A model generated the notes under the pieces. The model ran no database searches. It was given only the letters and a program-made list of their open reading frames with translations, and was not told where the DNA came from. 64,000 nt of DNA from an uncultured delta proteobacterium (GTDB lineage: Bacteria > Myxococcota_A > Polyangia > Fen-1088). The translations under genes were made by a program, and so were the position numbers. The DNA lies in contig CAWCMR010000009.1 in NCBI GenBank assembly GCA_963796685.1, positions 224,001-288,000 on the forward strand, written 5' to 3'. This document shows, piece by piece, positions 1-64,000 of this stretch. Position 1 is the first letter of the stretch, and each line of letters starts with the position of its first letter.

Positions 1-2560
1 CGCCCTCGTCGTCATACAGGGTGAACGATCCGTCCTGTCCCTTGTAGACCCTGATCTCCAGGGGATCCGTGCTTTCGGTGGCGTACTGAATCTGGGGGCC
101 CATCGGGAGAATGGCTCCGGCCTTCACGTACAGAGGGATCTTGCTCAACGGCGCGTCCGCCGTCACCTTGCTGCCACCACTGGTGGTCGAGCCGGTCCAG
201 AAGTCGTACCACGTGCCCGCAGGCAGATACACGGACCGGCTGGTGGCCCCGGCACTGGTCACCGGGTTGACCAGGATGGCCGGACCGTACATGAATTGGT
301 CCTTGAGCCCGTACACGCTGGCGTCGTTCGGATAGTCGAAGAAGAGCGGGCGCATGATGGTGTATCCCTCGTTGGTAACCTTCCAAGCCAGCGAATAGAG
401 ATAGGGCATCAGCCGATAGTGCAGGGTATCGATCGCGAGAAGATTGGCCTTGCCGGTGGCGCTCCACTGGTTGCCGTACAGCTCCTTGGGGGCCTGGCCA
501 TGGATGCGGAAGATTGAGCAGAAAGCCCCAAATTGGAACCAGCGGGTGAACAGCTCCTCGGTGGGCGTGCCGAAGTAGCCGCCAATGTCCGTGGTCCAGT
601 AGGGCATTCCCGCGGCCGCGTAGTTCAGACCGGCAGGGATCTGCGTGGTGAAGACGCCCCAATCGGCGTTGATGTCCCCCGACCATTCGGCGGCGGCATA
701 GCGCTGTGCGCCGGCGAAGGCGCTGCGGCTCAAGACAAAAACGCGTTTGGTGTTGGGCCCCACCTTGCGCCAGCCTTCGTAGAGTGCCTTGGTGTGCTGC
801 AAGGGATAGGCGTTGATGTACAGGGATGCCGCGCCCAGTGACGTGGTAACGCTCGACATGTTCACGCTGCCCGAGGGATAGTCTTGCGGCTCGTCGTTGT
901 CGGCCCAGATCGCGTCCCATCCGTACTTGCCGATCAACCTGTCGTACATCTGCTGGTAGACCAGCGTTCTAGCGGCGGCATTGAAGGTGTCGTAGAAGTA
1001 GTGATTGCTGCCGTTGCTGGGATTGGGATAGAGCGCGCTCATGGCCTTGAGCGCGTTGTAGTTGTCTTGATCGTTTTCCCCATCGACCGCCGCCGGCGGA
1101 TTCGCCAGGTACTGGTACTCCGGCCAGATCGAGATCATCCCGTGGATGTTGGCGGCGTGCATGGTGCTGACGAGGGTCGCCGGATTCGGATAGTTCTTTG
1201 GGTCCATGATATGGGAGCCCCAGGAATACGAGCCCCAATAGTCCCAGTCCTGAACCACCACGTCGACGGGGATCTTGGCGTTGCGATAACTGCTCACGAC
1301 GTTCAAGAATTCGGTTTGGGTGGAGTAATGGTCCTTGGATTGAAAGAGCCCATAGGCCCATTTGGCAAACAAGGGTGCAGCACCCGTGGCTGCGCGGTAA
1401 CCCGCAATGACCTGGTCGATGCCGGGACCATAGAAGAAGTAGTAATCGACGCCCTCGCCCGCCTGGGAAGTGAAGCTGTACTTGGTGTTGCTGGAAACGT
1501 TCCCGGCAAAGCTCGTGGACGAGTAGTTGTCCCAGAAGATGCCATAGCCCTTGCTCGAAACCAGCATAGGGATCTGGATCGACCCATTGCTGTTGACCAT
1601 GTTGTTCACCGTGCCACCCTTGTAGTTCATGGCGTTATCCGGGTGCTGGCCAAGACCGAACAGCCCTTCGCCCGCGGGCGAGTTGAACACGGTCTGGACC
1701 TTGTTGGTGCTCGTTCCCTGGACGGTCGCGGCGGTGACGGACTTGCTGTCCTCCGCCAAGATGACGTTGTCGCTCAAGTCGGTGTAGCTGACCACGCCCG
1801 TGCTCTCGTTGACCTTGGCCTTGAGCCTAGCCGTTGCGATGGTCAACGTCCCCGAGGCCTCGGTGACGCAAAAGCTTGGCGTCCCCCAGGTGGCGTTGAC
1901 GGACAGGGAGCTCTTGGTGGGAACGGAGGAGCCATTGCCGTACTGGACACGGATGACGTCTTCCTTGCAGACCTGCACTCTCAGCTTGCCGCTGCCCACG
2001 GTGAAGGTCACGCCGGTTGTGTCAACGGCATAGGTCGTACCTGTGGGCGGGGGCGTAGGACAGGTTAGCGTGGTCGAGCCACCCGTCCCGGAAGCGCCGC
2101 CGGCCGTCTGCCCTCCCGAGCCGGCCTGACCGCCGCCCCCTCCGGTGCCAGTACCGCCTGAGCCGACTTTGCCCCCCGTTCCAGCGCCTCCCGCAGCCCC
2201 GGTGCCTCCGCCCGTCGTGCCTGCGGGGCCTCCTCCGGTGGCAAGACCACCCGTTCCGCTTCCTCCCGTCGCGCCCGCGGCACCGCCGCTGGCCGTGGCG
2301 CCCGCTGTCCCGCCGCCCGTGGCGCGACCGCCCGCACCGACGCCCGCGGTCCCTCCCGTGCTGGCACCACCGGTGTTTCCCGCACCCCCTCCCCCGGCGC
2401 CCCCCATTACGGCGCCGCCCGTGCCTGTCCGCCCCCCGGCACTACTGCCCCCCGCCGCTCCCCCGGTTCCACCACCCGACCCAGAAGACTGACAAGCAGC
2501 CACCAGCAGCACTTGGACGAAAAGGATCGAACGACCGATGGACAGTACACTTGGCTTCAT
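1..2560 (-). CDS. GH31 glycoside hydrolase (alpha-xylosidase-like) lipoprotein with Gly-rich N-terminal linker; 3' end runs off the window
   Basis: Missing from the ORF track because it is open at the edge. Translated by hand from ATG 2560: MKPSVLSIGRSILFVQVLLVAAC, Gly/Thr linker, then GLGQH, DYYFFYGPGIDQVIAGYR..TG.APLFAKWAYG, IPVDVVVQDWDYW, WADNDEP (GH31 nucleophile region), WSGDI, YDDEG. Confidence 0.88.
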   Translation of the reverse strand, partial: MKPSVLSIGRSILFVQVLLVAACQSSGSGGGTGGAAGGSSAGGRTGTGGAVMGGAGGGGAGNTGGASTGGTAGVGAGGRATGGGTAGATASGGAAGATGGSGTGGLATGGGPAGTTGGGTGAAGGAGTGGKVGSGGTGTGGGGGQAGSGGQTAGGASGTGGSTTLTCPTPPPTGTTYAVDTTGVTFTVGSGKLRVQVCKEDVIRVQYGNGSSVPTKSSLSVNATWGTPSFCVTEASGTLTIATARLKAKVNESTGVVSYTDLSDNVILAEDSKSVTAATVQGTSTNKVQTVFNSPAGEGLFGLGQHPDNAMNYKGGTVNNMVNSNGSIQIPMLVSSKGYGIFWDNYSSTSFAGNVSSNTKYSFTSQAGEGVDYYFFYGPGIDQVIAGYRAATGAAPLFAKWAYGLFQSKDHYSTQTEFLNVVSSYRNAKIPVDVVVQDWDYWGSYSWGSHIMDPKNYPNPATLVSTMHAANIHGMISIWPEYQYLANPPAAVDGENDQDNYNALKAMSALYPNPSNGSNHYFYDTFNAAARTLVYQQMYDRLIGKYGWDAIWADNDEPQDYPSGSVNMSSVTTSLGAASLYINAYPLQHTKALYEGWRKVGPNTKRVFVLSRSAFAGAQRYAAAEWSGDINADWGVFTTQIPAGLNYAAAGMPYWTTDIGGYFGTPTEELFTRWFQFGAFCSIFRIHGQAPKELYGNQWSATGKANLLAIDTLHYRLMPYLYSLAWKVTNEGYTIMRPLFFDYPNDASVYGLKDQFMYGPAILVNPVTSAGATSRSVYLPAGTWYDFWTGSTTSGGSKVTADAPLSKIPLYVKAGAILPMGPQIQYATESTDPLEIRVYKGQDGSFTLYDDEG

Positions 2561-2700
2561 AGTCTGTTACTGTCGCAACGAAGGCAGGGTTGTACCGAAA
2601 TCGCAGGTCTTGCCAGCATTTCGCTCGTGCCCAGCTCTGCGGCTGGTTTGCAGGGATGAGATCGGCTTTCACGGCGCCGGGAGAGCGGAACGCGACCTCT

Positions 2701-3837
2701 TCAGTCGTTCGGCCCGTACGAGGCAACGCGACCGCGGTGGTGCTGGTAGGCGGGTTGGTCGAGTCGAGGGAAGCGGTACAGGTACTCGGCCGGCGAGATG
2801 CCGTTGGTCCAATGCCCGGCGGCCATGGCCAAGCCGGTCACGCCGAGGAAGATGGCGACGACGAGGGTGGCCACCCAGCGGGCCGAGATAGCCCGGCCAT
2901 GGGCGCGCACTTCCAGCGTGTCCATCACCGGGCACACCGCAACGCAGTCCAGGCAACTCGTGCATTCGTCGCTCCACACCCGCCCGGCGGTGTGGACGCG
3001 GATGTTCGACGGACACGCGCGCGTGCAGAGCCGGCAATCGATGCAGCGACTCTTGTTGCGCGCGACCTTGGAAGGGCTCAATAGACCAACCACGCCGAGC
3101 AAGGCGCCGTACGGACACAGGAAGCGACACCAGGCGTTCTTCACGAAGAGCGAAAGCACGACCAGGACCAGCACCACCTTCAGCGCCAACCCGGAAATTC
3201 CGGCAAAGAAGAGATACATCTTGATGTCGGCGACCTTGTTGTACGGGCTGCCGATGAAGGCATCGAGCGTCGGAAGGTCCATCTTGGCGATGGACCACAC
3301 GAAGAAGAGCAGCAGCGCATATTTGGGCGCGCGCAGCGGATAGTCGAGCCAGCGGGGCAGGATGATGTTTCTGCGATAGACGAAGCGGCCGAGCCGCCAC
3401 AGAGACTCGCTGAGCGTGCCGATGGGGCAAAGAAAGCTGCAGAAGGCCTTCTTGACCGCGAGGCTGAGCAGCACGATGGCGGTCAAGATGAACAGGGCAG
3501 CGGGATGGACATGGTCGACCGTTCCGGTGGCGAGGAAGTGCTTGACTCCGATGAGAGCGCTGATGGGAAGGAAGCCCTCGGCGCCCGGCGGACGCTTCGC
3601 GTACGGCAAGGCCCCGTGCGACATGCCCCAGGCAAAAAATTGGTGAAACTCGATCCCGATCCACACGCAGAGCGCGACGAACCCGACCTGCACCGTCAAC
3701 CGGATCGCGTGAGGGTCGTCGCGCAGGCGCAGGACCATTCGGCGCCACAACCGCTTCTCGGTCTGGTAGGCCGGCTTCGGTTTGCGCAACTCTGGTGCCA
3801 GCTTCCTTGGTCGGATCTGTACCAGTGTTTGCGCCAC
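2701..3837 (-). CDS. Membrane 4Fe-4S binding protein (YccM/NapH/FixG-like polyferredoxin)
   Basis: TM helices; AFCSFLCPIG and AWCRFLCPYG motifs; CIDCRLCTRACP and CTSCLDCVAVCP. Start placed at GTG 3837 (GGAG upstream, downstream of the sigma54 promoter). Confidence 0.85.
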   Translation of the reverse strand: MAQTLVQIRPRKLAPELRKPKPAYQTEKRLWRRMVLRLRDDPHAIRLTVQVGFVALCVWIGIEFHQFFAWGMSHGALPYAKRPPGAEGFLPISALIGVKHFLATGTVDHVHPAALFILTAIVLLSLAVKKAFCSFLCPIGTLSESLWRLGRFVYRRNIILPRWLDYPLRAPKYALLLFFVWSIAKMDLPTLDAFIGSPYNKVADIKMYLFFAGISGLALKVVLVLVVLSLFVKNAWCRFLCPYGALLGVVGLLSPSKVARNKSRCIDCRLCTRACPSNIRVHTAGRVWSDECTSCLDCVAVCPVMDTLEVRAHGRAISARWVATLVVAIFLGVTGLAMAAGHWTNGISPAEYLYRFPRLDQPAYQHHRGRVASYGPND

Positions 3838-3868
3838 GACCTCTTGCTCCGTCCTCCCGGCTTGCAAA

Positions 3869-3885
3869 AGCAGGACCTATGCCAA
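3869..3885 (-). promoter_or_regulatory. Putative sigma54 (-24/-12) promoter of the polyferredoxin gene
   Basis: Minus strand reads TTGGCATAGGTCCTGCT, i.e. GG-N10-GC; AT-rich IHF-like tract at about 3902-3914. Confidence 0.65.
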
Positions 3886-3948
3886 TCTAAATGCATAGTT
3901 AAAACAATCGGTTAAACGCCATGTTGTCAAAGATACGTCAAACGAAAT

Positions 3949-3987
3949 GATGTCAATATGACCACATCGATGTCATAGCGACTACGT
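3949..3987. promoter_or_regulatory. Tandem palindromic sites, candidate enhancer (UAS) for a sigma54 activator
   Basis: GATGTCAATATGACCACAT and GATGTCATAGCGACTACGT with a 20-bp period; each has a GTC-N5-GAC core; 65-100 bp upstream of the -24 element. Confidence 0.5.
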
Positions 3988-4029
3988 GGATCCTGTGCAC
4001 CCCGACGGAGGATCGGCATCTAAATTCGC

Positions 4030-5178
4030 GTGCGCTATCTAGTCGTTGTTGCAGGGCTCGTCGTGCTCATCGGCAGCTTGGCTGCCGTCAAGGTGGGCCA
4101 AATCAAGGAGCTGATCGGATTTGGCAAGGCAGCGGCGGCAGCGGGGCCGCCACCCGAGGTGATCGGGACCATGGAGGCCAAGGCGGAGCTTTGGGACGAT
4201 CGGCTGTCCTCGGTCGGCACGGTCGCGCCCACCCGCGGTGTGACGGTGAGCAGCGAGATGGCGGGCACGGTGAAGACCATCCATTTCGACTCCGGGCAGA
4301 AGGTGCGGAAAGGGCAGATCCTCGTCGAGCTCGACCGCAGCGTGGAGGCGGCCGAGCTGGGCTCGGCGCAAGAGCGCGAGCACCTGGCGCGCATCAACGA
4401 AGAGCGCTCGCGCGCCCTGTTCAAGGGTCACGCAACCACCCAGGCACAGGTCGACAACGACGAAAGCGCGCTCCGCTCCGCCGTTGCTGACGTGAGCTCC
4501 CTCAAGGCCCAAATCGAGCGCAAGGTCGTCCGGGCTCCGTTCGCCGGGCGCTTGGGCATCCGGATGGTCAACCTCGGCCAGTATCTCACGCCAGGAACCC
4601 CGGTCACGGAGCTCGAATCCGCGGAAACCGACTTCGTCGACTTCACCCTGCCGCAAGAACAGATTCACAGGTTGAAGGTGGGCATGCAGGTCGTGATCAA
4701 CGAGGGAACATCCGGCCCGCACGGCGAGGCTACCATCAGCGCGATCGAGCCGCTGGTGGATCCTGTGACGCGCAGTGGTCAGGTGCGGGCCGCCGTAAAG
4801 AAAATGGAGCCACCGCCCAGTCCCGGCATGTTCGTGAACGTGCAGGTCATCCTGCCCGAGAAGCGGACGGTGACCGTGGTCGGTGCCACGGCGATCGTGC
4901 GGGCCTCGTACGGGGACTCGGTCTTCGTGGTCGAGGACAAGCGCGAGAACGGGCACATCGTCACCGGACCGGACGGCAAGCCCATCCTGGTCGCTCGCCA
5001 ACAGTTCGTGAAGACGGGCGAGGCGCGCGGCGACTTCGTGGAGATTCTCCAAGGGGTACAGCCTGGGCAGACCGTGGTCTCCGAAGGTGCCTTCAAGCTG
5101 CGCAACGGGATGAAGGTGGCGGTGAACAACTCGGTGCGACTCCATCCCGAGCTCGTGCCCTCGGTCGAGAACCGCTGA
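4030..5178 (+). CDS. RND efflux periplasmic adaptor (MFP) subunit
   Basis: N-terminal TM; G.V..I.F.SGQ.V.KGQ.LV.LD lipoyl-like motif; APFAGRLG; PGMFVNV; directly upstream of the RND permease. Confidence 0.93.
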   Translation: MRYLVVVAGLVVLIGSLAAVKVGQIKELIGFGKAAAAAGPPPEVIGTMEAKAELWDDRLSSVGTVAPTRGVTVSSEMAGTVKTIHFDSGQKVRKGQILVELDRSVEAAELGSAQEREHLARINEERSRALFKGHATTQAQVDNDESALRSAVADVSSLKAQIERKVVRAPFAGRLGIRMVNLGQYLTPGTPVTELESAETDFVDFTLPQEQIHRLKVGMQVVINEGTSGPHGEATISAIEPLVDPVTRSGQVRAAVKKMEPPPSPGMFVNVQVILPEKRTVTVVGATAIVRASYGDSVFVVEDKRENGHIVTGPDGKPILVARQQFVKTGEARGDFVEILQGVQPGQTVVSEGAFKLRNGMKVAVNNSVRLHPELVPSVENR

Positions 5179-5181
5179 CCC

Positions 5182-8100
5182 ATGCGCTTCGTCGATCTCT
5201 TCATCCGTCGGCCCATCGTGGCCATCGTCGTGAGCCTGATCATCGTGATCGCGGGGATCCAGGCCATCCGCTCGCTCAATGTGCGCCAGTACCCGAGGCT
5301 CGAATCGGCCAGCATCGTGGTGACCACCGTGTACGTGGGGGCCAGCGCCGACCTCGTGCGAGGGTTCGTCACCGTCCCTCTCGAACAGGCCATCGCTGCC
5401 GCCGACGGCATCGACTACATCGAATCGCAGAGCGTGCAAGGTCTGTCCACCATCAACGTCCGTCTGAAGCTCAACTTCGACGGTGCCAAGGCCCTGGCCG
5501 ACGTCAGCACGCGGGTCAACCAGGTGCGCGCCAATCTGCCTCCCGAATCCGAGATCCCGGCCATCAGCCTGCAGCCGTCCGACGCACAGACCGCCGCCAT
5601 GTACCTGTCCTTTTCCTCCACCATCCTGCAGAACAACGAGGTCACCGACTACCTGATTCGCATCGTGCAACCGCGCCTGACCGCCATCAGCGGGGTCCAG
5701 CGCGCGGAGATCCTGGGCGGCCGGACTTTCGCCATCCGCGCCTGGCTCAAGCCTGAGCGCATGGCATCGCTCAACATCAGCCCCAGCCAGGTGCGTGGCG
5801 CGCTCGCGGCCAACAACGCCCTGTCCCCGGTAGGGCAGACCAAAGGCCGTCTGGTACAGCTCGACCTCACCACCTCGACCGACCTGCACAGCGTCGAAGA
5901 CTTTCGCAATCTCGTGGTGCGCCAGCAGGGCAGCACCATCATCCGCCTCAAGGACATCGCCGACGTGGTCCTGGGCGCCGACGACTACGACCAGGATGTG
6001 CGCATGAACGGCGAGCGCGCGGTCTTCATGGGGGTCTGGGTCTTGCCCAACGCCAACACCTTGCAGGTCATCGGCGACGTGAACCACGAGATCGAAGGTC
6101 TCAAGCGCGAGCTTCCCGTCGGGCATGACGGCGGCCGTGGCCTACGATTCCACCCAATACATTCGCAGCGCCATCGACGAGGTCGTGTGGACCCTGTCCT
6201 TGACGGTGGCCATCGTGATCGTCGTCATCTTCCTCTTCCTGGGCTCGCTGCGCACGGTGCTGGTCCCGGTCATCGCCATTCCGGTCTCCCTGGTGGGCGC
6301 GGTCTTCCTCATGCAGGTCTTCGGCTTCACGGTGAACCTCCTCACCCTGCTGGCCATCGTGCTGGCGGTCGGCCTGGTCGTGGACGATGCCATCGTCGTG
6401 GTGGAGAACTGCGAGCGCCACATCCGCGAGGGCCGCTCGCGCCTGGTCGCGGCCTTCCTCGGCGGCCGCGAGCTCGTGCGTCCGATCATCGCCATGACCA
6501 TCACCCTGGCTGCCGTCTACGCGCCGATCGGCTTCCAGGGTGGCCTCACGGGTGCCCTGTTCCACGAGTTCGCCTTCACCTTGGCCGGCGCGGTCTTCAT
6601 CTCCGGCGTCGTGGCCCTGACCCTGTCGCCCATGATGTGCTCGAGGCTGCTCAACCCGGTGTATGAGCCCCGCTGGCTGGCGCATCACATCGACCTCGGT
6701 TTCGATTGGTTTCGCGGGGTCTACGGCCGCCTCCTCGGCCTCACCCTGCGCGCGCGCGGCGCGGTCTACGTGGCGTGGATTGTCATCACCCTGGCCATCG
6801 TCCCCATGTACCTGTTCTCGCCCAAGGAGCTGGCTCCCACCGAGGACCAAGGCGTGATGTTCGGGGCGATGGTCCTGCCCCCCAACGCCACCCTCGAGCA
6901 GCTCGACCCCTTCCGCGCCGAGGTCACGCGCATCTTCATGGAGACCCCGGAGTTCGCCCACACGTTTCAGATCACCTTCCCCACGCAAGCCTTCGGGGGC
7001 ATGCTGGTCAAGCCCTGGAACCAGCGCAAGCGCACCATCTTCGCCATCAACAACGAGGTCAATGCCAAGCTGGCCCGCATTGCCGGCGTGCGCGCCCCGG
7101 TGTTCTTGCCGCCGGCCCTGCCGAGCCCCGGCTTCTTCCCTATCGAGCTGGTCATCGGATCCACGGCCGACCACCAGGAGATCTTGCGCTTCGCCGACCA
7201 GATTCGGCAGAGCGCCGTCGAGAGCGGGCAATTTGCCTTCCCGCCCGTGAGCGACGTGCTCATCGATCAGGGGAAGGTCGACATCGTTCTCGATCGCAAC
7301 AAGATTGCATCGATGGGGCTCAATATGGCGCAAATCGGAGGCGATCTCGCGGCCATGCTGGGGGGCAATTACGTCAACCGCTTCAGCCTACAAGGTCGCG
7401 CGTACAAGGTCATTGCCCAAGCCGAGCGCACGAGCCGCCTCACCGCCGATGAGCTGCGGAGCATCTACGTCACCGGCCCGCAAGGAGGACTGGTGCCCCT
7501 GTCCTCCATCGCGACCTTGAAGAACGAGGTCGAGCCACGCACCCTGAATCGTTTCCAGCAGCTCAACGCCGTCAAGATCTCGGGCGTGCCCACGCGCTCG
7601 GTCGAGGACGGGCTCGCAGTGCTGGAGAAGGCCGCGGCGAAGATCCTGCCGCAGGGCTACCACGTCGACTACACGGGTGAGTCGCGCCAGCTGCGCCACG
7701 AGCAGGGTCGGTTCCTGCCGGCCATGACCCTGGCCCTGGTTCTCATCTTCCTCGTGCTCGCGGCCCAGTTCAACTCGTTCCGCGACCCCTTCGTGATTCT
7801 CGCCGGATCCGCCCCTCTGGCCATTTTCGGGGCCCTCATCTTCACCTTCCTCAAGTTCCAAGGTCCGCCCGGCTTGACCTTCGGGCTGACCCAGGGCTGG
7901 ACCGCCACGCTCAACATCTATTCCGAGGTGGGGCTCGTCACCCTGGTGGGTCTGGTGGCCAAGAACGGCATCCTGATCGCCGAGTTCGCCAACGTCCAGC
8001 AGACCCTCGGCCTGTCGAAGCTCGAGGCCGTGCACAGCGCAGCCATGATCCGACTCCGCCCCATCCTGATGACCACCATCGCCACCATCGCCGGTCTCTT

Positions 8101-8323
8101 TCCCCTCACCGTGGCCGCGGGCCCGGGTGCGGCCGCGCGCAACTCCATCGGCATCGTGCTGGTGGGTGGAATCTCCATCGGCACCCTGTTTACGCTGTTC
8201 GTGGTGCCGTCGATCTACGTGCTCTTCGCCCGCGACCACCGCAAGGCCCACGAGCAAGAGTTGGAGACGGAGAGGGCAGCCGCCACGGCCGGCGAGCCGA
8301 GGCCCGCCAGCGCGCCCGGGTGA
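5182..8323 (+). CDS. RND efflux permease (AcrB/MexI-like), split by an apparent +1 frameshift near 6120
   Basis: 5182 ORF: FIRRPIVAIV..QYP; 6125 ORF: GLVVDDAIVVVEN, GLVAKNGILI, RLRPILMTT. Junction CCCGTCGGGCATGACG restores LPVG-MTAAVAYD if one base is removed. Confidence 0.88.
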
Positions 8324-8445
8324 GAGCATTCGCAAGGATCGGAGCCGTGCACCCCCTGTGCGCACGGCCACGCTCTGGTCGAGGACCGCCCCGTGACAGG
8401 TATCGGGAGGGTTCTCTTCGTCGTAGTCTGAAGGAAGGCAAGAAA

Positions 8446-9678
8446 ATGAATCGATTGGCTGTTCTCGTATCCGCGGTGTTGGCCTGCTCCTCGCCCATGA
8501 AGTCGCACGTACCGGACGGAGGGTCATCCGACGGTGGGGCGACAGGAAGCGGTGGCGCCCTGGCTGGTGGGGGCGCAACGAGCACGGGCGGGGCCAGCTC
8601 GGCGGCTGGAGGTTCGGTCGCCAGCGGCGGTACCGTGGGCACCGGAGGTTCGGTCGCCAGCGGCGGTGCCGTGGGCACTGGAGGATCCGTTTCGCCGGCA
8701 GATGGTTCGGCTTCCACCGCCGACCTGGACGCGTGTACGAGTGATGCCGACTGCCTGTCCTCGTGTATTTGGGTTACGGCTCCCACGAGCCCGAGCGAGT
8801 GCAAGGCCAGCTATTGCTGTGGTATGCCGCAGATGAGCAAGCGGAGGTGCGACGTCAACCAAGCTGCTTGGGCATCCTATTGCCCCAACCAATCTCCCAC
8901 CAGCGGGGTCTGCCCGTGTGTGGTGCTGTGCCCAAACGCGATATTCGGCTGCTTCGGCGGCCGGTGTACGACTGCATGCCCGGAAAGCTCCGATGCGGGC
9001 GCCGATGTTGCCATCGTCCCCAGTGGCGACGCATCGGGGAACGGCGGGACGGGGGGCAGCTCGACCGGTAGCGGCGGACTCCAAGGAGGCACGGACACGG
9101 GTGACGCCTTGGTGCTCCCTCCGGGCTCCTGCGGCTCGGATTTCCTGAACCAGTTTCTGCCGAACAACAAGGTTCTGGGATGGACGATCGATCCGAGCAA
9201 TTCGGTTACGACTGGCAAAGCAGCCGCTGTCGCGAACACCCAAAGTGGCGTCGAGAATCTCATCGACGGCGCATCGGCCGGGTTCTTTGCCGAGCCTTTT
9301 GTGCCGCTGACCTTCGCTTGGCAAAACTACCAGAGCACGACCGTGACCGACGCGCCCGGGCCCGACTATGCGACCGTGTCGCTCTACATCCTGCAGATGG
9401 CCAGTGCCGAGCAAGCATCCGGGCTCTACACCTCGCTGGTCACGAATCCGTTTTACGCCGGAAGAGCCTGGAGCGAGCCCAGCTCTCCGTTGGTCGGAAC
9501 CGACTCCCGCATCGCGGACACCGGAGACCACTGGTGGGTCAACTTCTACAAAGGGAACTGCTACGTCGAGGTCAGCCTCTCGCCCTCTTACGGTCCCGCG
9601 CCGGACTACACCCCAAGTGACGCCAGTACGAAAGCGGCGGCCATGACACTTTCACAGGCCGTGGCAGGCAAGATGTGA
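8446..9678 (+). CDS. Secreted lipoprotein: Gly-rich linker, Cys-rich domain, C-terminal DUF6599-like domain
   Basis: MNRLAVLVSAVLAC lipobox; Cys cluster; NLIDGASAGFF...VSLYILQMASAEQASGLY resembles DUF6599. Confidence 0.65.
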   Translation: MNRLAVLVSAVLACSSPMKSHVPDGGSSDGGATGSGGALAGGGATSTGGASSAAGGSVASGGTVGTGGSVASGGAVGTGGSVSPADGSASTADLDACTSDADCLSSCIWVTAPTSPSECKASYCCGMPQMSKRRCDVNQAAWASYCPNQSPTSGVCPCVVLCPNAIFGCFGGRCTTACPESSDAGADVAIVPSGDASGNGGTGGSSTGSGGLQGGTDTGDALVLPPGSCGSDFLNQFLPNNKVLGWTIDPSNSVTTGKAAAVANTQSGVENLIDGASAGFFAEPFVPLTFAWQNYQSTTVTDAPGPDYATVSLYILQMASAEQASGLYTSLVTNPFYAGRAWSEPSSPLVGTDSRIADTGDHWWVNFYKGNCYVEVSLSPSYGPAPDYTPSDASTKAAAMTLSQAVAGKM

Positions 9679-9699
9679 GACCAGGGACAGCGTCACCGC

Positions 9700-10996
9700 T
9701 CATGGGGCCGCTTGGTTGGCGACCGCGTGAAGGAAGCAGGTTGCGCAGGCTGACGTGGAAGGTCCCGTACCCGTTCGTGCCGGCGTTCTGTTGCACGACC
9801 GAGACCGTCGCACCATTGAGGGTGTCGACGACCGCGACGTGACCGGTGGCCAGGCCTGCCCCGTCGCAACCTGGTGTGATGACTATCAAGTCGCCGTGAA
9901 CCGGCGTCGTGGTGATCACGACGGTGGAGGGCAGCGTCGCGTTGCACATATCCTTGGCATCGGCCCAATCCCACGGACAGACCCCGAACCTGAAATAGAA
10001 GTAGCGCTGCACCAGCTCCACACACTGATAGCCGTTGTTGCCGGTGATTCGGCCAACTCCGGTTTCAACCCAGCCGGGCCCTTCGGAGACCCCCGCCGTG
10101 TTTGCCCCCGTGCTCGACCAGACGTTGCTGTTTAGCGCCGCGTCGCACATGGCAAAGGCTGGAATGCCATCGATGATGGCCAAGGGCTCGCCGCCACAGA
10201 TTCCGTCGCTGACGTCGGAAGACGTGACATTGGGGGGCTCCGAGCACGTGGGCGCGCAGGCCAAACAGGAGGCGCTCCCACATGCAGCCACGGCTTGGTC
10301 GGAGCTTGCATAACAGAAGTTCTTCGCAGCGCAGTAGTAGGGGTACTCCGAGGAACAGCAGACCCCGCCGCAATAGACGACCCCCGTGCCGTTGCACGCC
10401 CCTCCTGCCGGCGCCGCCGGGCAGGTACCTGTCACCGGTGCCACGCATGCGAAGCAGCCCGCGCTGCCGCAAGCCGAAGCGGCCTGGAGCGCGGTCGGAT
10501 AGCAGAAATTCGTCGCCGGACAAAAGTATGGATCCGCCGACGGGCAACAAGTGCCCCCACAAAAGAGGTCGCCATCGCGGGCGCACGCTCCGCCGGTCGA
10601 CGGTGCGACGCAGCCACCACCGGCCGCGCCGCCGACGAGGCTGCCGCCGGTTCCCGGTACCCCGCCGGCGCCGGTCCCGGCGGCACCGCCGACAAGACTG
10701 CCGCCCGTGCCCGTTACTCCGCCGGATCCGGGCGCGCCGCCAGCTCTGCTCGCGCCGCCCGTGCCTGCCGTGCCCCCGGCGTCAGTCGTCGCGCCACCTG
10801 AACCCGCGGCGCCGCCCGTATCAACCGCGTCCGTGCCAGCAGCCCCGCCAGCGCTCGTTCCATTCGTTCCCCCTGCCCCGCCCGCTGGGGCGGCGTCAGG
10901 GGTCGACGTATTCGAGCCTCCACCGCCGCACCCCAGTGCGAAAGCGCAGATCAAGACAACACTGCATCCAACGGTCGAAAACGGTCGTGGTGGCAT
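9700..10996 (-). CDS. Lipoprotein with two Cys-rich repeats and a C-terminal CHAP amidase domain (probable frameshift near 9749)
   Basis: FALGC lipobox; YQCVELVQRY (catalytic Cys), GDLIV, GHVAVV (His), VVQQN. Removing one C gives a typical ending ..SCATCFLHAVANQAAP* at 9700 and removes the overlap with the convergent gene. Confidence 0.75.
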
Positions 10997-11152
10997 AGCC
11001 CGCTACCCAAAGCGAAAGGGACTGTCGCTCTTCAGCATCGCGTATCAAGCGCTCCCGCGTCAAGCGTGGAACGCCGCAAACGCTCACGCGCAGGATCGAG
11101 GAGGCTCAGGTGCCAAGGGCACCCTGACCTTCAAGACCGGGCACTTGGATCC

Positions 11153-11223
11153 GTGGCCGTGGCCGTGACCGTGGCCGACGGCAATGACAACCGTCCACGA
11201 CCTTCTGTGACTATCGCGGGATC
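11153..11223 (+). repeat. Partial copy of the dispersed hexamer-array repeat
   Basis: CGTGGC hexamers followed by CCACGACCTTCTGTGACTATCGCGGGAT, matching the end of the 35.7 kb copy. Confidence 0.6.
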
Positions 11224-11323
11224 ATGCACAGAACCCTCCGCTGGCCCCGGCGAGCGACCTTGATGTAAGGTGGCATTCTGGCACAAGGATGATTGCGTCT
11301 CACACGTCCCCTACACCGACTGC

Positions 11324-12244
11324 ATGATGCTCGCCACTCTCTTCGGCGCAGTACTCGTTGCCGCACTCCCGGTGCAGGTCGAGTCCGCGGCCTGTCCATC
11401 GGGGCAAGAGATCGAGCAGGCGCTGGCCTCGATGCTGCCATCGATTCCGCAAACGGTCCGGCCGGACTCGGCACACGTCTTCAGACAGGGCGACCGGCTG
11501 CAAATCGTGCTGGTTGGCCCCGACGCGGCCGTGATCGCCGAGCGCTGGATCGACGACACGGGCGTGTGCACCGAGCTGGCCGAGCTCATCGCGGTGGTCC
11601 TTGCAAGCTGGGAGAGCGATGTCCACCCCGAGTTCACGCGCCCCCAGGCGGAGGCCATTCCTACCGCTCGTACCGAGAAGCCGACCGTCCCACCACCGCC
11701 ACCGGCGCCCAAGGTCGCCGCATTCTTCGAGGTGGCTGCCGGCCTCGCCCTGTCGTGGTCCGACTCTCCCGCGCTGGCGGGCATCCTGGCCGGGGCCTGG
11801 TTTCCGCGCGGCTCCGGTCCCGGCTTGTGCTTGTCGGCAGCGGTCGAATCAGCACGCACGCTCGACCTGACCGCCAACGCCGAGCCAGGCCAAGCGGTCT
11901 GGCGGCGCTGGACAGGCAGCGCGGAATTCGACTGGCGGTTTCCGAGCAGCAATTGGGCGGTGGATCTCCACGGCGGGGTCGCGCTCGGCTGGCTGGCGGC
12001 CAGCGGCTCCGGATTCGCCCAGAACCACTCGGGGTATTCGGTCTCTCCTGGCGGCGCGGCCGGTGCGCGTCTGTCCCGACAGGTAACGCGACGCATTTTC
12101 ATCTGGATGGGGTTGGCGGCCAGCTATTGGCCCCGCAAGCAGCTCGTATATGGCCAGCCCAACATGCCACAGCAAGAAATCCCGCACTATCAGGGCCTTG
12201 CGAGCATCGGTCTGGCCTTCGGAGGATCTGCTTCGAGAAGGTAA
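11324..12244 (+). CDS. Exported protein with predicted C-terminal outer-membrane beta-barrel (ECF cassette 1, gene 1)
   Basis: Signal-like N-terminus, CP..C pair, C.ELAE.IA.VLA motif, Pro linker, alternating hydrophobic strands; paralogous layout to 35879..36931. Confidence 0.65.
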   Translation: MMLATLFGAVLVAALPVQVESAACPSGQEIEQALASMLPSIPQTVRPDSAHVFRQGDRLQIVLVGPDAAVIAERWIDDTGVCTELAELIAVVLASWESDVHPEFTRPQAEAIPTARTEKPTVPPPPPAPKVAAFFEVAAGLALSWSDSPALAGILAGAWFPRGSGPGLCLSAAVESARTLDLTANAEPGQAVWRRWTGSAEFDWRFPSSNWAVDLHGGVALGWLAASGSGFAQNHSGYSVSPGGAAGARLSRQVTRRIFIWMGLAASYWPRKQLVYGQPNMPQQEIPHYQGLASIGLAFGGSASRR

Positions 12245-12278
12245 GGTTGGCGTGGGTTCGCCGCACATAACAGGTGTC

Positions 12279-12893
12279 GTGCCTCGTGCCAGCCTTGCCA
12301 CCCCCGATGTGCCACCACCCGAAATGCCGGTGACCAAGGTGGGCTTAGCCCGGCCGTCGTTCGAATCGGTGTATCGCGCGCACGGAAGAACCGTCGCTCG
12401 CTGGGCCATCCGGCTGCTCGGGCCAAGCGCGGACTTCGAAGACGTGGTCCAGGATGTATTCCTGGTCGTTCGGCGCCGCTTGCCGGAATTTCGCGGGGAA
12501 GCCGAGATCACGACCTGGCTCTACGGAATCACCGTGCGAGTCGTCCAGCGCTGCCGCATGCGCGCGCGCTGGTGGTCATGGGCCACGGGGCGCGGACAGA
12601 GTCCCGGCCGCGGGCGCGCGCACCACTCGATGGTCGCCACCGCCGAATCACCGAGCGATCCCCATGCGCTTCTCGAAGCGCGCGAGCGGACGCACGTCTT
12701 CTACCAACTGCTGGACGAGCTCAGTGAGACGCTGCGCACGACCTTCATCCTGTTCGAGATCGAGGGACTCTCAGGTGTGCAGATCGCCGAGATCACCGGT
12801 ACCAACATCAACGCCGTGTGGGTTCGCCTGAGTCGCGCGCGGCGCAAGTTCATGGAGCGGATGCGCACGTGGGAAGAGAGGGAGAAGTCATGA
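12279..12893 (+). CDS. ECF RNA polymerase sigma factor (cassette 1)
   Basis: EDVVQDVFL, TWLYGI, FILFEIEGLSG..IAEI, VWVRLSRARR (sigma regions 2 and 4); start uncertain. Confidence 0.9.
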   Translation: MPRASLATPDVPPPEMPVTKVGLARPSFESVYRAHGRTVARWAIRLLGPSADFEDVVQDVFLVVRRRLPEFRGEAEITTWLYGITVRVVQRCRMRARWWSWATGRGQSPGRGRAHHSMVATAESPSDPHALLEARERTHVFYQLLDELSETLRTTFILFEIEGLSGVQIAEITGTNINAVWVRLSRARRKFMERMRTWEEREKS

Positions 12894-14053
12894 AGCCAGA
12901 CGCAGGGGACAGACTGTCGCGCCTCCGCGACCGCCCACCGGGCGGCACGGCTTGCGAGGATCGGGCCGCCGCATTCATTCGCGAATTGGATGCCTGCGCT
13001 GACCCCGACGAATCGCAGTTGGCGCGCATCGAGCGGGGTATCTGGGCGCGCGCTTCTCACCGCTCGCAACCCTCCCTCGTGCTGCGTGTGGCCCTGGCGA
13101 TCCTTTTCCTCTTTGCCGGTGCAGCGACGGTGAAGGCTTATGAGCTGGCCCGGCGTGCAGGTTGGTTCGACCGCATCTACGGTGCGGTGCCACCACCCCA
13201 AGAACCCGCCCGGCCCGTGCCGGCAAAGCACCCGGTTCGGACGGCGGCGGCTACCGACCCTCCCTCTCCCGTGATGGCCGCCCCGCCCCCGTCCATGATG
13301 ATCGAGCAAGACCCCCTCGCGAACCTGCCGGCGACCCTGGAGCCGCTGCATGCTTCGGAACCCGAGACCGTGCCAAGCCAGCCGCCTCGCAGGCAGGCAC
13401 GCGTTGCGCGCCACGTGGCCACGGCGGAGGTTCCAACCTTGGCCCCGGCCCCCGCGACCCCGAAACACGATCCATTCGAGCCGGCGCCCACCGTTCCCTC
13501 GGCCGGCCGCCCCGCACAGGGCTTGACCACCGACAATCCGCCACCCGCGCCCTCGCAAGAGATCCATGCCCTCGATCGCGCCATCGCGATGCTGCGCCGG
13601 AATCACGATGCAGCGGGGGCGCTTGCGGCGCTCGACACCTATCTCGACCGCTACCCGCACGGCGTTCTTCACCGCGAGGCACGCTTGGCGCGCGTGGACG
13701 CCCTCCTCCTCCTCCGGCGCACGGACGAAGCACTGACCGCGCTCGAGGCCCTGTCGCTCGACAGCGGTCGGCGCGCGACGGAGCTGCAGGTGGTTCGCGC
13801 CGAGCTGCGTGCCCGAACGGACTGCGCGCGGGCCGACGAGGACTTCAGCCTGGCGCTCTCCCACAGCCCGGACGCCGCGCTGCTGGAAAGAATTCTCTAT
13901 GGGCGTGGTGCGTGCCGGGCCAAGTCGGGAAAGACATCCGGCGCCGCCGAGGACTTGCAACGCTATCTCGATCGATTCCCGAATGGCGCGCACGCAGCCT
14001 GGGCGCGGCAGTGGTTGAACACAATCGGCAACTCGCCCGTCAAGGGCGGTTAG
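12890..14053 (+). CDS. Putative membrane anti-sigma factor with Pro-rich linker and C-terminal TPR
   Basis: ATGA overlap with the ECF gene; single TM; ALAALDTYLDRYPHG and YLDRFPNG TPR-like motifs. Confidence 0.75.
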   Translation: MKPDAGDRLSRLRDRPPGGTACEDRAAAFIRELDACADPDESQLARIERGIWARASHRSQPSLVLRVALAILFLFAGAATVKAYELARRAGWFDRIYGAVPPPQEPARPVPAKHPVRTAAATDPPSPVMAAPPPSMMIEQDPLANLPATLEPLHASEPETVPSQPPRRQARVARHVATAEVPTLAPAPATPKHDPFEPAPTVPSAGRPAQGLTTDNPPPAPSQEIHALDRAIAMLRRNHDAAGALAALDTYLDRYPHGVLHREARLARVDALLLLRRTDEALTALEALSLDSGRRATELQVVRAELRARTDCARADEDFSLALSHSPDAALLERILYGRGACRAKSGKTSGAAEDLQRYLDRFPNGAHAAWARQWLNTIGNSPVKGG

Positions 14054-14099
14054 GTTTGCTCCCGGTCGCCGCACCAAGGACCGAACCAAGGAGGCCAAC

Positions 14100-16712
<2,613 letters not shown>

Positions 16713-16760
16713 CGTCGCTCTACCCTCTTTGAGGCGCCCGGCGCCTCGCGACATCGCTGA

Positions 16761-16848
16761 GCTTGTCGCGGGATTACGGCTTACCGTGGCCGTAGGCGTC
16801 CTCGTCGTCGTGGCCGTGGACCGACCGCAATAACGGCTATCGCGGGAT
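16761..16848 (+). repeat. Rearranged partial copy of the dispersed hexamer-array repeat
   Basis: GCTTGTCGCGGGAT, ACGGCTTACCGTGGCCGT and GGCTATCGCGGGAT are shared with the 35.7 and 47.4 kb copies. Confidence 0.6.
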
Positions 16849-16897
16849 GATGGAGGGGAGGCCGCGCGCCCGACTCGCCGCCAGACGAGCCGCGGAA

Positions 16898-18322
16898 TCA
16901 GGCCGCGGGAGCGGCGTCGTGGGCCGCCTCGGCAGGGAGGGGGCGGCGGGCACCGCGGCTGGCGAGATGCTTCTGAAAATCCGCATAGGACTTGGTTTCG
17001 ACGCGACTGTTGTTGCGCGTGGAAAGGTTGGTGATGAGGTTGATGAGCGGCTTACGCCATTGCCAGAACGAGCTCCAGAATCGAAGCGCCACGCCGGACA
17101 TGGAATAGAAGGTCCGGTTGCAATCGTCCATTTCCTTCATCACGGCGTCGGACGAGAGACGCTGGTAGCGGGCCACGGGAAAGTTCAGGGTGTAAAAGCG
17201 CCAGTCCTCGGGAAAACGATCGAGCGTGATGCGATCTTCGCGCTTCATCTGGTCCCACAGGCGCGTGCCCGGAAGAGGCGTCAAGAACAGGGCGTTCATG
17301 CTGTCGACGCCGTAGTGTCTGGCGGCCTGGGCGACGCGCACGCCGATGCCTGCTTCGTCGACGTCCAACCCGATGATGAACGATCCCATGACCAGGATGT
17401 TGTGCCGCTGGATGCGACGGACCGAGGCGCGAAAGTCGCGACCCGCGCGCAGATTGAATTTCTTGCCGAGCTCGCGCAATCCGTCCGCGGTCGGGGACTC
17501 GAAGCCGATGAAGACACCGCGACACCCGGCCTTCCACGCCAGCGCCATCAGCTCATCGTCGTCGGAGAAATTGATGGTGGCCTGGGCAATCCACTGCTTG
17601 CGCAGCTTGGCCTTGGCCAGGGCGCGAAAAAGATCCTTGGCACGGGCGATGTGGTCCGGACGGGTGCCGATCAGGTTGTCGTCGACGACCAGAATGCGCT
17701 TTTCCGGAATGGTGGCGAACTCGCGGACCACGTCGCCGACGGGTCGCTGGCGGTATTGCGCACCGTTGAAGGTCGTGACGCTGCAAAAGCTGCAATTCAA
17801 GGGACACCCGCGCGTGGTCTGGATGGTGCCGAAGGCGTACCCCTCGGGCAGCAGGTCCTGGCGCGCCGGAACGAAATCCTCGACCGGCACGTGGCCGCCG
17901 TCGTAGTGGCGCTGCAGATTGCCCGACTGGACATCCTTGAGCACCTGCGGCCAGACAATCTCGGCTTCCTTGGTTACCACCGAGTCCACGTGTCCCAGCA
18001 CTTCGTCGAGACACATGGTCGCGTGAATGCCCCCCATCACGACGGGAACGCCAAGGCCGCGAAAAAAGCCGGCGATCTGATAGGCCCGTGGCGCCTGCGA
18101 GGTGAACGCGGTGATGCCCACCAGATCGGGTCGAGGCATGGCCGCATAGTCGGGGCGGCTCAGGTTTTCGTCCAGGATGGTCACCTCCCACTCGACCGGA
18201 GTCTGCCGCGCCAGCACCAGCAGGCTGAGGGGCTTCCAGATGCGGTAGCGATTCCACCGATTCTGCTTGGCGGTGACGCAGCTGACGAGCGGGTTGGTGG
18301 GGTTGATCAGATACAGGCGCAT
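16898..18322 (-). CDS. Cobalamin-binding (class B) radical SAM protein
   Basis: N-terminal B12-binding fold (PLSL..LA, DLVGIT, VVMGGIHAT); TRGCPLNCSFC; FIGFES; GSFIIGLD; LTPLPGT. Start at ATG 18322 with RBS. Confidence 0.92.
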   Translation of the reverse strand: MRLYLINPTNPLVSCVTAKQNRWNRYRIWKPLSLLVLARQTPVEWEVTILDENLSRPDYAAMPRPDLVGITAFTSQAPRAYQIAGFFRGLGVPVVMGGIHATMCLDEVLGHVDSVVTKEAEIVWPQVLKDVQSGNLQRHYDGGHVPVEDFVPARQDLLPEGYAFGTIQTTRGCPLNCSFCSVTTFNGAQYRQRPVGDVVREFATIPEKRILVVDDNLIGTRPDHIARAKDLFRALAKAKLRKQWIAQATINFSDDDELMALAWKAGCRGVFIGFESPTADGLRELGKKFNLRAGRDFRASVRRIQRHNILVMGSFIIGLDVDEAGIGVRVAQAARHYGVDSMNALFLTPLPGTRLWDQMKREDRITLDRFPEDWRFYTLNFPVARYQRLSSDAVMKEMDDCNRTFYSMSGVALRFWSSFWQWRKPLINLITNLSTRNNSRVETKSYADFQKHLASRGARRPLPAEAAHDAAPAA

Positions 18323-18706
18323 GTTGCACCTTTCTTCACGGGGAAGAAGGTGCTGTGCGAACTGCGGGCTTGCACGTTGATGGTCCACATGGCGGTTGGG
18401 TACGAAACCTCTTAGCGATTCGTACGCCCTTTTCCGTCACGGTAGTGTCATGGCGGGGTCATATTCCAGTCCCTATGCGTCGACGCCGCGCGAGACGCGG
18501 GGGCTCGTTGTTCTTCTCGCGGAACATTCCTGCGCGCCGCCGACCTCCCCTTTCGCAACCCGCCGGCTCGACGCTTCCCCTGTGAAAGAGTGGTGATCTA
18601 AAAAAGACTAATTTCGTCCTATTTTGGTTGACCGTCGCCCAGGGTCGCCCGTATCTTCACGATCGCTCTCGCGGCCCATGCACGGGAGGGAAGTGGGAGG
18701 CTGCCC

Positions 18707-22378
<3,672 letters not shown>

Positions 22379-22396
22379 TCGGGAAGGAGCTAGGTC

Positions 22397-26242
<3,846 letters not shown>

Positions 26243-26283
26243 CCCAAGGTTGAGTTTTCCCCAATACAGTGTCAGAAGGTGCC

Positions 26284-27300
26284 ATGGCAAATCATGGCGC
26301 CGCCTTCGATCCAGAGGAGTTCACGCGTGCGGCACGCGAGCTCGGCGCCCGGCTGCGCGAGTCGCGCCGCTTGCTGCTGATCGTCGCCCTCGTCATCGTG
26401 GGAGGCATCGGGATCTACGGCTCGTATTACCAAGTGGAGCCCGACGAGATTGGACTGGTCACGCGTTTTGGCCGTTTCGTACGCACCAGCAACCCCGGCC
26501 CGCACGGCAAGTTCCCCTTCGGCATCGAGCGCGTGCAGAAGGTGCCGGTGCAGCGCCAGCTCAAGCAGGAGTTCGGCTTCCGCACGGCGCGCGCGGACAT
26601 CCAAAGCTCGTTCCGCAAGGACGAGAAGACCAGCGCCGAGTCCGACATGCTGACCGGCGACCTCAACGTGGCCACGGTCGAGTGGATCGTGCAGTACAAG
26701 ATCTCGGACCCGTACAAGTACCTCTTCCGTGTGCGCGACACGGAGGAGACCTTCCGCCTCATGACCGAGGCCTCCATGCGCACCGTGGTGGGCGATCACA
26801 GCGTCACCGAGCTGCTCACCGTGGGCCGCGAAGCGATTGCGGCCAAGGCCAAGGAATTGCTCTCGAACCTGTGCAAGATCTACGACAACGGCATCGCCGT
26901 CCAGCAGCTCATTTTGCAGAGCGTGGATCCGCCTGAACCGGTGCGGCCGTCGTTCAACGAGGTCAACCAAGCCATCCAGGAACGCGAGCGTTCCATCAAC
27001 GAGGCCTGGGCCGAATACAACCAGGAGATCCCGCGCGCGCGCGGACTCGCCGAGCAGAAGATCCAGGCCGCCGAGGGCTACGCGGTCGACCGCGTGAACC
27101 GCGCCAAGGGCGACGCCCAGCGCTTCGTCGCACTCGAGGACCAGTACCGCAAGGCCCCCGAAGTGACCCGCTCGCGTATCTATCTCGAAACCATGGCGGC
27201 GGTGTTGCCCGCGGCCGGCAAGAAGCTGATTTTCGATGAGAAGGCCAAGGGCATCCTGCCCATGTTTCCTCTCGGTCCGGTCCAGGAGGTGAAGCCATGA
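26284..27300 (+). CDS. hflK: FtsH protease modulator HflK
   Basis: TM plus SPFH; MLTGDLN, VQYKISDP, VDPPEPV..SFNEV; followed by hflC. Confidence 0.9.
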   Translation: MANHGAAFDPEEFTRAARELGARLRESRRLLLIVALVIVGGIGIYGSYYQVEPDEIGLVTRFGRFVRTSNPGPHGKFPFGIERVQKVPVQRQLKQEFGFRTARADIQSSFRKDEKTSAESDMLTGDLNVATVEWIVQYKISDPYKYLFRVRDTEETFRLMTEASMRTVVGDHSVTELLTVGREAIAAKAKELLSNLCKIYDNGIAVQQLILQSVDPPEPVRPSFNEVNQAIQERERSINEAWAEYNQEIPRARGLAEQKIQAAEGYAVDRVNRAKGDAQRFVALEDQYRKAPEVTRSRIYLETMAAVLPAAGKKLIFDEKAKGILPMFPLGPVQEVKP

Positions 27301-28253
27301 AGACCCGGTCGGCCATCCTGGGCGGCGCGTTCGTCGTGCTCGGGCTCGTCACGCTGTCGTCGGCTCTCTACACGGTCTCCGAAACCGAGCAGGTGGTCAT
27401 CACCCAATTCGGCGAGCCCATGGGCGCGGCGGTCACGCAAGCCGGCTTGCACCTGAAAGTACCCTTCGCCCAGGAAGCCAATTTCTTCGACAAGCGCTGG
27501 CTGGAATGGAACGGCAACACCAACCAGGTTCCCACCCGCGACAAGAAGTACATCGGCGTCGAGACCTACGCGCGCTGGCGCATCGACAACCCCTTGCTGT
27601 TCTTTCAGCGCCTGAAAGACGAGCGCGGCGCCCAGTCGCGCCTGGACGACATCATCGACGGCGAGACCCGCAACGTCATCGCCAGCCACGACCTCATCGA
27701 GGTCGTGCGCACCACCAACCGTGAGTTCGAAAAGGGCGAAGAGGTCGAGGACATCATGGAAGCCGAGTCCATGCGCCAGATCAAGCTCGGCCGCGACAAG
27801 CTGACCCGGCTCATCCTGGCGCAAGTTTCCCACATCGTGCCGGACTACGGCATCGAGCTGGTCGACGTCCAGATCCAGCGGGTCAACTACATCGCGAGCG
27901 TGCAGGCCAAGGTCTTCGACCGCATGATCTCCGAGCGCAAGCGCATCGCCGACCGCTACCGCTCGGAGGGGCAAGGCAAGAGCGCCGAGATCCGCGGCAA
28001 GAAGGAGCGCGAGCTGAAGGTGATCGAATCCGAGGCCTACCGCAAGACCCAGGAGAGCATGGGCAAGGCCGATGCGGAGGCCGCGGCCATCTACGCCGAG
28101 GCGTACAATCGCAATCGCGAGCTCTACCGTTTCCTCAAGACCATGGAGACGTACCACAGCGCCATCGACAAGGACAGTTGGCTCGTCTTGTCGACCACCA
28201 CCGATGTCTTCCGCTACCTGCAATCGCAGAACGCCACGGGCGGAGGGAAATAG
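27297..28253 (+). CDS. hflC: FtsH protease modulator HflC
   Basis: TM plus SPFH; PTRDKKYI, RMISER.RIA..YRSEG; ATGA overlap with hflK. Confidence 0.92.
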   Translation: MKTRSAILGGAFVVLGLVTLSSALYTVSETEQVVITQFGEPMGAAVTQAGLHLKVPFAQEANFFDKRWLEWNGNTNQVPTRDKKYIGVETYARWRIDNPLLFFQRLKDERGAQSRLDDIIDGETRNVIASHDLIEVVRTTNREFEKGEEVEDIMEAESMRQIKLGRDKLTRLILAQVSHIVPDYGIELVDVQIQRVNYIASVQAKVFDRMISERKRIADRYRSEGQGKSAEIRGKKERELKVIESEAYRKTQESMGKADAEAAAIYAEAYNRNRELYRFLKTMETYHSAIDKDSWLVLSTTTDVFRYLQSQNATGGGK

Positions 28254-28294
28254 GGCGGACCAACCCGCCAGCACGCAACCATCGCGTAACGACG

Positions 28295-28858
28295 ATGCCG
28301 AGGCCCGAACCCGATCCCTACGCCATCCTGGGCGTCACCCGCAACGCCACCGAAGGCGAGATTCGCGCCGCCTACCACGCGCTGGTGGCCAAGTACCATC
28401 CCGACAAGCACCAGGGCAATCCGCTCGAAGGCTTGGCCGCCGAGAAGATGGCGGAGGTGAATCGCGCCTACGAGATCCTTTCCGATCCGGCGCGCCGGTC
28501 GGCCTACGACAGCGGCCAGGGCACCTGGCCGCGCGCGGCAACAAGCGGCTTCCCCGGTGGCGGCGGTCCTGGCTCCGTGGCCCGCAAACCCATGCGTTGG
28601 GTGCAGATCCTCGCGCTGCTCATGCTGCTGCCCCTCGCTTTGCGCTTCGGTGTCTTCATCGTACGCTTGCTCGTCCGCCTGGTGCGCGGCGCGGTCGAAG
28701 TATCGGCCGTGGCGCGCGGAACGCCCCTCGGCGCGGTGATCGTGCTGGCGACGATGGCGGTGCTCGCATTCGTCCTGATTCGCCGTAGGCGGACCAAGCG
28801 CCGCAAGGTAGGTGCCGGTGCCGGTGCCGGTGCCGGTGCCGGCCCCGGCAAGCCCTGA
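28295..28858 (+). CDS. DnaJ (J-domain) membrane protein
   Basis: DPYAILGV..YHPDK..VNRAYEILSDP; C-terminal TMs; (GGTGCC)n tail. Confidence 0.88.
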   Translation: MPRPEPDPYAILGVTRNATEGEIRAAYHALVAKYHPDKHQGNPLEGLAAEKMAEVNRAYEILSDPARRSAYDSGQGTWPRAATSGFPGGGGPGSVARKPMRWVQILALLMLLPLALRFGVFIVRLLVRLVRGAVEVSAVARGTPLGAVIVLATMAVLAFVLIRRRRTKRRKVGAGAGAGAGAGPGKP

Positions 28859-28945
28859 TCGGCGCGGGAAAGTGCCCTGCGCCGCGCCGGTTTGGAGTAA
28901 AATCGGACGCTCTATGTTTGCGATCACGAACGCGGGAGGCGTGCG

Positions 28946-29935
28946 ATGAGTTTTCTTGCCAGGCAGCTACGCTCCGTCATCCAGTGGGAGAATCCCGATC
29001 CAAGCATTCTGTTCCAGCGCTGGACCGATAGCGGCGACGAGATCAAGAACGCCTCCAAGCTCATCGTCGGCCCCGGCCAAGGTTGCCTGTTCGTGTACGA
29101 GGGTCGCGTCGAGGCGGTCTACACCGAGGAAGGACTGTTCGAGCTGCGCACCGCCAACAAGCCCTTCTTCACCACCCTGACGAGGTTCATGCAGGGGTTC
29201 AAGAGCGAGCACAAGGTCGGCCTCTACTTCTTCCGCACGGCCAAGCTCCTGAACCTGAAATGGGGCACCGAATCCGCCATCAAATACCAGGATCCCGAGT
29301 ACAAGTTCCCGGTCGGCCTGCGCGCGTTCGGCAACTACTCCATGCGCATCGTCGAGCCGCGCTCCTTCTTCCAGCAAATCGTCGGCGGCGCCCAGGTCTT
29401 TCTCGTGGAAAATATCCGCGAGCCGCTCAATGCGCGCCTGGTGCAACCGCTGACGGATTTCTTCGCCGAGGCCGGCTACACGTACACGCAGATCGATCCC
29501 AACCGCGAGGAGATCGCGACGGCCCTGTCAGCCAAGCTCAGGCACGAGCTCACCCAGCTGGGATTCCTGCTCGAGGACTTCCGCATCCAGGGCACGAGCT
29601 TCGACGACGATACCATGCGCAGGATCAACCGCATCGCCGACGTCAGCGCCGAGGCCCGGGCCGCGAGCGCCGCGGGAGTCAGCTACGCGCAACTCCAACA
29701 GCTCGAAGCGCTACGGGAAGCGGCCAAGAACCAAGGCTCGGGTGGCGCCGGGATGGCCATGGCCGTGGGCATGGGCATGGCGGGGGCAATCCTGCCCCCG
29801 GCGGCGGGTCAAGCGGGTCCGCCGCCCGATGATGTCACGGCCAAGCTCGTGAAGCTCAAGTCCCTGCTCGACCAGCAGCTCATCACCCAGGCCGAACACG
29901 ACGCCAAGAAGAGGGAGATTCTTTCCGCGCTCTGA
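28946..29935 (+). CDS. SPFH/Band7 YdjI-like protein with C-terminal SHOCT
   Basis: VIQW, SKLIV..GQ, KWGT, LRAFG.YS; C-terminal KLKSLLDQQLITQAEHDAKKREIL. Confidence 0.85.
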   Translation: MSFLARQLRSVIQWENPDPSILFQRWTDSGDEIKNASKLIVGPGQGCLFVYEGRVEAVYTEEGLFELRTANKPFFTTLTRFMQGFKSEHKVGLYFFRTAKLLNLKWGTESAIKYQDPEYKFPVGLRAFGNYSMRIVEPRSFFQQIVGGAQVFLVENIREPLNARLVQPLTDFFAEAGYTYTQIDPNREEIATALSAKLRHELTQLGFLLEDFRIQGTSFDDDTMRRINRIADVSAEARAASAAGVSYAQLQQLEALREAAKNQGSGGAGMAMAVGMGMAGAILPPAAGQAGPPPDDVTAKLVKLKSLLDQQLITQAEHDAKKREILSAL

Positions 29936-29947
29936 CCGCAGTCCTGG

Positions 29948-30712
29948 TCAGCCGCGCGTGCTCGCGAAGAAGTTGCCTGCGATCGCCTCCCATGTCGCGT
30001 CGTCGATGTGGGCAGAAAGATCGTTCGACAGGACACCGCCGTCGGCCATGGTCGGCGCTGCCTGACGCCCGCCCAGGGCCTCGGCGAACCTGTCCACCTC
30101 GTCGCGGAACCAGGCCCGGATGGCAGAGCCACTGGTCAGGTGCCCGCGCTCGCCGCTGAAGTTGACCCCCTCCAGCCAAACCACCCAGCCGGCGCCATAG
30201 GGGCTGTCCTTGATCAAGGCGGGCTTTGCCGTGACCTCACGGTTGACGTCCGCGACGACGCCGCTGACGGGCGATTTCACCTCCAGGCGTCGCTGCTCGC
30301 GGCACAGGGTGAAGAGCGTCTGCCCCTGCTCGACCCGCGAGCCTATCGGCAGCGGCTCGACCGAAGCGACCGCTCCCAAGGCGGCGATGGCGAGCGCGTC
30401 CGCTCCAACCGTGGCCGAGCCAGGGGTTTCGGCCTTGGCCCACCCGTGCGCGCAGTGGACATAGAAGCTGGTCGGCGGGATGGTCAGGCCGTGGTATTGC
30501 GCCGCATTGTCGGCCTCGGCCATGAACCAGCGTCGCAGCCTGGGGCTGACCGCGATGGCGACGAGCGCCCCGACGATCATCAGAGGGATCAGTAGACGCA
30601 CGCCATAGGCCAGCCCCGCCAGCAGCGGGATGGCAGCGACAACCGCGATCGCCAGCCCCAAATAGAGCAGCGAATTCTTGGCCAATGTCTTTACGCTTTG
30701 AGAACGGGTCAT
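29948..30712 (-). CDS. Membrane-anchored GcvH-like protein lacking the lipoyl-lysine
   Basis: Two N-terminal TMs; HGWA, VGAD, SPVSGVV..VN, SPYGAGW; the ESVK position reads CREQ; TMADGG tail. Start ATG 30712 with GGAGG. Confidence 0.8.
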   Translation of the reverse strand: MTRSQSVKTLAKNSLLYLGLAIAVVAAIPLLAGLAYGVRLLIPLMIVGALVAIAVSPRLRRWFMAEADNAAQYHGLTIPPTSFYVHCAHGWAKAETPGSATVGADALAIAALGAVASVEPLPIGSRVEQGQTLFTLCREQRRLEVKSPVSGVVADVNREVTAKPALIKDSPYGAGWVVWLEGVNFSGERGHLTSGSAIRAWFRDEVDRFAEALGGRQAAPTMADGGVLSNDLSAHIDDATWEAIAGNFFASTRG

Positions 30713-30756
30713 CGCTACCTCCCGGTCGCCATTCGAGGCGCCTTGCAGTGAGTCCA

Positions 30757-30772
30757 AGCAAGCGCCGTACCA
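30757..30772 (-). promoter_or_regulatory. Putative sigma54 promoter (leftward)
   Basis: Minus strand TGGTACGGCGCTTGCT versus consensus TGGCACG-N4-TTGCW. Confidence 0.7.
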
Positions 30773-31106
30773 TCGGCCCCACGAATTCCGCTCCGCCTCC
30801 AGCAGCATCCCGGGACATCGTGATTTCAGGCGGATTCGCACGAGAATACCCGCAACGAGCGAAGCTTGGGCATGCCTGCCACCCCGGAGCGTTCCCTGAA
30901 CATGGGTGCTAGACCCATACCGTCAATGCTGTCTTTCTCGGCATTCCCGAAGGTGCGCCGTTGATTTTTTCCACACGGACCCTAACTATTTGAATTAAGA
31001 TACTTTTCGTTACCTGAATGGATGAATCGAGGGATCGGGACCATGAGCCATGTGGAAATCGTCGACAAGGCACGTGGATGTCAGACGACAGGACAAGCAC
31101 AAGGTG

Positions 31107-31123
31107 TTGGCTTCGTTCTTGCT
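31107..31123 (+). promoter_or_regulatory. Putative sigma54 promoter (rightward)
   Basis: TTGGCTTCGTTCTTGCT, GG-N10-GC, 40 bp upstream of ATG 31163. Confidence 0.65.
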
Positions 31124-31162
31124 GTTGCCAGTGATCACTTTCCAAGCAAGGTGAGGCACTCG

Positions 31163-31957
31163 ATGGCTCCAAGCAGCAAGAACTCGGCATTCACAAGTCC
31201 GGCTCGTCGTGCCGGCGCGCGCTCGTCTCTCGGCACGGTTCCAGCCGAAAGCAAGGAGTGCATCTGGATGAGCGCGGGAGTCCTTTCCTACCGGCTCTGC
31301 GAGCGCGAATTCGACTGCGAGCACTGCCTGCTCGACAAGGCCCTGCACGGCGGCGATTCGGAATCTGCGACGGCCTGGACACCGGGCGAATGGGGGCCAA
31401 GCGGATACCGGCTCTTTCCCCAGGATCGCCATTTCAGTCCGTCGCACACCTGGGTGCTCCCGATGGGCTCCGCTTCCGTGCGGCTGGGGGTCGACGCGCT
31501 CGTGGCGTGGCTGCTGTCCGAGACCACCGCGCTCGAGCTCCCGGCCGTGGGCACCTGGCTCGAACGGGGCGAGGTCGCCGCCACCCTGCACGCCAAGGGC
31601 GGCAAGTTGACGATTCCAGCCCCGATCTCGGGCAAGATCTCCGGCCACAACGAAGCCGCCCAAGGCTGTCCCGAGCTCGTCGTCTCGGCACCCTACGGCG
31701 CCGGTTGGCTCGTGGACATGACGGTGGAGCCCGGCCGCAAGAACAAGCAGCTCGCGCAGCTTCTGTGCGGCCCCGACATGGAGAAGCTGAGCCGGTCCCA
31801 CTTGCACGGCTTTCACCGCCGCACCGACGACCTGCTCGCCGCGCGCCCGGCCCGTGTGGGCGCGACCATGGCCGACGGTGGGAAGGCCTTGACCGACCCG
31901 CGTGCCATGCTCGGCCACGCCCGCTACCTCAAACTCGTGCAGGAGCTCCTGACCTGA
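31163..31957 (+). CDS. Soluble GcvH-like protein with N-terminal 4-Cys motif, lacking the canonical lipoyl-lysine
   Basis: CIWMSAGVLSYRLCEREFDCEHC; HTWV, LGVD, APISG, APYGAGWL; TMADGG. Confidence 0.8.
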   Translation: MAPSSKNSAFTSPARRAGARSSLGTVPAESKECIWMSAGVLSYRLCEREFDCEHCLLDKALHGGDSESATAWTPGEWGPSGYRLFPQDRHFSPSHTWVLPMGSASVRLGVDALVAWLLSETTALELPAVGTWLERGEVAATLHAKGGKLTIPAPISGKISGHNEAAQGCPELVVSAPYGAGWLVDMTVEPGRKNKQLAQLLCGPDMEKLSRSHLHGFHRRTDDLLAARPARVGATMADGGKALTDPRAMLGHARYLKLVQELLT

Positions 31958-32061
31958 AACCACCGCCCAAGCCGCCCGACCCTTCCGCGACCGAGGAACC
32001 CTCCGGGCGACAGGGCGAAGCTCCACCTGCGACACGTTCGCCATCCATCTTCACGAACAAC

Positions 32062-33681
32062 GTGATCGTCGGCTTCTTCCATTCCGCGAGCGCGCGGCTG
32101 CTGGCGCCGCTGCTGCTGACCATCGTCGTCGTCTTCTCGATCTACGCCTTCCTGAGCTTTCGCGCCATCTCGCAAGAGTGGAACGAGTCCGTGTACTCGT
32201 ACGCGCGCAAGTTTGGCGAGCTGGCCAAGCGCGCCACCAACCACGGCATGCTGGTCAATCGCAGCGAGGACGTGCAGTACGTGGTCCAATTGTTGGCGGA
32301 CAGCCCGGGCGTCGTGGCCCTGAACATCTACAACAAACAGGGCGTCGTGGCGTTCTCCCACGATCCCGGCAAGGTCGGCCAGAAGGTGGACCTGCAGGCG
32401 GAGGCCTGCGTGGTCTGCCACGACAAGACGGCACCGCTCAAGGCCGTCAACACCGAGAAGCGCACGCGGATCTACCGCAACAACGCCGGCCGCCGCGTGT
32501 TCGGCGTCATCGAGCCCATCGAGAATGAACCGCGCTGTGCGCGCAGCGGCTGCCACGCGCCGGTCAGCGAGCAATCCATCCTCGGCATCATGGACGTGCA
32601 GATGTCGCTGGAACCGCTCGACCTCGCGCTGGCGGACGCGCGCAGGCGCTCGCTGTGGCTGACCATCGCGGTCATGCTCATGGTCAGCGCGGGCACCATC
32701 GCCTTCGTGTACCGCATCGTGCGCCGGCCGGTCATGAAGCTGGTCGAAGGCACGCAGCGCATCGCCCAGGGCGATCTGGACACGCGCATCGACGTGACCT
32801 CGCGCGACGAGCTCGGCGTGCTGGCCTCGGCCTTCAACGGCATGACCCAGGATCTGCACAAGGCGCGCGCAGAGGCCAACCATTGGTCGCAGCAGCTCGA
32901 ACAAAAGGTCGTCGAGAAGACCGCCGAGCTGGGGCGCATCCAGCGCCAGGTGCTGCTCATGGAGAAGATGGCCTCGCTCGGCAAGCTGGCCGCCACCGTG
33001 GCCCACGAGCTCAACAACCCGCTCGGCGGAATCCTGAACTACGCCAAGCTGGTCGAGCGCGTGGTGCGCGACGAGACCCTCGACGAGGCGGGCAAGCGCG
33101 AGGTGCAACGCTACCTCACCGCCATCCAGCAGGAATCGCGCCGCTCGGGAGACATCGTGCGCAACCTGCTGCTCTTCGCACGTCCGTCGCAGGCCAGCTT
33201 CGCGCCCGTGCACCTGTCCCAGATCATCGAGCGCAGCCTCCTGCTCATCCAGCACCGCATGACCATGGCTTCCATCGTCTGCGAATACCAGCCGACCGAG
33301 CAGGACGACCTGCTCACCTGCGACCCCGATCAAATCCAGCAATTGCTCGTGGCCCTGCTGGTGAACGCCATCGAGGCCATGGAGGACGGCGGGACCTTGC
33401 GACTCACCGTCACGCCGAGCGCCGAGGCCATGCAATGGGTCGTGGCCGACACCGGCGTGGGCATCCCGGAAGACGCCATCGGCCACATCTTCGAGCCGTT
33501 CTTTTCCACCAAGGACAAGGAAAGCGGGGTGGGATTGGGCCTGGCCGTGGTCTATGGCATTGTACAAGGGCACCATGGCACCATCGATGTGACGTCGCAG
33601 CCGGGCAAGGGGACCAGTTTCACGATCCGCCTGCCCCGAAGCCCCAAGCCTCCCGACAGCCCCAGCAAGGAAACCGAGTAG
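32062..33681 (+). CDS. Sensor histidine kinase with periplasmic heme-c-type motifs, HAMP, HisKA and HATPase
   Basis: Two TMs flank ACVVCH and CARSGCH; AHELNNPL; NAIEA, DTGVGI, GLGL boxes. Start approximate. Confidence 0.9.
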   Translation: MIVGFFHSASARLLAPLLLTIVVVFSIYAFLSFRAISQEWNESVYSYARKFGELAKRATNHGMLVNRSEDVQYVVQLLADSPGVVALNIYNKQGVVAFSHDPGKVGQKVDLQAEACVVCHDKTAPLKAVNTEKRTRIYRNNAGRRVFGVIEPIENEPRCARSGCHAPVSEQSILGIMDVQMSLEPLDLALADARRRSLWLTIAVMLMVSAGTIAFVYRIVRRPVMKLVEGTQRIAQGDLDTRIDVTSRDELGVLASAFNGMTQDLHKARAEANHWSQQLEQKVVEKTAELGRIQRQVLLMEKMASLGKLAATVAHELNNPLGGILNYAKLVERVVRDETLDEAGKREVQRYLTAIQQESRRSGDIVRNLLLFARPSQASFAPVHLSQIIERSLLLIQHRMTMASIVCEYQPTEQDDLLTCDPDQIQQLLVALLVNAIEAMEDGGTLRLTVTPSAEAMQWVVADTGVGIPEDAIGHIFEPFFSTKDKESGVGLGLAVVYGIVQGHHGTIDVTSQPGKGTSFTIRLPRSPKPPDSPSKETE

Positions 33682-33682
33682 C

Positions 33683-35074
33683 ATGCCCCCACAACAAGCC
33701 AGCATCTTGATCGTCGACGACGAGCTCAGCGTCCGCGATTCCTTGCTGCACTGGTTTCGCAAGGATGGTTTCACCGTGGCCACGGCTGCCAGCGCCACCC
33801 TCGCCCTGCAAGCGCTGGAACAGAACCCGTACGACATCATCCTGCTCGACATCAAGATGCCCGGCATGGACGGCATGGAGCTGCAAACGCGCATCCACGC
33901 CTTGAATCCCAAGATCGTGGTCATCATGATGACGGCCTTCGCCTCGGTGGACACGGCCGTGCGCGCGCTCAAGCAAGGCGCCTTCGACTACGTCACCAAA
34001 CCCATCGATCCCGACGAGCTCAGCCACCTCGTCGCGCGTGCCCTCAAGGAGCGGCGGCTGGAGGACGAGAACTCGCAGCTCAAGGAAACCATCGCCGAGC
34101 TGTCGGCGGCGGATTTCGTCATCGGCGAGAGCCCGGCCATGCACAAGGTGATGGAGCTGATTCGCCAAGTGGCGCAGACCAACGCCACCGTGATGATCCG
34201 GGGCGAAAGCGGAACCGGCAAGGAGCTGGTCGCGCGCACCATCCACGCCAACAGCGCACGCAAATACTTTCCCATCGTGCCCATCAACTGCGGCGCCCTG
34301 CCCGACAGCCTGCTCGAAAGCGAGCTCTTCGGACACGAGAAGGGCGCCTTCACCGGCGCCAACTTCCGGCGCAAGGGCCGCCTGGAAATGGCCGACGGCG
34401 GAACCCTGTTTCTCGACGAGATCGGCACCATCACGCCCAAGATGCAGGTCGATCTCCTGCGCGCCATCGAAACCAGCGAGATCACCCGGCTCGGCGGCTC
34501 GCGCCCGGTGCAGGTGAATTTCCGCATCATCTGCGCCACCAACGAAGACTTGGAGAAGCTGGTGGCGGAGGGAAAGTTCCGCCAGGATCTCTATTACCGC
34601 ATCAACGTGTTCAGCATCGCCTTGCCGGCCTTGCGACAGCGGCGCGAGGACATTCCCACCCTGGCCCGCCACTTCATGGGCAAGCTGGCCATGGAAATGG
34701 ACAAGCGCGTGTCCGACATCAGCCCCGAAGCCAACCACAAGCTCATGGCCTACGACTGGCCCGGCAACGTGCGCGAGCTGGCCAACGCCATCGAACGCGC
34801 CATGGTGGTGAGCCGGACCGGCGTGATCCGCCCCGAGGATCTGCCCTTCGCCGTGCCCGAGGCACCGGCCGCGTCCGTGCCCGGCGGCGACTCCCTGGCC
34901 GACATGGAGAAGGCCCACATCGCGGTCATCCTCGGCCGCACGCGCTGGAACATCACCCAGGCCGCCGATCTGCTGCAGATCGACCGCGCCACGCTGTACA
35001 ACAAGATCAAGCGCTACGGCCTGCAACGTGCCGAGGGCGGCGAGACCGACGTAAGCGGTTCCAAACCGACGTGA
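33683..35074 (+). CDS. Sigma54-dependent response regulator (NtrC/AtoC family)
   Basis: REC (IVDDE, DIKMPG), GESGTGKE, GAFTGA, WPGNVREL, Fis-type HTH. Confidence 0.96.
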   Translation: MPPQQASILIVDDELSVRDSLLHWFRKDGFTVATAASATLALQALEQNPYDIILLDIKMPGMDGMELQTRIHALNPKIVVIMMTAFASVDTAVRALKQGAFDYVTKPIDPDELSHLVARALKERRLEDENSQLKETIAELSAADFVIGESPAMHKVMELIRQVAQTNATVMIRGESGTGKELVARTIHANSARKYFPIVPINCGALPDSLLESELFGHEKGAFTGANFRRKGRLEMADGGTLFLDEIGTITPKMQVDLLRAIETSEITRLGGSRPVQVNFRIICATNEDLEKLVAEGKFRQDLYYRINVFSIALPALRQRREDIPTLARHFMGKLAMEMDKRVSDISPEANHKLMAYDWPGNVRELANAIERAMVVSRTGVIRPEDLPFAVPEAPAASVPGGDSLADMEKAHIAVILGRTRWNITQAADLLQIDRATLYNKIKRYGLQRAEGGETDVSGSKPT

Positions 35075-35084
35075 GCCCGCGGCC

Positions 35085-35630
35085 GTGTCGGTGGTCCAGC
35101 TTGTCCCCATCTGCCTGCCGAGCCAACCGTCTCTGCTCGATGATGTCGCCGCGCACATCGGCCGCGCCTTCTCGGCGACCGTGACCGTGCGTCCCCTGCG
35201 CTTCGATCCCGAGCTCGCCTTCGACCGTTCGCGCGGCCAATACAACTCGACCGAGCTCCTGGCGAGCCTGCTCGACGAATCGTCAGGCAGCGAGGACCGC
35301 GTTCTCGGCATCGCGGGGGTCGACCTGTTCATCCCCATCCTCACCTACGTCTTCGGCGAGGCGCAGCTCTCTGGCCGAGCGGCCGTCGTCTCCACCTACC
35401 GCCTGGATAGCGCCCTTTACGGGTTGCCCGCCGACCCCCTCTTGCTGCTCGACCGGCTGGCCAAGGAGGCTGTCCACGAGCTTGGCCACACCTGCGGGCT
35501 CGTGCACTGCAACCAATCCATGTGCGTGATGCGAAGCTCGACCTACGTCGAGGACATCGATCTCAAGCCCGTCCGGTTCTGCCCCGCCTGCAACCAGAGG
35601 ATCCGCGCCGCAACCCACGCTCGAGGTTAG
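35085..35630 (+). CDS. Archaemetzincin family Zn metalloprotease
   Basis: R.QY, YVFGEA, KEAVHELGHTCGLVHC....CVM..S....D.K...FC..C. Confidence 0.92.
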   Translation: MSVVQLVPICLPSQPSLLDDVAAHIGRAFSATVTVRPLRFDPELAFDRSRGQYNSTELLASLLDESSGSEDRVLGIAGVDLFIPILTYVFGEAQLSGRAAVVSTYRLDSALYGLPADPLLLLDRLAKEAVHELGHTCGLVHCNQSMCVMRSSTYVEDIDLKPVRFCPACNQRIRAATHARG

Positions 35631-35657
35631 CCGCCGAGGCTCGAAGATCCCCGGTAC

Positions 35658-35824
35658 CAGAAAGAGACACCTTTCCACGACGGATGCACGCACCCAATCG
35701 GAGCGATGATGGGTGGTCGTAGGCGTCGTCGTGGACGTTCCCGTGGCCGTGGCCGACGAAGATCGCTCCGGCCACGGCCACGGCCACGACCAGGACCACG
35801 ACCTCCCGCGGCTATCGCGGGATT
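35658..35824 (+). repeat. Dispersed hexamer-array MITE-like repeat (copy A)
   Basis: Collinear with the reverse complement of 47353-47582: CAGAAAGAGA..CCTTTCCACGACGG...GAAGATC..(CCACGG/CCACGA)n..CTATCGCGGGAT. Confidence 0.75.
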
Positions 35825-35878
35825 GCCGTGGGCGATCACCCCTGGCGCACAAGGCCGGATTCGTGTCAGCGTAGCCGG

Positions 35879-36931
35879 GTGCCCCTGGCCAGCTACCTCC
35901 TGTTCGTCGCCACCACCGTCCCTGGACTGATCGCGCCAGATCCGGCGCAAGCGGCCAAACCCGTCCAGGTCGAATTCGAGGCACCGGCCGGGTGTTCGGG
36001 GGCCGAGGCTTTCTTCCGCAGTCTACGTTCGCGCACGGATCAGGTGCGGCGAGCCGATCCCGGCGAACCCCACACGACGCTGCAGGTCCGGTTGCTGCGC
36101 AAGGGCGGCCATGTCCTCGGCGAGTTGCGCGTGGTAAACGATCGCGGCGGAACCGATACGCGCAAGGTGCAAGGGGCAAGCTGCGACGATGTCGTGCAAG
36201 CGCTGTCGCTCACGGCCGCGCTGGCGGTTGATCCCAGTGCCCTTCTCTCCGCGCCGGCCTCGGCACCCGAAGAAGCGCCCGCGCCCACGGCGGAAGTCGC
36301 GAAGGAGCCGCAGGCAACGAAGCCGCCCGCGGTGAAGGAAGTTCGGGCTGCGGCTGCGCCGCCGAGCACGCCTGAAGTCGTCGCATCGGACACGAGCTTG
36401 CCCGTCCCAAGCTTCACGCTCGGCGTGGGGCCGCTGGGCGGTGCCCTGCTCGCTTCGAGCGCGGGGCTGGGCGCTGCGGTCGCCTCCCGGTGGACGCTTG
36501 CCGATCGAGGTGTCCTGCGCGCAAGTCTCGGGCTGGCCTTCATCTACCTGCGCAACGATGCGGTGCTAACGCCCGGAGCGGTCCAGATCGTCCTGACCGG
36601 GCTCGCGGCCACCGCGTGCCCGTTTCGGGCCACCACAAGCATCCTCACCTTCGAGCCGTGTGCCTTGCTGCTCGGCGGATGGCTTGCCGCCAGCGGGCGC
36701 GAGACCACGCACGCCTACTCCGTCGATCGGCTTTGGCTGAGCGCGGGCGGGATCTTGCGCGTTGCCGCCTCCCTGGGTGGCGGATTCTGGCTCGACGCGC
36801 AGGTAGGAGTCAGCGCACCTTTCTTCAAGAGACGGTTCTTCATCACCACCCCGGACAACGTGGTCAACGTGGTCGGCGAAACCCCAATGATTTCGCCCAT
36901 TGCGGGCCTCGGTTTGGCTTACGGTTTCTAG
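35879..36931 (+). CDS. Exported protein with predicted C-terminal beta-barrel (ECF cassette 2, gene 1)
   Basis: Signal peptide; APAGC, SCDDVVQALSL; Pro linker; amphipathic strands ending GLGLAYGF. Confidence 0.68.
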   Translation: MPLASYLLFVATTVPGLIAPDPAQAAKPVQVEFEAPAGCSGAEAFFRSLRSRTDQVRRADPGEPHTTLQVRLLRKGGHVLGELRVVNDRGGTDTRKVQGASCDDVVQALSLTAALAVDPSALLSAPASAPEEAPAPTAEVAKEPQATKPPAVKEVRAAAAPPSTPEVVASDTSLPVPSFTLGVGPLGGALLASSAGLGAAVASRWTLADRGVLRASLGLAFIYLRNDAVLTPGAVQIVLTGLAATACPFRATTSILTFEPCALLLGGWLAASGRETTHAYSVDRLWLSAGGILRVAASLGGGFWLDAQVGVSAPFFKRRFFITTPDNVVNVVGETPMISPIAGLGLAYGF

Positions 36932-36994
36932 GCGATGCGTGGGGGTGTGATCCATTCGCGACTTGGCGGGAATAAAGGCAAGCATGAGGCCTTG

Positions 36995-37624
36995 ATGCCC
37001 TTTCTTATCTCCACCGACTCCCCTGCCTTCCATTCCCGCCCCGTGGCCGCCTTGCCTGCCGACGGTCGCCCCGGTATGGTTCCAAGGGTGGGAGGCAAGA
37101 GCGAGAGGGAGTCGCGCCTGCGCCAGTTGGTCGACAAGCATGTGGGCCACGTGGCGCGAATTCTGCGCAATGCCGGCACCAGCGAGGCCGACATCGACGA
37201 TGACGTCCAACGCGTCTTCATCGCCCTTTCCAACCGCCTGGACGACGTGCGTGTCGGGGCGGAGAAGAGCTTCCTGTTCCAAACCGCGCTGCACATGGCG
37301 GCGCATTCGCGGCGAACGGCAGCACGACGGCGGGAGATTCTCACGGACCGGACGCCCGAGATGGTCGATTCCTTCGCCGGTCCGGAGGAGATGGCCAACC
37401 AAAAGCAAGTGCGGCGAACCCTCGACCGGATTCTGAATCAAATGGAAACCGAGCTTCGTGTCGTGTTCGCGCTGTACGAGTTCGAGGAGATGACGACCGC
37501 GGAAATCAGCTCGGTTCTCGAAATTCCCCGTGGCACCGTGGCTTCCCGCCTGCGCAGGGCGCGGGTCGAGTTCCGCGAGCGCGTCTCCAGGATGGAGAGC
37601 CTTTCGAAGACCGAGGTAGGCTGA
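36995..37624 (+). CDS. ECF RNA polymerase sigma factor (cassette 2)
   Basis: DDDVQRVF, SFLFQTA, FALYEFEEMT..EIS..L.IP.GTVASRLRRAR. Confidence 0.92.
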   Translation: MPFLISTDSPAFHSRPVAALPADGRPGMVPRVGGKSERESRLRQLVDKHVGHVARILRNAGTSEADIDDDVQRVFIALSNRLDDVRVGAEKSFLFQTALHMAAHSRRTAARRREILTDRTPEMVDSFAGPEEMANQKQVRRTLDRILNQMETELRVVFALYEFEEMTTAEISSVLEIPRGTVASRLRRARVEFRERVSRMESLSKTEVG

Positions 37625-38325
37625 TGGACGAACCAGAACGTTTGCGCTATCAGACTGGTTCCGAGCTCGAACGAGCCCTGCTGCGCGAGGGCCAGGCCTA
37701 CCGCGGTCCCGACAACCTGCGCGCCGACACCTTGGCAGCGCTCGGCTTGGCGAGTTCGGCCGGGCTTGCGACCGGTGGATTCCTGGCATGGCTGTCGGCC
37801 AAGACCTGGGCCACCAAGGTGGCGCTGACCCTGGCCACGGCGTCCGTGCTGGCAGGGATCCCGGTGGGCTACCTCGCCTTTCGCCAAGCCCCCGTCCCCG
37901 CGCCTCGACCATCCGAGCCCCCCGCGTCCGCGTCCGGAGGCGCCGCGCCTTCCGGTCGCCCGGCCAACGTGGAGCCGCCCATCGAGGCGCCCCCGGCAAG
38001 TGCCCCGGCTGCGGCGTCCCCTCCGTTGGCCTCCCACCCTGCGGGCAGCCCGACGAGCTCGGCTCTTCGCGCTGAGCTGGCGGCCCTCGATGCCGCGCGA
38101 TCCACCCTCGCCAGCGGCGACCCCGAAGGGGCACTGTCATTCCTGAACGCCTATTTCCGCACCTTCCCGCGTGGCCGCCTCCGTCCCGAGGCCGAGGTTC
38201 TGCGCATCGACGCCTTGGCCAAGGGGGGTCGCATGGACGCCGCGCAGAGGTACGCTCGGGAGTTCCTGCGCCGCCGCCCGAACAGTGTGCTCGCGGCGCG
38301 TGTGCAAGCCATCGCTGGACCCTGA
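37624..38325 (+). CDS. Putative anti-sigma factor with TM, Pro linker and TPR-like C-terminus
   Basis: TGATG overlap; ELAALDAAR..L..GD..GAL..L..Y...FPRG.L..EA..LRIDAL. Confidence 0.75.
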   Translation: MDEPERLRYQTGSELERALLREGQAYRGPDNLRADTLAALGLASSAGLATGGFLAWLSAKTWATKVALTLATASVLAGIPVGYLAFRQAPVPAPRPSEPPASASGGAAPSGRPANVEPPIEAPPASAPAAASPPLASHPAGSPTSSALRAELAALDAARSTLASGDPEGALSFLNAYFRTFPRGRLRPEAEVLRIDALAKGGRMDAAQRYAREFLRRRPNSVLAARVQAIAGP

Positions 38326-39602
38326 TGTCTCTCCGATCCCTGGCCCCGTGCTGGACGTGCCTCGGCCTCGCACTCGGGCTTCTGCCCTCGTGCAAGAGCA
38401 CGCTTGATTCCGTCGGGTGCAACGAAAGAACCTTCCCCATCGACGGGGGCGCCGGCATCGACGGGGGAGCCGGACTTTCGTCCCTGCTCGGTCCTCCCTC
38501 TTATCCCAACGCCTTTCGCGACCTCCTCGGCAAGAGCCAGAGCGACATTACCAACAAGGTCAATGCGACGTTCAATCAGCTCTTTCACGGCGACTCGCTG
38601 ACCCAGGCGATCTACTACCCTGTCGGCAGCGACCAAGCCTACATCCGGGATGTCTACCACGGCGACATTCGCACCGAGGGAATCGGGCTCGGCATGATCA
38701 TCACCGTCGAGCTCGACAAGCGCGACGAATTCGATCGGCTTTGGCGCTACGTCAAAGCGAGCCAAGTTCCAAGCGGTCCCGACCAGGGCTACTTTCCCTC
38801 GTTCTGCTACAGCGGCGATGCGATCCCGTGCTACGACCCATTCGGGCTGCAGCAGATCACCACCGCGCTACTCCTGGCGCGCGGCCGCTGGCAAGACACC
38901 CCGGGCGACATCGACTACGGACAAGAAGCCCGCTCCTTGCTCGACCTCATCCGTTACAAGGAGGCCGACAACTGCGGCATCGTCCAGGACGTCACCGGGA
39001 CCTTCGACCCCAAGAGCGGCCTTCCGTACGACACCCCGACCACGGCTTCCGCCAACATCTCGCGTCCCTCCATCGCCATGCCGGCTTACTACGAGCTGTG
39101 GGGACAAGCCACGGGCGATCCTTTCTGGTCCAAAGCCACCGCTGCGGCCCGTGCCTATTGGCAGGCCTCGGCCAACACGAGCACGGGGCTCATGCCACAG
39201 AAAGCGACCTTCGACGGCACGCCGGTCGCAGGATGGAACACCTTCGAGCCCGAAGGCGATCGCGCCCTCATCGGCATGGCGCTCGATCGCGTCTGGTTCG
39301 GCAGCGAGCCATGGGTGGTGGACGAGAGCGACCTGCTGCTGCAATTCTTCGATGGGCAGGGCGTCACCACCTACGGATCGATCTATTCGCTGGACGGCTT
39401 GAGCGTGGTCGACCCGACGCACGATCCGTCTCTCGTGGCCGCGAACGGAGCGATTGCGCTGATTGCCAGCACCAGCAAACAAACCGAGTTCATCAACGCG
39501 GTCTGGAACATGGACCCGCCGATCGGACCGTACCGCTACTACATCGGGCTCATGGACATGCTTGCGCTCCTGATTCTCAGCGGGCAGATGCAGGTCTACT
39601 AG
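38325..39602 (+). CDS. GH8 glycoside hydrolase lipoprotein (Rex/oligoxylanase-like)
   Basis: DIRTEGIGLGM.I.V.LDKRDEFDRLW; ALLLA.GRW; PAYYELW; RYY.G...MLALL.LSG. Confidence 0.85.
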   Translation: MSLRSLAPCWTCLGLALGLLPSCKSTLDSVGCNERTFPIDGGAGIDGGAGLSSLLGPPSYPNAFRDLLGKSQSDITNKVNATFNQLFHGDSLTQAIYYPVGSDQAYIRDVYHGDIRTEGIGLGMIITVELDKRDEFDRLWRYVKASQVPSGPDQGYFPSFCYSGDAIPCYDPFGLQQITTALLLARGRWQDTPGDIDYGQEARSLLDLIRYKEADNCGIVQDVTGTFDPKSGLPYDTPTTASANISRPSIAMPAYYELWGQATGDPFWSKATAAARAYWQASANTSTGLMPQKATFDGTPVAGWNTFEPEGDRALIGMALDRVWFGSEPWVVDESDLLLQFFDGQGVTTYGSIYSLDGLSVVDPTHDPSLVAANGAIALIASTSKQTEFINAVWNMDPPIGPYRYYIGLMDMLALLILSGQMQVY

Positions 39603-39644
39603 ACGTTCCCCTTCGCGGCGATTCGTTGTTCGCCTCTCGGCGAG

Positions 39645-41288
39645 ATGGTAGTCAAGGTGATCATGGATGCCGCGCAAAGCTCGACGACGAGTCCACCTTC
39701 GGACGACGGTTCGTTTGCCTCGCGCTTGGTGGCCGTGGCAAAGGTTGGATTCCTCTTGTGGCTGCTCGCGGCCTGGCCGGTGTTGTTGGTCAAGCACTTG
39801 CCGCACGAGGATCTGCCGGGGCATATGGGCGCCGCCTACGTCACCGACCACCTTGCCGCCTATCCCGAATACGTCGCTGCTCACGGACTCCGCACCAACC
39901 TGGCGTTGCTCTCTTGGTTGCACGCCACTTCGCCTCGGCTCGGGTACGTGCAAGCCGCGCGCGTCTTCGTGATCGCGGTGCTGGCCATCACGGCCTTCGG
40001 CTATGCCTTCCTATTCAACGTGCTGCGGGGATCGCGGCGGATGTGGATCCCGTGCCTGTTCGCGATTCCGCTCGTGCACCACTGGTTCGTGTCGATGGGG
40101 ATGCTGAATTTCGCGCTCTCCTTCGCGCTGTGCCTGTGGATCCTCGGCCTGCTGGCGATGCAGCGGGTCCGCTGGGGGCACCTGCGGGCGGGTGGAATCG
40201 CCGTGCTTTGTGGGCTGGCCTGGCTGGCGCACAGCTTTCCACTGCTCGCGCTGGTCGCGATCGCGCTGGCCGATCTCGCCTATGCCCGCGCGCGCGACCG
40301 CGCTGCCGAGAGGCCCGCTTTGCGGGCACTGGGTTCGCTGCTCCCTGCCGCCATCCTCGTGGCGCTCGGGGCCGGGCTCGCGCCGGCAGTGGACGGCGCA
40401 GCCGCCCGCCTCGCCCCGTTCGCAAAGACCGAATGGATGGGGCTACCGCAGCTGCTCAAGATGGGGTTCCGCAACTTCGTCCTCGGCTCGAGCTATTGGG
40501 GACTGGCATCGCTCGTGCCCGCGCTGATTTTGCTGGTCGTGGTCGCCCTGCGCCGACGCCAGCAGGGTCCGCAGCTTCTGTCCAACGTGGCGCTGGCGGG
40601 ATTGACCGCAGGCTACGTCTGTACGCCGACCTTCATGCTTCCGACTTGGGGATACATCAACACCCGGTTCCTGCCCTTTCTCTGGCTCGCCCTGCTCGTG
40701 CGAGCGCCGGAGAAGCTGTCGCGCAAGTTGGCCGCGCTGCTGGTCTGCGCCGGAATCGCCGGTTCCGCAGGCAACGGCCTGGCGATGCTGAAGATGGACG
40801 GCGATCTGGCCGAGTTTTGCTCGGGCGTACCCTTCGTCGCACGGGGCGCCCGCCTCTTGCCGCTTCTGTTTTCCGTGCAGTCTCCGAGCGACAACATCGA
40901 ACCCATCCTGCACGCTTGGGGCTACTACGCCATCGAGCGCGGGACGAGCGCCGACCTGCTCTGGGCCTCGCGCAACGTGGACGCGGTCCAGTACCGGGTT
41001 TTGCCACCGCCGCGCTTCCACCATGACGTCATCCAGAACATGCCCCGCGAAATGGCCACGGCCAAAGAGTGGTGCGCGACGTTGTTGCGCGAGGCCGCGA
41101 CCGTGCCTGAGGACTGCGACCGCGCTTGGACCACGGAGTGGCAGAGCTATCTGACCAGCGCCGAGAAGCGCTACACCAGCGTCTTGGTCTGGGACGCGCC
41201 CAAGCCCGTGTTGGCGCTGATCGAGCAGCACTTCCGCATCGTGCACCAGCAAGGACGCCTGGTCATCGGGCAGCGCAAGGGGCCGTGA
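39645..41288 (+). CDS. Polytopic membrane protein, probable GT-C fold glycosyltransferase
   Basis: About 11-12 TMs; acidic DLPGH motif after TM1; GMLNF; INTRF; periplasmic C-terminal domain. Confidence 0.55.
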   Translation: MVVKVIMDAAQSSTTSPPSDDGSFASRLVAVAKVGFLLWLLAAWPVLLVKHLPHEDLPGHMGAAYVTDHLAAYPEYVAAHGLRTNLALLSWLHATSPRLGYVQAARVFVIAVLAITAFGYAFLFNVLRGSRRMWIPCLFAIPLVHHWFVSMGMLNFALSFALCLWILGLLAMQRVRWGHLRAGGIAVLCGLAWLAHSFPLLALVAIALADLAYARARDRAAERPALRALGSLLPAAILVALGAGLAPAVDGAAARLAPFAKTEWMGLPQLLKMGFRNFVLGSSYWGLASLVPALILLVVVALRRRQQGPQLLSNVALAGLTAGYVCTPTFMLPTWGYINTRFLPFLWLALLVRAPEKLSRKLAALLVCAGIAGSAGNGLAMLKMDGDLAEFCSGVPFVARGARLLPLLFSVQSPSDNIEPILHAWGYYAIERGTSADLLWASRNVDAVQYRVLPPPRFHHDVIQNMPREMATAKEWCATLLREAATVPEDCDRAWTTEWQSYLTSAEKRYTSVLVWDAPKPVLALIEQHFRIVHQQGRLVIGQRKGP

Positions 41289-41303
41289 GAGGCGGACACG
41301 CCC

Positions 41304-42869
41304 TCAGTCGGGCCCGCCCTTCGAAAAATAGAAGAAGCCATCGCTGCTCACGTAGTTCTTCTTCACGAACCTCAGGAATCTCGTTCCGAGGGCGATCAGG
41401 TTTTCGTCCAGGGCAATCAGTCTCGGTCGGATCTGCCCGCGCTCCAGAGCGTCCACGTAGGCATCCACCCGTTCTCGGGGAAGCATGTCGAGGATCTCTG
41501 CGTGAAGGAAGAAGTGGTAGAGGGCATGGGGGCGAAACACCCCTGTCCCTTCGATGCCGTCCATGACCACGTCCGTCGGCTGCGTGTGTTCGAAGACGTA
41601 GCGCAGCCTTGCGAGCTGCTCATCGTTTCGCGAGGCGAAGGATTCTCGCAGGTCGCCGAGCGGCACCAGGGCAAACGGGATCATGGCAAGAGCGAAGAGC
41701 CAAACCCGGGTACGCGCCGGTGCGAGCTCGACCAGGACGCAAAGCCCTTGGGCGGCAAACAGGCAGACGATGGGCAACAGCATCAGGTAGTACTGTCTGT
41801 GCGCGCCCGGGATGATGAGGATACCGACGATGAGCCCGAACAGGATGCACGACAAGAGAAGGCCCTCGTACCGACGCGGCTCGGAGCGGAAGAAGCGGTA
41901 CAGGGATACGGAAGCTCCCAACAGCCCCAGAACCAGGGCGGGCCAACTGGCGCCTATCAGTCTCAGGAGCTGCTCGTAGGAAACGTGCTTCCACTTGGAG
42001 TTGAGGAGGAAGTTGTTCGCGATGAATGCGCCGCCGCCATGATGGAGGGCAAACGCGGCCCAAGTCAGGGCGGGCGTAACGCATAGTCCCAAGAAGAAGA
42101 CCATGGTCGAAACCAGCCGGGAGCGAAGATGAGCCTTGCTCCGCGCCGACAGCATCCAGATGCCGAGCCCTGCCAGCAATCCCGGGAGCACGAAGAGCAT
42201 CTTCTGTGTGCACATGATGGAGGCTCCCAGGCAGAGCCCTCCGGCGAGAAGGAGACCACGGCCTCTCTTCTCCGAGGCCATGCTCGGGGCAAGCCCGCGC
42301 AGCAAAAACCAAAGACTGCCGAGGAAGATCGGAAGCGCGAGCACGTCGGGGCGAATCTCGACGGTCTTCTGAAAGAAGAAGGGCTGAACCACGAGCAACA
42401 GCCCAGCCCAGATCCCCACGCCCGGGAGCCCGCGCTCCGTGCCGCGATCTTCCAGCAGGCGTCCGATGAGGACGGTGAGGAGAACCGACAGGATCGCCAG
42501 CACCACCGATAGGCCACGGGCGAAAATCAGGAAGTGTCTCGCGCTTTCGAAGGACTGGTCGACGTGGAACCAATGGAAGAACGGACTCAGCATGTAGTGG
42601 TAAAAGGGAGTGTGATGCTCGAAGAAGTCCTTGTAGGGGATCATTCCCTTGAACACGCACCAGGCCGTGTGAGCATGCTCGAATTCATCGGGATCGAAGG
42701 TCCGATGCACGAGCACCGGGATGCGCGCCAGGAAGAAGCCGGCGATGGCGAGTATCACGACATAGGGGGAATAGGCGCGGGTGTGGCCGGCCTTCGCCCG
42801 GCGAAGCCCGCCTTGCGGGGGCTCGAGGACCTGCGTTTCGATCGGCCTCTTGTCGTCATCGTGCTGCAT
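41304..42869 (-). CDS. ArnT/PMT-like (GT-C) membrane glycosyltransferase
   Basis: DPDEFEH, PYKDFFEHHTP, EIRPD, TQK, QYY motifs; multiple TMs. Confidence 0.78.
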   Translation of the reverse strand: MQHDDDKRPIETQVLEPPQGGLRRAKAGHTRAYSPYVVILAIAGFFLARIPVLVHRTFDPDEFEHAHTAWCVFKGMIPYKDFFEHHTPFYHYMLSPFFHWFHVDQSFESARHFLIFARGLSVVLAILSVLLTVLIGRLLEDRGTERGLPGVGIWAGLLLVVQPFFFQKTVEIRPDVLALPIFLGSLWFLLRGLAPSMASEKRGRGLLLAGGLCLGASIMCTQKMLFVLPGLLAGLGIWMLSARSKAHLRSRLVSTMVFFLGLCVTPALTWAAFALHHGGGAFIANNFLLNSKWKHVSYEQLLRLIGASWPALVLGLLGASVSLYRFFRSEPRRYEGLLLSCILFGLIVGILIIPGAHRQYYLMLLPIVCLFAAQGLCVLVELAPARTRVWLFALAMIPFALVPLGDLRESFASRNDEQLARLRYVFEHTQPTDVVMDGIEGTGVFRPHALYHFFLHAEILDMLPRERVDAYVDALERGQIRPRLIALDENLIALGTRFLRFVKKNYVSSDGFFYFSKGGPD

Positions 42870-42976
42870 CTCGGAATGCCTGGTCGGCGAAGGCTATATC
42901 ACAGCTCCCCAGGCGCAGGTATCGGTCTGGCCCGTCCATCTTCCCCCTCGAGCGATCCATCGTGCCCGATGCCCGG

Positions 42977-44401
42977 ATGATGGACAGCACCGAAGGTTCC
43001 ACGACGCGCGCCCGCCCCGGCCCGCCGCGGCCCCTGCCCTTCCTGGGCGGCTGTGCGCTCGCGCTCTTGGCCGCCTCGGCGGCCACCTGGGCGCGCTTCC
43101 TCGCCGAGGGAAGCTTGCGTCTGGTGCCGAACACGCGGGCCAACTTGCTGGCACAAGGAATGGTCGGAGTGGCGCTGCTCTGGGTGGGCCTCGCGGCGCT
43201 GCGCCGGCTGGAACGGACGGAACAACACAGCGTGACCGGTCTCGTGCGTGCGAGCCTCATTCTGCAGCTGTGCGCGCTGCCTGCTCTGGCCCTGACATCC
43301 AGCGATATCTTTTCCTACCTGGCCTATGGGGCACTCTCGGCCCTGGGCAAGAATCCCTGCCTGCTCGGCCCTTCCGCCTTGGGCCAGGGTCCCGTGCTCG
43401 CCTTGGTCTCTCCGCGCTGGGCAGATGCCCCGAGCTCCTACGGGCCGATCTTGAACCTGCTGGGCTGGTTGGTCGGGGAGATCGGCCGCCTTGTCGGCTC
43501 CCCCGTCTGGGGCGCCGGCGCGGCTTACAAATTGCTGGCGGCCGCCGCGACGGCGGGCGCGATCGTTTGCGCGGCCAAGACCGCGCGTGCTCTCGGCACG
43601 CGGGTCGCGGCGCAAGGACTGGCCGCGATCGCGCTCTCGCCTTTGCTTGCCTGGGAGCTGACCGCTCAGGGGCACAACGACGCGGTCATGGTGTGCGCCC
43701 TGTGTGCATTTGCGTGGGCAGCGGCACGCGGCAAAGACGGCCTGGGCGCCCTCGCGCTCGGCGTCGGGGTCCTCGCCAAGGCGGGTATCGCGCCGCTGCT
43801 CCTTCTGTGGCTCGTGGTCATGTGGCGCCGCTCCCCGCGGCGCGCGCTCGGGTGGGCCGCGGCCCTCGCCCTATTCGCCATGCTGGCGTGGGCGCCGTTC
43901 TGGGCCGGTTGGGAAACCCTGCGCGGCGTCGGCGCCACCGCCGGAGGCAATCTCGAGCGCCACACCAATTCGCTGCAGGACTTGCTCAACCTCCTCTTGA
44001 CGCCCGTGTGGCCTGCCGTGAAAGTACCGCTCTTCCGCTCGTTTCAGATCGCCTCGTTCGCGGTGCTGGGAGTCGGCACGTTGTGGGCCGCGCTCAAGGT
44101 GCGCGACGCCGCAGGGCTGGCGCACGCCGGGATTGCGATCCTGCTCGGCTACTTCTTGACGACACCCTGGTTCGAGCCATGGTATGCGACCTGGCTGCTG
44201 CCGCTGTGCCTGCTCGAACGCGACCCGCGCTGGCAACGGCTGGTCGCAAGGTACGCCGTGCTCTCCGTGGTGCAGTATGCGCTGCCGCTCGATCCCTACA
44301 CCACCGTCCTCGGCAACCTCTGGATCGCGCATCGAGGGTGGAAACTCTGGCGCGGCGCCAGCGGATCGGTACCCGAGCAATGCGCCGTGGCATCGCGCTG
44401 A
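42977..44401 (+). CDS. MptA/B-like (GT87/DUF2029) polyprenol-phosphosugar-dependent glycosyltransferase
   Basis: SSDIFSYLAYG, NP, SSYGP, GHND, K, PWY..W motifs. Confidence 0.78.
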   Translation: MMDSTEGSTTRARPGPPRPLPFLGGCALALLAASAATWARFLAEGSLRLVPNTRANLLAQGMVGVALLWVGLAALRRLERTEQHSVTGLVRASLILQLCALPALALTSSDIFSYLAYGALSALGKNPCLLGPSALGQGPVLALVSPRWADAPSSYGPILNLLGWLVGEIGRLVGSPVWGAGAAYKLLAAAATAGAIVCAAKTARALGTRVAAQGLAAIALSPLLAWELTAQGHNDAVMVCALCAFAWAAARGKDGLGALALGVGVLAKAGIAPLLLLWLVVMWRRSPRRALGWAAALALFAMLAWAPFWAGWETLRGVGATAGGNLERHTNSLQDLLNLLLTPVWPAVKVPLFRSFQIASFAVLGVGTLWAALKVRDAAGLAHAGIAILLGYFLTTPWFEPWYATWLLPLCLLERDPRWQRLVARYAVLSVVQYALPLDPYTTVLGNLWIAHRGWKLWRGASGSVPEQCAVASR

Positions 44402-44492
44402 AGACCCCCGTCTTTCCCCGATTGACACAAGCTCTCACACCTCAGGGCTTGACCGGCACACGGCGCTAAGATATTGAGCCAGTTACGGCACT

Positions 44493-45650
44493 ATGCGCCC
44501 TCTTCGCGTCGGTATCGTAGCCGAAAGCTACTTCCCCAGCCTTGGAGGCATTCAGGAGCACATACGCCATCTGCGTAACCTTTTGCACCGACAGGGCGTG
44601 GAGGTCACGATTCTAACCGGACGCATGGCGCTTTCGGGCATGCCTGGACCCGAGGACGCCGAGGAGGGCGTGATTCGCGTCGGTCGCGCGCGCAGCTTTC
44701 GCACCGGGGGGACCTTCACCCAAGCGACCATCGGGCCCCTGGCGGCGTTCAACTTCCACCGCGCCCTGCGCAAGGGACAGTTCGATCTACTCAACATCCA
44801 CGGACCCTGCGACTTCGGGTTGGCCTTCTGGGGGCTCTCGTTGTTCCGCGGACCCAAGGTGCTCACCCTGCACTCGTGTTTTCCCGATGCGCGATGGCGG
44901 CACAGGATCGCGGCCTACTACCGCTGGGTCTTTCGTCGAGCCTCCGCCGTCATCGCGGTCTCCGAGGCGACGGCACAATCGATGTGTCGTTATGCCGCCT
45001 TCCAATCGACGGTCATCCCGAATGGCATCGACGTGGCCTATTGGCGGGCCGGCCCGAGCCCCCAATACCTTCGGCCCGGAACGCGCAACCTCGTCTATCT
45101 CGGGAGGCTCGAAGATCGCAACGGGCCGGATGTGGCGCTCGAGGCCTTCGAAAGAATCGCGCCCTCGTTCCCGGACCTGCGGCTGCTCATGGCGGGCGAC
45201 GGCCCCATGAGGACCGACTTGCAGGCAAGGGTGCCGCCTTGCCTGCGCGGGCGGGTCGAGTTCCTTGGCGCGGTCTACGACCAGCGCCCGGAGCTGCTCG
45301 CCTCGTCCTCGGTGTTCCTGCTGCCGGCGCGGGCCGTGGGCTTCTCGATCATGGTGCTGGAGGCCTTCGCCGCGGGCTTGCCCGTGGTGGCGCTTCCCGC
45401 GCTCGGGACCGATCGCGCGGGCGAGCATTGGTCGAACGTGATCCTGGCCAAGGACAACAGCGCCGCGGCGTTCGCCCACGCCGTGACGGACACCCTGCAA
45501 AGAGATCAGGGCGAGCGCATCGCGCGCGGGCGAGCCCTTGCCGAAGCCTTCGACTGGGCGAGGATCGGTGGCAGGATTCTCGATGTCTTCCAGAGCGTCG
45601 CCAGGCCGCCTGCCCAGTTGCCGGGTTGCCACCCGAAGGCCGCCGCGTAG
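44493..45650 (+). CDS. GT4 glycosyltransferase (PimA-like)
   Basis: GGIQEH, IAVS, IPNGID, LGRLEDRNG, GFSIMVLEAFAAG.PVV. Confidence 0.9.
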   Translation: MRPLRVGIVAESYFPSLGGIQEHIRHLRNLLHRQGVEVTILTGRMALSGMPGPEDAEEGVIRVGRARSFRTGGTFTQATIGPLAAFNFHRALRKGQFDLLNIHGPCDFGLAFWGLSLFRGPKVLTLHSCFPDARWRHRIAAYYRWVFRRASAVIAVSEATAQSMCRYAAFQSTVIPNGIDVAYWRAGPSPQYLRPGTRNLVYLGRLEDRNGPDVALEAFERIAPSFPDLRLLMAGDGPMRTDLQARVPPCLRGRVEFLGAVYDQRPELLASSSVFLLPARAVGFSIMVLEAFAAGLPVVALPALGTDRAGEHWSNVILAKDNSAAAFAHAVTDTLQRDQGERIARGRALAEAFDWARIGGRILDVFQSVARPPAQLPGCHPKAAA

Positions 45651-45652
45651 CC

Positions 45653-46444
45653 ATGGGGGCCAAAGCCCGGGCGTGGATGAACCGCGGGCTCGTGATTCTG
45701 GCGATCCTCGCGGGCACCTGCCTGCTCCTCTGGCTGCCGGCCGTTCCCCCGTGGGGAAAGCTCGCGATCTTGACGATGGCGGCCCTGATCGGTGCGAAGA
45801 TCGCGTGGCGTGAAATCCCGGCCTTCGATCCGCTCGGCCGCGTTCACTGGCGTCTTCCGAGGCGACCGGAACGCACCTGTGCCATCACCTTCGACGACGG
45901 ACCGAGCGCGAACACCGCACGCGTGGTCGAGATTCTCGGACGCCACCAGGTCAAGGCGACGTTCTTCGTGCTGGCTGCGAACGCCCGTCGCCACCCCGAT
46001 GTGCTGCGCAGGGTGGCCGAACAGGGCCACACCGTGGCCATTCACGGGGTCACGCACAGGAAGATCCACCGCGATAGCGAGCCAGACGTCGAGCGCGAGC
46101 TGTCGACCGCCATCGAAGAATTGTCATCCCTGGGGGTGCCGCCCGCCCGTCTCTACCGCCCGCCCCACGGCCTCAAGAGCACAGCCGCCCTGCGGGTCGC
46201 ACGCAGGCTGGGCTGCCGAGTCTGGGCGTGGAGCCGCGGCGTCTGGGACACCGACCGTCCCGATCCCGAGGTCCTGGTGAGACGAGCGACGCGCCTTGCG
46301 TGCTCGCGCATGGTGCTGCTGCTGCACGATGGCCGCGGCGACGAAGAGCATCCCGACATCGAGCCCATGCTGGCGGCCTTGCCGCGCATCCTCGAGCGAC
46401 TGCGCGCCGATGGGTTCACCTTCCGAACATTGGATCACCCGTGA
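45653..46444 (+). CDS. Membrane-anchored polysaccharide deacetylase (NodB/CE4)
   Basis: TFDDGP, ATFFV, H...H, YRPPHG, LLHDG; two N-terminal TMs. Confidence 0.9.
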   Translation: MGAKARAWMNRGLVILAILAGTCLLLWLPAVPPWGKLAILTMAALIGAKIAWREIPAFDPLGRVHWRLPRRPERTCAITFDDGPSANTARVVEILGRHQVKATFFVLAANARRHPDVLRRVAEQGHTVAIHGVTHRKIHRDSEPDVERELSTAIEELSSLGVPPARLYRPPHGLKSTAALRVARRLGCRVWAWSRGVWDTDRPDPEVLVRRATRLACSRMVLLLHDGRGDEEHPDIEPMLAALPRILERLRADGFTFRTLDHP

Positions 46445-47346
46445 ATCGTCCACGCTGGAAGATCGCGCTGCGCTTCCTGCCGCTTTGCTTTCTGGCCGCG
46501 GTGATGTGGCGAGAGAAGCCATGGATGGTGCGGTTTTCGGCCAGCGCTCCGTGGGCCGTGGTGGCCACGATTCTTCTCAACTTCGCCGTGTACCTGCCCG
46601 TGAAGGCTTTGCGCTGGCGCGTGTCCCTGACCCTACCGCCGCCCTTTCGCCAAGTCTTCGCCGCGACCCTCGAGGGCCTCCTGGCCAATGCCGCCATCGG
46701 ATTCGGCAGCGGCGATCTGGTTCGCTCGGCAAGGTTGCGAGGGCAGCGGCAGCAAGAGAAAGGCCAGCTCGCCGTCGACTATGCGTGCTCGTGGGCAGAG
46801 CGCGGCGCCGAGGTGTTGGCGCTCGCCCTCCTCATTTTCGCCACCGCGCTCCTAGCAAAGCTTGGAACCTTGGCCCTGGCCCTGTCGGGCCTGGTCGTGG
46901 CGGCCTACGTCGCCGTGCTCGGTGCCGGCCGTTTCCTCGTGCCGCGACTCCGCCGCTGGCCGCGCATTCAGCGACCGCTGTCGTCGGGATTGCAGGCATC
47001 CACGCCGCGTAGGGTGACGGCCATGGCTGCCCTATCCCTGCTTGGGTGGGGGAGCGAGATGGTGATGCTGGTGCTGTTTCAGGGCGCCTTCCACCTCGAG
47101 CCCAGCTTTCGGACGGCCCTGCTGACCCTGGTGGGCATCAACGCCGCCATCGTCATCCCGACCTTGCCCGGAAATTTCGGGACCTTCGAAGCCGGCGCCA
47201 TCATGGCCCTGGTCATGTGCAAAGCACCCCATGACACCGCTGTCCTCTATGCCCTGACCTACCACCTGACCCACGTGATCCCGGTCGCGCTCGTGGCCAC
47301 GACGGTTTACCTCGTCCGCTCCCGCGCGCCGGAGCGCCAAGGGTGA
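46441..47346 (+). CDS. Lysylphosphatidylglycerol-synthase-TM/UPF0104 flippase-like membrane protein
   Basis: KALRW, GDLVRS, ER, PTLPGNFGTFEAG. Confidence 0.82.
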   Translation: MNRPRWKIALRFLPLCFLAAVMWREKPWMVRFSASAPWAVVATILLNFAVYLPVKALRWRVSLTLPPPFRQVFAATLEGLLANAAIGFGSGDLVRSARLRGQRQQEKGQLAVDYACSWAERGAEVLALALLIFATALLAKLGTLALALSGLVVAAYVAVLGAGRFLVPRLRRWPRIQRPLSSGLQASTPRRVTAMAALSLLGWGSEMVMLVLFQGAFHLEPSFRTALLTLVGINAAIVIPTLPGNFGTFEAGAIMALVMCKAPHDTAVLYALTYHLTHVIPVALVATTVYLVRSRAPERQG

Positions 47347-47631
47347 GCTACCGTAGTCCTGCATTGGCCGCAAAAGGTCGTGGCCGTGGCCGTGGCCGTG
47401 GCCGTGGCTGTGGTCGTGGTCGTGGCCGTGGTCGTGGTCGTGGTCTGGCCGTGGTCGTGGCCGTGGTCGGCCTGATCTTCCTCGGCCAGGACCACGGCCA
47501 CGGTAAGCCGTCTACGTCCACGACCACCAGTCCTCGTTCCCATTGGATGCACGCACCCGTCGTGGAAAGGCATCTCTTTCTGCTGCCTTCCGCAACGTTG
47601 CTGCGCTTGTCGCGGAATCGGGGTGAGCTAC
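47341..47631 (-). mobile_element. MITE-like insertion (copy B of the repeat) flanked by an 11-bp direct repeat
   Basis: GGGTGAGCTAC at 47341-47351 and 47621-47631; internal (CGTGGC/CGTGGT)n array; homologous to 35658-35824. Confidence 0.7.
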
Positions 47632-49334
47632 GGTATCCGCCGGTACAAGACGACGCCATCGCTGACCTCAGCCGGCCGATAGTGACGGTCGACGTAGGCG
47701 CGCAGCCTCGGGTAGCGCGCGAGCGGAAACTTGTCGTAGCCGTCCCAGCCAGCGGCGGCGGCGTCGACGAAAAGAGCGGGCCGCCGGCGCTCCAAGTCCG
47801 AGAACAACATGTCCCATGCGGCAGGCAGTTGGTTGCCATCGGCGTTCCACTGTCCGGTCTCGGTGGGCGTGCCGGGGCTCTCGCCGGTCATGTAGTTGCA
47901 GAACGAGAAGCGCGCGCCCATCGGACGGCGGGCCAGGACGTAGAGCTGCGGGGAGTTTCCCCAAACGAAGATGCGATCGTTCGGGCCGGTGATGGCGTCG
48001 ATGCGGGCGGCAACGTCATCGTAGGGCGGCTCGCTCTCGTCGAGAACGGCCGCGAGGGGCCTACCGACAGTGGCCAGCGCGAAAAAGAAGAGCGCTGGCC
48101 CTGCACACAACAGCGCGATGGGCACGCGATAGAATCGGCCCTTGCTCCAGAGTCGACAAAAGGCGGGGGCGGCCAATAGGCAAAGAGGCGCCAAGATCAG
48201 GTGGAAGTAGTGCCCAAAAAAGCGCCCACCGGCTGCCACGGCGATCGCGGAGGTCGCAAGCCAGAGCAAGCCCAGGACGGCCGAGGAGGACGGCGCATCG
48301 GCAACCCGGCGACGAATCACGCGAACCATGCCAGCCGACGTCGCAAGCGCAGCCACCAGGCCCAGGGCATAGGGCAAGAGCGCCACCCCACCGATGAGCC
48401 CGGTTCGGCGCAAGCCGCGAGCAAGCGCCCCAAGCCCTGTCAAGCCGTCGCCGACGTAAGAGAAGTTGAACTTGAACCAGTAGACCGCGGCCCAGGCGTT
48501 GCCGGCGGCCAAACACCCCAAGAGGTAAAGCCCGCCCGGTACCAGGGCTCCGGCCACGTGACACAGGGCCATCGTCGCGGCCCGTGCCCAGGAAATGCGT
48601 CCGAGGACCGCCCACCAGCAACCGAGCCCGATCGAGGCACCCAGAAAGGTGAGGCCTTGGTACTTGAACAGGGCCGAGACTCCGATGAGCACACCCACGC
48701 CCAGGTGGGTCGCCAACGCCAGCGGGCCTTGCCCGGCGGTGCTCGCCTCCGGGGTGGGCCCTATCTTCGGAAGACTTCGCAACAGCAGCCAGGCGGCGAT
48801 GGTCTGCGGCACCAGCAAGAACAGCTCGCAGTTCGCCGCGAGGGCATCGTAGTCGTGCCAAGTCGTAGAGAAGACGAGGAACAGACCCGCCGCTGCCAGC
48901 CCGGACCATCCCGCCTGGGGAGCCGGCCGGCCCGCAGCACGGGCGATCGCGAAGAGAAATCCCGCCGTGAGCAACACGGACAGGATGACCAAGGCGTGGG
49001 CTCCGTGCGTGTCGTAGCGCCCGAACAGCGCGAACCCTGCTTGGTAGACGTGGTAGATGAGCGGCGGCTTGTGGTCCACGACATCGCGATAGAGCAGGTC
49101 GCCGCGCGCCAGCGCGTCGGCGGTTGTGGCATAGATGGCTTCGTCGTCGGACAAGAGCGCCCGGCCAAAGGTCGGCAAGCGCAGGAGAGCCCCCAACGCG
49201 AAAATCGCGACCACCCACGCCTGGAACCTCCGCATGCGCGGCACCGACGGTTCTGCTGGCTCTTCGGCCTCTTCTTGCACGTTGCGCTTCCGGGTCGCCC
49301 TTTCGAGGGCCAACGCGGCGACGGAGTTTCGCAT
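47628..49334 (-). CDS. ArnT/PMT-like (GT-C) membrane glycosyltransferase
   Basis: SDDEAIY, LYRDVVDHKPP, ANCE, FK, FFGHYF; true start may be 49235-49280. Confidence 0.82.
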   Translation of the reverse strand: MRNSVAALALERATRKRNVQEEAEEPAEPSVPRMRRFQAWVVAIFALGALLRLPTFGRALLSDDEAIYATTADALARGDLLYRDVVDHKPPLIYHVYQAGFALFGRYDTHGAHALVILSVLLTAGFLFAIARAAGRPAPQAGWSGLAAAGLFLVFSTTWHDYDALAANCELFLLVPQTIAAWLLLRSLPKIGPTPEASTAGQGPLALATHLGVGVLIGVSALFKYQGLTFLGASIGLGCWWAVLGRISWARAATMALCHVAGALVPGGLYLLGCLAAGNAWAAVYWFKFNFSYVGDGLTGLGALARGLRRTGLIGGVALLPYALGLVAALATSAGMVRVIRRRVADAPSSSAVLGLLWLATSAIAVAAGGRFFGHYFHLILAPLCLLAAPAFCRLWSKGRFYRVPIALLCAGPALFFFALATVGRPLAAVLDESEPPYDDVAARIDAITGPNDRIFVWGNSPQLYVLARRPMGARFSFCNYMTGESPGTPTETGQWNADGNQLPAAWDMLFSDLERRRPALFVDAAAAGWDGYDKFPLARYPRLRAYVDRHYRPAEVSDGVVLYRRIP

Positions 49335-49624
49335 CGCCGCCCGGGCACCTCAAGCGCGAAACGGCCCCCATCGTCCCGCAATAGGCGCAGAAGGTCGTGG
49401 AGGTGGCCCGTCCTGCTTTTGCCTCTGCTCGGAGAACCTTCCGAGCTTCGTCAATAGAAACTTCGCGGGCGGGGATGACCCTTTTGTGCTTCTCGAAGGG
49501 CGGAAGGGCTCGCAGAGCACGTCTCGACCATGCACCATCAAACTTTTTTCACCTTGGCACAAAAGGCTTCGGATACTATCTGGGCCTCCTACAGACACGC
49601 ACCCAAACGAATGAAAGAGAAGAG

Positions 49625-50338
49625 ATGCGCAAAGTAAGCACACTCGTTGGTCTGACTCTATTCGCGCTGGCTGGCATGGCCCGCGCCCAAGAAGCCGCTC
49701 CTGGCGCTGCCGACCCTGCTCCACCCGTAGGCGACGCGGCCTCCACGCCGGCGCCCGCTGCGGCCTCGGCAGCGCCGCATGCCACCGAGGCGGTTGCCTC
49801 TACGCCCGCGTCTACGACTCCCGTGGTACCCCGAAAGAAGATTCAGGTCGGGCTCTCGTTCCTGCCGATGGCAGCGGGTACGTTCACCTCCTCGCCAGGG
49901 GGCCAGCCGAAAGCAGCCGACGCGGCGTTTGCGTACGGCTTTGGCCTCACGGCCTGCTATGAGGTCCTGCGCGGTTTGCTCGTGGGCATCGCACCGCAGC
50001 TGATCTACAGCGTGAAGGGCAAGACAGACCCGACAGCAGCGAAGCAACTCGATCTGATGTTACGTGTCGCGTACGCATATCAGCTTCTGGATGGGATCTC
50101 TGTGTATGCCGAAGGGCTTGGGGGATACTCGAAAATTCTTGCGCCTGTTGGCGATAGTCCTGCGGGACTGGTCTTGGCGTTTGGCGCCGGTGGTGCCATG
50201 GATCTCACGGACAGAATCTTCGCCAATTTGGGGTTGGGCTATGAAAAGGGTTTCCAGAACCGCACCCAGGATAGCGTCACGCTGCAAACCAGGACCCAGT
50301 ACGTTCGCGTGACCCTGGGCGGTGGCGTGAAATTCTAG
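49625..50338 (+). CDS. Small outer-membrane beta-barrel protein
   Basis: Signal peptide ..ARA-Q; Ala/Pro linker; about 8 amphipathic strands; ends GGGVKF. Confidence 0.78.
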   Translation: MRKVSTLVGLTLFALAGMARAQEAAPGAADPAPPVGDAASTPAPAAASAAPHATEAVASTPASTTPVVPRKKIQVGLSFLPMAAGTFTSSPGGQPKAADAAFAYGFGLTACYEVLRGLLVGIAPQLIYSVKGKTDPTAAKQLDLMLRVAYAYQLLDGISVYAEGLGGYSKILAPVGDSPAGLVLAFGAGGAMDLTDRIFANLGLGYEKGFQNRTQDSVTLQTRTQYVRVTLGGGVKF

Positions 50339-50413
50339 GCGCACCGAATGCGACGATCTCGATTCCCCGTCCCCCAAGACCCAAAGAACGCTGCCCTCGA
50401 TACTGGAGTTTTC

Positions 50414-52903
50414 ATGCCGAATACGAAGTCGTTCAAGCCGTTGCTGTTCCTTGCCGTCGGTGTGCTGGCCGCGCCGGCCTGCACCCTTCCCCCGCCCCCG
50501 AAAGGAAATCCGGGCGACGCCGGGCCGACTTTCGTCTGCCAGGACGATAACGTGGCGGTAGACGGCGGCCCGCTGATGAGCGGCGTCGATGCAGGCAGCA
50601 ACAACATCGACAACGTCGTCAAGGCTGTCCAGTGCACCGGCGACAATAGCGGTGCCGCCGCCGCCCTGTTCACATACGCGCCGGGCTACGAGACAGATCC
50701 CGCAGTGAAGAAGAAGGTGGACGACACGCTTAGCAGCATGACCCTCTGGGACGAGACTGAGCAGATGCGCGGGACACCATACGGAAATGCTTACGCGCTC
50801 AATACGACCGATGTGGAGCGCAGCGACGACACTCGCGACTACTCGCCTACCATTCGCGGTTTTCACTACCGCGATGCCTCACGCGGCATGAACCTTGCCG
50901 AAGACATCAGCGGCGTCCTGCCCAACGCCGGCACCATTGATGGAGCACCAGTCGGCTATTCCACGGTCTTCCCGGTCAGCATGGCCCGCGGCGCGGCCTT
51001 CGACCTCGATCTCGAGTACGCCATCGGCGAGGCCATCGGCGACGAGATGCAGGCAGCCCAGGAGACGCTGTTGCTTGCCCCGTGCATGAACCTGCTTCGC
51101 CACCCACTGTGGGGCCGTGCGCAGGAAACCTACGGCGAGGATCCCTTCCACCTCGGTCGCCTCGCCTCGGCCATGACGGTGGGCATCCAGCAGCACGTCG
51201 CGGCCAATGCCAAGCACTACATGGCCTACGACATCGAGAACCTACGTGCCTCGAACGAATCGGACATGGATGAGCAAACGCTCAGGGAGATCTACGGCCG
51301 CCACTTCCGCATGGTGGTACGGGACGGTGGCGTGGCCTCTGTCATGGCGTCTTACAACCTCGTAAACGGACTGAAGTCCACGCAGAACTACCACACTCTG
51401 ACCGAGGTCCTTCGCCAGGACTTTGGATTCAAGGGCTTCGTGCTCAGCGACTGGTGGGCCATGCCGGGCGGCAACTCGGTCGGCACTCCGACCACGCTCA
51501 AGACCACCGCGATCCAGGCCGTGCATGCCGGTTTGGACGTCGAGCTGGCATGGGCGCTCAACTACGGCCAGCTCGAAAACATCGTCGCCACCAATGGCGG
51601 TGTGACCAAGGCGGACATCGACGCGTCCGCCGGGCGCATCCTGGAACAGAAGTTCCGCTTCAAGGCCGACAGCACCAGCGGCAATGTGGGGCTCGGCACC
51701 CCCACGACCGCCTACGTCAACAGCAGAATTGTCTGCGATGCCAGCCACATGCGGCTCGCGCAGAAGGCCGCGCTCGAAAGCATGGTGTTGCTCAAGAACG
51801 ACAACAACACCCTTCCGATCAAGTCGTCGGTCAGCAAGGTGGCAGTCCTGGGTGCCACCGTGGCCTACACGACCACCTATAACACCGGGTCAAGCTATTC
51901 CACAATCGACTTCGCAAAAGACGCCAACACAGGCGACATGGGATCGAGCCGTGTCTTTCAAGATCCGGCAAAGTACGTCGGCCCCTTCGCTGGTATCGAT
52001 CAAACCAAGCCCAATAGCGACATCACCGTGGTATCCGGATCGACCGCCGACGTTGCGGCGGACGCCGATTTCATCGTCGTCGTCGCCGGGCTCACCCCGC
52101 GCGACGAGGGCGAGGAATATACCAACGCGGGCGATCGAGACACCTTGGCCCTGGACGGGAAACCGTACTCTTCCAAGTACCAGAACATTCAAAATAACCT
52201 CATCACGGCCGCAGCCGCCCTTGGAAAGCCCATGGTGGTCGTGCTCGAAGGCGGCAGCGTGATCGACATGCCCTGGCTATCCAACGTTCCCGCGGTGGTC
52301 ATGGCCTGGTATCCGGGCGAGGTCGGCGGCCTGGCACTCGGCCAGCTGCTGTGGGGCCAGGCCAATTTCAGCGGCAAGTTGCCCTTCACCTGGGGACAGC
52401 TCAGCCAATATGAGACGTTCAATGGCGGCGGCAAGACGACCTTCAACTATTACGTCGGCTATCGCTACTTCGACTACACGGGTAAGACGCCGATCTTTCC
52501 ATTTGGATACGGGTTGAACTACACGCAATTCGAGTACCGCAAGCTCCAGCTCGGGTGCTCGGACATGAGCCAAGGGGCAGTCCTGCCCGTTGTCGTCAAT
52601 GTTGCCAACACCGGCACGATGGCAGGTGACGAGATCGTCATGGTTTTCGTATCCTTCCCCGAAACCACCGCGCGGCGGGCTCCCAAGGAGCTGAAGGGCT
52701 TTGCGCGCGTCAGCCTGGGCGCGGGCGAAGAAAAGCAAATCACGATTCCGATTCGCCTCTCGGACCTCGACTACTTCCAACAGGATTCCTCTACCGCGAC
52801 CACGGGCAAATGGGTCGTGGAAAGCGGTGACATCAAGATCATGGTTGGCGGCAGCTCCACGAACCTCCCGCTGTCGGGAACCGTGAAGGTCAACGGATAC
52901 TAG
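50414..52903 (+). CDS. GH3 beta-glucosidase/beta-xylosidase lipoprotein with Fn3-like C-terminus
   Basis: WGRAQETYGEDP, KHY, VMASYN, GFVLSDW, VLLKN, FPFGYGL, KELKGF. Confidence 0.93.
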   Translation: MPNTKSFKPLLFLAVGVLAAPACTLPPPPKGNPGDAGPTFVCQDDNVAVDGGPLMSGVDAGSNNIDNVVKAVQCTGDNSGAAAALFTYAPGYETDPAVKKKVDDTLSSMTLWDETEQMRGTPYGNAYALNTTDVERSDDTRDYSPTIRGFHYRDASRGMNLAEDISGVLPNAGTIDGAPVGYSTVFPVSMARGAAFDLDLEYAIGEAIGDEMQAAQETLLLAPCMNLLRHPLWGRAQETYGEDPFHLGRLASAMTVGIQQHVAANAKHYMAYDIENLRASNESDMDEQTLREIYGRHFRMVVRDGGVASVMASYNLVNGLKSTQNYHTLTEVLRQDFGFKGFVLSDWWAMPGGNSVGTPTTLKTTAIQAVHAGLDVELAWALNYGQLENIVATNGGVTKADIDASAGRILEQKFRFKADSTSGNVGLGTPTTAYVNSRIVCDASHMRLAQKAALESMVLLKNDNNTLPIKSSVSKVAVLGATVAYTTTYNTGSSYSTIDFAKDANTGDMGSSRVFQDPAKYVGPFAGIDQTKPNSDITVVSGSTADVAADADFIVVVAGLTPRDEGEEYTNAGDRDTLALDGKPYSSKYQNIQNNLITAAAALGKPMVVVLEGGSVIDMPWLSNVPAVVMAWYPGEVGGLALGQLLWGQANFSGKLPFTWGQLSQYETFNGGGKTTFNYYVGYRYFDYTGKTPIFPFGYGLNYTQFEYRKLQLGCSDMSQGAVLPVVVNVANTGTMAGDEIVMVFVSFPETTARRAPKELKGFARVSLGAGEEKQITIPIRLSDLDYFQQDSSTATTGKWVVESGDIKIMVGGSSTNLPLSGTVKVNGY

Positions 52904-52941
52904 GGCCGAGTCTTGCAACGAACGTCTATCGGATACATCCC

Positions 52942-54451
52942 ATGACAACACGTCCTTCCTTCGCCAAGTCCCTTTCCAGTGTTCTGGCCGTCCTGGCTCT
53001 TCAAGGTTGGTCCGCGACGGCCTCCGCAGAAGACCAGCCCACGGCGACCAAGGACCAAGCGGTTGCCGCGTCCGAACCAGCCCCCGCGAAAGTCACGTCC
53101 GTGACTACACCACCGACACCGGCTGCCCCGGCGGCGACGGCAGCTTCTACGAAGGTTGCCGCCCCGAGCGCGGATGGCCAAGGAGGCCAGCCCGCCCCGG
53201 ATTCGCCAGCCGTTACCGAGATTGGCATCCAGCGCTTGCCCGGATCGGCCTACCCCGAGCCGCAGACCCGAGGGCTCATGTACGGTTCGCTGTGGCTGAC
53301 CTTCCACGGGCTGCAATGGCCCTACATGCCTGCGACGGCCAAGGGCTCACGCTTCGTGCTCGGGTTGTCCGGGTGGGGGTGGGTGGACACCTCGTACGAG
53401 AAGTTCGGCCCGTGGACCCCTCCCAATGTCTCGATTGCCGCGCTCGGCCAGAGCAATGTCAAATATTGGATCCAGCAGTCGCGCATGCTGCTGCGATTGA
53501 CGCCCACCTACGCACTCGACGATGGCTGGTTCGTCCAGGGCCAAGCCGAGCTCGTCGCCACCGAGGATCAAAGCGCCAATCGCTCGGCGATCGGCGGCGC
53601 CGATACCGACGATCTATGGTTACGCATCGGCCAGTGGAACACGTGGGACTTCCAGGTCGGTCGTTTCGAGGGTTGGGAGGTTTTTCACCTCGGCATGGGT
53701 CTCGACCAGAACACCTTCGAGCGACAAGGAGCAAACGGTATCTATGAGTCCGGCTCCTATCCCATCCAGTTCTATGGCCTTACGGACAACCAATTCCGTC
53801 CCCCGGGCGCTGCCGGCAACATGGCCGTGCACTACTATCCCTTTCGGTTCCTCCGTTTCGAGCTCCTCGGCACTGCCGGAAGCCTGGGCTCGACTCCCAT
53901 CCTGGCGACGCGTCCGGTGGCCATCCTCGACTTCGGCTGGCTCAAGCTCAAGGGCGGCGTGGAATATCAACGCTTGACTAACCAGCAGGCGAGCCAAGCC
54001 CTGTTCAAGAAGACCTCCAAAGGCGTCGGAGGGGCGGTTCAGTTCGTCTTCCAGCCGCACATCGAGTTTGGGCTCAACGCCGCCCAAGGAACCGTCTGGA
54101 GCATCGATGCCTCCGGAAGGGAAGACCTCAAGGGTAGTCTCACACGGACCAGCTTTGGCGGATTCGCCAACGTCTCGAACGGTAGTATCAAGCACCCACT
54201 CATCTTCGGTGTGGGAGGGCTCTACACGCACACCGAGGACCAGAACAACATCCTTGGCGATGGCGTGGTGGACAAATACTGGCTCTTCCAGGGTTTTGCC
54301 GCCGTCCAATACGTCGCTTTCCAACAGACTGTATATCAAGCTCGTAGGTGGCTACTCGAGGGGCAATTGGCTCACGGCTGGGCACACTCCTCTCGTTCAA
54401 TGGGATGACGAGGTGTACAGCGTCCGGCTCCGGTTCTCGTTCTATTTCTAG
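52942..54451 (+). CDS. Putative outer-membrane porin (apparent +1 frameshift near 54328)
   Basis: Signal peptide; many amphipathic strands; the shifted frame continues LYIKLVGGYSRG...YSVRLRFSFYF*, a beta-signal ending. Confidence 0.68.
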
Positions 54452-55028
54452 TTATTTCGCCCGCCTCGCCGAGAGGCCACCAGCAGGCAACGGAGGATTG
54501 GACTATGGTTTCGATGTCGGAAAAGCGACCATCGGCCATCCTGCGTTGCGCTTTCCCGTGGCTCGCGCTCGCCTTCACCTGGCCCCCGAGGACGGCCGAT
54601 CACCCGCCTGCTCGCCCCTCCGACGAAACAGCGTCAGGCTTCCCCACGCTTCGACGAACGTGCCGTCCACGGGTAAAGCACGTATAACACAATACGTCGA
54701 CGCTTCAGGGCCTAGTCAGGCAATCACTTGATTCGCCGGATGGGGTACTTTCGCCATGCCCACTTCTTCAAGCATGTGAGCACGATGCGGCCTCAGGGAT
54801 CGCGATCATCATCCAATCTTGCCTCAATTTGACCACGCTCCCGACGCCTCATTGTGTCACCCGGGCAACCTACGCTGCGACGATGCCGTCAGGATGCTCG
54901 CATGCGTTTCCTTGCTAGACGCACTGTTCTTTCATACTTGACAAGCAGAGCCATATCGTCGAGTCTACACGCGTTGTAGCCGCGGTCCCCGGCCCTGGGA
55001 TCGGAAGTTCGCCGCAAGGAGAAACTAG

Positions 55029-55754
55029 ATGACACGAACGATAAGGTTACTGTTAGGACTGCTCGTCTCGCTGATCTGCTTCAGCAGCCCCGCTCAGGTG
55101 TTCGCAGCCACGGGTGCTCAGTATGGAACACCGCCGAGCGGCTGCTCAGGCAATCCCCCTAACAACACGGCATATCTCTGGACCGGGACCGGTTACAGCG
55201 GCACTTGCTACATGATCAACGTCGACAACTACTCTGACACGTGGGCCAGCTGGGACGCATCGACTGGGTTCCCGAATGATTCCATAAAGTCAGTTAAGGT
55301 GGGTGCGAACGCTCACCTCGTCCTCTTCTGGAATGGCTTCTACACGCAAGACAACGGCCAGCCCTTTCTGATTCCGGGGTCTCAGTGCACGTCCAACTGT
55401 AGTGACTTGGGAAGCTGGAAAAACCAAGTCTCGGCCGTACGCATCCAGACATTTGTCACATGCGGTGGTAGCGAGAAACTAGCTCTCTTCGCAGATCCCA
55501 ATTGGGGTGGAGACTGCACGATGCTTCCATTCCCTAACTACTACACCGATCCCGTTGCAATGGGTTTTCGCAACGATACCGTAACCGGCCTAATTAATAC
55601 GAGCGCACAGAACACCGCTTGCATCTTTGCTAATGTAGGCTTCGGTAGTCCGTTGACCACATTTGGTCCGGGATATTTGAACTCGAATCTCACGGGTCTT
55701 GGTTGGAATGACTTAGTGTCCGCCGTCAAGCTTACGGCTCAGTGCTGGAGGTAG
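55029..55754 (+). CDS. Secreted beta/gamma-crystallin-like (Protein S-type) protein
   Basis: Signal peptide; four Greek-key motifs (FPNDSIKSVKV, WKNQVSAVRI, FRNDTVTGL, WNDLVSAVKL); RBS AAGGAG. Confidence 0.75.
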   Translation: MTRTIRLLLGLLVSLICFSSPAQVFAATGAQYGTPPSGCSGNPPNNTAYLWTGTGYSGTCYMINVDNYSDTWASWDASTGFPNDSIKSVKVGANAHLVLFWNGFYTQDNGQPFLIPGSQCTSNCSDLGSWKNQVSAVRIQTFVTCGGSEKLALFADPNWGGDCTMLPFPNYYTDPVAMGFRNDTVTGLINTSAQNTACIFANVGFGSPLTTFGPGYLNSNLTGLGWNDLVSAVKLTAQCWR

Positions 55755-55852
55755 AACCCTCTCTCCGCTTTGGATAGAGGCTCTAACCGGGGACCTGTTC
55801 AGACGTCTGCAAGCAATGGTCGGATAGGTCCCTGCGGTCTTAGTATGGAGGA

Positions 55853-56464
55853 ATGACGATGGGACGAGGACGCGGGCCACTGTATTCCATTCTATTGGTT
55901 CCTCTTCTGTTGTTGTTGTTGTTCGTCGCCAGCTACTTAGGTCTCAAGTCTCGCGGGAAAGCTGATGTAACGACGCCATCGAGCGATTCCGAATCCTCGT
56001 CAGTCAAGTCGCCGGGTTCTGGCTTCCCGGCCAGGGGGCCAAGGTTAGCACTGCCAATGATCAATCCGAGTAGCCCGCCAAAGGAATCGGACCAGAAATC
56101 TGGCGAAGCTGAGCTCGGTCGATCAGCGCGTGAAGAAGCTGCCAGTCAGGAGCGTGCGCTCATGGCCAAGACCTGGAACATGAGCGACGAGCAATATCAG
56201 GCCTTCGAGGCAGCCGCCACCGCGGTGCCCCATTGGGAACGAAGGGCTGTATATGAGCGGTTCCTTAGGGGCGAGATAGATCGAGAGCAACTCAACAAAG
56301 AACTTCCCGAGGCAGATGCCCGCGACAGCAAGCAGCTTCGTGAGGCGCTAGGAACACACTATCAGGAGTATGAGTTGATGCGCGGTCACTTCGCCGAGGC
56401 CGGGCTGGACCACAAGCCGTTCGAGCCACCGACGAGCGACCCAGTGTCACCGCAGGGACCGTAG
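55853..56464 (+). CDS. Hypothetical protein with N-terminal membrane anchor
   Basis: GGAGG RBS; single TM, Ser/Pro linker, helical C-terminus; no recognised family. Confidence 0.6.
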   Translation: MTMGRGRGPLYSILLVPLLLLLLFVASYLGLKSRGKADVTTPSSDSESSSVKSPGSGFPARGPRLALPMINPSSPPKESDQKSGEAELGRSAREEAASQERALMAKTWNMSDEQYQAFEAAATAVPHWERRAVYERFLRGEIDREQLNKELPEADARDSKQLREALGTHYQEYELMRGHFAEAGLDHKPFEPPTSDPVSPQGP

Positions 56465-56544
56465 TTTGGTAGATGTTTATGAACAGGAATGACTCGGACG
56501 TCGCACCCAGGTCGGAGGTGCAAGATCCGCACTTACACTAGCTA

Positions 56545-58316
56545 GAGCCTGTCGGGAAATTCGGTGAGCCGAGCGCGATGTCGGGCCATCCCACGCCGCC
56601 AGCGCGGCCAACTTCCCGATTTTGCTCGTAGGGGACCACGCCCCCCAGCTTTCCACTCATACCGCCAAGGCAATCCCCTTCTTTCCGGCAACACCCCGAT
56701 ACAGCTTGGTGAGGTTCAGCCCAAGCACAGCTCGTTGGCCGCATAGTCCCATCATCGCGGTTGAGCGTGCCGCTGGACGGTTGAATCCATATTTGGGGCA
56801 CTTGATGGTGCCAATCGACCCTTCGACCATCGCCCGCTCTCTGATGAGGCGGTCCTTCACTTTGCCCTCGACTTCCCACGGCGTGCGGCCTCGGGGGGCC
56901 AATCCAATATCGCGAACGCCAAGCTTGCGAAGTCGCTTCACGTTCTCTGTGCTGTACCCACCCCGGTCGTACGCGTAGGCACGCGGTGCCTTCCCGAACA
57001 TCCCCGCGAGATCTTCGACTGCGCGTACGGCGTAGCTGGAATCCGTGAAATCGGTCTTCGTCCCGGCCATGGTCGCAAGTACGAAGCCGCCACGCAGTCG
57101 TGTGATCCCCCACGACAGCCCGAACTCGACCGACTTGCCCACTTTGCCGCGCACGATCGAGTACACCTGGGGAATGTGTAGGTTGATGATCTTGCCGGCC
57201 GCGACGAAGCCGGTGCGCAGCCAGTGACGGATCTGCGGAATCAACTTGCCCATCGTTACGTGTAATTCTGCGAGCTTGCGTTGTGCGACCACGGCATGAC
57301 GACGGAGCTTGCATCCCTGCGCCGAGGCAGCCGCGATCGCCTTGCCCAGATCCTGATTGATCCCTTCGATGATCTTGGTCATCTGCGCGACCATCCGATC
57401 CTTGGCAGCCTTGGTCTTGCCTTTGGCAAACAGACGATACTTGCGCACGTGCTCCTTGGCTGCTCGAAGCTTGCCGTGCACCTTGCCCAGAAAACTCTGA
57501 AATCCCTGTCCCGCTCTCTTTGCCGCTGCTGCGATGGATTTGACGAAGCCACCGAGCAATCCCATCTCGTTGGGATGCGGAATCGCCGCTTCCTGTGCCG
57601 TCATGTCGGCCACTGCGACCTTGGGGTCGGCAAGGCCCAGCGCTACCGCCTGTTTCACCACCGCCTCGTTGATCAGCCTGCATCCGTCTTCGCCCAGAAG
57701 CTGCGCAAAATCCTGGATCGTCGTGAAGTCCGGTGTCCAGTCCGTCTCGGTCAATCCGCATAGATATCGCGCCGGCGCGTAGTACCGGATTTGCTCTTCC
57801 GCCTCGCGGTAGGGCATTTTGCGAATTGCCATCAGCGTCAGCGCTCCGAGTGTCGCGCGCAAGTTCGGCGGGCGTCCCGCCGCGTTCTTGAGCTTCTTGG
57901 CGCGGACCTTCTCGGCCTGCGCCTCCATCTCGGTCCAGTCCACCGTGTCGGTCAGCACCACCATCGGATGATTGTCGGGCAATGGAATCGCGGGCCGTTT
58001 CGAACGAGGAAACAGGTCGGGCTGGCTGTTGCCGCCCCGGCGTCGTGCTGACATCACAGACCTCCTTGGTCACACTTTCCATCAGCCACATTTCGTCGCC
58101 GTTGTCGATCCCCCATCGAAGAAAAATCCGCGAAATCCGACGGTCTATCGCGAGAGAGCTGGCCGGGGAGCGGTGGACCGGCCAGCGTAGCCGTGAGCGG
58201 TAGGGTGAGCGTGTTCGGCCAGCGGATCGCGGGGCGCGTGGGCGACACCCGTGAGCGTGTGCGGCCCGCAGCTTGCGTGCCGCGAGCCGGGTCGCCGGGA
58301 ATTTCCCGACAAGCTC
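56545..58316 (-). mobile_element. IS5-family insertion sequence
   Basis: 18-bp TIRs GAGCCTGTCGGGAAATTC / GAATTTCCCGACAAGCTC (17/18 match); CTAG context on both sides. Confidence 0.9.
56657..58057 (-). CDS. IS5-family DDE transposase
   Basis: HP...L...VDW; DMT; IVRGK.GKSVEFG; YDRGG; RAMVEGSIGTIK. Confidence 0.9.
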   Translation of the reverse strand: MMSARRRGGNSQPDLFPRSKRPAIPLPDNHPMVVLTDTVDWTEMEAQAEKVRAKKLKNAAGRPPNLRATLGALTLMAIRKMPYREAEEQIRYYAPARYLCGLTETDWTPDFTTIQDFAQLLGEDGCRLINEAVVKQAVALGLADPKVAVADMTAQEAAIPHPNEMGLLGGFVKSIAAAAKRAGQGFQSFLGKVHGKLRAAKEHVRKYRLFAKGKTKAAKDRMVAQMTKIIEGINQDLGKAIAAASAQGCKLRRHAVVAQRKLAELHVTMGKLIPQIRHWLRTGFVAAGKIINLHIPQVYSIVRGKVGKSVEFGLSWGITRLRGGFVLATMAGTKTDFTDSSYAVRAVEDLAGMFGKAPRAYAYDRGGYSTENVKRLRKLGVRDIGLAPRGRTPWEVEGKVKDRLIRERAMVEGSIGTIKCPKYGFNRPAARSTAMMGLCGQRAVLGLNLTKLYRGVAGKKGIALAV

Positions 58317-58346
58317 TAGCTAGGCGGTTGTTCTACCGGCGGCAGC

Positions 58347-58381
58347 AAAAACCCCGCGGCAGCTTGGCGGCCACCGCGGGG
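58347..58381 (-). terminator. Rho-independent terminator of the xyl operon
   Basis: Minus strand CCCCGCGG..CCGCGGGG stem followed by TTTTT, 27 bp after the xylA stop. Confidence 0.65.
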
Positions 58382-58407
58382 CGATTGTGATACTGGGGGT
58401 CTCTAGA

Positions 58408-59727
58408 CTAGACGTACCGGTTGATCTGGTTCTCCAGCAGCTCTTGCTGGCCCGAGCGCGGCTTGGGATCGATGTTCTGCTTGAGCACGCGGTCGGAGAG
58501 CTGACCGAGGTCGAGCTTGCGATCCATGATCTCCTTACCAAGGCCGCTGTTCCAGCCTTTGTAACGGGCGTCGATGGCGCCTTGGACTTTGCCGTCCTCG
58601 ATCATCTTGTCCGCGATGAGCAGGGCGCGCGCGAGAACGTCCATGCCGCCGATGTGGGCGTGGAAGAGGTCGGCCAGGTCGATGCTCTGGCGGCGCACCT
58701 TGGCGTCGAAGTTGAAGCCGCCGGTCTTGAAGCCGCCGGCCGCGACGATGTGGCGCAGGACCAAGGCCATCTCGCCTGCGTCGCTCGGGAACTGGTCGGT
58801 GTCCCAGCCGAGCAGGAGATCGCCGCGGTTCATGTCGATGCTGCCGAACAGCCCGTTGGCCACGGCGTAGGCCACCTCGTGCTCGAAGGTGTGTCCGGCC
58901 AGGGTGGCGTGGTTGTTTTCGATGTTGAGCTTGAAGTCGTCTTTGCTGAGTCCGTAGTTCTGGAAGAACGCGTACACGGCAGCGGAGTCGTAGTCGTACT
59001 GGTGCTTGGACGGCTCACGCGGCTTGGGCTCGATGAGCAGCGGACCCTTGAACCCGATCTTGTGCTTGTACTCGCACACCAGATTCATGAAGCGGCCCAT
59101 CTGATCGAGCTCGCGCTTCATGTCGGTGTTGACCAGGGACTCGTAGCCCTCGCGCCCGCCCCACAGCACGTAGTTCTCACCGCCCAGCTTCTGCGTGACG
59201 TCGAGGGCCTTCTTGACCTGCGCGGCGGCGTAGGCGAACACCTCGGGATCGGGGTTGGTGGACGCGCCCGACATGAAGCGGGGATTGGAGAACATGTTGG
59301 CCGTGCCCCACAAGAGCTTCACGCCCGTGCGCTGCTGGTGCGCGGCGAGCACGTCGACCATGCGGTCGAGGAGGTCATTGCTCTCGGCCAGCGACTTTCC
59401 CTCGGCCACCACGTCGCGATCATGGAAGCAGTAGTAGGGATTGCCGAGCTTCTGGAAAAACTCGAAGGCCGCAGCGGCCTTCTGCTTGGCCAGCTCCAGC
59501 TTGTCGCCGTCACCGTGCCATGGGCGGCCGAACGTCGCATCGCCGAACGGATCGCCGCCGGTGCCGCAGAACGTGTGCCAGTAGCAGACGGCGACGCGCA
59601 GTTGCTCGTCCATGCGCTTGCCGCGCACGATGCGGTTCTTGTCGTAGAAACGGAAACCAAGCGGATTCTGCGAATCCGGACCTTGGTACTGAATCGGTTC
59701 GATGCCGGGGAATGTTGGCTGTGCCAT
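58408..59727 (-). CDS. xylA: Xylose isomerase (class II)
   Basis: [50 protein letters not shown]. Confidence 0.97.
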
Positions 59728-59826
59728 GGGATCCTTTCCTGACGTTTGAAATGGGAACCTTGAAAAGGTTCCCATGCCCTCCCGCGATGGTCCGCAGCCG
59801 GCAGAGCCGGCTGGCTTCCCACGCGG

Positions 59827-61404
59827 TCAGGCGGACTGTTCTGACAAAACCTCTTTGATGTGTTGCTCGAAGGTGGCGCCAAGCTGCTGGTAGACAGCCC
59901 GCGTGCTGGCATCCGGCTCGACGGCCATGGAGCGGTCGGGCGGGGCGAATCGTGCGTACAAATCCTGCCACGCCAATCCTCCCACGCCCTGCGCGGCACG
60001 CAAGGCGCCTCCCAGGGCCGACGAGTTGGAGACGGAGAGCGGCATGATGGTGGCCTGGAACACGTCTGCCAGCACACGCAGGAGGCCCCGGTTTCTCGAC
60101 GCGCCGCCCGTGACCAGGACGGTCGTCATGGCCTCGCCAATCCAGTCGGAATGCAGGCGCATGCTGAGCGCCTGGGCCTCGACGACGGCGCGCGCCGAAG
60201 CCGCGCCGTCCTTCCCGGCCACGAACGCGTTGCTGCCAAACCAACGCGGCGACGCCTTGAGCACCCGCGGCGTAATCTCGGGAACGAAATACGGCAGCAG
60301 CATGTTGCCGTCGTTGCCCGGCTTGGTCTTGTCGACGATGGCGCTGGCAAAGTCATCCCAGGACAGGCCAAAACGGCGGGTGATCTCCTCGCGCGCCAGC
60401 GAGCCGTTCGAGAAGCAGGCCAGGGACATGAAGCCGCCGGCCGGGTTGCCGAACACGCTGCCGTAACCGCGTGGGTCGGTGCGCTTCGCGGCCATGGCCG
60501 TGAACACGGTGTCGCTCGTGCCGAGGCTGATCACGGCGGTGCCGGGCTTGCCGGCGCCCATGCCGATGAGGCTGCTCGGGTTGTCGCCGGTGAACGCGAC
60601 GATCTTGGTGCCGGGGGCGAAGCCGTACTTCTTCACGAAGTAGCCCGCGATCTCGCCAACCACGGTCGTGCTGGCCACGGGCTTCTTCAGCTTCGCGCGT
60701 AGCCCCGGAGCCGTCGCGTCGAGCAGGGCATCGCTCCAGTCGTTCCGCGCCAGGTCGAGAAGATTCATGCCCGCGCCATCGCCGAAATCGATGCCGGCGC
60801 TCTTGCCCACGAGCAGCGAGGCCATGAACGAGCTGACGAGGTGAATCTCCGCCGTGCGCTGCCACTCGGCCGGGCTGGTCTTGTAGAAGCGGCGGATCTG
60901 CGGCCCGGTGAAGCGCAAAGTCGCACGCGAGCCCGTGATGGCCGCGACCTGCTCGTCGCCGCCCGCGGCACGGGCGATCTCGGCGCACTCGGCACTGGTC
61001 GAGCTGTCCATCCAGATGGGCGAGGTGGCGCGCGCGAGCAGCGGTTTGACCTGCTCGTGAAGGGGCGCGGAGAGGGACCAGTCGCCGACTTCGTCCAGCG
61101 ACTTCGCGAGATAGACCGACCCATGCTGCTGGCCCGCCCCGCTGATGCCGCGGATCTTGCCGAGATCCACCCCTGCCGCGCGCAGGTCTTGCAACACCAG
61201 CTCGAGCGCCTCGACCCACATCAGGGGATCCGAGTGCTTGATCGACGCATCCTGGTTGGCCAGGAAGCCCTTGGGCGATTGATACTGCGGCAGGCGCTCG
61301 CCGAAGCTCACGCTTCGGTCGAGCACCACCTTGCCCGTGTCCGTGTCGATGAGCAGCGCCGAAAGACTCTGCGTGCTCGAATCCAGTCCCAGGTATTGCG
61401 GCAT
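59827..61404 (-). CDS. xylB: Xylulokinase (eukaryote/XKS1-type FGGY kinase)
   Basis: LGLDSSTQ, GAGQQHGSVY, SPIWMDSST, RFTGPQI, LVSSF, TGDNP, SLGTSDT, NGSLARE; adjacent to xylA. Confidence 0.88.
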   Translation of the reverse strand: MPQYLGLDSSTQSLSALLIDTDTGKVVLDRSVSFGERLPQYQSPKGFLANQDASIKHSDPLMWVEALELVLQDLRAAGVDLGKIRGISGAGQQHGSVYLAKSLDEVGDWSLSAPLHEQVKPLLARATSPIWMDSSTSAECAEIARAAGGDEQVAAITGSRATLRFTGPQIRRFYKTSPAEWQRTAEIHLVSSFMASLLVGKSAGIDFGDGAGMNLLDLARNDWSDALLDATAPGLRAKLKKPVASTTVVGEIAGYFVKKYGFAPGTKIVAFTGDNPSSLIGMGAGKPGTAVISLGTSDTVFTAMAAKRTDPRGYGSVFGNPAGGFMSLACFSNGSLAREEITRRFGLSWDDFASAIVDKTKPGNDGNMLLPYFVPEITPRVLKASPRWFGSNAFVAGKDGAASARAVVEAQALSMRLHSDWIGEAMTTVLVTGGASRNRGLLRVLADVFQATIMPLSVSNSSALGGALRAAQGVGGLAWQDLYARFAPPDRSMAVEPDASTRAVYQQLGATFEQHIKEVLSEQSA

Positions 61405-61461
61405 GGCTTGCTTCCCGTCCTTGTGCTTCGTCGTCGTTGAGAATGACCTGCGGCGAGCTGA

Positions 61462-62862
61462 CTAGCCCTTCATTTCCTCGAGCTCTTTGCCCTTGGTCTC
61501 GTGGATGAACTTGAGGATGAAGAAGATGGAGATGATCGCGCACACCGTGTAGAGGCCGTACGCGCCGCCCAGGCCGACGCCAGCGAGCAGCATGGGGAAG
61601 GTCATGGTGATGCCAAAGTTGGAGAGCCACTGGGCCAGGCCGCTGATGGCCAGCCCGGAGCCGCGGATCTGGTTCGGGAACATCTCGCCCAGCATGACCC
61701 ACATGACCGGGCCCCACGAGAAGTTGAAGAGCATGACGTACAGGTTCGCCGCCACGAGCGCGATGGGGCCCTCCATGCCGGTGAGTTGGAGGGAGCCATT
61801 CACGGTGTGGGCGGTACCGAACACCACGGCCAGCACGCCCAGGGTGATGGCCATACCGATCGAACCGATGAGCAGGAGCGGCTTGCGACCAACACGGTCG
61901 ATGAGCGCGGTGGCGAAGAAGCAGGCCAGGATGCTGACCCCGCCGCTGATGACGTTGATGAGAAGCGCGTCGCTCTCCTTGAAACCGGCGGATCGCCACA
62001 ACACCGCACCGTAATAGAAGACGACGTTGATCCCCACGAGCTGCTGGAAGCTGGCCAGCCCGATGCCGACCCACACGATGGGGCGGAAGAGCCGCTTCGA
62101 ATCGAGGATGTCGGTCAGCTTGGGGCGATGGTGATCGGCGACCATGGACGCGGCGATCTCGTCGAGCTTGGACTGGGCTTCCGATGCGCCCATGAGACGG
62201 GTCAGGACCGCCAGCGCTTTTTCTTTCTTTCCGCTGGCCACCAGGAAGCGCGGGCTCTCGGGGATGAAGAGCAAAGAAAAGAAGAAGGTAATGGAAGGAA
62301 TGGTCATCACCCAGAACATCCAGCGCCAGGCCTCGAGACCCAGGGCCAGCACGGAGGTGGAGCTGCCGGCGACGCGAGCCAGAACATAGTTGCTGAGGAA
62401 GGAGGCGAAGAGACCGCTGATGATGGCGATCTGTTGGATGGAAGAAAGCCTGCCGCGGTACTTCGCCGGGGTCACCTCGCTGATGTAGGCGGGGGCGAGC
62501 ACGCTGGCGGCGCCGACGGCCAGGCCGCCGAGCACGCGCACCACGATGAACTGGACCGAATTCTGGGCCAGGCCGGCCCCGAGCGCGCTGATGGTGAAGC
62601 ACACCGACGAGATGAGGAGAATGGTCTTGCGCCCGAACTTGTCGGCCAGCCAGCCGGCCATGAAGGCGCCCGCGGCGCAGCCAAGCAGGATGCTCGCGAC
62701 GTTGAATCCGGTGCCGGCCGAGTCCGAGTGGAAGGCCTTCTGCAGGCCCTCGACGGTTCCGTTGATCACGCCGCTGTCGTAGCCGAACAGAAAGCCCCCG
62801 ATGGTGGCCACCAGCGTGATGAGAACAATGAATGCGAAGTTGGTCGAACCTTTTTCGGACAT
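61462..62862 (-). CDS. Sugar porter family MFS transporter (XylE/GlcP-like)
   Basis: GGFLFGYDSGVING, PESPRFL, QQLVGINVVFYY, SWGPV.W..LGEMFP, ETKG. Confidence 0.95.
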   Translation of the reverse strand: MSEKGSTNFAFIVLITLVATIGGFLFGYDSGVINGTVEGLQKAFHSDSAGTGFNVASILLGCAAGAFMAGWLADKFGRKTILLISSVCFTISALGAGLAQNSVQFIVVRVLGGLAVGAASVLAPAYISEVTPAKYRGRLSSIQQIAIISGLFASFLSNYVLARVAGSSTSVLALGLEAWRWMFWVMTIPSITFFFSLLFIPESPRFLVASGKKEKALAVLTRLMGASEAQSKLDEIAASMVADHHRPKLTDILDSKRLFRPIVWVGIGLASFQQLVGINVVFYYGAVLWRSAGFKESDALLINVISGGVSILACFFATALIDRVGRKPLLLIGSIGMAITLGVLAVVFGTAHTVNGSLQLTGMEGPIALVAANLYVMLFNFSWGPVMWVMLGEMFPNQIRGSGLAISGLAQWLSNFGITMTFPMLLAGVGLGGAYGLYTVCAIISIFFILKFIHETKGKELEEMKG

Positions 62863-63062
62863 CGTGATCTTTCCTCTCTTGGGGATCCTGGTGTTTTGCC
62901 GCGCAGAGGCATCACGAGACAGACCAGCCAGAATGCGGCGCAGTCTAGTCATGCCGCCGAGTAGCGCACAAGCAGGGAATTTGTGCTAGTTGGCCTGCGA
63001 TCCTGCCTCACGGGCGTATACCCCCAAGGGGGACGGAATCCGCGGCCTGGGGGCGCCTCCTC

Positions 63063-64000
63063 CTAAAGGAGGTTGCTCGCAAGCTCGGCCAATTGCGAGC
63101 GCTCGCCCTTGGTCAGATTCACGTGGGCGTAGATGCTCTGCCCTTGCATCTTGTCGATCAAATAGGAGAGCCCGTTCGAGTGGCTGTTCAGGTAGGGGTG
63201 GTCGATCTGGAAGATGTCACCCGTGAAGACCAGCTTGGTGCCGTCCCCGGCGCGGGTGATGATGGTCTTCACCTCGTGCGGGGTCAGGTTCTGCGCCTCG
63301 TCGACGATGAAGTAGATGTTCACCAGGCTGCGCCCGCGGATGTAGGCGAGCGGCGCGATGACCAGCTTTTCCTCGTCGAGCATCTCGCGGATACGTTTGT
63401 GGCGAGCATCGGTCACCCCCCACTGGTTCTGGATGACGCCCAGGTTGTCGTACAGGGGTTGCATGTACGGGTCGAGCTTGGACTGGATGTCGCCGGGCAG
63501 GTAGCCGATGTCCTTGTTCGACAAAGGCACCACGGGCCTGGCCATGAAGATCTGGCGGTACTCCTTTTTGTGCTCCAGTGCCGCGGCCAGCGCCAGCAGG
63601 GTCTTGCCCGTGCCGGCTTTGCCCGAGATGCTGACCAGCTTGACCTCGGGGTTGCTGAGGGCGTTCAAGGCAAACGCTTGCTCGGCGTTGCGCGAGGTGA
63701 TGCCATAGGCGGTCAGCTTGTCCACCCGGCGGACCACCGCGCGGTCGCTGTCGTAGGTGGCCAGGGCCGACTTCTTGCCGTTGCGGATGATGAGGTACTC
63801 GTTGGGCCGGAGCGGCTCCTCGAAACGGAGGTCGCTCTCGTCGATGGTGAACGGCTGGGTGTACATGCGATCGACCAGCGGCCCGTCGACGTGCTCCTTG
63901 AGGCGAATCCCCGTGTACATCGAGGCGATGTCCTTGACGTGGTCGTTGCGGTAGTCCTGCGCCGTCAGCCCCAACGCCTTGGCCTTCATGCGCAGGTTGA
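63063..64000 (-). CDS. PhoH-family ATPase (PIN-PhoH/YlaK-like), 5' part outside the window
   Basis: [36 protein letters not shown]. Confidence 0.92.

Follow-up and report, generated by a model that had tools for sequence, protein, structure and literature searches.

Several described systems resemble parts of the locus reported here. Its H-fold proteins share their fold with the glycine cleavage H protein, GcvH, and with GcvH-L of Streptococcus pyogenes (PDB 5a35, which is also among our Foldseek matches), and they invite comparison with LbpA of the sulfur-oxidizing Hdr systems; GcvH-L and LbpA are lipoylated. A second point of reference is provided by HybA/HybB of hydrogenase 2 and HmcB/HmcC of the Desulfovibrio Hmc complex, in that the operon which partners our genes encodes a four-cluster-type ferredoxin (Fer4_11) and an NrfD-family protein. 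The signaling genes have counterparts in the NtrC-family two-component systems (AtoS/AtoC and ZraS/ZraR being the best NCBIfam models), and the sensor domain of the kinase is to be set beside those of the Geobacter chemoreceptors GSU0582/GSU0935 (PDB 3b47, 3b42), which bind c-type heme. Finally, the archaemetzincins, such as AmzA of Methanopyrus kandleri (PDB 2X7M), are recognized by a metal-ligand motif whose canonical form is given in at least one account as HEXXHXXGX3CX4CXMX17CXXC (PMC13325395).

Here, we examined a group of genes in a 64,000-nucleotide window (the whole stretch of DNA that was analyzed) from an uncultured delta proteobacterium, which the original prediction had read as a self-contained signaling module. 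That reading did not survive. At unsplit loci in other genomes, these genes are joined by a third GcvH-like gene and an Fe-S/NrfD quinone module, and since the corresponding genes of this genome lie on another contig, C20, the window holds one half, the regulatory one, of an eight-gene module that is split here, and not a self-contained signaling circuit. The eight genes encode three GcvH-fold proteins without the lipoyl lysine (A, B, and C), an Fe-S protein, an NrfD-like protein, a sensor kinase, a sigma-54 activator, and an archaemetzincin. We consider it fairly likely that together they constitute a redox-sensing, autoregulated sigma-54 regulon which installs the quinone module, with the H-fold proteins as cytoplasmic adaptors and the protease acting on them, the roles of adaptors and protease being those that we infer.

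Results

Gene content of the window

All five ORFs of the region (5/5) have Pfam support and are real genes. The genes for B and C lie back to back and diverge, and those for the kinase, the activator, and the archaemetzincin are found 3′ of C. The features are as follows.

29948..30712, minus strand: gcvH-like gene B; 254 aa, with a two-helix N-terminal membrane anchor, a cytoplasmic GcvH-fold domain, and a C-terminal PTMADGG tail
30758..30772, minus strand: sigma-54 type -24/-12 box of B, TGGTACGGCGCTTGC; 1 mismatch, B start codon 46 nt downstream
30922..30999: conserved divergent intergenic block, GTCAATGC..GCATTCCC, then CGTTGATTTTTTC..TAACTATTTGAATTAA, from the alignment of the window with loci L001 and L002
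31108..31122, plus strand: sigma-54 type -24/-12 box of C, TGGCTTCGTTCTTGC; 2 mismatches, ATG at 31163 41 nt downstream
31163..31957, plus strand: gcvH-like gene C; 264 aa (229 aa from 31268), soluble, with a long helix and a GATMADGG tail
32062..33681, plus strand: sensor histidine kinase; TM segment, periplasmic PAS/PDC-like sensor, TM segment, HAMP, HisKA, HATPase_c
33683..35074, plus strand: NtrC-type sigma-54 activator; receiver, AAA+ domain with GAFTGA, Fis-type HTH
35085..35630, plus strand: archaemetzincin-family zinc protease; 181 aa, motif HELGHTCGLVHC..C.M..CPAC

The start of B was refined to 30712 on the minus strand; this gives 254 aa, as in most of its 62 homologues, and a GGGAGG lies 5 nt ahead of the ATG. 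C begins either at 31163 (264 aa) or at 31268 (229 aa), both lengths being present among 80 homologues, and the kinase probably begins at the GTG at 32062. The activator starts 1 nt past the kinase stop, and the archaemetzincin starts 10 nt past the activator stop.

Conservation of the gene set and its split arrangement

Among loci with sufficient contig reach, the same genes were found in Myxococcota, in Eisenbacteria, and in metagenome-assembled genomes (MAGs) labeled Planctomycetota and Bacteroidota, in several gene orders. The association of the GcvH-like genes with kinase, activator, and archaemetzincin, on whose conservation in other genomes the original prediction had been made to depend, is therefore borne out by the survey of gene neighborhoods. 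GcvH-like genes, kinase, activator, and protease occur together again in L001, L002, L004, L006, and L007, while L003, L005, L008, and L010 are consistent with this within their contig reach. Five further Myxococcota genomes display four gene orders (L099 and L105 have the same one), with Fe-S and NrfD genes in all of them. Every unsplit locus has the same constant company, namely, the third GcvH-like gene (A) and genes for a HybA/HmcB-like Fe-S protein and an NrfD-like membrane protein. The archaemetzincin gene follows the activator gene in 11 of the 11 loci with enough reach, and the genes which intervene among module members are unrelated to one another. Some of the MAG phylum labels are doubtful, because L007 and L008 are 96 to 99% identical but are labeled as different phyla.

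In this genome, the gene for A, the Fe-S gene, and the gene for an NrfD-cytochrome c7 protein stand on contig C20 behind a sigma-54 box of their own, and the L001 and L002 genomes show the same split. Across the module, A has one TM segment, B has one or two, and C has a four-cysteine N terminus, with an xxDGG tail on all three. The Fe-S protein is of the HybA/HmcB-like 4Fe-4S type, and the NrfD-like quinone-site protein is fused to a c7-type cytochrome in this genome. HmcB/HmcC and HybA/HybB are the best NCBIfam matches of the Fe-S and NrfD proteins of L006, but these fall under the equivalog cutoffs (HmcB, 324.6 versus 420; HmcC, 373.6 versus 550; HybA, 216.3 versus 263; HybB type, 263.3 versus 450). 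Unlike the situation in Hmc and Hyb, no hydrogenase, HmcA, HmcE, or HmcF gene adjoins, and three H-fold proteins are present alongside instead; this genome departs further from those systems in its NrfD-c7-type cytochrome fusion and its Tat-less Fe-S protein. A Tat signal is present in the Fe-S subunits from L004, L005, L007/L008, L010, L100, and L102 and absent from the distal subunit of this genome, and because of this absence, the membrane side of the latter is uncertain. The gene set is widely conserved and undescribed; a literature search, short of full texts, found no description of it.

This arrangement bears on what the GcvH-like proteins do. Conceivably, they belong to the Fe-S/NrfD complex as structural or assembly subunits, serving for cytoplasmic docking and taking no part in signaling, in which case the two-component system would just regulate the operon and the protease would be a maturation factor. 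The gene for A is always found directly ahead of the Fe-S and NrfD genes, even when the module is split, and such a role would suit the membrane anchors of A and B as well as the position of B, which likewise adjoins Fe-S/NrfD genes in L099, L100, and L105. However, B and C keep with the kinase and activator, and not with the complex, in three split genomes (which, as close kin, we count as one event). Moreover, NrfD-type subunits are not known to contain a cofactor able to hand electrons to a cytoplasmic partner, and this also speaks against a purely structural role. We regard such a role as somewhat unlikely and prefer the reading in which the H-fold proteins are adaptors within a redox-sensing regulon.

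Fold, lipoyl site, and tail of the H-fold proteins

Pfam GCV_H matched B at 62 bits and C at 54 bits, whereas the true gcvH of this genome reaches 149.9 bits (PF01597). Both proteins miss the NCBIfam cutoffs for true GcvH (NF002270, 59.8 and 59.6 versus 117; TIGR00527, 48.8 and 50.4 versus 115.85). The AF2 model of C (pLDDT of 82) has a GcvH core, and Foldseek matched it to the GcvH structures 3hgb, 1onl, and 3ab9 with a TM score of ~0.9 and an rmsd of 1.3 to 1.5 Å. A complex prediction for B (residues 60 to 254) with C gave a score of 0.00, which is no answer and counts neither way.

When B and C were aligned to Mycobacterium tuberculosis GcvH and to the genome's true GcvH, the lipoyl lysine column was found to be occupied by Q in B (CREQ) and by G in C (HAKG), exactly as had been claimed from inspection by eye. 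A lysine occurs in this column in none of the 54 C-type rows and in 10 of the 50 B-type rows. In the family alignments, the hairpin of the A, B, and C groups has neither a conserved lysine nor a conserved cysteine. As far as the sequences go, neither the lipoyl site nor the positions next to it show a conserved lysine, which rules the H-fold proteins out as general lipoate carriers. Lipoylation of C at the neighboring lysine (position -1) was considered and rejected, a lysine being present there in just 23 of 54 rows. As had also been noted, gcvT, gcvP, and lipoate-ligase-type genes are absent from the window; gcvT, gcvH, and gcvP are together on contig C13, and the only BPL_LplA_LipB match of the genome is on contig C15. 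A, B, and C differ from GcvH, GcvH-L, and LbpA in lacking the lipoyl lysine, in showing no association with gcvT, gcvP, or a lipoate ligase, and in possessing extra N-terminal anchors or a cysteine motif and an extra helical tail with DGG; against LbpA of the Hdr systems in particular, neither the lysine nor a nearby ligase is found. The annotation “glycine cleavage system H protein,” which is attached throughout this large lysine-less, DGG-tailed family, is wrong for function.

The original prediction had further described an extra C-terminal TMADGG helix region in both proteins. The tail is indeed shared, but DGG is its sole invariant part across the three paralogue groups, and the AF2 model shows it as a loop that joins helices and not as a helix. 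Save for two low-complexity ORFs, the motif G..x.DGG is confined to A, B, and C from these loci. The claim that one of the two proteins is membrane anchored agrees with the hydropathy profiles, B being hydrophobic at residues 10 to 60 and C having no such stretch. The N terminus of C carries the four-cysteine motif C-x-W-M..Y-R-L-C-x5-C-x2-C, of which C11, C17, and C20 (numbered on the 229-aa form) show no variation in 54 rows; the fourth cysteine lies upstream of residue 1 of that form and is visible in the alignment of the longer forms. Pfam (E <= 10) returned no match for residues 1 to 60 of three C-type proteins, and a search for longer homologues of C returned no fused forms, although the latter is weak evidence. 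Fused DGG-tailed H-fold forms turned up elsewhere, in P0194 (by profile search) and in L104. That related DGG-tailed H-fold domains are fused to or adjoin cytoplasmic redox enzymes counts against the adaptor reading, since an electron-transfer role fits this at least as well as signaling does.

The same data make improbable a second alternative, namely, that the H-fold proteins are swinging-arm carriers which, by means of a noncanonical residue or another prosthetic group, transfer electrons or else an acyl or sulfur group on the cytoplasmic side. Such carriers are hard to reconcile with a hairpin that conserves neither lysine nor cysteine in any of the three groups, with the lack of lipoate ligase, gcvT, and gcvP genes in the window, and with scores that are all far under the true-GcvH cutoffs. 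Yet the idea is not without attraction: distant relatives that have the DGG tail but no lysine occur in L104 as fusions with a 2Fe-2S/4Fe-4S ferredoxin module, next to NuoE- and NuoF-like genes; in P0194, such relatives are tripled ahead of an FAD-oxidase/CCG protein; the invariant cysteine motif of C might bind a metal or accommodate an Fe-S cluster; and a minority of the B-type rows (10/50) do have K in the lipoyl column. On balance, we retain the adaptor reading for the proteins of the present module.

Kinase, activator, and archaemetzincin

The kinase has the Pfam domains HAMP, HisKA, and HATPase_c, and hydropathy places TM segments on either side of its sensor domain. The two periplasmic motifs that had been noted in this protein, CVVCH (CxxCH) and CARSGCH (CxxxxCH), proved to be invariant in 12 of 12 orthologous kinases. 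In Foldseek, the sensor of the AF2 model (pLDDT of 80) matched the sensors of WalK, KinD, and CitA and the periplasmic sensor domains of GSU0935/GSU0582. With its periplasmic PAS/PDC-like fold and its CxxCH, the domain fits the c-type heme PAS-like sensors on fold and motif; a sequence search of the PDB with it returned only a chance heme-motif match (E of 9.8). The periplasmic PAS-like fold is common to it and the Geobacter chemoreceptors, but the match is weak (TM score of 0.31 to 0.36), and the protein in the window has a second motif, CxxxxCH, and a histidine kinase output as opposed to that of a chemoreceptor.

The activator matched Response_reg (112 bits), Sigma54_activat (238.7 bits), and HTH_8 (49.5 bits), and its translation contains GAFTGA; the combination of a receiver, an AAA+ domain with GAFTGA, and HTH_8 identifies it as NtrC type, in line with the original prediction. 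The domains of kinase and activator and the -24/-12 promoters are shared with the NtrC-family systems, as probably is autoregulation. Nevertheless, both proteins are far under the equivalog cutoffs (AtoS, 224.5 versus 646; AtoC, 472.6 versus 714), and a heme-motif PAS-like sensor, together with H-fold proteins and an archaemetzincin in the operon, distinguishes the present system.

The zinc protease, also predicted, matched Peptidase_M54 at 75.6 bits and NCBIfam archmetzin at 157.4 (cutoff, 145), and no signal peptide was seen. Like AmzA, it has the four-cysteine motif HEXXHXXGX3CX4CXM..CXXC. The metal ligands are all present in 11 of 11 orthologues, but with a spacer of 16 residues versus the canonical 17, and this spacer, the bacterial host, and the fixed position of the gene 3′ of a sigma-54 activator set the protein apart from the AmzA-type archaemetzincins. 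An established role of archaemetzincins in bacteria was not found in a literature search that stopped short of full texts.

Sigma-54 boxes and regulation

A GG-N10-GC promoter had been proposed for each of the divergent units, and -24/-12 boxes were found ahead of B in 3 of 3 loci and ahead of C in 3 of 3 loci (window, L001, and L002). The orthologues of the B box lie at 7521 in L001 and at 7504 in L002, and those of the C box lie at 7946 and 7894, respectively. Boxes also precede A in L086, the locus of this genome, and in L004, L006, L008, L010, L106, and L107, L005 being without one. Window-wide, box matches are not enriched (85 versus 77 expected). At a background of 0.32 per kb per strand, each 150-nt upstream stretch nevertheless contains one. 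The GG-N10-GC pattern, its likeness to TGGCAC-N5-TTGC, its fitting distance, and its retention in orthologues mark these boxes as putative sigma-54 promoters at the level of sequence, and rpoN is present in the genome. A look at sequencing runs brought up none from RNA, and all shares were at most 0.19. The idea that the adjacency is incidental, with two stray GcvH paralogues that happen to lie beside a housekeeping protease and a two-component system unrelated to them, is so improbable that we reject it. The chance frequency of sigma-54-like boxes across the window might be cited in its favor, but it is contradicted by a gene set that recurs in distant lineages and outlasts several rearrangements and by boxes that are kept at orthologous positions.

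Autoregulation of the module is plausible, because both units in the window have conserved sigma-54 boxes, and the block at 30922..30999 may contain candidate activator and IHF-type sites. A crude search of the intergenic regions of the window, L001, and L002 and of three distal A-operon upstream regions yielded no shared activator-binding motif, that is, no exact inverted repeat in at least 3 regions, no 9-mer in at least 4, and no 7- or 8-mer in at least 5. None of the 43 activator-domain matches of the genome is on contig C20, which counts in favor of the regulon reading. With that many matches, the assignment of the distal operon to this activator, which we infer, rests on synteny in other genomes.

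Discussion

In the redox-sensing regulon that we favor, the kinase would read the periplasmic redox state, or a heme ligand, by way of c-type heme and would phosphorylate the activator. The activator would then open three sigma-54 promoters, namely, those that drive its own operon, B, and the distal operon, with the result that a quinone-linked periplasmic electron-transfer module is installed. The H-fold proteins, without lipoate and at the cytoplasmic face of the membrane, would act as adaptors tying this module to the signaling proteins, and the cytoplasmic protease would mature or remove one of them. The DGG tail that they share would be the obvious candidate for the element that the protease recognizes.

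A more specific, albeit unlikely, possibility is that the lysine-less DGG-tailed H-fold is a novel type of protease-gated signaling adaptor. A, B, and C would then report the state of the quinone module, which lacks a catalytic subunit, to the activator, and cleavage or trimming by the archaemetzincin, possibly at the DGG tail, would set or reset the switch. If true, this would be the first function for the bacterial archaemetzincins and for the large H-protein-like family, which comprises 1026 representative clusters at E <= 1e-30. If the heme-motif kinase does sense periplasmic redox, the module would represent a respiratory control circuit that is widespread among soil and sediment bacteria and has so far gone undescribed. 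The split arrangement parts the companions of the kinase (B and C) from the companion of the quinone module (A) and so offers a genetic means of finding out which components communicate with each other.

The archaemetzincin is here fixed in an operon with defined candidate partners. In a sample of 301 genomes from one phylum, Peptidase_M54 was present in all 9 of the 9 genomes with a full-length C-type gene, versus 70 of the 301 overall.

A conserved eight-gene set

The five genes at 29948-35630 are genuine. By the intergenic gaps as called, C and the genes for sensor kinase, activator and protease are packed into a single tight rightward unit, with B as a one-gene unit running divergently; B and C encode GcvH-fold (H-fold) proteins. 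B has the length of most of its 62 homologues, and both possible lengths of C are found among its 80.

Genes and sigma-54 type promoter-like boxes of the locus
30712..29948, minus strand: B, 254 aa; begins MTRSQ, GGGAGG ahead of the start
30772..30758, minus strand: box of B, TGGTACGGCGCTTGC, 46 nt ahead of the B start
31108..31122, plus strand: box of C, TGGCTTCGTTCTTGC, 41 nt ahead of the ATG at 31163
31163..31957, plus strand: C, 264 aa, or 229 aa if the start is 31268
32062..33681, plus strand: sensor kinase; start most likely the GTG at 32062
33683..35074, plus strand: sigma-54 activator; start 1 nt past the kinase stop
35085..35630, plus strand: archaemetzincin; start 10 nt past the activator stop

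The original prediction read these genes as one autoregulated circuit and would fail if the association were not conserved in other genomes. The association is conserved, and the set is larger, including a third H-fold gene (A) and genes for a Fer4_11 iron-sulfur protein and an NrfD-family membrane protein. Searching species genomes with the C family and then by tblastn gave loci in Myxococcota-type MAGs (L001, L002 and L003), in MAGs labelled Bacteroidota (L004), Planctomycetota (L005) and Omnitrophota (L008), and in Eisenbacteria (L006, L007 and L010). The kinase comes after the H-fold genes in every locus whose contig runs on, the activator is next in all but L003 and L005 (where the contig ends), and the archaemetzincin stands behind the activator in L001, L002, L004, L006 and L007; in L010 the contig ends straight after the activator. 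L004-L010 contain A, B and C, with the Fer4_11 and NrfD genes between A and B; the best NCBIfam matches of this pair are HmcB/HmcC and HybA/HybB, at scores under their cut-offs. When 301 genomes of the same phylum as the window were scanned with a profile, full-length C-type genes turned up in about 9. Five of these loci (L099-L102 and L105) hold the complete set of eight in four different orders and orientations (the order in L099 and L105 is identical), and the genes filling the gaps among them are not related to one another. Peptidase_M54 is present in 9/9 genomes with a full-length C-type gene versus 70/301 overall. Given that L007 and L008 share 96-99% protein identity over their common genes despite their Eisenbacteria and Omnitrophota labels, and that L004 and L007 are likewise close, the spread over phyla suggested by MAG labels is soft; one of the L007/L008 bins is probably mislabelled or contaminated.

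A full-text literature search found no description of the eight-gene set. Each component family is known, and regulation of this kind is familiar. The way the genes are combined, the H-fold family that lacks the lysine and has a DGG tail, and the bacterial setting of the archaemetzincin are undescribed.

H-fold proteins distinct from GcvH

B and C match Pfam GCV_H at 62 and 54 bits, and an AF2 model of C (pLDDT 82) superposes on solved H-proteins with a TM score of about 0.9 and an rmsd of 1.3-1.5 Å. Neither is a GcvH: against NCBIfam cut-offs of 116-117 bits, both reach about 60. As originally predicted, the lipoyl lysine is missing: aligned to Mycobacterium tuberculosis GcvH and the genome's own GcvH, B has Q (CREQ) and C has G (HAKG) at this position. 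Across the families the column is K in 0/54 C-type and 10/50 B-type rows, and the lysine one position ahead of it in C is kept in just 23/54, so lipoylation cannot be the conserved function. The predicted absence of glycine cleavage and lipoate ligase genes from the window also held; contig C13 carries the true gcvT-gcvH-gcvP operon, and a gene of the lipoate ligase type is found on C15. Besides the true gcvH, B and C, the genome holds a single further GCV_H match, the fourth in all, on contig C20; this is A.

Beyond the H-fold core, the proteins have kept a C-terminal extension consisting of a long helix, a G-x-x-x-x-D-G-G loop and two short helices. The shared TMADGG region had been described as helical; the common extension is present, but TMADGG lies in the loop of the AF2 model and DGG alone is invariant. 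This DGG tail, the only family-specific element common to A, B and C, is a candidate recognition site. Membrane anchoring of one protein is likewise supported: residues 10-60 of B are hydrophobic and read as two putative membrane helices, and the Arg and Lys on either side of this stretch would, by the positive-inside rule, place the H-fold domain in the cytoplasm. No membrane segment was found in C. C instead has an N-terminal motif, C-x-W-M..Y-R-L-C-x5-C-x2-C, with three cysteines invariant across 54 rows; it has no Pfam match and was modelled at low confidence.

The H-fold family comprises 1026 representative clusters at E <= 1e-30, and the 150 best matches of its profile all exceed 199 bits, mostly across the whole profile. 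Thermodesulfobacteriota are commonest in an Atlas cluster of 1046 members, and source names, where given, read "glycine cleavage system H protein." Distant lysine-less, DGG-tailed domains occur in a different context in L104 (7023-15399, genome G003), which lacks the kinase, activator and protease; there, one H-fold domain follows Fer2_4 and Fer4 domains in a fusion, another carries a cysteine motif, and NuoE-like, NuoF-like, HATPase, [FeFe]-hydrogenase-like and PHP genes follow. P0194, a 1391-aa protein from a MAG named Anaerolineae by NCBI, combines three GCV_H domains with FAD-linked oxidase, 4Fe-4S dicluster and two CCG domains; none of its aligned domains has K at the lipoyl position.

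Sensor kinase, activator and protease

In the kinase, two membrane segments enclose a domain of about 160 residues. The CxxCH and CxxxxCH motifs noted in this periplasmic domain are invariant in 12/12 orthologues, at identities as low as 34%. An AF2 model of the domain (pLDDT 80) matches the extracytoplasmic PAS/PDC sensors WalK, KinD, CitA and DctB. Its match to the GSU0935 and GSU0582 periplasmic sensor domains of Geobacter, which bind c-type haem, is weaker. The activator is of the expected NtrC type, with receiver, AAA+ (GAFTGA) and HTH_8 domains. The predicted archaemetzincin scores 157.4 against the NCBIfam archaemetzincin cut-off of 145. Every ligand of the canonical motif, as quoted in PMC13325395, is present, and the spacer is 16 residues in 11/11 orthologues versus 17 in the motif so quoted. 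The genome has a second, weaker Peptidase_M54 match (50 bits) on contig C26 (23769-24224, minus strand).

Promoter boxes and the distal operon

Each unit had been assigned its own GG-N10-GC promoter. Box matches with at most two mismatches number 85 in the window versus 77 expected, and the B and C boxes alone are little proof. With GG and GC fixed, however, the background is 0.32 per kb per strand; each 150-nt stretch upstream of B and C contains one such box, and both boxes recur at orthologous places in L001 and L002. The genome encodes rpoN. The sole perfect TGGCAC-N5-TTGC match in the window, TGGCACCAGAGTTGC (3786-3800, minus strand), lies at the 5' end of the gene (ORF 2701-3867, minus strand) for a 4Fe-4S membrane protein of the Fer4_5 type; this gene may be another sigma-54 target.

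The remaining three genes lie at L086 on contig C20.

Features of the distal A operon, contig C20
Box of A: TGGCTCCCCTCTTGC, 62 nt ahead of A's ATG
A: 230 aa, one membrane helix, GATAADGG tail
About 7100-7876, after A: Fer4_11 protein without a Tat signal
After the Fer4_11 gene: NrfD protein fused to a cytochrome c7 domain

The split arrangement has three separate boxes (B, C unit and A operon). The module is split in the same way in the L001 and L002 genomes, and both have boxes ahead of their A operons. None of the genome's 43 activator-domain matches is on C20, so that, given the synteny in other loci, the activator in the window is the obvious candidate to regulate the distal operon. In L004, L005, L007, L008, L010, L100 and L102 the iron-sulfur subunit carries a twin-arginine signal (RRxF[LF]K); in L086, L099, L101 and L105 it lacks one, the first cluster motif standing at the very start, and in this set the NrfD C-terminus holds 3-6 CxxCH motifs (counted in L099 and L101).

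A possible redox-responsive regulon

We consider it rather probable that the set is a redox-sensing kinase/activator regulon with a quinone module, and hold the individual roles with far less confidence. The putative c-haem sensor kinase would sense periplasmic redox state or a haem ligand and activate the sigma-54 activator, which would switch on B, the operon that encodes the activator itself and the distal operon of A, Fe-S and NrfD-cytochrome genes, installing a quinone-linked electron-transfer module. A, B and C may act as adaptors at the cytoplasmic membrane face, and the cytoplasmic archaemetzincin may mature or remove one of them.

As the main alternative, A, B and C would be nothing more than structural components of the quinone module. 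Less probably, they carry some non-canonical cofactor, a reading favored by the ferredoxin-H-fold fusion of L104 beside NuoE/NuoF-like and [FeFe]-hydrogenase-like genes and by the three H-fold domains ahead of the FAD-oxidase/CCG portion of P0194.

Other features of the window

Just upstream of B (26269-29935, plus strand) are genes for HflK-like, HflC-like, DnaJ-domain membrane and SPFH/SHOCT proteins, a block that is syntenic in L001; an SPFH homologue is also near the cassette in L010. Two very large adjoining genes (18707-26242, plus strand) encode a BcrAD/BadFG-type ATPase of 1223 aa that includes a DUF2229 "CoA enzyme activase" domain and a 1281-aa protein with Fer4_20, Pyr_redox_2 and Fer4 domains. 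An ECF-type sigma factor gene (Sigma70_r2/r4_2) followed by one for a probable anti-sigma membrane protein (36935-38325, plus strand) lies directly downstream of the gene for a 367-aa protein without a family match. At 54001-58057 the GC content falls to 0.56, and a DUF772 transposase-domain gene adjoins (56657-58057, minus strand).
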